From Haplodiscus bocki (Eukaryota), in the NCBI GenBank assembly GCA_965655095.1, contig OZ296653.1, positions 38,564,001 through 38,628,000 of the forward strand: a stretch of 64,000 nt of DNA. The letters are read 5' to 3'. Of this stretch, positions 1 to 64,000 are shown in pieces. Position numbers and translations under genes: made by a program. Under the pieces are notes generated by a model. The model was not told the DNA's origin. It saw only the letters and a list, made by a program, of their open reading frames with translations, and did not search any database. Position 1 is the stretch's first letter, and every line of letters starts with the position of its first letter.

Positions 1-630
1 AAAGTATGTTGTCATAGTGTGTATATTTCTCAGAAATCGTATTTTTATATTAGGACAAAAATATCCACTGGCCAACTTTCGTGCCAAGCTCTTCAGCTGT
101 CTATCAAGTGAGCATTCCTGGTGGATATCCCGTCGATCGATTCTACTTTTTCAAGCTTCAAGACGTGGACAGTTCCTCCATATAGCTTTTGCGCGTGATG
201 TTACATAGATTGTGGGACGTTGGTTAGTCGTGAACCACAAACACGACGGCTATGCAAGCACAGCCTTAACTTTAGTCAGTGTAACAATTACCACTAGGCT
301 ATACGGAGGGGAAATAGAAAAAGAGAGACTAGAATAAATATACATAACCGAATATGATGACATCATTTTTCTCTGTCTCGTATATGTGTTATGTAGACGT
401 AATTGAAGAACAAGAGGCGAGGCTCGAAGAGCTGAGCAATAATATAAGGGAGACGTTGACTGGAAGGAAGCCAGTGAGAGAGCAAAGCGAACGAGCGAGC
501 GGGTATATTGTCGGATAATATCAGTGGCCGATGAGGGTGAAGGAGCAAAGCGACTGAGCTCTCAGATGTTACTGGTATTATCCGCAATATACCATATTAT
601 TACCGTTATATAACATGAGACGAAAATTTT

Positions 631-920
631 AAGACTTTGTTGAAAGAACTACTATCAAACAGCACAAAGAAGTTTTTCTGGCGAGGAAATGGATAAATAG
701 AAAGGGCTGAAAAAAAGGACATTTCCGTCTTTTTATTCCTTCCTGACATGAATGAAAACGAACACAAGAACGTGAAGATAAAAAATTTCAAAAAAGGCAA
801 TTTTTCATCTCAAACTTTCTTCGGATGTAATCAAAAATGCTTTCTAAAATTCAAAAGTTTGGCATTCCTCGGTACTGGCAAAGTATTTTAAGAAAACAGC
901 TTGTCTGGGAAAATAGAGAC
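631..920 (+). repeat. Diverged direct repeat of 2043-2335 (fragment of an unidentified degenerate coding sequence)
   Basis: Collinear match including TTCCTTCCTGACATGAA(T/C)GAAAACGAACACAAGAACGTG and TTTTTCATCTCAAACTTTCTT in both copies; the second copy lies in ORF 1864-2304. Confidence 0.8.
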
Positions 921-3900
921 AAAAATTGCTTCCTATTTTGAATATTCTAAGCTGATGTTTAAATAAAGCAAACTGCTTTCACTTGTCTTTTTTGCTGGAG
1001 CCTTTTCTTTGATGACTACTGGTCATACGATGCCAGTTCACAGCTAAGTCGACGAATTGCCTCCCAGAGTTTTTTTTCGGAAGCAGGCGCAGTCGGCATC
1101 ATACTTTTTGGCAAAACATTTTAGTTTCTATTTTTCAATTCTAAAGAGTTTGCGCCTCGGTCTTCCGTCAGCAGCGTTTTCATCGTGTTTCCCAAGTTGT
1201 TCCTATTCATCTTACTCAGATGTTTCTAGGGGTACCATAGTTTATGTGTTTAATGTTTTTCCTACAGCAATTATGTTTACAAAAACCTTAGATACCGAAT
1301 AAGCTTTTTTCTTGTTTATTTCGTGTAATTTAATTTTCCTGGAATATTCAGTGTTTTTTGTCAAAAGTCTTCTCGTCGATTATTGAATAGAATTTTTTTG
1401 AGCATGGTTGAAACAAAAATGGAGATTCTAATCATTAACAGGGTATGGTATCATCTATACTTTTTTGAATGCCCAGCAACTTGAATCTCAAAACTTTGCT
1501 GGCTTTCGTAAGTTTTGGTCTAAGTATTTTGGTCTAAGATATTTCAATAACTGTCAGCAGGAAATTGTCTCTGTTGCGAAAATGTTTCCACAGCGCAACT
1601 TTTCTATTGTGTTTTAAATTGGCTTGAGTACAAAAATAGTTTGTTGTATCTATGAATTCTCTGATATTTAGAAAGCGACACAGAAAAATGCGTTTCAAGT
1701 TTTTAAAAATGATGAGGGACTGACCGTGGTTTTAGAGCTGTATCCGTTTTTCTTGCACACCTATGATATTGTAACTTTTAAAACAAGTGAGTGTTCGACT
1801 TTGTTTTTTTCTCACCCCATATTGACTGTCAATGGATAAAAGAATCATAAATGTTGTATTTATATGTACTTTAGAGCGCGTTTTATTTGTTTGAGAAAAC
1901 GATCAGCCTGCAGAAATAAAAGCAAGCCATATTTGATATGTAAAAATTGGATTGTTGTTCAGACTTCACAGCAGATTTATTATACATTTGTGTTTAAACA
2001 AGGCTGGTCAAAAATGCTAGCCTTTGGAAAACCAGGTGAATCAGACTTTTGTGAAGGAACGACTATCAAACAACACAAAGTAGTTTTTCCGGCAAGCAAA
2101 TGGATAAAAAGGACGGACGGAAAGCAAGAGGACATTTTCATCTTTTCATTCCTTCCTGACATGAACGAAAACGAACACAAGAACGTGTTGGGAAAAATTT
2201 TCAAAGAAGGCATTTTTCATCTCAAACTTTCTTTGGTTGTAATGAAAAATGCTTTTTCAGCACTCACATGTTGGCATTACTTGGAGAACTGTCAAACTAT
2301 TTGACGAAAAGAGCAGGTCTGGGCAAACTGAGAAAAGTTTGTCTTGTTTTACACGCTAAAGAAAAACTACTTTACATGAAGTAGAAAAATAAAAACGACA
2401 CAATGAACCAACCACAATGTTTTTTCCAAACCCGTTAGAGTCAAATTCAAAGCATATTTTTTTTGTAATTAAGATCCTGGAAGTTCGAGAGATTTGTGTC
2501 ATTTGCCGCTAACCCAAAAAATGTACTATGGAAACCAGTCCCAAACCTAATCTAGATCAGTAACTCTTTTTTGCTTTGTCACATCAAGGATTGCTCAGCC
2601 ACAAAACTTGAGCTAGTTGCTAGTTGTTAACCATTAACCCTGTTCAGTTCTACCAAAAACTAATTTCAGTTTCTTTAGTAAAAACAGTGATTGTTTCCAA
2701 CAAAAATTTATTAGGCCTTCTCGCTACATTTAATAAAAGTATTTAGGGATGAGGAAGTATGAAATGTACCTTTTGCAAGGGTTTTTTTGCGGTATCAATT
2801 GTTCTGCATTTTCAGTATTTAAAGCAAGTTTCCTAGGAAAAAGTTCTCGTTACTGGTAGTTTGTAAACAACTGTTTACTTTTAATGTCAGTCTCATACAG
2901 CCTCGGGCGTATCCGAAACATTTAATGCAACCACAAAAATTGTATTTTTTTTATTTTTCAGAGAATAAAAATTTACCGCTCAAAAATCCTTATGTTCGTT
3001 CTCGCCTTCGGTTGCTTCGATTACATAACTCCCGTTATGTAACATGAGACAATAATTTTAAGAGCCTGTGGCATTTGCATTAAAAGTAAGCCCTGTAGAG
3101 CATCTGGGAAGCTCTGCGTTTGTTCAATTATGCATTGAAACATTGGAAATTTTGGTTTCCCCGAAGGCGGCCATGTTTCTTAAAAATCAGTTCTACCTAA
3201 GGTAATCTGAAAAAATTGGAATTTTTTCAAAACATTAAAGGGGTCTTCCGACAGATATTTTGACCTTTGTAGGTGGCACCAATGCTAGCTGTTCCTGGTT
3301 TCTTTTCTTGTTTATCTGCGTGTTTTATCAGCTTATTGTGACACCGCTCTGAACCATATCTATCTCAACCAGAGGAGCAAATAAAAAGCAAGCAAACATA
3401 ATCAAGGCATGAATTGTTTTACCTGTTTTAAAATTGGTTAAGTTTTTTCGAAAAAAAATTTCGTACCTTCTGGCGACGAAGATCTGACAAAATGAAAATG
3501 ATTTCGGTTCTTCGCGTTGTTAATCAATGCTTCAAAGAATAGTTCAAGTTCTGGAGACGTCGAAATTCCTAAATTCAGTTACACAAATGAAAGCTTAAAA
3601 ACAATCGTCCCGCTGACATTAACAATTGAGCTCTTTAAATTTTTTTATGTTTTTCGGCGCTTTTAGCAAATATCAAATCGACTTCCGTTGATCTGTTGAA
3701 AAGTAATTTAAACATTTATCCTTCAAACAGTTTTTAAAAATTCAACGCATAATGCAGTAAAAATCAAAGTGAAGGTGGCTTTGCCCCTTTGATCGGTGCT
3801 TTCAACTGATAACTCCACTTTTTGAGGAAAAAAACACTTTTTCAACAAAAAAAATCAAGTTTGATTGATCCATTGAATTTCCAGTATCCTTTGCGACTAC

Positions 3901-4181
3901 CTACCTCGTGATATTTTTTTCAAAAAAAATCAAAGGGATCTTTGAAGTTTTCAAGGAAAACATGTTTTGCCGCAAAACTCTGCATCTGATTCCGTTGAAA
4001 GTTCAAAAATTTTTTTTTCGGTCCTCGGCACATAATTACAACGATTCCTGACAATTCAATGACGATTCCTGACAATTCAATGAAAATGATATTTTTAGAC
4101 AAATGTCAGCCCCGAATGAGATGAAAATGAGATATCTACATATTCCTAAACTTAAAATCTAAATGCTAGTTCTGCAGCCCC

Positions 4182-4521
4182 TGTAGAAAGTCTCGTCCGG
4201 GCACAACTCTTGAGAGGAAAGGCTCAGAAAAACACCCACATCAGGATGAAGATCATTCTGAGAAGGATCCTCATTTGTTTCCTGGTTCTCTCTACTTGAA
4301 TTCCGGGATGTCTCCAGAACAAGTCCGGAGTGAACTTCGGCTTGTGGGAAAAAATCATCTAGCCTAAGCAGGGCGACCAAAATAGGGCTCTCCATCCTTT
4401 TGAACTCCTGAGACAGTTTCTTTGTCACTCTTCACCCAAATTTCTTCGAAACCTGAGTGATGTAAACTTCCTGATTCCTAGGAACATTCGCGACCCACGC
4501 CAATTCGTTCCTGGGATGTTC
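4182..4521 (-). mobile_element. 3' portion of a Gypsy-family LTR (host LTR), containing the Gag N-terminal coding segment
   Basis: ORF 4159-4428 (TKKLSQEFKRMESPILVALLRLDDF...NQETNEDPSQND) matches the end of every other LTR copy; terminates in ...CTACA on the - strand at 4182. Confidence 0.8.
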
Positions 4522-6128
4522 TGTTGCAACACATCTGCGTAGCCTGCTGACAAGAGCTACCCAAATAAAGGTGTTTCCTAGATGACTGAGCAAACTGAAC
4601 AACAAACAAAAATTTTTACATTTAATATACCCAAAAAAAATTTATAACTGATCCATACTATATACGGATCACCATACCAGACTGATCCAGACTAGGACGC
4701 AAACGTTACGGAACAAACGGATATTGCAGAGCTTTCCTACGCTGTCAACGGTGTTACATCTGCATTACTAAATTTATTGTGTGATACAAATCCAGCTTTT
4801 CAGATCAATTTTTTGGATTGACTGCAACAAAAGCTTTTTTAGACATTGCAGCTCAAAAACTGAGCTAAATAACAGCGTTACTTTGAACAACATAGAAGAT
4901 TCCGAGAGTGATTATTTTTTCTGTGCGTGTTCCGTCACTACTATTCTGGTGACATCACGATCTTTCCGACCACTACGCTGTGCTGTAGTAACGCACTGAA
5001 AATGGAGTGACTCTGTATTCATCCTTCACTTGAGCAAAGGCCGCCTGATTTGACCGCCGCTTCTAGTGAACACGGATAATCTCCTGAAAAAACTGTTGGC
5101 TACTCCATGAAGGAGAAGTATTCTGTAGTGTTACTAGTTTCTACTCGTCTCTGGAGACAGATGATGAAGTACTTTGAACGAAATATGAAACGTGAAATAA
5201 CTATTCCCAACATGAATGAAAGAGCAAAATAATTGTTTCTTAAGAATTTCCTTTAATTATTCAATTTTTTCATATCTTGATTTGCAATATTTAATTTCTC
5301 CAATTGGGAAAAGTCCAATAAATTGCTTGCGAGTAAAATGTTTGCGCGAGAATAAGCACTTTGATGTCCATTTCCGATGAAGTAGGTTCATCCATTTTCT
5401 GACGAAACATGGAAAAAACAGGTCGCATGTGGGAAGAAATGGTTGGAAAACTGTTTATTCCCCTCTAGAGTCGGCAGTTTCACTTTGATTCTCCTATAAT
5501 GATAGTAGTTTACCGTTTTTGTACCTTGACTTGGCTTGTCAACAGCTACTTTTCCGCCAGGAAAAGGGTATCCATACAAAAAACGAAAATAAAGGACAAA
5601 AAATTGTACGGATGATGCAAACCAGTCACGATGTTTTCTAAAAACTTGACTCTCATTTTTCTTCATTTTTATTAGAATGTAGTAACTAATTCAGTCTGCC
5701 CCACTGGTGACTACCTTTCCCTCTTCGCAACTGGCAAATCTCAGAAAAAAAGGATAATTAGCAGCCGTCAGCAAAGTTAGTTAATCATGAGGAACATCCC
5801 ACGAGCAACCAAGCGCGGGAGACCTTTTTTTCCTTCAAGTCAAGAGGATTATAATACTCAAGTTGCAGGAAACTTGAAAGTACAGTGATAAAAAAGCTGC
5901 CCCATGAGATCAGTGGGACGGAGAGCCGAATTTTGGGCGCTGTGTCTAGGCTGGATGATATCTTCGAACCCCGGAAGTCCGACTTCACTTCACGTTCCAG
6001 GGACAACCAATTCAAGTAAGGAGAACCAAGAAACAAATGAGGATCCTTCTCAGAATGATCGTCAGACTGAAAAGGGTGTCTCATTGACCCGTTCCTCAAA
6101 AAAATCCGCCTGCAGGAGATTTCTGATT
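4522..6128 (+). mobile_element. 5' LTR of Gypsy element 1
   Basis: Starts TGTTGCAACAC (cf. TGTCGCAGCAC at 49271, which follows a PPT). Collinear with 49271-50890 and with the reverse complement of 55902-57504. Followed by a degenerate PBS-like TGATAATATGAGT and gag. Confidence 0.8.
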
Positions 6129-7290
6129 TGATAATATGAGTTCAAAACGAGATTTCTTATTGCCCCAGTGGGAATTTTCATGAAAAATCACAGAAGGCGC
6201 GCTCCACAATTCAGTAACATTTTCGAAGTAACAACACCCTGCGACGGTTGAAGGAGAACAGATTTTGTTAGCGACCAACAACAGCTTTGCCAACTTCAAC
6301 ATTAACCAAAATAGAACTTCTAAACTGCCACAGTCACTCACCACGGCAATTCCCACAATTGACAGGAAATTTGAGAAGTTCGAACTGCTTAAAATCTATT
6401 CTAATCGAACCTCAAGATTCCTATTCAGGTGACAGAAGACAATAAAATGTATTGTTTTCAATCTTTAAGGAAGCGGGACGCGTTGCAGACGTTCGAAAAC
6501 ATCAGCAGCCCGACCCCGCAGAATCTGGGAGCACGTCTAGCAGTTTTCCGTAGAAAAAAGGCAAGCCTCAGTAAATGAAATTTGTCTTCAATCTGCCAAA
6601 CCAAAAGTCGGAGGACTTTCTTAACTAACTACAAAGACCTACAAATTACGCGTTCAGATTAGCTTGTCTGCCCTCACTCAACAATCCATAAATGCCAAAA
6701 GGCCACCACATCTGAAGAAATCGAAAAACCAAGCACAATTGTAAAATGACACGTATGAACAGATTGTGAAACATCTCGAAAACAAAATTTACTGGAACGG
6801 TTTTCAAAAAAACTTGGTAATATAAATTGAAAACTTCAATTGACGCAACATGCCACAAAAAGCATTCCTGAAAAGACCAAGCCGAAATATCATCACTGCA
6901 TATAGGCAAGCAACTATTGAAATCAATGACTTCAACTCAAGAGAGGGGAAAAATTGAAGGCAACAGAAAGAGTGCTGGAAAAAAGAACAGTGGTCATAAA
7001 AAATCGAACTCGAACAACAAAACTAACAACAACAGCAACAATAACATTAACAACAACAACAACGCCAATAACAAAAAAACAATGCAAACAACAGAGCTGC
7101 AAGAAAACCAGGAACCACCTTGTGAGACAAAATGCAAAGCGAACCGTTCCACAGAGAAGTGCTACTTTGGAGATGTTGCAGCAAACAGAACCCCTCCTCG
7201 AAACAGAAGAGCGGCAGGACGAGTCATGTCCAACAATTTGACACCCGAAGCAATGAATGTGAGAATTTTCAGGCTCCAGCTCAACCCGTA
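5787..7290 (+). pseudogene. gag: Degenerate gag of element 1
   Basis: Collinear with gag at 21206-22770. Decayed zinc-knuckle segments near 6880-6930 and 7120-7165 (CET...STEKCYFG) flank an Asn-rich (AAC)n linker; many stops and frameshifts. Confidence 0.75.
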
Positions 7291-7710
7291 AGCTAAAAAT
7301 GCCTCGGCTTGATTGCGGAGCTGCTATTTACAGACCGGAGACCACCTGAACAATACTTCCACCAATCTCAGAGGTTTTTTGGCAGCAACATCCAAACACT
7401 TCCGAGAAAACGTAAAAAAAGCCTAATAGTCCTAATAACAACCCAAATATTGAAACTATCCAAAATACTCAAACGACCGACCGAAAAGAAAGAAAGAAAA
7501 GACGTAGACTCACAAACATCGCTATTAAAGGGAACCCTATCGTAAACTGATCCGGAACAGTTCGTAGAAAAGTAAACCAAGAGAACGCAAGCAACGGGCC
7601 TGAACAACGCCCAGAAAAGTCCAATTAAAAATGACACGACAGCTTCTAATAATTAAAACGGCAATATTCTTCCTCTCACACTAAAAACTCAATATACTGA
7701 AAAAATCCTC

Positions 7711-10700
7711 GTGAGTGATGAAAACACGAACGAACTCTACATGCCGTTGTCCTCTACAATAGTCCAAAAAGGAAGAGAAGTAATGCTGTATATCCTTCTG
7801 GATTTACAGAATGACCTAACAATAGGTGCCCTTGTTGACTCAAGGGATTACGTCAGTGCCAGAGCGCAGACTCAAATGGGAAGAATCAGACAACAAACCC
7901 GGAATATCATCTTGAAAGTGGATGATCCTCCATTTCTCCAAATACGAGTAGCAAGTGGCGCTTAGTAACAGCCTCACCTTTGTTTTAAATTAGAGACGAC
8001 ACCTTTGCAGAACATTTTGTCGTACTGAAGAAACTGAGAATGCCAGTTACCAAAATGCACTTCATGAGACACAATAATGTAGTCCTTGACACTACACATG
8101 GCCTCATTCAATTTCATCACTTAACAATGCAGATCAGAAAACTAGAAGCCGAATGAGAGAAATACCCCAATCCGTCCTCAGCGATGATAACCTGAAAATT
8201 CCGCCGTTAACAAGAAAAACAATCAGAGCTTTTGTTGATCATATATCCCAAAGTCACACAATATATAAAGTGAAGCATCTGAAGAACTTCACTGAAACAG
8301 TCTTTCTGCTGATTTTCCACTCGATGTCATCAATAATTGACAAGAAAGCAGCAAACAGAGTAAAAAATACAGCTTTATCACCTTACACGATCAAAAAGAA
8401 CATAAACTTCGGCCTCCTTAGTGGTGAATCTGGACCAATTCAAGTTCATCAATCGAGTAGACACGGCTTTTTTAGTACGATCTAGGACGGTGTTCCAGAT
8501 CCAATTACTTACATGAATGAGCTAGTAAGAAGGAAGAAATCTGTGCAAATTCTGGTTCCTCATACCCTAATATCCTGGCAAAACTGACGATCTTACCGCC
8601 ATAGAATCACTAATCCTCAGAGAACTACACGAATTGAAACCAAAACAGAAATTGAACTTGAAGGACGACACAGAATCTCGAAAAAACTCCGTGGACTAAT
8701 TGAATGGACGGGAATACTGCCTACTGAAGTTGAGAAATAAATAGTTGAAGAAAACCTGGTTGAGTATTTTGATATCTTTAAAAAAGGAAAACGATGGACA
8801 TTGGTATGAACACCAAGTTTAGAGTGAAAATGACTCCCGAAGATGACACAACTGCTTAAAGCAAAAACATACCAACGTCGATCCACCTAAAAAAATAGTG
8901 AATCGGCTAGCCGGCTCCCTTGCACAAATATGACGTAACTACACTACTGTCATTCTCCTACTGCGCAATTCTAATTTCTGCCCAGAGGAAATCCAAGGGA
9001 ACAACCACGTCTAATTTTGGATCTCAGACAAATCAACCGTCTGATTGCGAATAACTGTACTAACAAAAATCGCCCCTTGAGCACTTCGCCAAAGTGCCTC
9101 TTCTGCAAGCTCCATCGTCACGAAGCTTACCACTGTTTTCAGATGGTGGACCAATAGTCAATGGAGACGTTTGCATTCAGTCTTGTGCGTGTGACATTTC
9201 CCACAAAAGACTTGCACAGGGCCTAAACAGATCAGTGTCTGCATTTTCAAGCTCCCTATGCGAGCACTTGCACCCAATTGTCAAGGCTAACTGATGCGCC
9301 TAATACATGGACGTTGAAACGATTGCAACGAACATTGCTACTGTTTTTACGGGGAATAACCAGGCAGTCTTCATAAGCATTCACAAAGCTGGATTGGAAA
9401 TGGCAATATAAAAAAGACACTTTGAAGTTATACAAAATGAACTCCAGGGGCAGGACCACTTTACCAGAAGGAATTTCACCGCAAGCCCACAAAATCCTAA
9501 GCGCCTCAGCAGACTCGGATTTCCCAAACCAAGAGAGGCTTTTCGGCGCTGCCTGGAATTCGTACACCTTTACAAAAAATTTTTTCACAAGATGGTTGAA
9601 ACTCTTAACGCATTCTAAGAGATGCTGAAAACCCAAACGCCGCAAAAAGCAACAACAGAACGTACCGAAACGTTTGTTTAGAAAACAAAGCACTCAAAAG
9701 ACCATGCCAACTAATGTTAGAACAGCCCCAACTACGAAAACAACTTGATGACCGACGCAAGCTTCAGAAGCGCAGGTTTTGCACTCATGATTGAATTAAA
9801 CACGGATCAGAAAATCCAATCAGAACGGAAAACGTTCACCCCTACGGGGCTTTCCAATAAAAACCTATCCCGCCCGCCCCACTGAAAATGTCAATATACT
9901 TTAACGGATTTTCGGTTACTGACATGGCATTTCGCGAATTTTCCAGAAATTCTCAGGGAAGTAACGAAACCAACAATCGTCTTGACGGATAACAAATCCG
10001 TCAAACGTTCTTTATTCAAACGAAAAACGTCCCACCATCGCAATTCCCAAGTAGCAGGCATTGCTGGTTCAGTCAACACAACAGCTGGAATTATATCCAC
10101 ACTAGTATTGAAAGTAACCGCGAACCGTCTCAAAATCCGGGAAAATACATAAACAACACTAATAAAGGTGAAAATATCTTCCTCGAACGTCGCCAACGAA
10201 GGATAGTTCTTGTTCACACCAAGGAGCAACAAAAATGAGACCGAAGAACAGTCCTTTGAAATGAAGGAGCAACCTTGGAATAAAGCAACAGATTGGGTGG
10301 CAAATGAGGAGCCATCCTCAAGGAAGCCAAGTTTCAAGGAGTTTAAAAAGATGGACAGAAACAGCACGTGATACTCCATCAATGAAATCAAGGCGAATTC
10401 GCGCTTAACAGTGGAGCAAGACGATGATCTAGTATAGAAGAACTTGAAATTCAAAATATTTGGTCAACAGCAAAATCTATTCAAGCACTGCGAAGCCAAC
10501 GAGGATGGCGAGATTCTCAAATTCTCAAAGACGGCCTAATGTTCGGGACGTAAAAAGGAAAAACTAAGAGCTTCAAAGTTTACGAAAGTTTAAAACCGAA
10601 CCATCTTCTGAATGAAGCACTCCGGAATCACCATTACACTAATTGCCTACGGACAAATATTTCACTACACGAACAGGGCGCAGTTGATCAGAAAGAGGCT

Positions 10701-11700
10701 CATTTCATGTATGCAAGGTATCAGGAGTTGAGGAAGGGACAAAAAAAATCATTCATTCACAACTTCGAAACCCAATTGAAAACGTCACAGGATGAGAAAG
10801 TGCCTTGTGGATTAATCTAGTTCCAGAACTACCTGAGTCACGAAAATATCTTTAAAGCTCTGGCTGTGTTCTCTAGCTAACTGTTTGTCTAACCGACACG
10901 ACGCCAAGAGGTCACAAATGATCACATGAGGTAAACATATCATGAGTGAGCAGACTTATTCACCGAAAACGAGCATTTCAGACAAAAGATTAGCGTTTGC
11001 GGCGGAAACAATCACAGAAATGGCAGATTTTGTATGATTTATCCTAAAAATTGCCACAAGTAAGCGTACCCATATGGTAGGAATGTTCGGAAGAACGCAT
11101 GCCTCACTCGAAAAGCACCAAGCACTAAAGAATGAAACAATTAAACGAAGATCAATATGCTACAAGTATGTCAACGTTGCCCTCCCCAATTACATCACAA
11201 CAAATCACACAAACATTGGGTTCCAACATAGTAGAGTGTTCAGCGGAGGCATTCCGTACAATGTCCTAAATCTGAGGATGGGAATTTAGACATCACCGAT
11301 GCCAATTTTACAAGTTGCCCAAGATGTCCTTGAGCACACAGAAAATATCTTTCAAGGTGTTCGCCAATTATTCCATGCAAGCCATCAAGTTCAACGCGTA
11401 CTATGACAAAATAACAAAAGCCTCAAAATTGAGATAACAAAACTGTATGACTGCCTTACAACCGAAAGCAGCTCACACAGGAAGTAAAAATGCCTCTAAA
11501 AGGTTTTGTTGGATTGTTCCTTATATCGTTGGAAAGTCCAAACAACATTTACTTGGTGCGAAAAGTGGAAATGGACAGAACACAAGACCTGCACCGTATG
11601 AGACAACAACCGCTCACGCCAGGAAAACTTATACTTGATGTAAAACCCACGTCACAATAATTGAAACCCGACCATGTGTTGATCAATACCTATGATGCAT
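7711..11700 (+). pseudogene. pol: Degenerate pol of element 1 (protease-RT-RNase H-integrase)
   Basis: Protease GALVDSRDY (ORF 7711-7965); RT with KRLAQGLNRSVSAFSS and decayed YxDD (TAC ATG GAC GTT near 9304); RNase H MTDAS (~9748) and LTDNK (~9982); integrase with WIVPYIV GPY/F-like motif (~11510). Confidence 0.85.
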
Positions 11701-12257
11701 TGAACAACATGGAAAACTGCTGAATACGAAAGCCCATTTTTGACAACAATCAAGAGGAAGCTGACCTGCACAGTTCACCTGGAAAAGCTCCGCGATCTCA
11801 TCCAACGTATGACGAGTCGTGTACTATTCCAGGCATCGTACCGAAAACTTGCCCAAACATTCCTCAGCAAATGGACAGGATACGTAACAGACAGATTTGG
11901 ATCAAGACAATTGTAATACACCTGACACGAATTCGGAGCAGCATAATCGTAATTACAAAAACTACCGCTGTGCAAAATACGACCCGCGTCATAACCCAAA
12001 ATCGAGTTGCATTTTTAATTGAACAGCATCGATTACAGGTTCTGATATTTTTTTTCCAATTTAACTTTCTGAGTAAACCCTAGTTTGCTCTAAGGAATAC
12101 GCAGCATCTGCGGAGACGACTTCGAGATTTTCCCCATTTGATATCGAAAATGATATAAACGTCTACTACATTTGCTTAAAATTTAAGGAGCCTCTCCGGC
12201 ACGAAAAAAAAATGACTCAATTTTTCCAGCTGCACCACAACTCCAACTAATTGCTCA

Positions 12258-12457
12258 NNNNNNNNNNNNNNNNNNNNNNNNNNNNNNNNNNNNNNNNNNN
12301 NNNNNNNNNNNNNNNNNNNNNNNNNNNNNNNNNNNNNNNNNNNNNNNNNNNNNNNNNNNNNNNNNNNNNNNNNNNNNNNNNNNNNNNNNNNNNNNNNNNN
12401 NNNNNNNNNNNNNNNNNNNNNNNNNNNNNNNNNNNNNNNNNNNNNNNNNNNNNNNNN
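12258..12457. other. Assembly gap (200 N)
   Basis: Run of exactly 200 N; true size unknown. Confidence 0.99.
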
Positions 12458-15400
12458 AGGATCTCCGCTCATTTCAGGATGAGTCTGTCATCCGTGGTGC
12501 TGAAGCTGGCGAGCTAAAGGTTTTCCCCTCTGTTCACTTGACGTCCCCGTTGAGAACCTGTCGAGAAATGAGGAAGAGGCGGGAGTGGCGAGTCCGGAGC
12601 GGGTCCGAAAGGAATCTGCTCGCGCTTCAATTATTATATTGGTGCGGTCTTCTTTTGCCATGTGGAGTTGTACGAATTGACGGGGATGATCTTCCGATGC
12701 CTGAAACAATTGCTTCTGTTGATTTTCTTCGTTGCGGTACCCCAGCCCATTGCGATGTGGTGTCTCGCGTCCACCTTCCAAGAGCCTGTGAGCCATGCTT
12801 TTGTGCGAGACTCAGGCTGGGTTGTTGAAACTTCTGGTTTTCTCTCGTGTTAGTAGTTTTGTTTTCTTCTATAATGACTCTACTTTAGCTTTTCTCCCGT
12901 AGATTCCCCTTTGGCATCATTGTATTTTTCATGAGCTAGTTCTAACCGCTCCACATGTTTCTTGAAACTGGCAACATGGGGTTATTCTTTTTCAGTTTTT
13001 CAGTTGATAATTCATCTGGATAGCCTGCTGGTTGTCCGCGATGTGTTCACTGAGCCTTCTGTGTCAGAGTTTGGAGTTGGTGGAACGACCTCTAAAGATG
13101 AGGTGGTATGGCGAGCGACCTCATGTTCATTTTTGATACTTGGTTTTCATCACTTATAAACTAGTTGCTCCGTTGACTTCCAGTCAAGTTTTTGCAACGT
13201 CTTTGCGTATGGATACTGATGAAGGCACGCCGATGAGATCAGGGCGTGAAAATTTTTTGACCGGTGTTGCAAAAGAGAGTCAGGTTCGGAGGAAAAAGTC
13301 GGTTGTAAGAAGACGCTTGGTTCCACCCTCCAAAGGCCTTAACCAGAGAGATCCCCCTGTTCCAGTGCTGATCGAAAGTGAACCCTGCCTGAACAGGCTT
13401 TTCATGAGGGTAAGGCTTCTGTGTATTTGTGGATTTTTTCAGTATTTTCCTTCATTTGAACGTCAATACCTTCTACTTTCTTTTAATAGACCAGTATACT
13501 GCAGATCCTGCCTCTACAATTATCAATGACACCGATCAGCTGCTCGAGTCTTTTTGCTGTTTTTTTATGGAGAGAAGAGTTTGCAGTTACTGGACCCTAT
13601 GATGAGCTCTTAGTATCTTTCCGTATCCACGGAACATCCTGGTTTGAAGTGAAAAATGTTGTTATTTTGTTTTCAGAGTTGAACAAAATTCCAACAGGCG
13701 GGCTGGCTAAGGAGTCAACAGCACTGTCAGGCGTGTCGACAAAATAACAGACACTTTGTCAGATGAGTCAGTCGGGAGCCCCAGGCATCGGGAAGTTTTG
13801 AACAAAAAACAGACAAAAATGACTTATGCCGCTGATGAGCTGGGACGCTTCCTCGTGACTGGTTTAACTGACGCTGCTGGGAAGCCAAATTACTATTACA
13901 GTCTTTTCCACACGGAGGTGTCTGTGCTGACGAGAGGCCAAACGAGATTTCTCAGCATTTTCTGGGCGCTCGTCATTTCTCGGGGGATTATCGCTTGCTG
14001 TTAGAAACTCCTGACTGGTTTTTCCTTCACTTGGACCGGAACTCTCCTTCTGATGAAGAGTTAGGATGAGAGCGGCAGAAGATTTTGCTGGCTCTTTTCG
14101 CCACGTGTGCTTGTGAAAGTGTGTTCAAGGTGACTTTGCTTGTTGACGAGAGTGATGCAACCTATCCAAACCTGACAGTGCTCGCGATGGTGTCTTCCAT
14201 CATGGAAGTCCCTGGCTTGGTGGTCGTTACGAGCTTGTAATGAAGCTCTGGATCCAGTTCATGCTAACTGCCAGCCGAATTGACATTGAGTCGCGAGATG
14301 AAATGCAGGTACTTTCCAGAAATATACGTAGTTTTTTTCAATTTACCCTTGTCTTCATTTGTTCGTGCTTTGGTCAATTATCTTGAATGGGATGTTTGGC
14401 GTTACCCTGCGTCTGGCTATAGGCTGGGTGAATACCAATCAGTACTAGATTAGGGAAATTGAAAAGCAAGATACTCACTCGTGGGTGTTTCTGCGTACGG
14501 GGACCACAACTTTTTGTCCACGTGTGCATGTGTGGCAGATATGGTGAGATTCGTCAGTGATGCAACCGGTGAACTTGGCATCGTTGGTTAGCTTCTTCGT
14601 GCTGTCGATGCAAAAAATCCAGCTGTGTCAGTTCCCTTGTTTCCAGTCTGCTAGAAGAGGTTCATGCGGCTTACATTAGCATTGAACATCTGCAGAAACT
14701 GAGACTTATCCCTGCTCAGTCTTCGTTTTTCTAAAGCACTGCATTTGGAGTTCTTCATCGTCTGTGTTGGGGTTCTTGGATGTTTTCGCCATAACTAATT
14801 TCTTGGTGTCTTTTCTGCCGGGGGCCGAGAGCGGGAATTGGATGATGTCCAGGACTGCCTTGAGACGAGCTGTCATCATCGGAGGGCTGTCAATGACAAC
14901 GCTGCTCGAGGTGGTGGCCTACATCATAGGAGTATGGGCGCTGATCACAACCTACTTGGGAATGATTGGCAAAAGAGGGATGGACACAATCTCATGGTGT
15001 AACATAGAACTTTGTTTTGATTCATTTACGACTGTGGTGTAATTTTCTAGTTTCTCTTTGTTTAGAAGAATGGCGTTGACGGCTACCTTCATATTGATGA
15101 AATGGCTCGCAGGTAACTTCAATGCTTTCATTTGATCTGGGAGATAGGAAATTTGACTTCGGATTTGGTTCATCAGTTTATGTGTAAAACTTGTCTGCTC
15201 TCGGAAATAAGGAAATTTACTTGCATGCTTCTGGTGTCCATACTAGTTTTGTTCGTCCTTTGGGTATTGGTCAAAATATCGGGTTTTTCGTCAATACTCG
15301 GTATTTGCTTTGTACTATCTACCAAGGGATGATGGAAACTAGGAGACTTCATGCAGCCTTCGAAGTCTCGTTCTCATTTTCTCTGCATGAGCCCCACGTG
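12458..15400 (+). pseudogene. Copy of the intron-containing zinc-finger/hAT-like accessory gene (fragment of a - strand element)
   Basis: MTYAADELGRFLVTG...EVSVLTRG (13756-14004); intron 14309-14373 followed by SIILNGM; NWMMSRTALRRAVII...IIGVWALITTYL (14764-15042); homologous to the copies at 28041-32300, 45000-48330 and 58449-61950. Confidence 0.75.
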
Positions 15401-16117
15401 AACTACGAAGTTTCTGTTGCTTTTTCTAGTTTACTCCCAATAAGGTCCGGCGTTATCAGGCACAACTAAGAAAAACTCCGTATCTTTCCGAGTTTCCTCT
15501 TGGTTCTGGCTGGTAGTTCTGGGTCAAAGCAGGAAATTTTCCGTCTCACTCCGAGTTTCTTCATCGTTCAGTTTAGAAGTTTTGTGGAAAAGTGAGATGT
15601 GTTCCTTCCTGAATTGTTCCTCATTTGGTTCTTCGTGATTCAGTCTGCAACAACTTTGTGGAGCTCGTTACAGTGGAACCTGAAAACAACTATCATGAGT
15701 TTGAAGAGCAGTCTCGTTACAAAACCAAAACGATCCTCACGCTGCCCGTGATTGAAAAAACGTAATCCTATATGTTACCCAATCAATCGCCGTTCCCCTC
15801 TCCCAAATGAAAAGCACTTTTTACTTAGAACGCACCTTCTGACAGACTATGAAAAGGTATCCAGCTATTACTAGAAGTCAGAGTTCAAGATTGATTGCCG
15901 TCAGTTCGTCGAAAACTTTGTCCGCAATGTGCTTTCTTCCGTTGCCGCAGGATCCCTCATTGATCAGGGCCTGAATTTTTTCTGCCCTGAGATCATTGCT
16001 GGCGTATATGGGTACTCCACGTACTGCCTGTTTGAACAGCTGCGTAACTGGATTCTTGAGAGGGGCTAGATCCTGCGGTACATCCAACGAAAGCGGCAGT
16101 CCACGGCTCGCACTCAC

Positions 16118-17812
16118 ATATAGTATCAAAACCAGCGGGTAGTAGCTGACACAAAGAGCAGGGATAAACCTGACGACCATCAGTACCAATATTAAACTTC
16201 AAGGATTGGTTGAGTTCAGTATCAAAGTTTTAACCGCTGAAACTTTACGGGTAAAGACTATGGAAGGTCCGACATTTATCTTCCCGTAATTTTTGCATTA
16301 ATTCATTATCGGTTTCAGTAAGCAGAAAAGCGTTGAAGTTTAGCGATATATGCAAGCATCATTTGGTTGAATATGATAACGTGTATCTCAGCTGCGACAT
16401 ATCAATTCTCTTTTTGTGGTAAATTTCAATCAATTTCAGGATTACTGGAGTCGGAACAACATCTTTGTTGTTATACCGCTCAAAAAATCTCAAAACTTTG
16501 GATATTTTCAATTGTCCGTTAATTGATTAAAAAGAGGTGATTTTCAGTAGCAAGTGGAGGTAGATTTTCCACTGTCAACTTGGAGAGTGCTCGTTTTGTT
16601 GAAAACCCTTTTTATCGATTTTTGAATGTCGGGGTTGTGTTTCTCCGGGGGATAACTGTTGCGTATGAGGCCTAAGAAAAAATAACAGGAAGGAAGATTC
16701 TGATTGATTAGCCTCTTGGTAGGATCAAACCACTCGTGAAGGAAATTTACTTTGGTTCTTCTGTTTTAAAGTCCTTGAGTACAAAATCACAACTAGTCGC
16801 TCCACAAACGTGATGCATAATGCGAATTAACTGAATAACACCAAACTTGGAAGAAACAAACTGATTGGCTTTCTTGATGACTCTCAATTCAATAAGAAGC
16901 TCGTTCACCAAAATCGTTGGTATATAGGATGCAAGCAAATTGATTTCAGTGATTGCGATGTTGAATCCGAAGGCTGGTAACACATTAGAATAGCTATCAG
17001 ATTGTTCTGGCAGATCATTTAATTGCTTCCACTGTATTTGCAGGGGATGAGTAGAAACATCTTGTTCCTCCTCAAAATCGGCATTGCATTCTTTCAGAAA
17101 GACGCTAGATCTCTCCTTTAAATTGTGTCTTCGAGCAAGTTGTTCCACAATACCGCTCATTTTTATTTTGATAGCTGTCTTCACTTCAATAAATTCGAGC
17201 TTCACCTGAGTTTTACTTCGCGTAGCTAATCCTTTGTGAGCAGTAATAAATGACGATACGAGGTGATGCTGATCAGAATTGCGCAGAAGAATGGGATTTG
17301 GGATCAAGTTTGGCGAAATGGAATTTTGAATGAGCCTTAGTTTACTAATCTTCTTTGTAATCTCCGTCTCCTTTTACGTTCCATCTTTGACACAGATTCA
17401 AAATCAGAAACGGCCAATTTTACCAATGAGGGGTTCTCCAATTTATAGCGAATATTGAAAGCTTTTAGTTTGTTGCAGACGATTTTTCTCAGTTCGTAAA
17501 ATTTTTGGGTGCAGCAAGTGCTCAAAACAAACCGAGGTTACCAATGCATGATTGTCTGTTATTTCTACCGAACATAAGACAACTGATAATTGGGTTTCTC
17601 AGAAGTGGTTCTGGTAGTACAGAATCTCTACACCCACGGTATAAGTGACTGGCGAAGCAAAAACAATCATGTTTGTAAATTTGTAAGAACTCCATTTGGG
17701 AGTACAGGAAGCTAACTGATTTCTTTTTCTTGTGGCTCCCAAGATCAAATTTTGTACATTGGGTACCACATATCTCGCATGTAACTTTCTCTTTGCGATT
17801 GAATGAAGGTTT
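16118..17812 (-). pseudogene. Maverick/Polinton protein-primed DNA polymerase B remnant (internally deleted, 3'-truncated)
   Basis: LPAFGFNIAITEINL (ExoII-like), VIKKANQFVSSKFG, HEWFD, YNNKDVVPT (ExoIII-like, ~16460), GPSIVFTRK, and IGTDGRQVYPCSLCQ (decayed motif A, DxxSLYP-type). N-terminal KVTCEICGTQ...H zinc-finger-like start near 17790. Confidence 0.85.
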
Positions 17813-19894
17813 TTGAGTTATGGTGGTTCAACAGAAAAATCTGAATTGAACGTAAATATTGTAGCAACTCGACTGCAGCAGTGCATGAGAAAAAAATGAC
17901 AAAAAATGTAACAATTGTTAATCATTATCTTATAGATTTAATGGAAAACCATTAATGGAAATGAACAAAACTGAGAAAAAATACCGCCCAAAAATAGAAA
18001 AACCAACCAATGAAATAGTTTTCAATGTTTTTCTATTATTTTCAAGGACACTGTGTAAATTTAATTCTGAAAAACTAATTGGATGGAGGAAACAACCTGT
18101 CTGTGAAAACATTTCAGTTGGAACAACTTTCCATTTTAGGGTGACAGACGGATTGAGAAAATCAATCAAGTTGGTTAAATGCCCCAGAAAACGTGTCTGA
18201 GACAATCAATCAGTTGAAACAAATTCGTTTGACAAGGCGACGGTTTGTGTGGAGAAGTTTCTGAAAGGAGACAGCTTGTCTTAGAAAAGTAGTTTGTTAT
18301 GATTTTCAGTTTCATTTCAAATGTCAATCAAAAAGACTTCCATAAAAAGAACAAAAACTACTTCTTGTCCAGTTACTGTTGTGTGGAGGTTAAAGCATGG
18401 GATCGGCAATATGCTCGTGACAAATCACCGACAAATCCAATTCGTAATTCGAAGCTTCTAACAACTGAACGACAGCTTTGTATTTGATTCCTCGAAAAGA
18501 ACTGTTTACATCTGATCAATTGGAACGGAAACGTTGCCAGTAGTATCACCGCTGAGAATCAAAATTCTTATCCAATCCGAATCGTTTTTACCGTTACACC
18601 ACTGCTAAAAGTATTTCGCAAAAAATACTGTTTAAAAGCAAATGATGTAAGGCAGAAAGCAAAATCTCACTTTGTGCAAACTGAATACTTTATGCGAAAA
18701 ACTACCAGAGAATTAGTTGGGCGAGACAGACGTGGAGAGTTACTTTGAACCCAAAATTTTTTACCTTTCTCAGTCCCAGCATTGAACAGCAGGAGTTAGC
18801 AAAAGCTCCAACAAAAACTCTTTTGCAATTTAATTGTTCCAAAAATGCCAACCGAAGACACAGAAGCAGTTTTCCCTCTAGGAAGAAATGAATGTTTTCA
18901 AAAATGAAATGTTTTTCCGGTGGAAAAGTTGCGCTAATTTCTCAAAGCTTTTGGTGGATTTAGCAAGTATTCACAGATTCCTTTGCCACAAAATCATGAT
19001 CTACAAAATCATAAGACAACCACTCTACCCAATACTATGAAGTAAAGTATCACACAAGATATCAATATCCTTGAACGTCCAAATGGATAGCTTCTACTTT
19101 ATTTTTGTCTTTCCGTTTTTAAAATAACCAACCCTGTGTTTTTTTCTTCAAAAAATTTGAGCTACCTGTTATTCAATTGAAACTGACAGAAATTGTGAAC
19201 CTTAACCATTGCCAAATTCAACACCTCTACATGAACCGATGTTATGTTGTAAACAAGTGTTAACCAATTGACATGAAAAACGATATGTAGCACATTCAAT
19301 TCTGTTTGACGATATGACATTAGAGTAAAGGACCTTAATGAGAACGAGTACTGTCTGTGAAACTGTGTTGAGAAAAATTTTGAGATCAAATTATCTTTTC
19401 AATTATCTTTTCAGTTTCTCAACAGCAGTGATTATCAATGTTCTCAATGCGCGTCCATATGTCAGACGAGCAATACCTTTTTTGAAGAACAACAAAGTCC
19501 TCCTTCTTGACGTGTAACCAAAAATTATACATTTTCGTAAAGACTGCAAAAGGAACTCAAGAAGTCTTTGGGTACGTCTTTTGTCCTGGCAGAGACTGTT
19601 TCGTTGGAGATAAATGCGAAAGTGTCGACGCTCATGTTACCGCTTTGCGTTTGATAAAAGCTTGTGGAAAACGTGTGGCCTGGGTCTTTGTTCAGAAAGC
19701 CCCCTTAATGTAACAAGAGCACTTAAAGACGACAAAAATTATTAAAACGGGCTTGTTTGTCGCAAAAGATGAGTCCCGACTGCAAAACAAAAAAACCATC
19801 CCCCTTGCTACAAAAGTACTTCCACTCCTCCAACAATCATATTCAAACACACCCGTATATGAACACAAAAAAAAGAAGACATAATCTTGTCGGT

Positions 19895-21580
19895 TGTCAC
19901 AGCATGACTGCGAAGGCTGCGACGAATGTTCCCAACTGAAGATGACAATCCTGGCCCATCAAAAAAATGACTGGAAACTGTAAAGCAATCAAAATACCTA
20001 TATTTTCCAAACTTTCATGATTTTATGAAAAACAATACGTAATATTTATGTATTACTCCATATACTTAACGACATGTAAAAGTCACGTGTCCTATACGAG
20101 CATTTCTGGTGTATTCATACAGATTGGGACGGAATAACCACGAAACGGATGGATTTTCCTTCATTTTCCCTACTCTACGCCCATATCAGTAAAAGGTGCT
20201 GCTTTTATAAATGATTTATTTATTATATGAATGCACGTTTCTGATAACTAGTGCAGTAACTTAAATTACAATTGACTGTGTCAATACGTTTGCTGTAATT
20301 TTCATGATTGTAACCTTAACCTGGAAGTGACTTTAGAAGTCAAGGGTTGCTCCGTAAGTGTTCTGTCGCAACCAATCTGATGACGTCACTAGAAGTTAAT
20401 CTAATCTGCTGTGCTAATATGCTGTGTCTTTTTGGACGAACATGAATTGGTTTTGAAGCCATCGCCTTCATTCTTCGCGGTAACGCTGCGACGAGCGACT
20501 ATCTGGCCGCTCCAGAACTCTCAGTCGAAAACCGGGAACCAGCTGGCAGCAAAAGAGGACGGAGTAGGAAGAAGCATATCCGTGCTCCAAAAGCGATTTT
20601 AATGGGTGCAATGACAGTTTCGGAGCATATTTTTATGCTTTATGATTTTTTAGTGTAGTTGAATTCTTTTTGAAGCATTTTTAGTTATTTTTTTCTCATG
20701 GAAAACCCATTTGATTTTCGTTCAAGTCACTATTCAATGTCCTGACGCAGGAATATGCACTTTTATGTGCATCCATAACGGAAAAGACCCCTACATTTTC
20801 TGTCGAAAGATGGAAAAAACGTGGTTTATGAGAGATGAAACGGACGGTGAGGTTTTTTAGGCAGAGTTGGCATCTCCGTTTGTGAAAGTTTTAATTAAAG
20901 GAATCCTTCTCTATTTTAATTTGAATTGGCGTGTAAACAATCTTGTTTGCCGCCAAGGAAAAGGTAGAAATAGGAGAAAACATAGTACTATTATTATTAT
21001 TATAACAAATTGCAGCCTTCAGTTTTCTGTGCTCTTACCTTTTAAATGTCTGTACGAGTTGAAAACTTTTTCTTCTGTGACAGGAGAAGACATTTTGTTA
21101 AAAAAATCAATCTTTTTTTGAAGATAAAAAATTTTAGTCCAGTCGTCAAAATTTATGAGATTTCCTCCGTTCCGAATTCTAGCAACACTACGGACTCAAC
21201 GAAAATTAACCACGGTCTCGAGAGACACACAAAAGAAGCTCGGAACGGCCGCTCAAAGAACACATTCGTTCCGGAGTTGACTGAAGAGTACATCACCCAA
21301 GTATCGGAGGAAATGGAAGAGAGGATCACTAAAAATGTCCCTGGAATTTAATTGGAAATAGTCACGTATAATGGGTGCTTTGCTGAAGATAGACGATATT
21401 CTTCTGAGCCCGCAAGTACAGACTTGCTCCGGAACCGCTCAGTCAACATCCCGAAGCATCAGCTCAGAAACCGGGAACCGACTAGGGATCGTTCTCCGAT
21501 TGAATCCTATTCTAATGTAGAATTCTGTTTTCGTCCGGTCAGCACTTCAGTTGACTCGAACCGGAAGAAGGCCTCTCACA
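19895..21580 (+). repeat. 5' LTR of element 2
   Basis: TGTCACAGCA...CTCTCACA termini; collinear with 33174-34781. Confidence 0.85.
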
Positions 21581-22770
21581 TAGTGACTAGAATACAAGAA
21601 CAGATTCACTATCGCTCCCCTGGGACTTCATCAGGAAAACAACTGAAGGCGCGTTCCGAAAGTCAGCCACAAATCCGCAGTGGAAGCAAACCTAGGACAA
21701 TTGAAGTAGACCAAATTTGGTTAGCCCTACTGCAACTGGCAACCAACAGCATTTCTGCCAAATTCAATAACAATATCAGAAGTTTCTCGAAACTGGCCAA
21801 ATACCGCACGACGACAAAGCCCAAATTTGACGGAAAATCAGAAAACTTTGAACTATTTGGAGATCTATTCCTAACAAGTCTCAAAATCTACAACCAATTC
21901 ACGGAGAAAAGCAAGATCAACTACTTCCCTTCTCTCATGCACAGTGATGCTCTCCAATTTTTCGAAAACATCATCAGCCTTAACAGAGAGGATTTAGAAA
22001 TAAGGCTGTCTGTGTTTCCTAGGAATTACGTGAAACCGCCAGTCAATGGCGACGGCTAAACAGAAATTCCAAGGACTGGTGTTCAACCTAGCAAAGGAGA
22101 AGGTATTTGATTTTCTGGATGAACTCCAGAAACTAGCAAAGGATGCATTCGGAGTTGCCGCTCAGGCTATCGCCGAGCAATTTGTATATGACCAAATGCT
22201 TCGCAAACTGAAGAAATCTATTAATCAGGCGCATTTGGAAAATGGCACATGTGACCAAATTGTGTCACATCTAGTAAAAAAATTACAACTGGATGGTTCG
22301 GAAGCTACAGATGATCTGCAGAAAATAACTGTGAAGCAGCAAGTCACACAGCAGAATCCAGATAGACGCAAACCAAAATGTCACAATTGGAAAAACCCAA
22401 GTCACCACCGAAACCAGTGTCGTCAAAATAAGCGAGAAAGAAACCATGCCCAAAACGAGAAAAAACAGTGTTGGAAGCACCAATAGAAAAACAGTGGTCA
22501 GAACAAACTCTTACTCCAATAAAAGGCATCCAACAGAACCTTTACAAACAATTCAAATAACTGAAAAGACAGAAAACACCTAACTGTCTACCCACCCTTG
22601 TGGAACCTGTGGTAAAACCAACCATCCCACAGAGAAATGTTACTTTGGAGCAAACGCAGCTAACAGATCACCTCCTCGGTACAAACGACTGGAAGGACAG
22701 CATCGGCCACAACGAAGAGACAACCAGTTGGTCCAAATGACAGTAACCAAGCTGCAGCTTACAAATTAAA
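21206..22770 (+). pseudogene. gag: gag of element 2 (starts inside the LTR)
   Basis: ORFs 21352-22059 (PKFDGKSENFELFGDLF...KINYF) and 22046-22486 (FLDELQKLAKDAFG...EQFV). Decayed knuckle KCHNWKNPSHHRNQC and a second knuckle GTCGKTNHPTEKC near 22602-22640. Confidence 0.85.
21581..21593 (+). promoter_or_regulatory. Degenerate primer-binding site
   Basis: TAGTGACTAGAAT immediately after the LTR-terminal CA; resembles a TGGTG(A/T)CAG(G/A)AGT tRNA-Leu-type PBS (inference). Confidence 0.45.
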
Positions 22771-23172
22771 CTAGCAACGCCACGTCTTTAGTCCGGAGCT
22801 GCATCTGTTAGAACAGCAAAACTTCCATCAATTCTTGAAAATTTCTGGCAGCAAATCTCGGAAACATTTATAAACCGACACAGTTTCAAAAAAAATAATA
22901 CTGATTCGACGGTAAAATAACCTGAAGGATGTTAAATGACGAATGTAGCAAGTCAGACGTCACCATCTAAGTGAATTGAACCACATAACCACGTAGGTGC
23001 CACCGAACAACTTCGTGAAAACTATTGAGAGAACATACCAGTACAGTTGCTCAGCTGCTCCAACACTTGACCTACCGATATCCAGGAATCAAAAAACGAC
23101 AAGCTGACTGCCCTGAATGGAGATACCAGCATTCCCCTTCTCATGATAACAACCCCACTAATTGAGGAATAG

Positions 23173-23620
23173 TTGGTGAGAAATGGACAGACCAATGATC
23201 TGTACCTTCCGCTAACCTCTACGGCGGTCTTGAAACAAAAGCAAGCAACGCTCTACGTGCTTCCTGATGTGGAAAAATATCTAACAATAGACGCCCTGGT
23301 ACACTCAGGAGGCTATTTCGGTGCCTTTCCTCAGGATGAGTTGGGCACCATAAAAAAGAAAGCGCCTTGTATTAATTTCAAAGTCGAAGATCCTCTCACT
23401 TTCCAAAGACAAGTAGCGAATGGCCAGTTAGAAAAACCATTAACAACAGCCACACTTAATTGCGAGATTGGAGACAACACATTTGCTGGCTGAACATTTT
23501 GTTGTAACGGCGAAAATAACAAAGCTAATCATAGGCTTGCACTTTATGAGCAATAATAAAGTGGTCATGGACACAATTTACAGCCTTAACATTTCCCACA
23601 CTTGACGCTGCAATTTAAAA
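23173..23620 (+). pseudogene. Retropepsin (aspartic protease) domain of element 2
   Basis: IDALVHSGGY (decayed D-S-G), QVANGQ flap motif, and IIGLHFM near 23528. Confidence 0.8.
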
Positions 23621-24199
23621 CTGCCTCAGGTGAAGCAACTGCCAAACCCCAACCTTTCCGCAATGACGATGCCCTGACGATACCACCAAGGACAACAAAA
23701 AAATTACAGCCTAGGTCGATCACCCTTCAGAATGGAACAACACAACATGTACTATGACACCATTGGAGAAATTCACGGATATGGCATGTCTGCTGATTTC
23801 ACCTTCAGTGTCAACAATAATTGACGAGCGAGTATCAGTAAACAAAACAACGGAATCACCATACTAATCAAGAAGATTTCACAGTTTGCGGAGTTCTCCG
23901 TAGTCATTCCGGAGCAATCCATGTACCTTAAACCAGCAGACATGGCAATCCTCAGTATGAATCCCCAAGGTGATCCTGATCTGACTGCCTACCTAAACTA
24001 ACTTCTCAGAATCAATAAACCTTAGCAGCAAACAAAACTTTCTAGTTCCCGGCACCTGAAAATCCTGGGAAAATCGAGGACCACACCCGAACATATACAC
24101 GAATCCTCAAAAATTTAACGGAACTGAAAGAGAAACGGAAACTCAACCCACAAAAAAGGGCACAGAGTCTCGGACGAAGTTCTTAGAACGATTTGAGTG

Positions 24200-25100
24200 G
24201 ACTGACAGAGCTCTAACAGAAACAGACAAACAAGCAATTGAAGACATCCTGGTCGACTACCATAACATTTTAGCTGGACAGAAAAGATATTGGGCTGAAC
24301 ACAGAATTCAATATGAAATTAACGCCGACACACGATGAAGCTATATACAGCCAACGCTGGCCAATGCCAATCCACTTGAAACAAGACCTATGTGTTGAAT
24401 TAGCACCGATGCACAAACTCGGAATCATCACGGTACTTCTTTTTTCTAAGTATGCAAGTTTATGATTGCACAGTGGAAACCCAACGGAAAACTACGTCTT
24501 TTTGTGGATCACAGGAAAATCAAGAGTCTCATTACGAAAGACTACACTAACGGCAATCACCCAGTTAGCGTCTCGTCGGACGCAGCACAACACCTTGCAG
24601 GAAAGTCTCTATTCTGCAGGCTAGACTGCTCTCAGGCTTATCACTGTTTGCAGATGGCTGACTAACGTTCAAAGGAAATGCTTGCTATCAATTTTGCTAG
24701 AGGAACTTTTGCCTACAAAAGACTTGCACCAGGTTCAAGCAGATCTGTGTCTGCCTTTTTAAGTTTCAGGCGTGAGTACTGGGATCCACTTGACAAAACT
24801 GACCAAATTGCTCAGTACGTGGACGACATCGGAACTGCAGCTAACAATGCTGCGGACATTACACGGAACATCCAAGCAGTCTTCAAGTGCAATCGCCAAG
24901 CCGGATTGAAACCCACAATAGAGAAGTCCGATTGTGGAGTCAGCCAAGTTGAACCGCTAGGAGAAACAATTTCACCGGAAGCAATCTCACCGCAAGACCT
25001 GAAAATCCACAACTTTCTAGACAAACTAAGTTTCCCCATATCGAAAGAAGCATTACAGTGCTACCTTGCCTTGGATTGGATTTGCGATTTACTACAAAAC
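24200..25100 (+). pseudogene. Reverse transcriptase domain of element 2
   Basis: KPNGKLRLFVDHRKI, FCRLDCSQAYH, FAYKRLAPG and QYVDDIG; premature stops present. Confidence 0.92.
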
Positions 25101-25700
25101 TTATATCCCTAGGATGTCTGAAAAGCTCAACCCAACCTACAAATTACCCACAACTGAGGTGCCAATCAACATCAAGGCAGAGTCGGAAAAAATTTTTCAA
25201 TCAAATAATAAAGCGCTCAGTGATGCTTGCCAACGAGAACTGAAACAACTCAATCCATGGAAGCTACTTATCCCAATGGCGGATGCAATCTTCAGAAGCG
25301 CCAGCTAGGCCCTCATGATAGAAGGTACTCCAGACCAGGAAAAACAGTCAAAACGCTAAACATTTGCCCCCGTGGCGTTCGCATCAAAAATATTCTCACT
25401 TGAGGAACTCAAGATGTCCATCTGGTCAAAAAAACTTTGGCTATTCACATGGCATTTCTTGAGTTTGCACACAAGTTGTGGGACGCAGCGAACCCAATAA
25501 TCGTTCTGACAGATAACAAATCATCCACGCGATTTTTCCAAACGAAAGCAATTCCACCAGCACTATGGAATGCATGTGCTTTTGAGCTGCAAGTCAACTT
25601 CAATATAGCATACATCGCCGATTCAATCATTACTGCAGCTGAATTTCTCTCCAGACTGCAACCCAAAGTTACGAGGAAGATACGTCACAAAGTCCAAAAA
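25100..25700 (+). pseudogene. RNase H domain of element 2
   Basis: MADAIFRSAS (TDAS-like), PVAFASK, IIVLTDNKS and AEFLSR. Confidence 0.85.
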
Positions 25701-26199
25701 GACATTAAGACAACACTTATTGAGTTGACAACAACTCCCTTGGACGTCACAGACCAAGAACAGTTCTTCTTCAATCGAGCAAACAATAAGAATGAGTCAG
25801 AGGAACAAACCCTTGAAAGAAAAGAACAATCTCGACAACATGCGAAGCAATGGGTAGCGAACCAAGAACCATCGTTGTTGAAAACTGGTGTGAAAGAATT
25901 CACTCAAATCGACGGGAACACTACGTCGTTTAACATGAATGGAACCATGGCAAATGTGCAAATACTAAAAGAGCATGGTATTGACCTTTTGTCCAAAAAC
26001 CTGATACTAAAAGTTCTAGGCCAAGCAAATGAGGAAGTGTTAATAACAACCAACCCACGATACAAGCAATACAAAGCAAATGAAGACCGCAAAAATCTTG
26101 AAGTAAACCAAATGTTCAGACAATTTTATGGAAAAACTGGTAGCGTCAAATACTACCAACTTCTCGATTTCCTCAAAAAATTTCAAATTATCAAGCAAT

Positions 26200-27300
26200 T
26201 ATTCAATAAAGTACTGCGGATTTCGCACGGAGAAGTCATGAAGCACCCCGGAAGAACCAAAACAAAATTTATATAGAGGCAACAAAACTTGTACCCAAAT
26301 ATGGCCCATATGATCAAAAATTGGGTCATGTCAGGTGAGCAATGCATCAGAGAATCATGGTTTGATCGCAACACCACTCGCCTTTCCCTGCAAAATAATA
26401 ACGAACACATCACTGAACCAGAAGGCGCCATGCAGGTTGATTTGGTACCGGGAATACCTCCATCTGGTGGAAATGAAAACATAGTGACAGCCATGGGTAT
26501 AATTTTCCACTACTAACTTGATTATCCGATATCCAACCAAGACGCCAAAACACTTGCTAAAATTATCCTTAAGATTATGCCTAAGCATGCCTACCAACCT
26601 ACGACATTCATTTAGAGCAAAGTATCGGCCTTTGTGTCCCAAGTAATAAATAAAGTGGTTGGTTCTCTTCCCATTACTCTAAAGCACGTCACAAAGAAAC
26701 ATGCTCAATCGATTGGTGTGCTTGAACGATCCCACGCGTCAATCAAACAACCTTTGAAGAATAAAACAGATGAACGCAGATAACTGTGGCATTTCTACAA
26801 CAGCAATGCGGTTCAAAAAAGTACTCCTTATCACGCAAGTATTGGCTGTGAGCCAAGCATGGTGTTCCATGGATGCCTTCCTTATTTTGCCTTAGATTCG
26901 TCCACAGCAAGCAACCAATCTTTTATCGCAAACTGCCCAAGATGTTCTTGATCAAACAGAGATGATATGCCAAAATTGTTTGCAAAAAAAATTATGCAGG
27001 CCCACATCGAACATAAAGCTTATAACGACCAAAAGGCCAACACCTCAAAACTCAAACAAACAGATTATGTTAAAAACTCACAGATCATCAAAAGAGTAAA
27101 TTTCCATTTACGGATTTCCGGTTGATTGGGCCGTGCATTATTGAAAAACCGTTAACGAACAACAAATATTTGATACGCAAAATTGTCACAAACAAGACGC
27201 AAGTACTTCATCGTTTGCAGTTGCGTCAGTTCATACCGACAACGTCTACCTGGTGTGCAAATCACGCCACAAGAAGAATAACCTGATCCATAAGTCCGCA
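26200..27300 (+). pseudogene. Integrase domain of element 2
   Basis: HGEVMKHPG...EQC (decayed HHCC), AMQVDLVP, IGVLERSHASIKQ (~26715), and a GPY/F-like IGPCIIEK (~27125). No chromodomain seen. Confidence 0.85.
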
Positions 27301-28040
27301 TTGAACTTGGCAATTTGTAGGTCAGGGCATTGGGATGTGAATGTGAAGAGCCAATTTTCGACTCAGCGTACGATAATGCGGCGCCCCCAGTTCACCCGAA
27401 TTTGCTGTTTGATCTGATCTGTCAATCCAGGAAACAAGGAACACACCAGGAACCTCACGAGGACGCTCCCTAGAGTTGCGGAAACGAGCATGGAACAACC
27501 CAACTATAATCTGACCAACCCCCACTGTTCGAAACACAATTTGTATCATAACCCGAAGCCGAATTGCAATGGCAATTACCGATTTTTATTCATGAACTAA
27601 ACCAGTGTTTTCCCCGGAACGCATACGTAGATGTTTGAAAAATTCCAGGAAAGCGTTACGGAACCAATTTGTAGCAAATCAAAAACTTGTTCTATTTTTT
27701 GTGACTATTCCGTGGCGACTAACTCACTTACTACTCAGTCCTACCAACTTCAAAACAAGGCCTTTGACAACCGATTCAGTTATTCTAGATACGGGCCGAC
27801 TTCAGGTTATTTTATCTTTTCTTATTCTGACTATTCAACTAGAATGGTAAATACAAGAATATCAATGAAGCAAACAGTTTCTCACTGCAGATGACGGAAG
27901 AGCAACGCGAAAATGTGTATATGCAGTAGTTTACTGAAGCGCAAAAAACACTTTCAATTACGGCAACCTCCCATGGAAGACAAACGCGGCTCCTCAGCCT
28001 CGCCCATTTCTACAAAAATTTCCACGGGTAGGCTGGGATG

Positions 28041-31000
28041 CTAAGGCGAAGTCGGATCTTTGACTATGACGCGTTTTCGAGGCGTGACGGAAAGACTGGC
28101 AACCTCAAATTGACGCAGCAGCTTCACAGGTCTGTTGAACAGTTGCTTTTTCCCCTTTCTAGGAGGATAATGTTGTCGGCTTGGACCAGCAACCTTACGG
28201 GAAGGAGCAGCAACGGGCACATAATGAACCTGCCCATCTTCCACGACAGTTGATATGCGGACACCGTGTTTTGAGGAAGATTCATCGGATGAGGGCCTCA
28301 CAGCACCCAGAGCAAACCATTGCTCACTCGTATCTTTGACGATACGACGCCGACCAAGTGCCGTTTCAAAGCACGTCTTCAAATCTGTAATAATCTGGCC
28401 TGACGACTCGCTCTCCACCTTTGACCACGGGGCATACACAGAGCTGCTAATGATGCTATCAGAATAGGCAGCAGCTTCAGACAGCATCGTACCACCCGTT
28501 CCTGACAAGAAATTTAGCAGGGTAAAAAGTGGATCTCTCACAAAAAACTGAATACAGAGCAGGACTCTACGCACTACTTCCTCTCTGATAAGAAACAGCA
28601 GCAGGTTTATTGTGAAACTCTCCCCAAACGTCACTGGCCCACCAAAAGCGATTCCTGTTATATGGAACACCTCAAACAATAAATGAATGAGCCAACAATA
28701 ACAGTGAGACTACATTGTACATGCTTGGAGACAATATGTACTTCATACAGATGGCACTGTACAGAAAACCAGCCTGCGGAGACCAAAAAGTCAGGACTTT
28801 CCCTAGGTCAGGGCAGCTCATTGTTGAATTCCGCTCGAGCTGCCTCTGGTTTTGCGCAAACGACTGGCATTCTGATCAGCGGGCCTCCATCTCAGCGCCC
28901 CTCACCAACCTTTCTCAAGTTGTCTATCAAGTAACAACTTGAACAGCTGCATAGTGGCATGATCTTCACCACTCAAACTCGGAGTGCAGAAACAACTGAA
29001 CCCTTGGCCTATTGGAGACTTGGTGGCAACGGTCGACAAATTGCAGCTCATGAAGTCTTCGAGAAAATTCATGCAGTCCCCCTTGAACTCCTTCTTCAAG
29101 GGGAAGCTCCTGACTTTCTCAAGGGCTACCAGCAAAAGAAACGCTTTTCGTCAATAGCAGCAAACTTCGATTGATTGGGAGCTATGGGCACCTCCCACAG
29201 CTCCACTAACGGCAATACGTTGCTTTTCATAATCTCCTGCAGAAAACAGTAAACAAAATGGGTGACCTCAACAAAAGCGTAGTCCTGATAATCAGCATTA
29301 GATTGAGGATGGACAAAATTGTTGGCAGCTGAAGCAGAACGTTTGTCACAGATATGGAGATCACGTCAATCTCATCGAACGTTTAACACGATGCGTGAAA
29401 CTTACCCGAAAGAAATTGTGCAACCATATTAGTGCGTTACTAGAAATATTTGGAGAAAGCTCCAGAACGCACACGTAACAAAAAACAAAACACCAAATTA
29501 TCTTCATGTACTTACATATTTCAAGTATGTGGGAAAGACGGACCTTCAGGCGAGCGAGTTGATCCTGATAGAAGTATCCATCCATCCATCTTTTTCTTCT
29601 ATTCATCACATATACATTATGCATGGGTACGAGATTGTAGTAATAATCTCAAAAGAATAAAACATTACTACAAGACTATCGCCATCATCTATTCCTCATG
29701 TTTTTTTTCAGGTACAAAAATATCAACGGCCATATTGCCAGATTATTGATCTCGATTTCCAAGAGTACCTTCATGACAAGGCTGCTGGTTACAATGGCTT
29801 TTTTCGGTCCTGGTCGGGAAGCCGTCCAATCGCCACCGTCTGCCCCTTTAGGCCTATTCACAAGAAACTCTTCCATGGAGTGGGGGTCCAGAGATCCAAA
29901 CACACTTGATGCAATCCGTTTTAGGCAGCCCTCAAACCAGCACAATTTAAAGAATCATTTTTCAATTAGCTTCTCTTGATACCCACTGTCTAGATAGCTA
30001 ACAAACGCTTCCACGGGCGCATGTGGACCGCCGTGCATCAAAACCACGCGAACATTGGGACCAAGTGCAGCAATAGCCCGCCCAAATTGCTGCTGAAACA
30101 ACTCAAAATGGTCACACGGACCAGACGAAACTGGCTGTTGTCCCAGCACCGAAGACCCAGATGTGCTCGCCCCGCTCTTCAAACTCAACGCAACAGTAGC
30201 CACGATTCGCAACTCAAGTGAAGACCTCGCTCAAGATAGGGGTACATGCTGTTTAGACTGAATGAGTAAAAAGGAACCAACAGTGGGCAACCGGAATGAT
30301 AACGTGAAACATGGAACAAGTAAAGCACTAGCCAACACTTCATTAAGGGAGCATATCACGTCCACATTGACTCGCCCCACAACTAGAGTGAAATGGGACC
30401 AGAGCTGGTGGACAAGTTCGTAGCTCCCGCTCAAACGTAGTGCCTCGATCAAAACTGAAACCTTTGCGAGTACAGGAAGACTGACGTCAACTGCAACCGA
30501 AATGTCCACCATGAAGTCATCTGAAAAAAGAAAACTTTCTGTCTCTCACCACTTGTGGAGACCTCAAGATCCACTGCCGCTCATTTTCTTTCCCTCTCAT
30601 TGAATTGTTTTCTTAATCAAGCACCCGCCTACCTGGAGTTTCCATACGAAGGCGTTGATATCTCGGAAAGTGCTTGGTGCCCTCATGTAGCGAAACGCAC
30701 ACTTGCTTCATACAGATCAAGCAGTAAAAATTCAGCGGATTCTCTGGATGCGTCTGTTGCCTCAGTCAAGAAGAAGTGGCCCATCTTGTCTACCGCTCAG
30801 CAGTTTTTCATGTTTTAGCTCCGCTTGGAAAGGACTCTTCTCAGCGGATAACTCGTGTACGTCTCGTTGCCGCCAAAAGTCGGTGGTCTCAAATTCGAGC
30901 ATGTGATGATTCCTGCTGCATGCGTTGAACACGACCCAAAAAAACATCTAATCTTTTAGACATTCAAGCATACGATGAACACACGCCAAGGACTATACCT

Positions 31001-32300
31001 GCATGGTACGACGACAATACTTACTGCGTTTTAACGGCACCAGGGTTTGTGGCCTTTCTTCGGCGCAGTTGCACCGGCGAAATGTCACTAATTGATAAAC
31101 TGTTGCATTATTTGGGTTCGTAGCAGGATCGTTACTGAAGTGAAACAACAACCACAAGAAGTGAGAAGCAATCATGAAAGGCTACAGCATTATCCCCAGC
31201 TGAAATGATACCTACCATTATGGAACGCCTCTTCCAACCACTCTCCGCTGCGTTCGTGGCTGACACTGGCAACAGGAACTAGAGCACCACCAGCAAGAGG
31301 GACTAAACTTGTCAGAATAGCAAGCTGGCTTCTGGACTGGCGTCGAGTTTCAACTTCAGTTGGGATGTCATAACCACCAGAAGAAATCATGGCAGCTTCA
31401 CTAACACCTATTCAAATATCAAAAACATAACATCGTCCCAAACGTAGCCAAGACCTTAACAGTATATTGCCACAAACTTGATGCAAAACCCATGGGAGCA
31501 CACTGCAAGGTTGGTTACCTCATCGCTGGATGCCGCACGCCCAACCTCAAACTCGCTTTCGTATCTACCGGAGAACACATGCAAAAGCATCACCCGGGCG
31601 AGCAGCAGGCTCTCCAGAAGAACAAAACACTAAAACACCATAGCCCCATGATACCTTCTTCAGGTTTGATCGTGCGCTGTATACCAGCTAAGTGGAAATA
31701 TGGATAGCCACTTTATTATACCTACGAAGAAAAAGCTAACAAAAATGAAGTATGAAGAATAACACAATGCCAGTTCGAACAAACTGACGATACCCTCTAA
31801 AGTAGTCTCTGAGAGAAAATTGACACGCAATAAAGCATCAGTGAAGTAAACACCTCAGACTGTGGGCCCCCATCCCTCTGCTCACCGCCAGCCACGTCCA
31901 CAAATGTCTCCTGGTCCTCACAGTCTCCATTAAAAACTGGCTCTGTCACACAGCAATGGCTTGGTCTCCCAATTTATCTAGGGCTCTCTGAACGCATTCT
32001 GGTCCCTCTTTTTCCGCTGCATCAAAAATGGGGACAATAGGGAGATCAACAGACAAACTTCTCTGTACAGATGCTTCGTCGATCTCCAATCCTCCTCCAT
32101 CTACAGTACCAACTGGCTCAGCAACGGCGGACGTCCCACCTGCTTCTTCTTCTTCTTTGGAACCCTTTCACTTATTGAACGACGTGGATATCAGTCTATT
32201 ACATCCTGGATTTGGATGTTCAATCACTAAAATTCCTATTCATTCATTTTCAAGCCCGATTAATTTGTCTGCCAGCAAGGACGTCAGCAAGCACTTCCGA
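28041..32300 (-). pseudogene. Antisense multi-exon accessory gene of element 2 (C2H2 zinc finger plus hAT-transposase-like body)
   Basis: FYCLIC...HEGTKHFPRYQRLRMETPG (~30730-30630); intron 30258-30332; GYCCVEFEERGEHIWVF; CLKRIASSVFGSLDP...IWPLIFLYLK; open 212-aa C-terminal frame at 28041-28679. The hAT link is inference. Confidence 0.7.
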
Positions 32301-32699
32301 GGAAACACTGAGGAGCGGTACTCAAGTGCTCCTCAATTTCAATTCGCTATCTTGGGACATGTTTACATCCCGCCAACTTCAGCTTTACGTCCTACCGCCT
32401 AACTTTATCAACTCTTACCAGCAACGCAAGAACATCAAACAAAATCCCGCCTGATGAAACTGAACTATCATTACCCGCAATACTCAAACACTTTTAAAGT
32501 CAATTCCCCATCATCATCATCAGTTGCTATGCTAAACAGACTATTTCTTCAAAGTTTACTAATCAGTTGAAATTCCTCAACATTTAGAGAATGTATCGAC
32601 CAATTTCTCCTGAATCCAACGTTCCGGATTTGTTTTATATGGAGCAATCGTCGGATGAACAAAAAATCAGTTAACAATACCCGGGAGATGATAACATTA

Positions 32700-33255
32700 T
32701 CATCTATTGCATTGCTAGAGCCACAAATTTTACGTTCGACTCTGATTTGAATGAATCAACGATGATCTATGGGTTTGGACGGTAGCTACCAATTAATTCA
32801 ACCTGCTTGAACGATCTGACCAACCCATTTAGTATTTTGGAAACAATGGCAGTAGCACACCCTATAGCAGAAAGTCATTACAAAAATTCCAGCCCCCAGT
32901 CATCGGAGCCGTCGGACATGTCTCTGATATCCACGCCCCCAATGAACCTCAGTATGATCGACGGCGGGAAAACTCTGCATAATATTACAGACGATAACAC
33001 CTGCTATTCGTTGGATAAATCGCGACGGTTCTACTGGAATTCTCCTCTGATTGAGACTTTTGATTGCGAAGGAGAACCAAGCCGAATTTAGCTGCTGTCC
33101 AGTCCACACCCGCCACCTGGCAAAATCAATAGACAATTAGAGATAGGGAGGTGCTTTCCAGAAACAAAGGGAGGGTCGCAGCATGTCTGCAAAGCCTGCG
33201 GAAAAATGCCCTCGCGGAAGAAAATGTTCCTGATCCATAGAAGAGAGACTAAAAA
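32700..33255 (+). pseudogene. Pro/Ser-rich ORF3 of unknown function, overlapping the PPT and the start of the 3' LTR
   Basis: ORF 32807-33091 (SSPQSSEPSDMSLISTPP). After one stop the frame continues PHPPPGKINRQLEIGRCFPETKGGSQHVCKACGKMP; homologues at 48680-49330 and 57470-58100. Confidence 0.55.
33166..33173 (+). promoter_or_regulatory. Polypurine tract of element 2
   Basis: AAAGGGAG directly before the LTR start (G)GTCGCAGCA. Confidence 0.65.
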
Positions 33256-34781
33256 CCCTAAAACTTTACGCATAGGTTTTGGTAGTTCATAATTTTACGT
33301 AAAGAATAAATATTTTTCTCGTATTACTCCGTACATTTATCAAATTACAAAAAACATGTGTCCTATACGTGTAATTTTGGTTAATTGATCCACATTTTGA
33401 CGGAACATCAAATGGATATTTATTTATTTTCCCTACTGTATTCGTATATCATCAAAAGGTGCTGCATTTATAGTTAATATAAATATTGTATAAACCTACA
33501 TCTGGCATAAGTAGTGCAGTAACTCAAATTACGATTGACAGTTTCAAAAATTTTGCTGTATCTATTTTGACTGTAACTTGTGGCAAGATTTTAAACGCAT
33601 GTCGCAACTAGTCTGGTGACGTCACTTGATACTATTCCAATCCGCTGCGCTACTACGCTGTGTGCTTTTGGACAAACACGAAGTGGTTATGTTACCATCA
33701 CTTTAATTTCTCGCGGTAGTGCGGCGACTAACAAAGCTGCAAGCGAATACGTGGCCGTTGCGTAGCGCTTCTACCAGCTGGTAGTAACAAGGAACGGACT
33801 AGCAAAAGGCCTACTCTTGTTACGAAAGGGGGTTTAGTCAAAGCAATAACAATTTCAGAGCATGTGTTTGTAATATGTACTTGTTTCAGGGTACTTTATT
33901 TGTTTTTGATGCATGTTTCAGATCTTCTCCTGTGATGTGAAACGCTTTTGATCTTCGTTTCTTTTAATAATTATTGTGTCGGCGCGGGAATATTCACCTT
34001 GATGTCCCTTTATTGGGAAATAGACCGTACATTTTCGATCGAATGATGGAAAAAACGCGGTTTATGAGGGATAAAATAGGCGGTAACGTGTTTATTTCAC
34101 GCCAGACTTTGCAGTTTACCTGTGTAAAAAATTTGACTAGAGTACTTGTTGCCTATTTGTACCTTGAATTGGCGTGTAAACAATCATGTTACTGTTAATA
34201 TTTAAAAAAACTGCAGCCCGCAATATTCTGTACAATTATCTTTCAACGGTTCGTACAAGCTGAAATTTTTTGGCTCTGAAAGGGGAGACTACACTTTGTT
34301 GAAAATTCAGATTTGATTTAAAGATGAAAAATCTGAATCCAGTTTTCAGAATTGTTGAGATTTTTCCCTCATACGAAGTATAGCAAGGCTACAGAGATAG
34401 CGAAAGTTAACCACGGTCTCGAGAGACACACAAAGGAAGCTCGGAACGGCCGCTCAAAGAACACATTCGTTCCGGAGTTGACTGAAGAGTACATCACCCA
34501 AGTATCGGAGGAAATGGAAGAGAGGATCACTAAAAATGTCCCTGGAATTTAATTGGAAATAGTCACGTATAATGGGTGCTTTGCTGAAGATAGACGATTT
34601 TCTTCTGCGCCCGCAAGTACAGACTTGCTCCGGAACCGCTCAGTCAACATCCCGAAGCATCAACTCAGAAACCGGGAACCGACTAGGGATCGTTCTCCGA
34701 TTGAATCCTATTCTGATGTCGAATTATCTTTTCGTCCGTTCAGCACTTCAGTTGACTCAGACCGGGAGGAGAACTCTCAAT
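33174..34781 (+). repeat. 3' LTR of element 2
   Basis: Collinear with 19895-21580; similarity stops at CTCTCA (~34779). Confidence 0.85.
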
Positions 34782-36059
34782 TCGAGGTCTTATTGGTTGA
34801 TAAGAAAAAATTCAAAGTTTCTTCCAGAGTCTCTTATTTTTACAAGTCTTTCAGTTTGATATTCTCAGTCTGCATCGAAGGAAGCCAGTGATCTCTCATT
34901 GTTGGATCAACTTCTGTCGTTCTTACTGTAGATACTGCCCAGAAAAAGAAAATGAGCTCTCAAGAAAAACCTTTAACAGCTCGGAACAATTCATAACTTA
35001 AAAAAAACATTCTTTTTTGGATAAATTATCAGCTCAAATTCCAATCACTCCCCTCCATCAATGAGCACCGGAACTGAGGGAGGAGGTTTTCTTTAGCTCG
35101 TGAGCACAGGAAAATGATGCCAATGGCTAGGAGCGCTTGAACATTTTTGAAATCTTCTAATAAAACACCCATTTGTTGGTAGAGGTTGTCTCCAGACCAA
35201 AGATTGATACCCTTTTTCCGTGAGTGCCTTGATAGCTTAGAAATGCGAGGATCAGTGGAAAACGCCATACATCTCGAGAAAAAGAAGGACAAGGAGAACT
35301 CTCTACCCACCAATTCAATCTCTCAGAAACCCAATCAACCCCTGCGTTGAAGCGGAGTCGCCCTTTGGAACAAGAACTGAAGTTGATCTTGATTATGTTT
35401 ACAGAAACTGATTTCACCTAAAATTAGTGTGTATATACATTGATAATAAGTGTTTAAAAAATTTTTTCATTTTATCAAAGTTTTTTCAACTAACTTGTAA
35501 CTTTTTGGAAATAGATTGAGATTGAAATGTTTCAATTCATCTTAAAGTTTTTGAAAAACTAGTCACACATGTGTGAGTCAAAAAAACAGTTTCAAGATCA
35601 CTTTCTCATTTAGCAGCAGCTTTTTCCACGTGTATCAACTTCATATCGAGAAAAAAATGGGACAACAAAACGATTAAAAAAGCCTTTTTCCCTGTGAAAT
35701 TGAGTAGAGGGACTCCTATTTGAACGGTGGGTGCTTTCATCTAGCCAATGTAGGTTGTTCATTGTGGCATGGAGGAAAATCGTTGTACATGTAGTTGGAC
35801 CAGGTTATAGTTTAACATTAGAAGCGATCAACTCAAGGCATGGTCGAACTATGTTTCCTTACTTTTAGGAACATTTTCGTATTTGAGTTCATGTTCCTGT
35901 ATTTTTACGCTGGAATTGATGAATCTCAAATCAAACTTGAGTATACTTAGTCAACTTATTTTTTAAGGATCATAAAAACTAACTCAAGTTTGAGTACAAG
36001 TTTTTTGAACTCAAGTATCGTCCGGTTTTTAAATTAGAATACAATAAAAAACATCATGA

Positions 36060-36430
36060 TTTCAAAATCTGATTCTCTGAATTTGTTTTATTGCAAAATA
36101 TGACACGTTCAAAAAACGTCAATTCAAACACTGACACAATGTGGAAGTTTTGATTCAGAACAGGACACGTTGTGAAATCCTCAACTCAACATCTGACACA
36201 TTGTAGAACTTTTCGTTCAAATTCATGCTTTTCAAAAAAAAGGAAGCAAAGAATGTCATTTTCACGGAGTAAAACGATCCGAAAAACAAATTTTAAAAAT
36301 CAAACTCTCTTCAAAATCTGACACGTTGTAAACCTTTGAATTCAAAGTCTGTAACTTTGGAAGTTTTTTTGTCAAAATTCTGACACGTTGTATGTCTTTT
36401 ATTTTGAAAACCGACGCGTTGATTTTGTCT
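36060..36430. repeat. Degenerate ~33-bp tandem repeat array
   Basis: Recurrent unit AAAATCTGACACGTTGTA...ATTC, about 9-10 imperfect copies in two blocks. Confidence 0.75.
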
Positions 36431-37326
36431 CAATTCTGAGTTCGATTTTCAACTTGCTTTTCAGGTTCTTCCTAAAAGTTGTCCAAATTATCAGTGAACT
36501 GCAAGGAGTGTTCACCTTTTGGTTCCTTGGTAATCGGTAGAGCCTGCTTATTTGTTGATTTCATCAGTGTTGTAGGACTGATGGTGGCTCTGATGACTCC
36601 TTCATTTGCACTACTTGTTAACATATAAAAGTCTATGTTGAACTCAAAAGCTTGTCGGTCTATAAAGTTTTTATGTTCAAAGTTACTAACTTAATATTTT
36701 TTTAGCATAATCACATAGATGGTATTATACCTTTTTTATCAGTTCCGACCCACTTGTATTCTTTTTATCTTGTTCATTTCTTTCTACAAAAACTGACCCT
36801 TTAGTTTGCATTAGTTTTGTTTTCGGGAGAGAGTTGAGTAAATGCTTTTGGTACGTTTACCATATGAGTCTCGTTTTTGCAACGGTTGGCTTTCTGTCCA
36901 CGCCTTTGTTTTGTTCATTAAAGTGAACTGCTATCTGCACAATATCAAACTCGTGTCCACTCTTGACAGCATTTCTGTCATGTAATCGATACTTGGACTG
37001 GATGTAATCGATACTTGGATTCTACGTGTTGGGGCAAGAAACCAAATGAGTCCAATCTTTGCAGCAACTCTCCAATGTCTGTTTTAAGTATTTTGTATTG
37101 TCTGCAACTGGGTAATAAGCACATCTTATCATCGAGGTGAGCAACAGAGTATTCCTCATTGACAATAACTTATCAAATGTGTTTGCGGAATCAAACGCCT
37201 AATTTGTTTCATTTTGCGTGAAAACCGGGTTTCACTTGTAACATTACAGCTGCCAGTTGGTTGTTGAGAAGAAAAAACAAATCACTTCTCTCAGCCACCA
37301 ATGTACTATCTCCACAACCGAAAGTC

Positions 37327-37830
37327 ATGGCTTACAACTACTGCTTTCTAGGAAAATCTAAATGGTTCTGACCATGTAAATTGTGGTAAATTTCAAGATA
37401 GAGTTGTCCAAAAACGTTGTTTTTGTGGTGCAGGAACTACTCCAATTTTAATTAAATGGTTGTAAAACTCAAAGTTTTCCAGAAGGATGAAAACAAAGTT
37501 ACTCAATTAGTACAAATTCTTATAATGGGAGACTCAGATTTCGAACAGTTCATGCGATTGTGGAATTAACTTGTCATTGCAGCGGAAAACACCGGAGGAT
37601 TGCATAGTATGCTGCCTATACAAATTTCAAAAATTCCCAAGGCATGGATGAGCAACTCGAACTGGCTCATAGGTTTGTTGATACATGCGTGTCTTTGCTG
37701 CGGTACATGGTGGACAAGCCAGAGAGTTCAAATACTCAAGTCAGGATCTTTGTCAGAAAGAAGGCGGAAGGAAGTTTATCTAGGGAAAATGAAAACTTGA
37801 AAAATTTATTTCTCTACTTGATGTAATGAA
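37327..37830 (+). pseudogene. Degenerate Maverick accessory ORF (possibly PC4/Sub1-like ssDNA-binding fold)
   Basis: Fragments KLKVFQKDENK...LIMGDSDFEQFMRLWN and MDEQLELAH...LLRYMVDKPESSNTQVRIFVRKK; fold assignment is speculative. Confidence 0.35.
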
Positions 37831-38804
37831 ATATATATAGTTTATTTTTTTTTTACTGGTATACCCAGTTGCCTTGTCCTAAAAAAAGTGCAACTGTCTG
37901 CTTCTTACCAATTTAGCTTCTTTTCGAGGCAAGATGCGTTGCATTATTCATTATTAAGGAAACCAATTTTCCGAACAAAATTCAGAGCTGGGACTTTCCC
38001 ATGTTGTGACTACAACTCCAAATTCTTCCCCAGAAATACTCACAGTCACTGTAGTTGAAATGCAAAAAATACAAGACAAAAAGACAAAGAAAATACTGAT
38101 TCCAAAGAATAAGCATCCTGCCTAAGAAGGGTTACTCATAATGGTTTGAGAAATGTTTGCGTAAACTTCAAGACTGATACTGACAAGCAGAAAATTGTCG
38201 TGTACCGTTACAGGAGCAAATTTTAACTGATTTTCAAAGAAATCGACCTGAAATTGACAGAATACCACACGCTCTCCGCTAAACTAATATATATTTTGAA
38301 TTATTTTGACATAATTTTCAAGCGGTGCATCGTAATGGAAGAAAAAACTTTTCATTTATGACACAAATTTTGTCAAGAAAGGATTTCCTCTTTTATATCA
38401 GCATTTTCCAATTATACTCGCAATTTTATTGGTCGTTCGAACACATCAGTGCTCGGAAAACCGTACTTCTAGAAGAATGTCACTGTTGGGTTGCATTTTG
38501 ACCTGCTGGTTCTTCTTTACCTGAGATGGATCAAAATTATGAATTTGGTGGAACCATTGATTGTGGTGATTAGTAATTGGAGATCATAATCTGTCATTTC
38601 AGTGCATTTAGACTACATGCAAAACTACATGATCCTGCTGGAGCAGTGAGGTCACATAGTGGTAGAAGACTTGGCTCTGACATGTTACATGCTTGGACAA
38701 GGACAAAAGTCATGTTCGCTTCGTCAAGTGACTGGATTACTCTTTTGCCTTTACCTAAAACTTTTCCTGCCTTCGGGTCTGAGCTCTGTCGAAATTGCAG
38801 CAAC

Positions 38805-39234
38805 ATGTCTTACATTGTAGTAGATATTAGGCTGGCAGATGTGAATGTTGTTAAGGAGTTGGCAGTTTTGAGAATATTCAGGGATACTAATTGTTCTTCC
38901 AGAAAACACGAAACCCGAAAACGAGCATTTTGGTCTACAAGAAACCTGCACGGAATTGTGTGGAACAGTAAAGATTCCGACTACTGCGAGCTTCTCAATG
39001 GTCTTTTAGAGATGTATATTTTGAATGCTTCGCAAAGAGGACGGAGAAGTGCAAAATTCGAAGCACTTCAGTGGACAAGGATGTGAAAAACTTAGAAGAT
39101 CTCATTTGCCTAAATTTTTGAACCTTGTCGATCCCAAAGCAGATGACGAAAAATTGATTTGCTCAAGGTACCCATTCACACATGAGACCACACTTGATGG
39201 TGCCGAGAACAAGGCAAAACTGCTTGGTAACTGA
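38805..39234 (+). pseudogene. DEDD/DnaQ-like 3'-5' exonuclease remnant (Maverick accessory gene)
   Basis: MSYIVVDIR...VVKELAV, WSTRNLHGIVWNS..DY, and C-terminal CSRYPFTH...GAENKAK. Matches the VDxE...KEL...HGxxW...CA pattern. Confidence 0.6.
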
Positions 39235-39594
39235 GCAATGCAGCAATTGAGGTTGTCTTCTTTGTATTGTGAAACGTTTTGTTAGCATCTACGTAACTAA
39301 GTTTATCAAACTAAATTGATATTCCCTACGAGATTCAGTATCCAGTAATTGAAACTAAAAACTGGACGACTGATAAAATAGAGAAGAATAATCTAGAAAT
39401 ATTGTCTCTGACGACAACAGTCAAGAGAGAAAATCGTGGTCTTGTTTGAGACAATCCTGTTGCAGATCTCTGATTGTCGTTTCCTCCCAGCAATTTGTCA
39501 TCTTGTTGATTATGTTTGGTTGCTTTTGGAGCATTCACCTTTCAAAAACTTGAGACAAATCAACTGTTTGGTTGAGATTTCTGTGTTGTGGAGC

Positions 39595-40330
39595 ATGATA
39601 AATTTTACACACACCAAAACTAAGAACACGTTGGTTTCTACAAAAATTCGCGCCTTCATGTCACTTCCCCCAAGATGAAAAAATCACAATTCATTCACAA
39701 TTGATTGAGCATTTGAACTGTTAAACAAAGTTTTGACAAACTTTACTTTTTTATCAACACCCCCACACACGATAAGGTGTTTTTGCAAAAAGAGGTTGAA
39801 AAACTTGAGTTTGTTGAAGTTGTACACCCCGAATTTATAGATTCCTTAAAAGACAACGATACAAGGTACCTTTTAACCCTTGACAATTCATGTGAAGAAA
39901 TTTGCATTTCAAAAACTTTCGTTGATCTTGTCACCTCGAAAAGACATCGTGGATTAATTTTTTTTCTAGTAAGCACAACTTGTTTCGTCAAAGTAAGCCA
40001 CAGCGAGATGTTGGGCACCAAATGACCCACATTGTTCTCTTCAAGTCTCCCCGTATTACGAATCATTTCAGTACGCGTAGTGCGCAACCGGGGATCGGAT
40101 CAGTGCTAGTTCACTGCTATCCGGACGCAGCATCTGTTCCTTATGGTCATTTACGGTCAATTGTTGATTGACCTGTCGCCACGAACATACGATCGATTAC
40201 ATTGTTCTACAAAAAATGCATCCATTCCGCAAAAAATGGTAATAACGATTGGTTGAAGCAAATAAAGTCTTGGACGATTAACACACGATGTCTCTTTACT
40301 CTCCAAGTGCTGCAATCAGTTTTGTGCAGA
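39595..40330 (+). pseudogene. Maverick A32/FtsK-like genome packaging ATPase
   Basis: YLLTLDNS (Walker B-like), TSKRHRGL (Arg motif), THIVLFKSPR, PYGHL..IDLSPRT; Walker A decayed. Confidence 0.88.
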
Positions 40331-40580
40331 TGCAAAAACCTTTTCCTTCAATCTTACCCGAAAGAGCTTGTCAGGTTTCTCTGCGACTGCACAGTACATC
40401 TAATCAAAAGAATCCTGCAGAACCTTGAAGGAACATCAGTTGACTGAATTCCATAAAAAAGTTCAAATGCCCTCTTTAAAAAAACAATTAGGAAGCATTG
40501 ATTAGATCTGCAGGCATCCAGTAAAAGGTTACAGCTCTTGAAATATTCTTCATGCTCTTGTCATTAACCTTTTGTCTTGA
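40330..40580 (+). pseudogene. Small conserved Maverick ORF of unknown function
   Basis: KELVRFLCDCTVHLIKRIL resembles the ECxxNxLxG motif of small Polinton proteins; located between the ATPase and INT. Confidence 0.45.
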
Positions 40581-40959
40581 TATGGAGCAGTTTGTTCTCA
40601 ACCTTGCCGCTGTTTACAACAAGAGTTTGATTATCCACTCATAAAACAAAGCAAAAACTTCCGAAGCATCTTGCTTTGAGCCAAAGTTATTCACTCAAGA
40701 AAAAATTGGACAAAAATTTTGCCAAGGCAGTCACTTTGGTAGATAAAACTTGGTCTTGTGCACGTATTAAGCTCTCAAGCTCAAAGACTTCGATTTGGGA
40801 TCGTATAGAATCTGGAGTTTTGTTTTGATTTCTTACTTTGCTGAACAACGTCGTCCTGAAAATGCAGACATTATAGAGATGCTGCTGGTTTATCTCCAAG
40901 TAGTGTTATCAACGAAAATGCCAAAACCAAACAGAGAGCAAACTGGTTCGTCTTCAGAC

Positions 40960-41805
40960 TACGAAAATCAGACGCTGCCAAGATTTCACACACAAACCGG
41001 TGCCACTAAGGAGTCTGTGCAAAATTTAGTGTAAAACTAGCAGGCTACCAGTATCGAAAGCGATATAAGTTTGGCCTTCAAAACCTTTCTACACAGTATT
41101 TACTCTCACCACGCGTGATTTAAAGCATTTGCTAAATTAAGAAATGAAGTTTGGTGTACCGATCTGGCATTCGTTGTCAGACTAGCTAAAGATAAGAAGG
41201 TTTTAAAGTATTTACTAGCTTGTCAAAGCTTGTTGGACAGAACCGTAGATGCAAAAGCAATGAAAACAGAGGATTCCAAAGAAACTGTTTGAGCATTTCC
41301 GACTACGATTACAAAAACAGAACTGGTTCAAGAAAGTGTGGAACGACGAAGGGACAAACTTTGCTCTAGACTTTGAAAAGGGTTGCAGCGCCGAAAGAGT
41401 ACAAATTTACCCTACAGAGAGTTAGACTAAAGCTGCATTGCAAAACGTACAGAACGATCCATGAAAAAAGTTCGTTACAGTTTCATGGAAAATCATAGAC
41501 CCAACTCCATTCATACGTTCACCAATTGTCTCAGAATTGATTGATATAATCCATAACAAAGAATGTCGATGATTCTGAATTCTTGTTTTGTCTGGACAGC
41601 AAACTACGTCAGGCTTGTGGACAAAGTTCGCATCTTGAAGTATGGTTAGGCTGTCAGGAAAGGGTTATGAGCCACAGTTTTTGATGAATGTTTCTGAAAC
41701 TTTTGCAAGTTTTCCAGAAAATCTCCAATATACACATTAAAAGATGAACGGTATCAGAAAAAACGCGGCATATTTCCTCAAAAAAAGCTTATCAAAGGCA
41801 TTGAG
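40960..41805 (+). pseudogene. Maverick retroviral-like (rve) integrase
   Basis: RNEVWCTDLAFV, KYLL, KTEDSKETV, KKVWNDEGTNF (DxGxEF) and TKAA..KRTERS (AER-like). Confidence 0.88.
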
Positions 41806-41807
41806 CG

Positions 41808-42530
41808 ATGAGCTCGCTTACAAACGATTTGGTTTATAAAGCATCTGCGCAGCTATATCCAGACAATACATTCAGCTTTTTCAAAAGTTTTTTTGCCGGA
41901 GCAATTGAACCTAGAAAGTCAAGGGGATGTTGCAGTTTCAGAATTATCCAACTTATTAAGGTACCAGAATGTTAATGAATGGAAAATTTTGGTTTTTTGA
42001 TAGAATAAAGTTTTCAAAATTGTCAGAAAAATACTATCTAGAATCTGGCCTGTAAACATTTTCAGGGAATTTGTCGGAGGCATGAACACAATCCTTGAGG
42101 AGGAATACAAAAAGAGCGGAGCATGTAACAGTTAAAGCGTCTCGAAAAAGGCAGAACGTTGAGATTTACCTTTCGAATGAATGATCTGATCTTACAGTTT
42201 CTGTGTGGAATGGGTTCACAATTTCAGAACTAATCTTTTTTGTCCGCATACACTTTCTCAAGATATCCACAGTTCCGATTGGGTACAATATTGTTAAAGT
42301 TACTAAAGTTCCTTTGTTGCTTTGCTCCCCCTTCGTTTCAAAGCTAAATGCTGAGTACAATATAACCACTGGACAGTACATGATCTAACAGACGTTTAGA
42401 AACCTAAAATTCAGACCACTGTTCAAAAACTGTTTTCATGTTATTCAAATTGACTTGAGAGATACGGCGGCAAAAAATACCATTTGTATCTGTAGGTACC
42501 ACTCGTCCTGTTTTGATGGCTTTAAAAGCC
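41808..42530 (+). pseudogene. Maverick minor capsid (penton-like) protein
   Basis: ASAQLYPDNTFSFF start, VAVSELS, IGYNIVKVTKVPLL, and IQIDLRD...IPFVSVGTTR end. Confidence 0.8.
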
Positions 42531-42564
42531 TCCAGTTTCCATTTTTAACGAAAGCGACGTTTCA

Positions 42565-42960
42565 TGATGACGACTTGTTTCTTTAAGACAAGTAGAGATT
42601 TCCTCCAATAGACAACAGCGCAGGAGGGTTTTTGGTGCACTTGCAGAAGATATTGCGAGAACGGCCAGTCCAAAGTTTGTGTAACTGAGTCGTTCCAGCT
42701 GCAAAATGTAGGCAGCTAACTTGTTGGTCTTTGCTGAGCTAAAAATTGCTGAAGGTTTCAGCGGTAAAAAAATTCAAGACAGTTGCAAAGACTGTGGGAA
42801 GGGAAAATCTGAAAAAAAAATAGTTGAGTAGTGATGGCAGAAAACAGAAATCGGCAAACGCCGGAAAGGAGCTTGCGTACGGGAAGCACGCAAGAAGAGT
42901 CAACCTGCAACTCAACAAATTCTCCAAAACAAAACAGTTCGTCGCAGAGAGACATAAGTA
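42565..42960 (+). pseudogene. Small basic core-like Maverick protein
   Basis: RQQRRRVFGALAEDIART...VPAAK...KFKTVAKTVGRENLKK; basic, amphipathic ORF between the penton-like and major capsid genes. Confidence 0.5.
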
Positions 42961-43820
42961 CACACAATTCTTTTGTGGCAGCTTCTGAAAATCTCGCTGG
43001 GAAAGACCCAGTATTCGATAATGTGCTCTTGTCCTACGAGCTAGAAATCTAACTTACTACCCCCTTGGATGAAAACTGCAAAGATTTTTTGAAGTTGGAA
43101 CGAAGCGAACCTATTACGTTTTTTTGAGACAGACTTCTTTGGCATAAAAGCTGAATTTGAATGAAGGTTGAGGTTACGAGGATTACAATCGTGAAGCATC
43201 TAAATAGGAGCACAATAATGACTCAAAACAAGACGTAGCAGAAGAAACCGTGGAAGATGAGACGGAAGAAAATCCAGTTGCTCTGGTTGCTAATGTGAAC
43301 AAAAATCCACTTTCAAATATTCTCAATGTTGATGTGTACATCAACAATGAGCAAAGTTATAGTTCCAATAGATTATATGGGCCAAGTGCATAATTCTCCA
43401 ACAACTTCAGGAGAGCATTGCGGTGAGTATCAAGATGAACAATTTTCTGACAAGATTTTGAGCGCTCCCTTGCCCCAACTCTTTTCTACAAGGATAATGA
43501 AATCGCTCAGTAGACCCAGCGGCTTCATGTTATTGGGTAATTTGGTTTTTTTCTCCACATCTGAAGCAGTGCTTTCAAAAACGAGTTAGGCTTTGAATTA
43601 TCAGGGTCTGGCATACTTTTTGAATGATTAGCAACAATTCAGATTTCACTGCAGGACGCTATTGAAAAATTTTATAACCTACAATTAGCCGGAGAACCAC
43701 TAGGACTGGAGCTAAACATCACACGTTACTCTGGAACACGTTACTTAACTGATTTTTCTGGGATAACCGAAGTCTTTGATGGCGGTTGACAAGTTTTGTA
43801 TTGATGGAACGAATAAAAAA
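42960..43820 (+). pseudogene. Maverick major capsid (double jelly-roll, hexon-like) protein, internally deleted
   Basis: TTPLDENC, VANVNKNP..NVDVYINNEQSYSSNRLY, and C-terminal LAGEPLGLELN...LEHVT.LIFLG; much shorter than a full MCP. Confidence 0.75.
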
Positions 43821-43821
43821 A

Positions 43822-44212
43822 TTCGACAATATTGCGCTGCATTAGAAATTCAACCGTATCCCTCCATAAATGTATGGGTGTCTTGTTTCATTCGCTTCAG
43901 ATTTTGTTCGCACTCTCCCCAATGAGACTTTTGCCCTTGCAAATATGCAGCCCTACACAATGCAGGGGGCTTTGGAAAGTGATTGCAAACTTTCGGCAGA
44001 AAATATAATCTGCAGACTATCTCGGAGTCGAAAAGTACAGTTTCTTTCAGCAAAAGTTCAAGCAAGTGTTGCCAGCACCACTATAGACCCAACCCAGCGT
44101 TTCCGGATTCTACACGACATTTGCAGCTTTTCTTCTCTCCGACTTCAGGCAGAAAAAAGTTACTACAGTTCTTGATAATGATGAAACTTCTTTTAAATGC
44201 ACCTGCATGTAA
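43822..44212 (+). pseudogene. Maverick adenain-like cysteine protease
   Basis: SFASDFVRTLPNETFALANMQPYTMQG(xHW), ADYLG (DSLG-like) and PSVSGFYT (decayed Q..SxCG). Confidence 0.8.
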
Positions 44213-44999
44213 AAAAGTACAGTTTCCAATGTAGGTTTTACAAAGTTTTTGTGATCAGTTGTATTCTCTAATTAACAATTTGAAACTTTGAACAACTCTT
44301 TTCACAGAGCATCAAGTCACAACAGTATCTGCAGGCGGCATATTCCATCCACAGACGTCATAACTAATCCCGCACCGTAATATTCATCGGCCCGGCGGTG
44401 AACAGCCAAGAAAAAAATCAAAACCATTATTTTCAAAAAAAACCTATCTTTACATATTTACTCAAGACCATACAGGCGGAATTTACTCACGAGCAAAAAA
44501 AAATGTCATGGACACTCGGCTTTCGACCAGAACCAAACTTTGTTGGCCACCAATCAAAGTCAAACACGAAAATTTTGAAACCCATCAGCCAATCAGAACC
44601 AAGTGCGACAACGCCGAAAATTTACGCGAGAGCCCTCGCCTCCGGGAGATATTTCTCGATTCTGCGCTCAAGTCAGCTCGCTACACCTATCTTATTACTT
44701 GGAGCCGTACAATACCCACCAGCTCAATTCACGCAGTCACTACTGATTCCAGACTACGAGAAGAAACTACGCTGCTTAAAATGAGGGCCCCTGACGTAGT
44801 CCTACCCGCAAGCAAATGAGTAGGTTATCTGCGGAGGAGTGATAAACAAGGGGTCCAGATTAACCACAATTGAAGGGAACGGTCTCTTAGGCATTTAGAA
44901 AAACAGAACAGCTAATTGGAAAATGTCAACCTGCAGTAGATCAACATCAGAAATAGGACACCGAGGAGTGACCTTATGGATATTACTCACCCAGTACAT

Positions 45000-47900
45000 G
45001 ATCTGGCCGGCACGAAAGCCAAGTTGAGAGACACAAAAAGGACAGCATGTGAGTGACCCATAACAGAAAGCTTCCTCGCGGATGGTCGTTCCAGTTGTGT
45101 CTGTTCAAACCTGAAGGAACAAAAATGTGCCCTGGATGGCTCGACAACAGATCTTTTGAACCAACACCTGTTCATAAGCGCTTCAAACAGATGTCCAGAA
45201 AGCTAGAAGTCAGAGTAATCATCCCTACCAAAAAAACTCTAAGAGCAGATAAAACTCAGAACCTGACCGGTGAAGAGACGAAACAGTGGACAAACAGTTT
45301 CGAAGAAGGTTCTCCAGGAACTGACCGGACCTTTACTTGAAAATCCGACTTGAAGTAATAACTGCAGTTTTGGTCAGGTACTGCTAGCACACGAGTGCCT
45401 CCAGGAAAAAGTCGTTTTCAGTTGAGGAAAAAGCGGGAAATTTGAGCAACATGTATGTTTGCCACCTCTTGATATTTGGCGGCGAGCAACTGGCTGAAAA
45501 ACTTTGGAGCAAAGAGTACCCAGAAAATGAAAAATCTCCAAAAGCAGGATTTTTGTAATTTTAGACAATATAGATGAAATAGATATTACGTGTTGCAGAC
45601 TAAAACAAAAAAGAGCCATATGAGTAACAAACCAGGAGTGATGCAAGAACTTTTATAGTTTAACACGGGAATGCCAGATCATACCAGGAATAGGCTTCGA
45701 AAAATACGGAGAAATTCCTAATTTGCCCCGATAAACCTGGACCAAAGGAATCGTAAGCAAGGACTTCTATTAGAATTTTCCTGGTTCACACCAGGTTCAC
45801 CTAGACAGAACGATGAGCAGACAGGGAGCAGTAGTGTAGTTCTCGTAGCATATTTGAGTCAAAGAGGAGAAACATGGTTTAAATAAGGAGTTTTAACGTA
45901 AAGCCCCAAAGTTGACCAGTGCCTAAATGCAGTGAAACCAATATGGGTGGCGGAAACGTCCAAGTAACTCCCGAGACATCTCAAATACGATACGTATCAC
46001 ACATGAACTGATCAGCCAAGCGTTACTTCCACTAACATGTTTGCAAAAACAGTTGGAAGAGAGGAAACTTCATTCGCTCCAACTGATCGCCGTAAATGTA
46101 TTATCATCTTTTCTCTTCCAAAGAGAGAGAATCATTGTTAGAAAGTGGTCCGCAAAAATGAACCTTAAAAAAAGATATACTTTCAAGTCGACCTCTCTTC
46201 CAAATAGGAGACGATCAATGGCCCAACGCCCACAATGTTGGCCACCACCTCGAGCACTCCTGGCAACGACTTGTGTTCAGTGCTCACGGCTTTTCTCAGT
46301 GATCTCCGCTGAAATCAACCAGTACATTTTCTCAGCCTCCTTTAGATGTGCCATCAGGAGCTTGGCCAGAATTAGGGCTTTGAGTGACCAAAACGAAGAC
46401 GTCGACAACTTCTGCATACAACACTTCACGAGACGGAATTTGAACAAGAGGAAATCAAGGAACTTCCTCTGGTTCCCATTGCCAATGTAGGTAGAGTTGA
46501 TCTCGGCAAGCAAATTAGAGTCACCTACAGGGGAAACGACAGGAAAAGTTGCGTCCACAGCACTGACTGAAGATCTGACCCTTGATGATATCGCTGGAAA
46601 ACGTCTACAAAACAGCCACACAGAGAGGCCGGAAAAAATTTTTATGGCAAGTGCACAAAAATACCCACGACTGGAGAACTCGCTCCTCAAACTTGATGCG
46701 GTGGCAGTTATGGGCCTTGATCCAGTCTACAATGTAACGCAGTATGCGAAAATTATCTTATCCGAAAAGGACGTCTAAATAGTAGACAAGCGAGTAAGAA
46801 CAGACATGGAAATACTACGTGCAATTACCTGAACTAAGCAGAATTTCTTCTCGCAACCAGCCAACCTCAGAACCCACTAGACTGGCAGTTAAATGGACTG
46901 CCAACAGCGTCTCCACAAGTCCGTACTGGTCCGTGAACCGAAATATCTCCATCGTCGACGATACCCCCGCCAGCACTAAAAGACTAGGGTTAACGGCATA
47001 ACTGTAGTCAACCAAAAAGTCCTCTGTGAACACACAATCACGATCTCGCTTCACTAGTGAAGTCATAAGGGTCTCATTGCGATGACAACAAAGCTCATCA
47101 GTTGATACCGGGCCGGCCTCAAAATCAAAGATCGGCCAACCAGGAGTCTCCAACCTCACGCATTGCTCCTGCGGGAAATGATGACCACCATGGAAATGCC
47201 GAAGAATCTCGTACGGCCCCTGTGTAAGCACAGGAACATCCCAACGAAATTTTGACAAAAAAATGGCTGTTTTCGACAGCCACATCGGTCAGCCGCACCA
47301 GTTCATCAGTAGCATACGCTCATCATTTTGTAGGTCTTTTTTGCTATAGACCTTTTGTCACCCAGAGCTCCCAACTTACTCATCACTACATGTGTCTGTC
47401 GTCATTTCGACACGTTAGGCAATGCTGACGTCTCCGTTAGTCAGGTTGTCCAGAAATTAACTCAACTCTGTTATCATTACAGAAACATTGTTTATCTCAA
47501 ACCAGGATGCTCCGTATTGAATACGTAAGGATTCTAACAGCTAATGAGGGGATCAAGTGGCTTTGACTTCTGCTCTTCACCAAGATATCTGCACAAAAAC
47601 ACAAGTTACTGACCAGTGACGTGAATTGTAGTGGAGGCAGCATCTGCAGCAATCTGATCTATTGGTCTGTAATATGAAAACAGAGTGCAATGAGAATCGA
47701 GTGAGGAACCACATTGAAAAAACGCAATAATTCAAACAAAGCGTTACCCGCATGGAAAACCTGTTGCAGCAACGTGCAGTCTTGATCAGCACTGGAACAA
47801 GTGGACCTCTACGTCCACACCCTTCGGAAAGTGCAAGCTGGGCGCCTTTTAACAGTAGCGTTTTCTCTCTGGACCTGGCTGTCGCCTTCAATACTTGTTG

Positions 47901-48330
47901 AAATATCCTCATACCCAGATTGTATTGGCATGTCCCCATTGGCGCATAGTTACAAAACGTTGCAAAACCCTCATCAAAAGTCAACGGAGGAATTATATCA
48001 CATATGCCAACTCTTGAGAAGATCCATGAAGCCGCTTCTCTCAGAAACGCTCCACCGCACCTCACCATCAGAAGTGACTCCGCAACAGAACCAGCTTCAT
48101 CCCAACAGATTTGCCGCAACAGAACCAGTTTCATTCCGGATTCGCTCGGAACACGCTGCCCTCTTCCCTTCCTTGCTCCTCTCTTTTCTGTAAATGGGTA
48201 CAAAGAGGAGATTTTGAGAAACAACTGGCCCGCCAAAGCCAGTAACATGGATGACAAAGTCACCCAGGGATGAGTCTACACCCCTCACAAAAACAACGCT
48301 CTTATAAGTCTTGGCTGACAATCTCTTCGG
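45000..48330 (-). pseudogene. Antisense zinc-finger/hAT-like accessory gene copy (3' half of element 1)
   Basis: ORF 46815-47285 (DVPVLTQGPYEILRHFHGGHHFPQEQCVRLETPGW...REEIL), intron 46775-46838, and ORF 46277-46690. Confidence 0.75.
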
Positions 48331-48679
48331 AAATTTAATTAGAAGAACGTAGTAATTACATGGCGGGGTTACCTACCTTATTCACTAACCTCCAATTTTT
48401 ATGACTTTCACGAAGTTTTCTCCCATTAAGACGTCACCATGACCTTTCGAGGTTACATTGGGAAGAAAACTAAAATATCGTCGACTGAAATTTTCAGTTC
48501 CTTGATTTATATATAACCTATCTTCTTCATTTCACAGTAATGTTCACTCGAAGTTAACGATTTTACCTTTCATCGCAAAAACTCAAACGAAATTCCCGCC
48601 TGATAAAGGATTACCGACCGGTTCTTTACTTTTTTTTGGTCAATTGTTCAAATCAGTCCTCATAATTCAGTAACAGTCA

Positions 48680-49330
48680 AAAACATTCCCAATATTCCTC
48701 ATGAATTTAAGGATTAATACTTCCGACTCTCTAATGACCGATTCTGGTGTTTTCCGTGTCGAACAATCGTCTGGCCATCGAAGCTTGATGATGCATGACA
48801 CTTCAGAAATTCTCGACTCTACGGAACTTTTTGGAGCTATACCCACAGAAATTATCACTAATTCACCCGTAGCAACTCCGGAGCCACGGATCATTACAGC
48901 AAACTCGGTTTCTAGCCAGCCATTTACTCCTAATGGTTTTTGGAGACAATGGTTTATCGTCACTGGTCTAGACTTTTCAATGACCACACTAATAAAACGG
49001 CAACTGTGGAATTTCTACAGGCAACCGAAGGCCACCACACTCACAGGGGCAGCTCGCCATCACCAGTGCCGTCGAAAATTTTCTCCTTATCAATTTCATC
49101 AATGATGATCATTAGAGTGGATGTGTAAGAAACATCTTCGAACGTAGGCACTTTCTACTCTGATGAGCCCCAAATGACTTCTACCGCATCAATACCCTCT
49201 CCACCGTTGCCACCAAGAAAGCAAAAAAGAGAGATGAGCCTGGAAACCTCCCTAGTAAAAAGAGGGAGAGTGTCGCAGCACATCCGCGTAGCCTGCTGAC
49301 AAAAGCTACCTGAAAAAAGGATCATTTTGA
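48680..49330 (+). pseudogene. ORF3 homologue overlapping PPT and LTR start
   Basis: PPLPPRKQKREMSLETSLVKRGRVSQHIRVAC*QKLP is read across 49201-49311. Confidence 0.55.
49257..49270 (+). promoter_or_regulatory. Polypurine tract
   Basis: AAAAAGAGGGAGAG immediately before TGTCGCAGCA. Confidence 0.85.
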
Positions 49331-50890
49331 GATCAACGAGAGATTGAGCAAACTGAATAACAAACAATACCTTTTGCATTTCATCTACCAAAATCTCTCC
49401 GTATCTGATCTGAACTTCATGCGGATCACCATACCAGACCGATCCAGACTAGGACCTAACCGTTTTGGAACAAACGGATAATCACAGAGCGCTCCATTCT
49501 GAACGGTGCTACAATCAATTTAATTTCGTAATAATTGATAAAAGTCAACTCATAAGAGTAAAAGATATGGTTGACTGTGAGAACTTCTAGTTCTGTCAGT
49601 GCAGTTCAATCCTTGAGCTAAATAGCAATTTCACCTGAAGAGGGTGAAAAAATCCAAGTGTGAATGTTTTTCCTCCTGAGCGTGCTCCGTTGCTACCTGT
49701 CTGGTGAGATCACAATCATTCCGACCTTCACACTGTATCGTAGTAAAAAATATTGAAAACTGATTGACTTTGTGCCCATTCCTCATTTGAGCGCAGCCTG
49801 TGTGACTTGACCGCCACCAATAGTTAACAATGAAGATCTACGGAGAATACTAGTCGCCACTAGTGTGAACGAGGAGTAAACTAGTAGTGCTACTAGTTTG
49901 TCAAAAATTCTAATGAGAGATAATAAAGTACTATGAACTACTGTTGAAACTCGGTGTGACCATTTTTACCATAAGAAAAAAGAGCATGAGTTTTGTCATA
50001 ATTAGCTTTCTCCTACTTCTTCGCTGACATTCAAATCCGGATTGGAAGTTTTTAATTTCTCCACATTTGAATTGTCCATTAACTTGCGTGCGAACATTAT
50101 GTCGACGTCGGGAATAGGCACTTCGTTGGCAACTTCCAACGGTCTAGGTTCGTCTATTCTCCTTCAAAACATGGAAAGAATGCGTCTCATGTGGGATGAA
50201 ATGGTTGGAGAGCTGTTTATCCTCCGCTAGAGTTAGCAATTTTAATTCCATCCTCCGATAATCAAAGTACTTTACCCTATTTGTACCTTAACTTGGCATG
50301 CAAAAAAAACTAATGTTTACCGCCAAAAAAAAGTGTAAATAGAAAAAATGGAAGTACATGACACAAAATTGTACTGATGCTTCAAACCAGTCACGGTGTT
50401 TTCCAAAAACTTGATTCTCACTTCCCCTTTTAACATCAAAAAATAATAAAAACTTGAGTCTTCAAAACTGCTGATTACGTTTCTTTCTCTGGAAAGGGCC
50501 TCATTCAGAAAATAAAGGAACAATAGCAGCTATCAGCGATGAAAATCATGAGAAAACTCCCAGAAGCATAGAGATGCCGGAGATAATTATTCATGAAATT
50601 AGGAGGACCACATCACTCAGGCTTCAGAGCAAACTGAAGGTGGCCCGAAAAAGAGACGGTCGGAAGAGGTCAGTGGGACGGACAACCGTATCTTAAGCAC
50701 CCTCTCTAGATTTTATTAGTTTCTTTGAGCCCACTAGCCCACGTTCGTTCCGAACATGTTGAGGAGACGTACCAGAATACAAGTAGGAAGAATCAGGAAA
50801 CCAATGAGGATCGCTTTCTTAATGGTCCTCGTCTTGAAGTGGGTGTCTCTTTGAGACACTCTTCAGAGGAACTCTGAAAACACCACGACA
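49271..50890 (+). repeat. 3' LTR (probable partner of 4522-6128)
   Basis: TGTCG...CGACA termini, preceded by a PPT. The end could alternatively be 50899. Confidence 0.85.
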
Positions 50891-51703
50891 TATTCCTCAA
50901 ATATATCCCTGCTGTTGGCTGGTAACTTCTGTTCTTTTCTAAGAATTTGATTCTTGGAAAGTAAGAAATAATCAACAGTGTTGAAGACTGAAAAAAAGGT
51001 TACTTTAATATCAAATGGGAGAGAAGGAACATCTTAGAGATGACTGTGCCTGGTTAGAAGCATTAGTACAATGAATGTCTCCTGAATTTTAATTTTTCCT
51101 GTTCATACTTTTCCAGGGCGCAAAACATAAATACTTACATGCCAAGTCAAGGTACGATTACGGAAATGTACTTTCACGAACGGGAGTTTAAAGTGAAATT
51201 GACAAATCTGATGGCAAATAAATTTTTTTTGCTCCATTTTTTGACCCATGGGATGCGTGTTTCGGACCTTTGGTTGGAAAGTCGACGGAATTTTTCCATT
51301 GAAATTGGACATCAAAGTGCTTATGCACGTGCTGACTTCTTAGTTACCTGTAATTTATTGGACATTCCATAGTTGGAGAAGTTAAAAATGCCCAACCAAG
51401 ATATGAAAATGACGGGAAAAAAAAGAGCAAAGCTAAAAATACAATAATCATGCTCTTTTTATTCCAAGTAAAACTATTGGTTTCACATTTCATCCTCAGT
51501 TGATTGTACTTTAGTGCCTGTCTCTGGAAATCATGGGAGACTAGTAGCACTAATAGTTTGCTCCGCGTTCATTCGAGCTGCAACCAGTATAATCAGGAGA
51601 TTCTTCGTACTCAAATTTGGTAGCGGCCAAATTGTGCGAGCTGTGCTCAAATGAAGGATAAACACAGAGTCCCAACATCTCTAGTATGTTACTACGGCAC
51701 ACG
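50891..51703 (-). mobile_element. Continuation of the host LTR (joins 4182-4521; resumes at 55806-55860)
   Basis: Reverse complement is collinear with the LTR interior (about 4980-5795 and 49730-50555). Confidence 0.7.
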
Positions 51704-54700
51704 TATCGCGTTACACAAAACGTTTACACGTTAAGAAATTGAAACATGAACAACTAAATGAAATCAACTTTTTTGAGGGTACGTGCAGACAAAAAAGAAT
51801 AGAAAAGCTGATGGAATAAATAAGCCGTTGGAATTGCACAAATATTTTTTTTACAAAAAATTTCTAAAGGGAGCTCTTTTTCTATTGGCGCCAGCTACCA
51901 ACCATGCTCTCGGTTAAAGGCCATTTTTTTTATTCGTTGCGTGAAATGGCAGCATGCCTGGGAAGCTGATTGATAAATATTCAATATCCCGCTTAACGGT
52001 AACGTTTAAATATTCACTCTCCCGCTCTCCCTTTTTTTAGACAAATTATTTCAAGTCCATCTCCCTTTCTTTTTTTTTGCTTTTTTGGACAAAAATTTTC
52101 TAAGTCCAATTCCTCTTCTCACTGCTCTTCGGACAAAAAATAATCTAAGTCCAACTTCAATTCTGCAAAAAAATTCTAAGACAATTCCAAATTCCGTCTT
52201 AGCAGCACAATCATTCCAATCTCGCAAAAACATTCTAAGTCCCATTTTCTTGACTTAGAAAAATTCCTTCTTTTTTGTTTACCCATTTCAAACTCTTGCC
52301 TCCGGATTCTTAACATTGTCCACTAACGCTAGCTTTGGCATTGGCGTGGGCTGATTCCGTGGACGAACTTCGGTTCTGAAACAAGAGCGAATCTTAAGTT
52401 GCACAATTTTTTTTATTCTGTACCCTTGCCGCTGGAGTCTGAACAGTGTTCGCTAATGCTGGGTTCGGTAATAGCACGTGCAGATTCCGTGGATGAACCT
52501 CGGTTCTGAAACAAGAGTGAATCTCAAATTGCAGAAACAAAACTCCCTCCTTTTTTACCTTTTCCAAACTCTTGCCACTAGATCTTAACAGTTTCGACCA
52601 ATGCGAGCTTCGGTATTGGCGTGTGCTGATTCCACTGACGAGCTCCGGTTCTGAAGCATGAGTGGATTTTAAACAGCACGACCCCCGAGAGGTTCCTAGC
52701 AAAAAGAGTTGACGTTACAGAGATCAAATCTCCCCTCCTCTGCTTCCGTGGTATTCAACATTCATTCCAAATTCCGAGTTATGGATTAAATATGCTTAAA
52801 CCGTCCGCTCTTGTAACATTCAAACAATTCCTTCCTTCGCATTGATTCGAATTTGCCTATTCAATGCCTTTACAAGTCAGATTCATAGGAGGAGAGTCCC
52901 AGATTTACCAGCAGACCATCCGACTCCATCAACGATATCCGTTAACTAAAGAGTTTCATAGCTCAGAAAGAGTATATCTCTCTGACTAATTCTGAAACTT
53001 TATAAATCCCGTCCAAAAAGTCCGCTAGACAAATATCTCGCTTGGAGAAAAAAGACTGAGAGAAAATTACTAGGTTGCCGCTGGAACGCGATCTTCTACC
53101 TGAGTTTTAGACACAACTGGAGTAAATCAAACCCAGCCAAAAAATCTGGAGATTTGTTTACGGTTTGGAAACTTTGGGAACACTGAGGAACTAAATCCAG
53201 TAGACAACGAATTGCTAGTTACGGAGTGTATACAAAAGAAAAAAGTTAATATCTGACATAAAATTAACTACTAAAACTGAAACTAACAAAAAAACTATGC
53301 CAAACATAAAAATATAAAATTAGTGCTAGAAAAGTTGGAGAAAAAGAATCTCCTTCCTAGACCAAAATAAAAGCAACTCACTAAAATTACGCCCATTTCT
53401 TTCTAAAACTACGCCAATTGAATATCTCTGGGGTTGCCTTATAAGTACAGTCTTTTTTCAGAGTTCAATCCAATAACAACATTTTTGTTGAATTGTAAGC
53501 AAATTACATCATTTGTATTATGGGCTAATATGATCCAATTTTACTATTTTATTAGATTTTTTTATTAATCATTGGTCTATTTCATCATCCGGCATATTTC
53601 ACACGATTAGTAATTTCCAGATCCAAGAATAGAATTTTTTTGCTTGTACTTTCTAAAAGTTTTTGACGAGTTGATAAATTTCGGGGCTTTATACTTTTTG
53701 GTGATAAAATTATGTTGAAGGGAAATTCTGATGTTTGACTTTGCTATCCGAAAAGTTAACAAACCGCTCTTTTCAAGCTTAACGAAAACGACAGCAGTTT
53801 TGTCCCAGCTCCCATTCTTGTCGCTCATAGACACACTTGACCCAGTTCCCAATTGGTGCCGTTTCATTTTCAAGTCATTTCCACATGTTTGAGTTCCCCC
53901 GGTTGGCTCAATAATTTATCATTTTTTTTCTATTTCCATTTCAACGCTCATGAAGCCATTGCCATTGAACTTACGCACTCTTTGTTTGCGGAGCTAGCAG
54001 GGCAACGAAAACAGAGAGATAAAAGCTCTAGAGACTGGTTCTGTTTGTTAAAAGAACTATTGAAGTGCTACGGTAGCTGCCCTAATAGCGCTTAGTCACG
54101 CATCGCTCTGAGCGGGAAAGAATTTTGGAACCAAAAACCATTTCCAATCTAAATTTCTCTCAAATATCCATGCTCTACGACAAACTGGTCCACTGGATTC
54201 TAAACAGTGTCCACTAACGCTAGCTTCGGTTTTAGCGTGTGCGGGTTCCGCTGACGAGCTCCGGATCTGAAGCATGAGTGGATCTCCAACTGCTTGACCC
54301 CCACGAGGTTCCCAGCAAGAAGATTTGACGTTACATAGATTAAATTTCACCTCTTCTGCTTCCGTGGTTTTTAGAATTTATTCTTAAATCCAGGTTTCGG
54401 ATTAAATATGAAAAACCGTCCATTCTTGTAACATTCAAACAATTCCTCTCTTCTCATTGATTCGAGTTTCCCTATTCGTTTCCTTCGCAAGTCAGATTCA
54501 AAAAAGAGGAGAGTCCCAGATTTACCAGCAGATCATCCGACTCCATCAACGGTATCCGTTAGTTGAAGAGTTCCCTAGCTCAGAGAGAGAGTATATCTCT
54601 CTAATCAATTCTAAAACCTTATAAATCCCGTCCATAAACTCCGCTAGACAATTATCTCGGTTGGAGAAAAAGGGACTAAAAGGACACCACCAAGTTGCCG

Positions 54701-55801
54701 CTGGAAAGCGATTTTCTACCTGAGTGTCAGATAAAACTTACTATAAATCAATCCCCGACAAAAAGTCCGGAGATTTATTTACGGTTTGGAAACCTGGGAA
54801 ACACTAAGGAACGAAAACCCGTAGACGGCGAATTGCTTACTACGGATTGTAGAGAAAAAAAAATAAAAGTTTGTATGTGGTATAAAATCAATTACTAAAA
54901 TTAAAACTAACAGAAAAAATTAAACCATAAAAAAGTGCGGAAAACGGTGGAGAAAGAGAATCTCCTTCCTAGGCCAAATTAAAAGTAACTCACTAATATT
55001 ACCCGCTTTTCCTTTTAAAGTTACCTCAATTGATTTTTTCTGAGGTTTCCGAATAATTACAGTCTTTTTTTTCTGATTTCAATCCAATAACAACATTTTT
55101 GTTGATTTGTGAGCAAATTAAATCATTTGTATTTTGGGCCAATTTGATCCATTTTTACTGTTTTAAAAGATTTCGTGTTAATCTTTGGTCTATTTCATCA
55201 TCCGGAATAATTCACACAATTGGTAAATTCCCGATTCAAGAGTTGAAGTATATTGCTCGTAGTTTCTAAAATTTTTTGACGAGTTGATAAATTTCGGGTG
55301 TAAAAACACTTTGGTGATAAAGATGTGTTGAAGATAACTTTTGATATTTAGTTCTCGTATCCGAAACTGATAACAAACCGCTCCTTACAAGCCTAATGGA
55401 ATAGACAGCAATTTCGTCGCAGCTACCATTTTCGCCGCTCATAGACACACACACATGACTCAGTTCCCAAAATGTGCCCTTTCCTTTTCAATTCATTTGC
55501 ACATGCTTGATTTCCCCCGATTGACTGAATAGTTTTTGTTTTTTCATTTTCTATTCCCCTTTCGTTGCTCAGAATGTCCATGCTATTGAACTTACGCACT
55601 GTTTGTTTGCAAAGCCACCAAGGCAACGAAAACAGAGAGACAAAAGCTCTGGACTGGTATTGTTTTTTAAAAAAACAAGTAAAATGCGACGGCAGCTGCC
55701 TTAATAGCGCTTAGTCACGCATCGCTCTAAGCGAAAAAGGAATTTAGATCCAAATAATATCTCCAAGTTCAATTTCTCTCGAATATCCAAGCTCTGCAAC
55801 A
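51704..55801 (+). mobile_element. LTR element of a different family with its internal region deleted (5' LTR 51704-54182; partial 3' LTR ~54190-55801)
   Basis: T(A)TCGCG start; both units end CTCT(AC/GC)(G/A)ACA; CACG(T) on both flanks; ~1.62-kb direct repeat 52575-54182 vs 54190-55801; TGGTCC just after the first CA. Confidence 0.6.
52300..52680. repeat. Three ~130-145 bp diverged tandem units inside the LTR
   Basis: Core GATTCCGTGGA(C/T)GAAC(C/T)TCGGTTCTGAA recurs near 52353, 52483 and 52628, and again near 54245. Confidence 0.75.
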
Positions 55802-55901
55802 CACGTCAGTTGTCAGAATGATATTGACCTCACCAGATAGGTAGCGACGGAAGAAATTAATGAAACTTGGCGACCAGCAACAGGAATACATATGAAGAAA
55901 T

Positions 55902-57504
55902 TGTCGTCAGGTGGGCAGAATTCCTCTGAAGAATGTCTCAGAGAGACGAGGCACCCTTTAAGTTGGGGATCATTATGAACGAAATCGTCATTGGTTTCCT
56001 GATTCTTTCTACTTGAAATACAGGGCGTCTCCAGAAAACATCTGCAGTGAACTCAAGCTCGTGGGATCAGAAGAAACTAATAAGATCTAGATAGGGCGCA
56101 CTAGGTGGGGTTCTCCGTCCTCTTGAACGCCAGCAACAGTTTGTTTCTCAGTCAGCCTTCTTTTTTCTCTGACACCTGAGCGATATAATTCCTCTTGATT
56201 TCAGGGAATATTTAAGTACCGCGCTTCTCAGGTGCTGGGATGTTTCTCCCGATTATCTTTGTTGATGGCCATTAATATTCCATCATTTCTGAGATAGTGC
56301 CTTTTGCGGAAAAGGAAACGTAGTCAGCAGTGTTGGAGACTTAGTAATTACTATTTTTCAAAGTTGAATGGAAAAGTGAGAGTCATGTTTTTTTGGAAAC
56401 AAAGTGACTGGTTTGAAGCATCAGTGCAATTTTTGTGTCATCTATTCTCATTTTTTTCATTCCCTCTCTTTGGCGTTAAACATAACTGTTTGCATGCCAA
56501 GTTAGTTTACAAATAGGGTAAAGTACTTTGATGACCGGAGGATTGAATCAAAACTGCCACTTCTAGCGGAGAATTAACAGCTTTCCAACCATTTTGTCCC
56601 ACATGGGACGCATTTTTTTCATGTTTTGAATTAGAATGGACAGATCTAGACCGCTGGAAGTTGACATCGAAGTGATTATTCTCGACGTCGACATAATAGT
56701 CGCACGCAAGTTAATGGGCAATCCATATTTGGAAAAATTGGGTGTTTCCAATCCAGATTTGAATGTCAGCGAAGAAATCGAAGAAAGCTAAATACGACAA
56801 AGCTCATGCTCTTTTCTCTCTTGGTGAAATTGGTCAAGTAGAGTTTCAACATTAATTCATATTACTTCAATTTCTCTCATTTGAAATGTTGACAAACTAG
56901 TAGCACAACTAGTTTACACCTCGTTCACGCTACTAGCGACTAGTATTCTCCGTAGATCTTCATTGTTAACTACTGGTGGTGGTCAAGTCAAGCAGGCTGT
57001 GCACAATTGAAGAATGGGCACGATGTCCCTCCGTTTTCAGTATGTTACTACGATACAGGGTAGTGGTCGGAAAGATTGTGATCTCACCAGACAGGTAGCA
57101 ACCGAGCACAATCGGGAGGAAAAACAATCACGCTGTTCAAGTGGAAGTGCTTTTTAGCTCAAAAATTGAACTGCATCGACAGAAATAGGAGTTCTCACAG
57201 TCAATCATATCATTTACTCTCATAGGTTGATTTAAATGAACTTTTACAGAATTAAAATGATTGTTGCACCTATTAGGACGGAAAGCTGTGTGAATATCCG
57301 TTTGTTCCATAATGATTCCGTCATTGTCTGGATCAGTCTGGTATGGTGATCCGCATGAAGTACAGATCAGATAAGGAGAAAACTTGGTAGATGAAATGTA
57401 TAAGGTATAGTTTCTTGTTCAGTTTGGTTAATCTCTCGTTGATCTGAAATTGATCCTTTTTTCAGGTAGCTTTTGTCAGCAGGCTATGCACAAAAGCAGC
57501 GACA
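55902..57504 (-). repeat. 3' LTR of the inverted copy
   Basis: Reverse complement of 49271-50890; TGTCG...CGACA termini. Confidence 0.85.
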
Positions 57505-58100
57505 TTCTTCCTCTTTTTTGGTAGGGAGTTTTCCAAGCTCGTCTTTCTTTTTTGATTTCACAGTGGGAACGGTGGAGAAGGTATTGATGCGGTAGAAGTC
57601 ATTTGAGGCTCATCAGGGTAAAAAATGCTCAGGTGCGAAGATTACTCTCACACATCCACTCTACTGACCATCACTGATGATGTTGATATGGAGAAAATTG
57701 TCGACGGCACTGGTGATGGGGAGCTGTCCCTGTATGTCCGTTGGCCTTCGGTTGCCTGTACAACTTCCACCGTTGACATCACATTAACGTGGGTAATAGT
57801 AGGTTAGACCACACATAGTAAGCCATCGTTTCCAAAAACCACTAAGAAAAAATGGCCCGCTAGTGTGCGAGTTTGTTGAAATGATCCGTGGCTCCGGACA
57901 TGCTACGGTTTAATTGGTGATGATTTCCATGGGTATAGCTCCAAGTTCCGTAGAGTTGAGAATTTTTGGGGTATTAGGTTTCATCAAGCTCTGACGGCCA
58001 GACGATTGTTCGACAATGAAAACATCAGAAACGGTCGATAGAGAATCGGAATGGTTGATCTTGATCTTCTTGAGGAAGATTAGGAATGTTGTTGATAGTT
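57470..58100 (-). pseudogene. ORF3 homologue (inverted copy)
   Basis: Reverse complement is collinear with 48680-49330. Confidence 0.55.
57505..57519 (-). promoter_or_regulatory. Polypurine tract of the inverted copy
   Basis: AAAAAAGAGGAAGAA on the - strand, directly before TGTCGC. Confidence 0.8.
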
Positions 58101-58448
58101 ACTGATTTTTGAAGTATGCCTTAAGCAAGTGACCGAAAATAGTAAAGGGGAGGTCCGTAATCCTTTATCAGGCGGGAATTCCTTTGGGGTTTCTGCGGCG
58201 AAGAGTAGAGTTGATAAAATCCAGTGTCTATCAGTGTGAATTTAAGACGACAGGTTCTATACAATTGAAAGAATTGAAAACTAGGAAAGAAGAAATCTTG
58301 AGTTTCGTTCCCCAATGTGCCCTTGAAAGGTGAAGCTGAGGTTTTTGCTGGCAGACAAGTTTGTAAGAGTGATAATAACTAGGGGTTAGTGAATGAAATA
58401 ACTACACTTTGTATTAGCCACGTTCTTCCTAATAGAAATCCGACGAGA

Positions 58449-60870
58449 ATGTCGGTCAATGCTGATGAGAGTTTTGCTGTTGTGGAGGATGTCAGTGTCA
58501 GCTCATCTCAGGGTGAGTCTGTCATCCATAATGCGCAACTCGACAAAACGGTTGTGTCCCAAAAACCCAATGTTGTTTCAAACGGAAAAAGACAGCGGAG
58601 TGAAGAGAGTGGCGGGTCCGGAGCAAGTCCGGAATGGATCTGTTTGTGTTGCGACGAGTTGTGTTGTGGGGGCTCCTGTCCTTAATGGAGACGCAAGCAA
58701 GGATGGGGATGATTCTCCCATCACTCAAGAAAGTGCCGCTGTACTTGAAGTCGTTGATTCGGATGAGTATGCTTTTGTGGTCGGGAGCAGTACCCCAGTT
58801 CGTGCTAATGCCGGTTTTGAGTCTGAGAGGTTCAACTTCAGAGAAGCTCTGAGCCATGCTTTTGTCACAGATACGGGCGGGGTTCTGGATACGTCTGGCC
58901 TTGCCCTGCGTAGATTATTGTCTCTCACTTCGCTTTGCTTTAGCTTCTCTTGTAAGATTTTCTCGTAATACTTTCATATTGGACACCAAGCAATTCTTTA
59001 GAAAGTAGTTTTATCCGTGCGTACTGTATCTTGAAGATGGCACCATGAGGGTATTTTTCTTCAGCTTATGATTCATCTCGTGAAAACAAAAATAGTCCGG
59101 AGTGTTTCTGCGCTCTCGGCAGTCAGACTTTTCTAATGTTTTCTGTGGAGATGCCGATGAAGGCATGCCGGTGAGAAAATATCGTGAAAATTCCACTCAC
59201 CGAAGGTCGTGGGCATAATGTTCCCCTGGTTCCAGTGCTGATCGAGCCTGCAATTTGTAGGAACAGGGCTTTGAAGAAGGTAATGCTTTGATTTTTTCGT
59301 GGAAATTTTTCAGTGTAGTTCCTCACATGATCCTCATCGCAACTCATTTTCTTGTTATAGAACTGTTTGCTGCAGATCTTGTCACTACTGCTTATAGTGT
59401 CACTGGTCACCAGCTCTTGTTTTTCTGCCAGTCTGTTTGTGAAGAGTAAAAGTCATTTTCTGTGTTTTTGTGCAGATTTCTTGGTGAAGAGCAGAAATCA
59501 AAGCTACTTGATCCCCTCATTAGCTGTTGGTATCCTTATGTATTCAATACGGAGCATCCTGGTTTGAGATAAACAATGTTTCTGTAAGGATAACAGAGTT
59601 TAATTAACTTCTGGACAACCTAACTAACGGAGTCGTCAACAGTGCCTAACTTGTCGAAACGACGACAGACACGTGTAGTGATGAGCAAGTTGGGAGCTCT
59701 GGGTGACAAAAGGTCTATAGCAAAGAGACCTACAAAATGATGTGCTTATGCTACTGATGAACTGGCGCGCCTGACCGATGTGGCTGTCGAACCCAGCCGT
59801 TTTTTTGTCAAATTTGTCACTAAAAATTTCTGTGCTAACAAAGGGGTCGTACGAGATCATTCGGCATTTACAAGGTGTTCACCATTTCCTGCAGGATCAA
59901 TGCTTGAGGCTGGAGAATCTTAATTGATGGGTCTCTGATTTTGAAGGGACCCGCTTTCAACTGTTGAGCTTCGTCGTCATCGCGAGAAGACCCTTATGAC
60001 TTCACTGGTGAAGCGAGATCGTAATTGTGTGTTTTTGGTTGACTACAGTTATGCCGTTAACCCTAGTCTTCTAGTGCTGGCGGGGTATCGCCGAATATGG
60101 AGATATTTCGGTTCGAGGATCGTTACGGACTTATGGAGACGCTGGAGCCAGTCCATTTTAACTGCCAGTCAAGTGGGTATTGAGGTTGGCTGCTTGCGAG
60201 AAAATTTTCTGATTAGTTCAAGAAATTCCACGTAATAGTTGAATGTCTCTTCGCACTCGGTTGTCTTCGTTTTAGACGTCCATTTCGGATGGGATATTTT
60301 CTCGCATACTGCGTTACATTGTATATTGGAAGAAGGTCCTTAACTGCCACCGCATCGAGTTTGAAAAGCGAGGTCTCCAGTCGTGTGTCTTTTTGTGCAC
60401 TTGCAACAGAAGTTTTTTCCGGCTTGTCTGTGTGCGATGAGACCAGTGAGCATATCAAACTAGGTCAGATCCTCAGTGATTGCTGTGGACAAAGCATCTC
60501 CTGTCATTTACCTTGTAGGTGACTCTAATTTGCTCGACGAGTTCAACTCTAGCTACATTGGCATTGCAAACCAGACGAAGCTCATCGTTTTCCCTTTTTT
60601 AAACACCGTCTCTTTAAGCGTTGTATGCAGAAATTATCCTCGTGTGTGTTTGGTCACTGGAACCCCTAATTCTTACTAAGTTCTTTCCCGGTGGCACAAC
60701 TGAAGGGGGCTGAGAACAGGAACTGGTTGATTTCGCACGGAGAGCCCTGAGGAACGGAGTGACCACCAGAGACAAGTCGCTGCCATGAGTGCTCGAGGTG
60801 GTGGCTAACATTGTGGGCGTTGGGCCACTGATCTTCTCAAAGGTGCATAAAATATTGCACGTAATCAAAG
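58449..60870 (+). pseudogene. Zinc-finger/hAT-like accessory gene (inverted copy)
   Basis: MSVNADESF start; FFCQICH..ISVLTKGSYEIIRHLQGVHHF (~59800-59890); intron 60212-60275; reverse complement of ~46200-48330. Confidence 0.75.
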
Positions 60871-61950
60871 TCTGAGGCTCCAGCCTCCTTGTTGGTGGGT
60901 CCATCGTTCTGGGGCAACGATGGACTTGCTCATCAGTGCGGGAACATCCTCATGGCTACACCATTGAAACGCAATTGTGAAAGAGTGTTCACATAAGACT
61001 TAATCGGCCAGAGTGCTGCCGCTGATACCAATCTTCCAGTGCTGGCGAGAGTGTCGTCGTTGTTGGAACTCTTTCAACCTGGTGCAGTTACGAGCTTTTG
61101 CAAAGGCTTTTGAGCCAGTTCTTGCTAACTACCTGTCGAGTGCACGTTGCGGTTGCCTGGTCAAACAGCACAAAGTGATCGTTAGTTCCGCAAGAAGGTC
61201 CGTAGTCTTCCCAAGATTCCTTCGTATTTTCTTGTCCCTATTCTAATCAATCATCTTGAATGGGCTGGTTCCACGCATCGTGCGTTATGCCCTAGACTCC
61301 TACAGCAATGAATTTGAAGAAAGGTGTCTAGTAGTTGGTGTTTGTGCGCACCTGGGATAAAAACTCTCGTCGGTGTGTTTGTGTGGCTGTTTTGGAGTGT
61401 TATACCAGTAATGCGACTGGCTAGGTTGACAAACTGGGTCAAGTAACCAGTTCCACGGACGCTACAGTTCCCGCCTCTTCCATCTTTGGCGGCTCCAATT
61501 AGCTGAGTGAGATCTACTCAGCATACGTTGGCAGTGGGGACCAGAGAACACCCATTGACTTCCTAATTTTCACTCTTCGTCTGCTGAAGCGCTGCATGCA
61601 AAAAGCAAATCCAACTGTGTTGGGGTAACTAGATACTTTCTCCTTGACTCAGTTTCTGTTGACACAGTTGAAGAGGGCCGAGAACAGGTACTGTTTTAAG
61701 TGGCGAACAGCCCTGAGGAAGTCTGTGACCATCGGAAAACTTTAGATGTTAGGTCTGCTTGAAGTGGTGGCCGACAGTGTGGGCATTTGGCCTATGATCG
61801 TCTACTATTTGAAAACGAGGTTCAAAAAAAGACGCTGGGGACAGTCAAGTGGTATAGTATAACACTTTGTTTTGACTCAACTCTTTTTACGATGCGTTGT
61901 TACACTGGTTCTCTTTGTTTAGAGGAAAGTTAATAAGGGTTACCCCCTCA
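60870..61950 (+). pseudogene. Additional partial copy of the accessory gene, in tandem
   Basis: NLPVLARVSSLLEL, intron 61181-61246 followed by SIILNG, LKRCMQKA and VGIWPMIVYYF. Confidence 0.7.
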
Positions 61951-62579
61951 TCGATCAGAGAGCGCAATTGAAATTTTCTCTCCACCATTCAGTTTTGAAA
62001 GTATGTTAATAATTACATAGGTGTTGATTATACCGGTCAAACTCTGATCGACTTTGAGAGGTACAGTCCTCACCTATATCACGTACCTCAGGAAAAAAAA
62101 TTGAAAAAATACTGCTTTTTTTCTCCGCCATAAAAATGTATCTGTAATTCCACCTTTATGTGAACGTAGAATTGATAAACATATTACAACATATTACAAT
62201 AAAATTTACACTGAAAACGACACTAAAGTGTACACTGGAGTGTAAAATAGACTGGAATGTAACTTTCAGTGAAAAAATTCATCGTTTCACCTGTCGACCA
62301 TACACTAGAAAAATTGCACCGCTTAATGGAATGTGAGATTTTTTTGTCCTAAACGAAAACATGATTTCTCAGAAATACGTGTACAGGCATGGTGACTAGC
62401 ACAAGTTTTTTGAGGATTTCTCTATTGACTTCAAAGAAAACCTGACGTAAACTTGATTGAACTGAAAATTTTGTTTCGAGAGAAACATACTTTTAATACA
62501 AGTATACGGATATTTATATTTTCAAAAAAGTTTCAAGGGGTGTAATTATACCCATTTTTACAATTATAAGAATAAATAT

Positions 62580-62795
62580 ATTTGAATAAGTGAGGTTATA
62601 CTTATTTGTACAAGAGTACGAATAGGAGAAATTAGAAGGCATTTGTACAAGTATAAGAATAACTACAATTTCATTCGTGTTTGAATAGGTGTAAATAAAC
62701 TTATACTTATTTGTACAAGAATAGGAATAGGTGAGATTTTAAGGGATTTGTACAAGTATACGAATAATTATAATTTTTTTGTACATGAATAGGTG
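62580..62795. repeat. ~107-bp imperfect tandem duplication built from ATTTGTACAAG/GAATA(G) motifs
   Basis: TTATACTTATTTGTACAAGA occurs at ~62596 and ~62701; TTTGTACA occurs five times. Confidence 0.7.
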
Positions 62796-64000
62796 TATTT
62801 AAACTATATTACTTTTGTGGGTTATTCTCTAAATAACATTTACGGCATGCAAAATGAAAAGGATTGTATCTGTCATTACAATGAGTTTTTAAAAATCCAG
62901 GATTTTGTGATTTTAAACGAATCGTTTGATTATATTTCATCTTTCATCGAGAGTAACTTGTTTACGGCCCATATGTAAGGTGAAATGCACATCTTTTAAC
63001 AATTTTTCAAGCTCCGGATTTTTCATAATTTTTCATTAGGAACCCTTTCCACCATTTGCATCCGTTGATTAATATAATGTTCATGTGTCATAAGATGTCG
63101 ACTTGTTATTCATTTCTAATAAACGAGATAATCTCAATCCTTGTCTTCTAAAATTTTCAATTTTCCTTACTAAATATCTTATTAGCGTACAACGTGAATC
63201 GTTAGAATACATTCCTTTAGATTTAACATGAAAGTAGTATCAACAAACTGTAGATTCCACTCACAACTAGTTTGGTAAACTTTAAGTCTTTTAATATAAA
63301 TATTAATATAATTTTGTAATAATTATTCTAATTTGACGAGTTCTGGATTTTTAGCTCAATCTTTGTTATATATAGACTCGGATAAATCCATATGTGATTT
63401 GGTATTCAAACGTTTCGTTTCATGTTCCACTTTGTTTGTTCTATCACATAAGCTACAAAATTTATCACCCATTTTTTTGTAATAATATTAGTTTTCATGG
63501 AAGTTCTAGGTACAGGAAAAGTTAGATAATATTCGATCTATTGCTTGTCTTCCTGCTGATTATTAGTCACAACAACATGTTTAAAACTGACCAAAAAAAC
63601 AAGAGATCTTAAAAAACCAGTTTTTTGTAAACGATAATCCACACCATAGGTCACATCTGATAGCTTTATTTTATCAATAAAATTTAACGCATGTCTCATT
63701 TTGGGTACATTACAATCTTCAAATTCTCTAATCATCATCTTTTTAACCTCCACGTTTCTTCAAGGTGGTCGTTATCTAGTTTGTCAGCAAAATCAAGTTT
63801 GTTTAGAAAACACAACACATCTTTCATTGTCTTCATTTGTATGTGTAGAAAAACGATAAACTCCTAATAATCAAACACGATAACATTCCAATTTTCTATT
63901 GAAGGAAAGACGCCGATTTCTAAAAGACGAATATCCATTTTTTTGTTTTTGTTAACCATAGAAAATATTTTCCTTTCCCTAGCATGCATATTATGTTTAA

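What the first reader, a model, noticed from the sequence alone, without database searches (positions are those of the whole stretch)
14309..14373. Conserved spliceosomal-type introns inside a retrotransposon, protected by antisense orientation
Seen: all five copies of the accessory gene have a 64-75 nt interruption at the same codon boundary (R(D/E)E(V/I)L^SIILNG-like): 14309-14373, 30258-30332(-), 46775-46838(-), 60212-60275 and 61181-61246. Their consensus is GTTAGT...pyrimidine tract...YAG, and each copy retains a canonical GT or AG. Further acceptor-like sites recur at 13676 (TTGTTTCAG) and at 15065/61922 (CTCTTTGTTTAG). Established: sense-strand introns tend to be lost when a spliced RNA is reverse transcribed, whereas introns on the opposite strand are invisible in the genomic RNA. 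Inference: the gene was captured at DNA or unspliced level and is expressed from its own spliced antisense transcript.
Basis: partly seen in the sequence, partly recalled or inferred. Interest (0 to 1): 0.8.

Follow-up and report, generated by a model that had tools for sequence, protein, structure and literature searches.

The report
Retrotransposon carries spliced antisense transposase relic
A jumping gene that copies itself through RNA carries, on its opposite strand, an eight-intron gene whose protein is predicted to be a disabled cut-and-paste transposase that likely still binds DNA; the introns likely survive copying because they read backwards in the element's own RNA.

Summary
The window holds old, broken copies of a 15.6-kb Ty3/gypsy family whose young copies lie elsewhere in the genome. 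Between pol and the 3' LTR these carry, antisense, a 9-exon, 8-intron gene. In 25 aligned copies, 179 of 200 intron ends are GT/GC-AG (background 1%). Six copies are fully open for about 1,180 aa, with dN/dS 0.08-0.15. The flagged segment is intron 5: 1,154 genomic matches have exon end plus GT, and none has the joined form. Uninterrupted natural relatives run straight through this junction. One of them folds like Hermes hAT transposase (Foldseek E 3e-5; Z 13.7). The zinc-finger ligands are conserved and no acidic catalytic column is. The cassette occurs as three deeply diverged types on near-identical pol genes, implying module swapping. Corrections: no window copy keeps both GT and AG; the 30258 end is 8 nt off; the 14309 copy lies on the same strand as the nearest pol, across an assembly gap. 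Splicing and function were not shown, because no RNA run was listed. Antisense extra genes are known; a hAT-derived one with eight introns was not found in ten literature searches.

The parts
14309..14373 (+). Intron 5 of the accessory gene, degraded copy 1 (GT..GG); the flagged feature
   Evidence: family counts
12458..16072 (+). Copy 1 of the accessory cassette, exons 1-8, broken; starts at the assembly gap; own pol not adjacent in the expected orientation
12849..12995 (+). Intron 1, copy 1 (GT..AG)
13139..13212 (+). Intron 2, copy 1 (ends decayed)
13410..13489 (+). Intron 3, copy 1 (GT..AG; alignment was one base off)
13609..13676 (+).
14997..15065 (+).
15148..15643 (+). Intron 7, copy 1 (donor decayed and approximate, AG kept)
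4522..12011 (+). Old element A: 5' LTR, gag and pol, broken; ends shortly before the N gap
12258..12457 (.). 200-N assembly gap
20014..34779 (+). Element B: full-length but degraded Ty3/gypsy copy; LTRs 20014-21578 and 33286-34779 (72.7% identical); gag and pol about 21600-27585
28050..32104 (-). Antisense accessory gene of element B, all 8 introns placed: 31763-31630, 31477-31408, 31215-31145, 31024-30954, 30332-30266, 29668-29595, 29515-29329, 28741-28671
30266..30332 (-). Intron 5, copy 2 (GC..AC), corrected end
32501..33220 (+). Remnant of the sense Ser/Pro-rich ORF ('s3') that runs into the 3' LTR, divergent from the antisense gene
44925..48275 (-). Copy 3 of the accessory gene (approximate ends), with intron 5 at 46838-46775 (CT..AG); s3 and an LTR follow on the + strand (48737-50918)
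58600..60838 (+). Copy 4 (approximate start), with intron 5 at 60212-60275 (AT..AG); its LTR and s3 lie on the - strand at 55874-58098
60839..62130 (+). Copy 5, a fragment abutting copy 4, with intron 5 at 61181-61246 (GT..AA) and intron 6 at 61852-61922 (GT..AG)

Best explanation
The flagged segment is intron 5 of a nine-exon gene that a Ty3/gypsy retrotransposon family carries antisense between pol and its 3' LTR, and whose protein is predicted to be a catalytically dead hAT transposase that likely acts as a DNA-binding helper of the element. Shown: eight GT-AG introns, one frame of about 1,180 codons under purifying selection, opposite strand to gag-pol, introns kept in freshly inserted copies. 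Established principle: the full-length element RNA is the reverse-transcription template and presents these introns as CT..AC, so the spliceosome cannot remove them and every new copy inherits them. Inferred: a hAT DNA transposon inserted head-to-head into the 3' region of an ancestral element, lost its ends and active site, and kept its zinc finger and fold. Inferred: the gene is transcribed from an internal two-way promoter in the conserved AT-rich stretch between its start and the sense ORF s3, spliced by the host and translated. Most likely job (about even odds): it binds the element's own DNA and promotes its transcription or shields it from silencing. Template switching between co-packaged RNAs would swap three ancient cassette types onto near-identical pol genes.
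For: Element type: PR-RT-RH-IN order, gag, no env hit; TG..CA LTRs, TGG primer site, purine tract, 5-bp duplications in 6 of 7. Introns: (179 of 200 ends canonical; 48 of 48 in the six open copies; exon length differences are multiples of 3 in 168 of 168 pairwise comparisons, intron differences in 65 of 224). Selection: dN/dS 0.08-0.15 in six within-type pairs, the lowest of six frames. Retention: 1,154 exon-plus-donor matches against 0 joined; gag and pol are uninterrupted ORFs. Junction check: 27 relatives, 19 of them 734-890 aa, are collinear with no insertion across introns 5 and 8, and the search of this genome with one of them breaks at residue 250/251, the intron 5 position. Fold: model of relative P0352, pLDDT 78; top 10 Foldseek rows are Hermes, best E 3.1e-5; Z 13.7, rmsd 5.0, 387 residues aligned, next other protein Z 6.3. 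The poor model of this genome's own protein also ranks Hermes first, E 3e-3. Zinc ligands conserved in 26, 25, 24 and 26 of 26 relatives and 5 of 5 own exons; no shared acidic column in the core strands. Swapping: RT-RH 91-95% identical while cassette types are 51-67% identical.
Against: No transcript evidence. The confident fold is of a relative at 21-32% identity, not of this genome's spliced product; the own model has pLDDT 47 and its wide search shows only a generic RNase H-like fold, best Z 7.7. No sequence-level link to hATs: Pfam none, PDB none significant, own-genome hAT ORFs none. The active-site positions were mapped by eye from secondary structure, not from a printed structural alignment. 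Exon 1 shows dN/dS 1.4 and intron 1 is unusually conserved inside, so the 5' end of the model is less sure. LTR and s3 do not co-segregate with cassette type, which gives no support for a type-specific target in the LTR. The flagged copy is not antisense to the nearest pol as assembled.
Confidence: 0.65

Rival explanations
1. Same gene structure and origin, but the protein works at integration: it binds chromatin or DNA motifs and tethers the integrase complex or imports it into the nucleus, instead of regulating transcription.
For: Zinc finger and hAT fold kept; basic Lys/Arg-rich stretches in exons 5 and 9; nuclear import is among the roles discussed for plant antisense ORFs (PMC7264820).
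Against: Integrase is 92-95% identical across the young copies of different cassette types that are 51-67% identical, so a tight partner contact would have to tolerate very different cassettes. Insertion preference was not measured.
Confidence: 0.17
2. The cassette is a selfish passenger (for example a drive or toxin-antidote module with the divergent sense ORF s3) that raises transmission of carriers without serving retrotransposition.
For: Two divergent ORFs around one conserved stretch; both far more diverged than pol yet under purifying selection.
Against: s3 variants do not track cassette types (same-type pairs 64-75% identical in s3); no toxin-like domain in Pfam.
Confidence: 0.07
3. The protein is still an active nuclease or transposase with a rearranged active site, for example mobilising or processing element DNA.
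For: The full catalytic-plus-insertion architecture is kept over about 500 residues; own-genome exons have Glu on the first core strand in 5 of 5.
Against: Those Glu are not conserved in the 26 relatives; the fourth strand lacks a conserved Asp; no CxxH. Copies have LTRs and 5-bp duplications typical of integrase.
Confidence: 0.06
4. The segments are not spliced: they are indel-prone spacers between several short ORFs, or sense-strand RNA elements.
For: No RNA evidence was obtained; intron 1 is conserved inside (p-distance 0.04), as a cis-element would be.
Against: Canonical ends, phase continuity over eight junctions and uninterrupted relatives; no stable fold for intron 1 on either strand (z 0.07 to -0.59); no Rfam match.
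Confidence: 0.03

Closest known systems
[quoted passage not shown]
   Same: Same position and orientation, present in most copies, own promoter, proposed nuclear or DNA-binding role (PMC7264820, parts 1-2 of 3 read; PMC11963269 and PMC4408406, passages).
   Different: Those encode TRP28 or PMD domains; the passages seen describe no introns ('intron' 0 times in PMC11963269), and the review calls their origin unknown and finds no support for a nested-transposon origin. Here: eight introns and a hAT fold.
Boty/brtn of Botrytis cinerea
   Same: Non-plant Ty3/gypsy with an antisense gene between pol and 3' LTR (PMC7264820; PMC8365987 passages).
   Different: The original paper (PubMed 21802103) was not held. 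I recall brtn being multi-exon but could not verify it; if so, introns in an antisense extra gene have a precedent. No hAT origin is stated in what I read.
hAT transposases (Hermes) and domesticated hAT/BED-finger proteins such as ZBED and FAM200
   Same: Zinc finger, RNase H-like core split by a large helical insertion; model 208-698 aligns to Hermes 143-609; Atlas leads at 0.81-0.83 are hAT-derived families (lead only).
   Different: No conserved DDE or CxxH, 9-11% identity, lies inside a retrotransposon. Known domestications are by hosts (recalled).
HTLV-1 HBZ
   Same: Antisense regulatory gene of an LTR element, nuclear protein (PMC7264820, PMC11963269 passages); spliced (recalled).
   Different: Retrovirus, promoter in the 3' LTR, bZIP protein, one intron (recalled).
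Bdelloid Vesta/Juno ORF3 (DEDDy exonuclease, GDSL esterase)
   Same: Animal LTR elements with captured extra genes exchanged as modules (PMC5408684, passages).
   Different: Expressed from spliced sense messages; intragenomic evolution reported as near neutral; not transposase-derived.
VANC anti-silencing proteins of Arabidopsis VANDAL transposons (recalled, no call)
   Same: Element-encoded sequence-specific DNA binder that diverges quickly; the functional analogy favoured here.
   Different: DNA transposon host, unrelated fold; analogy untested.

Membership tests
Ty3/gypsy LTR retrotransposon | gag, then pol in the order PR-RT-RH-IN | tested here: met
   on a young copy; for the window
Ty3/gypsy LTR retrotransposon | TG..CA LTRs, primer-binding site, polypurine tract, short target duplication | tested here: met
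   5-bp duplication in 6 of 7; tRNA partner of the primer site not identified
Ty3/gypsy LTR retrotransposon | RT placement in a named clade | not tested
   the tree held only unnamed relatives
U2-type spliceosomal intron | GT donor, pyrimidine tract and YAG acceptor conserved while the interior drifts | tested here: met
U2-type spliceosomal intron | Removal leaves one frame matching uninterrupted homologs | tested here: met
   phase-carried stop counts; collinearity at introns 5 and 8, 6 and 7 by eye; introns 1-4 have no uninterrupted homolog
U2-type spliceosomal intron | Spliced out of RNA | not testable with these tools
   no RNA run was available to lay
hAT transposase | RNase H-like core with large helical insertion domain | tested here: met
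   (relative P0352); weaker for the own protein
hAT transposase | N-terminal BED-type zinc finger | tested here: inconclusive
   CxxC..H..H conserved but no zf-BED Pfam hit
hAT transposase | Conserved DDE triad and CxxH motif | tested here: not met
   positions mapped by eye against the hAT ORFs
hAT transposon | Terminal inverted repeats and 8-bp duplication around the gene | tested here: inconclusive
   self-comparison listed only repeats over 100 bp; short inverted repeats were not searched
Retand/Tat antisense ORF | TRP28 (PF04195) or plant mobile domain | tested here: not met
   no such Pfam hit at E up to 1

The most novel reading that the evidence does not exclude
A retrotransposon has domesticated a DNA transposon: a hAT transposase became a spliced, sequence-specific anti-silencing or targeting factor of the LTR element, and ancient cassette alleles are kept by balancing selection and swapped between elements. 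The antisense position is a refuge where introns accumulate inside a retroelement.
Probability: 0.35. Interest if true: 0.85.

Novelty: new variant of a known kind. Interest (0 to 1): 0.72.

Why it matters
The origin of antisense extra genes in LTR retrotransposons is described as unknown, and the nested-transposon route as unsupported (PMC7264820). This family gives a concrete case for that route, with a fold that suggests a testable activity. It is also a natural form of the orientation rule behind retrotransposition reporter introns (recalled): eight introns on one strand, none in about 6.7 kb of gag and pol on the other, across more than a thousand copies. Intron-rich and intron-poor lineages of the same gene allow intron gain or loss to be studied inside a retroelement. 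For annotation, ORF-based tools would call this 4-kb region non-coding.

Tried and rejected
RNA: no RNA holder listed. Four runs of unknown kind were laid; listed contigs run through introns and none of the 15 joints shown (118 not shown) matches an intron, so they gave no information on splicing. Sequence searches for the protein's family failed: Pfam, PDB profiles, HMM and profile-profile comparison with 18 own-genome hAT-region ORFs. First Atlas query gave terminase-like leads under 0.9. A metagenome scan for loci of the intron-poor relatives found none, so their DNA context was not seen. Alignment A3 was misaligned and dropped. The RT tree is distorted by degraded copies and cannot root intron gain against loss. 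Intron 1 and the promoter stretch show no notable RNA fold or Rfam match. The idea that the element beside the flagged copy has a sense cassette was considered: all 8 of 10 close relatives that show pol are antisense. Host identity: my guess of an acoel came from memory, and the search listing did not test it. Literature: ten searches found no report of a hAT-derived or multi-intron antisense gene in an LTR element; the library lacks most subscription journals, including the brtn paper, and no supplements were read. Earlier scan findings: none.

Full report
Setting. The window is G000:C6:38564001-38628000 of a 1.5-Gb eukaryotic assembly; I did not identify the host. It contains degraded pieces of one LTR retrotransposon family: element A (4522-12011, +), a 200-N gap (12258-12457), a cassette fragment (12458-16072), full-length element B (20014-34779, LTRs 72.7% identical) and three further 3' fragments. 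Because all window copies are broken, I tested the finding on natural young copies from the same genome.

Observation. The five interruptions are present and homologous. Their ends are GT..GG, GC..AC, CT..AG, AT..AG and GT..AA. The sites at 13676, 15065 and 61922 are acceptors of two other introns. The flagged copy lies on the same strand as the nearest gag-pol, across the gap. It is either an inverted part of element A, a separate fragment, or a scaffolding effect; I could not decide which.

The element. Eight copies picked from the pol hits are 15.5-15.8 kb, with LTR pairs 99.4-99.9% identical in seven and 95.7% in one. Six of seven examined have 5-bp target duplications, with TG..CA ends, a TGG primer site and a purine tract. 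Pfam gives gag and PR-RT-RH-IN: Ty3/gypsy, no env hit. All eight carry the accessory gene. In 38 loci examined (8 young, 20 from the accessory-protein search, 10 relatives of the flagged copy) pol was in view in 35, and in all 35 it is on the opposite strand.

Gene structure. I aligned 25 copies: six of the eight young ones (two near-duplicates dropped) and 19 of the 20 (one mostly deleted dropped). Eight introns emerge, GT-AG in 20, 22, 18, 24, 23, 21, 25 and 23 of 25. With GC-AG the total is 179 of 200, against 0.97% background. Intron lengths fall in all three classes modulo 3, while exon length differences among eight well-preserved copies are multiples of 3 in 168 of 168 comparisons. With phase carried across exons, 6 of 25 copies have no stop for 1,173-1,191 codons; the other 19 carry stops or frameshifts. 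dN/dS over exons 4-9 is 0.08-0.15 in six within-type pairs, lower than in any other frame; exon 1 gives 1.4, so the start is uncertain. A genome-wide motif for the exon 5 end plus donor matches 1,154 times, and the joined form 0 times (exact degenerate motifs, so diverged copies are missed by both). A rough look at host myosin genes shows the same signal style, GTTAGT in 2 of 17 candidate introns.

Independent check of the junctions. A profile search returned an 890-aa uninterrupted relative, and a second search a multi-copy family of 27 such proteins from other assemblies, with no close copy in this genome. They align to this genome's exons with no insertion at introns 5 and 8 and, by eye, are collinear at 6 and 7. 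Eleven of 27 begin with dissimilar hydrophobic leaders that end where intron 4 ends, suggesting that intron 4 is shared (inference from protein only). So introns 5-8 were gained in this lineage or lost in that one. Loss confined to the 3' side would fit recombination with cDNA of the spliced message (recalled pattern); the direction is open.

The protein. No Pfam or PDB sequence match was found. A low-confidence model of this genome's protein, read through its introns, shows an RNase H-like core and ranks Hermes first. The model of the relative P0352 (pLDDT 78, pTM 0.68) matches Hermes in the top ten Foldseek rows (best E 3.1e-5) and at Z 13.7, rmsd 5.0 over 387 residues, with the next other protein at 6.3. 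The four zinc ligands are nearly invariant across both lineages; no acidic residue is shared at the strands or helix where hATs carry D, D and E, and CxxH is absent (mapped by eye). I therefore file it as hAT-derived, not as a hAT transposase.

Modularity. Among seven young copies RT-RH is 90-99% identical, with synonymous distance 0.18-0.31 in the five measured. The cassette falls into three types at 51-67% identity with saturated synonymous sites, and all three share the eight intron positions. The sense ORF s3 varies independently, at 64-75% outside one near-identical pair. The cassette types are thus much older than the pol genes that carry them, which implies recombination. The stretch between the two divergent ORFs is 80-93% conserved across types, a candidate two-way promoter (inference).

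How it works. Shown: structure, orientation, selection, retention. Established: the sense RNA is the template, and antisense introns read CT..AC in it. Inferred: capture by insertion of a hAT element; expression from a spliced antisense message; a DNA-binding role. I put self-regulation or anti-silencing first because a dead transposase keeps mainly DNA binding and multimerisation, and because deep, maintained allelic types suggest conflict with the host. No binding target was identified, and the LTR does not track cassette type. Rivals are integration targeting, a selfish passenger, residual nuclease activity and no splicing.

Known versus new. Antisense extra genes at this position are known in plants and Botrytis, and antisense regulators in HTLV (PMC7264820, parts 1-2 of 3 read; PMC11963269, PMC4408406, PMC8365987, PMC5408684, passages; PMC4227169, PMC5987419, PMC5718144 and PMC12477816, passages that added nothing). 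The review states that their origin is unknown and asks for searches for antisense spliced transcripts. Ten searches found no hAT-derived or eight-intron case, but the brtn paper was not held and I recall it may be multi-exon. Verdict: new variant of a known kind, interest 0.72. The main gap is RNA evidence; the spliced product of this genome's gene was not itself folded.

Noticed in passing
window 32501-33220 (+); L018:4428-5141 (+): Conserved sense ORF of about 240 aa, Ser/Pro-rich, ending inside the 3' LTR with a CxxC motif; pN 0.14-0.25 at saturated pS; varies independently of the antisense cassette type.
   Followed up: partly
L018:3469-3601; window 12849-12995 and 31630-31763: The interior of intron 1 is far more conserved than that of the other introns (p-distance 0.04 against 0.12-0.24), with no notable fold or Rfam match; possible cis-element.
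   Followed up: partly
L017:9233-9400 (+): Short tandem repeats of about 38 bp with CACGTG-type palindromes directly after the pol stop, one to three copies by type; candidate binding sites.
   Followed up: no
L018:4010-4330: AT-rich stretch conserved at 80-93% across types between the antisense start and s3; candidate two-way promoter.
   Followed up: partly
window 60838/60839: Two different cassette copies abut directly: exon 6 of one runs into mid exon 5 of another.
   Followed up: no
window 12258-12457: Assembly gap between a pol end and an oppositely oriented cassette of the same old subfamily; inversion or mis-scaffolding possible.
   Followed up: partly
L083:1504-3375, L084:1851-3761: The genome has young multi-copy hAT families with single 624- and 637-aa ORFs; none resembles the accessory protein in sequence.
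   Followed up: partly
proteins P0123 and P0156: Some related pol proteins from other assemblies carry a PF00692 (dUTPase, name recalled) domain absent from the pol scanned here.
   Followed up: no
window 52260-55804: A 1.6-kb tandem duplication (80% identical) with short internal repeats, unrelated to the hits used here.
   Followed up: no

What the first reader, a model, noticed from the sequence alone, without database searches (positions are those of the whole stretch)
28041..32300. Gypsy retrotransposon family carrying an antisense cargo gene that looks like a dead hAT transposase
Seen: a ~4 kb gene on the strand opposite gag-pol, between integrase and PPT. It sits in the same position relative to ORF3, PPT and LTR in three places (28041-32300, 45000-48330, 58449-60870), with two further fragments (12458-15400, 60870-61950), and with two clearly different LTR subtypes. 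It is therefore an integral, old part of the family. The composite protein reads F(F/Y)CxIC...(I/V)SVLTxGxYEI(L/I)RHxxGxxHF, then (I/V)EFEERGxHxWVFLRT(W), then IIG(V/I)WPLIxxY(L/F). Established: many hAT transposases begin with a CxxC...S...G..D...H....H zinc finger, followed by FSIxxDE(S/T)TD...LxIxxR(Y/F) and later a WxxLxxYF helix. Inference: this is a class II transposase captured by a class I element, lacking the catalytic DDE and kept as a DNA-binding factor (integration targeting, LTR regulation or anti-silencing). I know of no described example, but cannot exclude one.
Basis: partly seen in the sequence, partly recalled or inferred. Interest (0 to 1): 0.9.

Follow-up and report, generated by a model that had tools for sequence, protein, structure and literature searches.

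The report
Gypsy retrotransposon with spliced antisense gene
A very abundant Gypsy-type jumping gene carries, on the strand opposite its own genes, a real multi-exon gene kept by natural selection; its protein has a zinc finger and a transposase-like core, possibly borrowed from a cut-and-paste (hAT) transposon, but that origin is shown only weakly, by shape and not by sequence.

Summary
In the window a degraded but complete Ty3/gypsy element (about 20014-34779) carries conserved coding blocks on the minus strand at 27957-31902. They lie between integrase and ORF3/3' LTR. The same gene sits in the same place in copies at 45074-47662 and 59291-60917, with fragments at 13462-16174 and 61086-62006.

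Genome-wide there are thousands of copies, including a young element whose LTRs are 99.94% identical.

The gene is real:
- The two introns I measured have GT..AG ends in nearly all copies, and their lengths mostly break the frame.
- dN/dS is 0.09-0.23 in frame, against 1.4-2.5 in shifted frames.
- It diverges in step with pol across subfamilies.
- No terminal inverted repeats flank it.

The hAT reading is only partly supported:
- Against it: no Pfam hit, no PDB-sequence hit, and hhalign against 70 hAT transposases does not beat a reversed control.
- For it: one exon folds (pLDDT 70-87) as an RNase H-like core. Foldseek's best PDB match is Hermes, below significance. Eight of ten nearest ESM Atlas groups are hAT-derived (TM 0.38-0.53).

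No RNA data were available. This scan had already found the same gene on other DNA of this genome (s1-382570, s1-359261, s1-385823). The joined spliced protein and a consensus were left out by rule.

The parts
20014..21578 (+). 5' LTR of element B; its last ~400 nt already encode the start of gag
   Evidence: Self-blastn 20014-21578 vs 33286-34779. Gag residues 1-94 match in both LTRs.
21179..22727 (+). gag of element B (degraded)
   Evidence: tblastn with L019 gag, 50-66% identity. The L019 gag carries PF03564.
22939..27585 (+). pol of element B (protease, RT, RNase H, integrase; degraded)
   Evidence: tblastn with L019 pol, about 52% identity. Pfam domains on intact copies.
27957..28679 (-). 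antisense gene, last exon (exon C; Ser/Pro-rich tail with basic KRKRK-type patch in intact copies)
   Evidence: tblastn 45% identity to L019. 212-aa open frame 28041-28679.
28765..29338 (-). antisense gene, exon B
   Evidence: tblastn 51-60% identity.
29511..29612 (-). antisense gene, small conserved exon between exons Y and B
   Evidence: tblastn 60% identity over 35 aa. The same block is conserved in L020 and L022.
29691..30871 (-). antisense gene, exon X (Cx2Cx16Hx5H zinc finger), a ~69-nt intron and exon Y (RNase H-like core); broken by stops and frameshifts here
   Evidence: tblastn 33-51% identity. Fragments listed. Finger conservation. Fold.
31023..31902 (-). antisense gene, upstream conserved coding blocks (5' exons)
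   Evidence: tblastn with L019 9029-9888, 38-51% identity.
32603..33208 (+). ORF3 of element B, divergent from the antisense gene's 5' end
   Evidence: tblastn 41% identity to L019 ORF3.
33286..34779 (+). 3' LTR of element B
   Evidence: Self-blastn.
45074..47662 (-). antisense gene of copy C (5'-truncated element), followed by ORF3 48740-49344 (+) and an LTR of another subtype
   Evidence: tblastn. 157-aa open fragment 46818-47288.
59291..60917 (+). antisense gene of inverted copy D (ORF3 58038-57826 on -, LTR 55874-58529)
   Evidence: tblastn. Inverted repeat with copy C, 83% identity.
61086..62006 (+). further fragment of the antisense gene (exon X tail, exon Y, small exon)
   Evidence: tblastn 34% over 290 aa.
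13462..16174 (+). antisense-gene copy A', after the assembly gap; its orientation shows it belongs to an inverted element, not to the pol at 7501-11762
   Evidence: tblastn. N run 12258-12457.

Best explanation
This is a functional accessory gene that belongs to a Ty3/gypsy retrotransposon lineage. It lies between integrase and ORF3 on the opposite strand and has at least eight coding blocks separated by short GT..AG introns. Because it is antisense, the element's genomic RNA is not spliced at these sites, so the introns survive every round of reverse transcription. Shown: its position, its introns, purifying selection, and divergence rising together with pol. Inferred: the gene is transcribed from an internal promoter in the short divergent gap next to ORF3 and spliced. 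It ends at AATAAA/ATTAAA signals about 170-200 nt past its stop. Its product would be a nuclear protein of roughly 1,100 residues. That protein has a conserved Cx2Cx16Hx5H zinc finger, then an RNase H-like core of the DDE-transposase/integrase type. The core lacks the usual acidic residue after strand 4 (conserved S-x-G-G-S-H). A helical region and a basic Ser/Pro-rich tail follow. I take it to be a disabled transposase-type protein, most likely of hAT descent (about 55%). It would act in trans as a sequence-specific nucleic-acid binder for the element, regulating LTR or internal-promoter transcription or guiding integration, rather than cutting DNA.
Confidence: 0.6

Rival explanations
1. The antisense gene is a real, selected accessory gene, but its RNase H-like core does not descend from hAT. 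It could come from another DDE transposase (Mutator/IS256-like, P element/THAP9-like), from an integrase, or from a captured host gene with an RNase H-like fold.
Against: Foldseek, which also uses residue information, ranks Hermes first among 350,542 chains. Eight of ten Atlas rows are hAT-derived, and their alignments of 137-159 residues run past the ~100-residue core. The domain order (finger, then linker domain, then core, then helices) resembles hAT.
Confidence: 0.3
2. The minus-strand gene is an unrelated DNA transposon (hAT or other) that inserted several times into Gypsy copies. It would then be a nested insertion rather than part of the element.
For: The genome holds many genuine hAT elements, some with intact 591-641-aa frames.
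Against: The position and orientation are the same in every subfamily examined. No terminal inverted repeats bracket it. Its divergence rises with that of pol. Thousands of copies all lie next to pol/ORF3 in the loci read. It gave no hit to hAT Pfam models, and the 150 listed Dimer_Tnp_hAT matches in the genome all score above that family's cut-off.
Confidence: 0.02
3. The minus-strand frames are not a gene. They would be chance open frames, or the conserved antisense of a cis-acting RNA/DNA region of the retrotransposon.
For: No transcript data were available. No Pfam family matched.
Against: dN/dS is 0.09-0.23 only in the proposed frame, against 1.4-2.5 in the other two. Intron ends are conserved with frame-breaking lengths. 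Open frames of 495-536 aa occur in young copies. One exon folds confidently.
Confidence: 0.01

Closest known systems
Antisense additional ORFs of plant Tat/Retand-lineage Ty3/gypsy elements (Retand, Grande, RIRE2), most encoding the TRP28 / Transposase_28 domain (PMC11963269)
   Same: An antisense coding region between pol and the 3' LTR. It is present in nearly all members of a lineage and is thought to bind DNA and regulate. The pol-to-LTR region is long.
   Different: PMC11963269 reports these as ORFs, and the word 'intron' does not occur in its main text. Here there are at least eight exons with conserved GT..AG introns. No PF04195 or any other Pfam hit was found here. The protein is much longer and has a zinc finger plus an RNase H-like core. 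The host genome carries animal-type elements such as a Maverick noted by another reader, not a flowering-plant repertoire.
hAT transposases and their domesticated descendants (Hermes; ZMYM1-like/DUF4371, FAM200, ZBED5, ZNF618, ZBED1)
   Same: An N-terminal Cys2His2 finger with BED-like spacing, then an RNase H-like core, then helices. These are the best structural neighbours. Loss of canonical catalytic residues is also seen in domesticated hATs (my own knowledge).
   Different: There is no significant sequence or profile similarity. No Dimer_Tnp_hAT domain was detected. There are no terminal inverted repeats. The gene is carried by a retrotransposon, not a host locus or a DNA transposon. The structural scores are sub-threshold.
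Antisense genes of complex retroviruses (HTLV-1 HBZ, HTLV-2 APH-2), as summarised in PMC11963269
   Same: An antisense regulatory protein encoded by a reverse-transcribing element. HBZ mRNA is spliced (my own knowledge).
   Different: HBZ is a short bZIP protein transcribed from the 3' LTR. Here the gene starts internally next to ORF3, has many exons and encodes a transposase-like fold.

Membership tests
hAT superfamily (transposase or domesticated derivative) | Significant sequence or profile similarity to hAT families (zf-BED, DUF4371/RNase-like, Dimer_Tnp_hAT) | tested here: not met
   hmmscan of 10 + 7 ORFs and of 24 family members at E up to 10 gave no hAT family. The PF14291 six-frame search finds 8 places in the genome, not the thousands of gene copies. 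hhalign of four exon profiles against 70 hAT transposases gave probability 0.3% or less, not above the reversed control. The PDB profile search found 0 hits.
hAT superfamily (transposase or domesticated derivative) | RNase H-like catalytic core | tested here: met
hAT superfamily (transposase or domesticated derivative) | DDE catalytic triad | tested here: inconclusive
   After strand 4 the conserved residues are S-x-G-G-S-H with no acidic residue. Strand 1 carries conserved glutamates instead of Asp. The third residue lies in exons that could not be modelled. No residue-level structural alignment was available.
hAT superfamily (transposase or domesticated derivative) | All-alpha insertion domain inside the core, and C-terminal hAT dimerisation domain | tested here: inconclusive
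   Helices follow the core, but at pLDDT 43-56. Atlas alignments of 137-159 residues to hAT-derived models run into them. Dimer_Tnp_hAT was not detected in exon B by Pfam or hhalign.
hAT superfamily (transposase or domesticated derivative) | BED-type zinc finger at the N-terminus | tested here: inconclusive
   The Cx2Cx16Hx5H ligands are conserved in 80-91% of 247 copies. Pfam zf-BED is not matched; there is only a weak zf-C2H2_ZN292 hit at E 0.14-0.16.
hAT superfamily (transposase or domesticated derivative) | Own terminal inverted repeats and 8-bp target-site duplications | tested here: not met
   No inverted-repeat pair brackets the gene in the intact element L019. Target-site duplications were not searched for. 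This is expected for a captured gene, and it excludes a nested hAT element.
Ty3/gypsy LTR retrotransposon (the carrier) | LTRs flanking gag, protease, RT, RNase H and integrase in that order | tested here: met
   On intact copies: RVT_1, RT_RNaseH, RT_RNaseH_2, Integrase_H2C2 and rve on one 1574-aa pol, an aspartyl protease, and a DUF1759 gag. LTR pairs.
Plant Retand-type antisense aORF (TRP28) | Antisense ORF between pol and the 3' LTR | tested here: met
Plant Retand-type antisense aORF (TRP28) | Transposase_28 (PF04195) domain | tested here: not met
   No Pfam hit on any antisense ORF.

The most novel reading that the evidence does not exclude
A class I element (Ty3/gypsy) has captured a class II (hAT) transposase gene, complete with spliceosomal introns that are protected by its antisense orientation. 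It has kept the gene for a long time as a catalytically disabled, sequence-specific helper for its own transcription or integration targeting. That would be a domestication of one transposon's protein by another transposon rather than by the host.
Probability: 0.4. Interest if true: 0.85.

Novelty: new variant of a known kind. Interest (0 to 1): 0.68.

Why it matters
Antisense accessory ORFs are known in plant Retand/Grande/RIRE2 elements and in HTLV. A multi-exon, selection-maintained antisense gene with a transposase-type fold in a highly successful Gypsy lineage would be a much more complex retrotransposon genome than usual.

It shows a simple way for a reverse-transcribing element to keep introns: place the gene on the other strand. 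If the hAT link holds, it would also be a case of one mobile element domesticating another's protein.

It has a practical side. Gene finders will call thousands of copies of this gene as host genes with introns. The family makes up a visible share of a 1.5-Gb genome. Young copies with near-identical LTRs offer a system to test what such a protein does for retrotransposition.

Tried and rejected
- Pfam on window fragments and on intact ORFs gave nothing relevant.
- The profile search of PDB sequences gave nothing.
- The ESM Atlas feature search on exon Y and on exon B gave no usable hit.
- The AlphaFold model of the natural 495-aa frame with 24 sequences had pLDDT 37 and was unusable.
- By eye I saw hAT-like motifs: IVSIIGGS against vtDnasn, ETRDWMS against TRWNS, and VLSTVASRSVIGQGLS against the C-terminal SERxFS block. 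hhalign did not support any of them, so I do not count them.
- RNA evidence: the look-up of sequencing runs returned four runs of one study, none on record as RNA. Their contigs cover the element in fragments and show no joints at the intron positions. Expression and splicing remain untested.
- Search for named relatives: three searches of 5.8 billion proteins and one of 1.84 billion representatives found only unnamed ENA gene calls. The four contigs I traced all come from one assembly, ERZ26859043. Full-length annotated proteins longer than about 1,144 residues were outside the length window.
- The nested DNA-transposon and chance-ORF readings are rejected.
- Three literature searches found no description of such a gene.

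Full report
**What is in the window**

The window comes from a 1.5-Gb eukaryotic genome with twelve chromosome-sized contigs. It is a pile of degraded Ty3/gypsy copies. I mapped it by tblastn with the proteins of an intact relative, L019.

One complete but dead element spans about 20014-34779:
- 5' LTR, about 20014-21578
- gag, 21179-22727 (+)
- pol, 22939-27585 (+)
- conserved coding blocks on the minus strand at 27957-28679, 28765-29338, 29511-29612, 29691-30871 and 31023-31902
- ORF3, 32603-33208 (+)
- 3' LTR, 33286-34779

The same minus-strand gene, in the same place relative to ORF3 and the LTR, is at 45074-47662. An inverted copy is at 59291-60917. Fragments lie at 61086-62006 and 13462-16174.

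The LTRs of the first element and of the other two copies are almost unrelated. The gene copies match only at protein level. All window copies are broken by stops and frameshifts.

**It is part of the element, and it is a gene**

The genome holds thousands of copies: 4325, 6458 and 3806 first-look candidates for three different exon queries.

In every locus I read, covering four subfamilies, the gene lies antisense between integrase and ORF3. Between those subfamilies pol is 52-76% identical.

Identity of the antisense gene falls together with that of pol. Pol is 76, 70 and 52% identical for L022, L020 and the window copy; the first antisense frame is 54, 58 and 43%.

One element, L019, has 1772-nt LTRs that differ at one base. 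Its gag, pol and ORF3 are open, and so are the three antisense frames called on it. No inverted repeats bracket the gene, so it is not a nested DNA transposon.

Two introns were measured across copies:
- Intron X/Y begins GT and ends AG in 52 of 53 copies. It is 66-72 nt long, usually 67 or 68.
- Intron B/C has GT in 28 of 30 and AG in 30 of 30. It is 76-79 nt long.

Most of these lengths break the frame, yet the exons on both sides are conserved. That requires splicing.

Pairwise dN/dS at 8-30% nucleotide divergence is 0.16, 0.13, 0.09 and 0.23 for the four exons tested. The same alignments read in the two shifted frames give 1.4-2.5. Very young pairs approach 0.4-0.7, as expected if changes after insertion are neutral.

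At least eight coding blocks are conserved between subfamilies. That agrees with the eight or nine exons reported by earlier follow-ups of this scan on other DNA.

**What the protein looks like**

Exon X carries a Cx2Cx16Hx5H finger. Its four ligands are kept in 80-91% of 247 copies, decayed ones included.

Exon Y was folded alone with 51 natural sequences. It gives pLDDT 70-87 over residues 11-100, with the order helix, three strands, helix, strand, helix. That is an RNase H-like core.
- After strand 4 the conserved residues are S-x-G-G-S-H, without the acidic residue that DDE enzymes have there.
- Strand 1 has conserved glutamates.

The rest of exon Y is helical at low confidence. The last exon is Ser/Pro-rich with a KRKRK-type basic patch, which suggests a nuclear protein; this is inference.

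**Is it hAT?**

By sequence, no evidence:
- Pfam gave nothing on 17 frames, nor on 24 family members at E up to 10.
- A profile search of all PDB sequences was empty.
- The DUF4371 model finds eight places in the genome, not thousands.
- hhalign of four exon profiles against an alignment of 70 diverse hAT transposases gave probabilities of 0.3% or less. Scores were no higher than against the reversed alignment.
- Motif resemblances I saw by eye were not recovered by hhalign.

By shape, some evidence:
- Foldseek ranks Hermes first among 350,542 PDB chains, but at E 0.012 and probability 0.75. ISCth4, Mos1 and integrases follow.
- In the ESM Atlas shape search, eight of ten family rows are hAT-derived: ZMYM1-like/DUF4371, ZNF618, FAM200/ZBED5 and ZBED1 RNase-like. 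TM by query is 0.38-0.53 over 109-156 aligned residues, which is borderline. The two transposase rows that are not hAT are Mutator and DDE_Tnp_1.

I conclude that a transposase-type RNase H-like core is likely (about 80%). hAT is the best single candidate for its origin (about 55%). Membership is not demonstrated.

This sits between two earlier follow-ups of this scan. One found no support for hAT (s1-359261). The other reported a hAT-like fold (s1-385823).

**How it most likely works**

Shown: gene structure, selection, and inheritance together with the element.

Inferred:
- An internal promoter lies in the short gap where the gene's 5' end faces ORF3.
- The transcript is spliced, and polyadenylated at ATTAAA/AATAAA signals 173 and 200 nt after the stop.
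- The nuclear zinc-finger protein uses a disabled transposase core to bind the element's own DNA or RNA. It would regulate transcription or guide integration, in the way proposed for plant antisense ORFs and HTLV HBZ (PMC11963269).

The antisense orientation explains why the introns persist: the sense genomic RNA does not present them as splice sites.

**Limits**

- No RNA run was available. The four runs that hold the element behave as DNA contigs and show no splice joints.
- All database relatives are unnamed gene calls from ENA. The four contigs I traced all come from one assembly. Distribution in other species is therefore unknown.
All searches and folds used natural frames by reference.
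- The organism was not identified here.

**Novelty**

Antisense ORFs between pol and the 3' LTR are known in plant Retand, Grande and RIRE2 elements, mostly with the TRP28 domain. Three full-text searches found no report of an intron-rich antisense gene with a transposase-like fold in a Gypsy element. I class it as a new variant of a known kind.

Noticed in passing
window 21179-21457 and 34415-34664; L019 5728-6198 and 19717-20104: The first ~95-130 codons of gag lie inside the LTR, so every 3' LTR carries a stray gag start frame (a 156-aa ORF in L019). From my own knowledge this recalls Ty1, where TYA starts in the LTR.
   Followed up: partly
L014 1850-2010 (between pol stop and the antisense gene's 3' end); L019 13545-13597 and 7309-7473: Short tandem repeats containing the palindrome CACGTG (E-box-like, e.g. 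CTACGTGCGCGCCACGTG) sit in the convergent gap between pol and the antisense gene, and again near ORF3/LTR. They could be binding sites.
   Followed up: no
window 12258-12457: A 200-N assembly gap separates the pol of one element (7501-11762, +) from an antisense-gene copy on the same strand (13462-16174, +). That order is impossible within one element, so the gap joins two elements in opposite orientation, or it is a misjoin.
   Followed up: partly
window 52565-54185 and 54181-55804: A 1.6-kb tandem duplication (80% identity) lies between the two inverted LTR/antisense-gene copies (48115-50918 against 58653-55874, 76% identity).
   Followed up: no
G000, e.g. C1:51727663, C2:47708364, C3:32845236: More than twenty Dimer_Tnp_hAT matches have identical scores and sit in 624-aa open frames. 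This suggests a very young, probably active hAT family in the same genome. Other hAT families have 591- and 637-641-aa frames.
   Followed up: no
L019 18479-20104: The gag of this Gypsy-type element (RT_RNaseH, Integrase_H2C2) carries PF03564 (DUF1759), a domain I know mainly from BEL/Pao elements.
   Followed up: no
L014 7124-7846; window 32603-33208: ORF3 (240 aa, sense strand, Ser/Pro-rich) is conserved across subfamilies at 41-58% identity. It lies head to head with the antisense gene, so the two may share a bidirectional internal promoter. It has no Pfam hit.
   Followed up: partly
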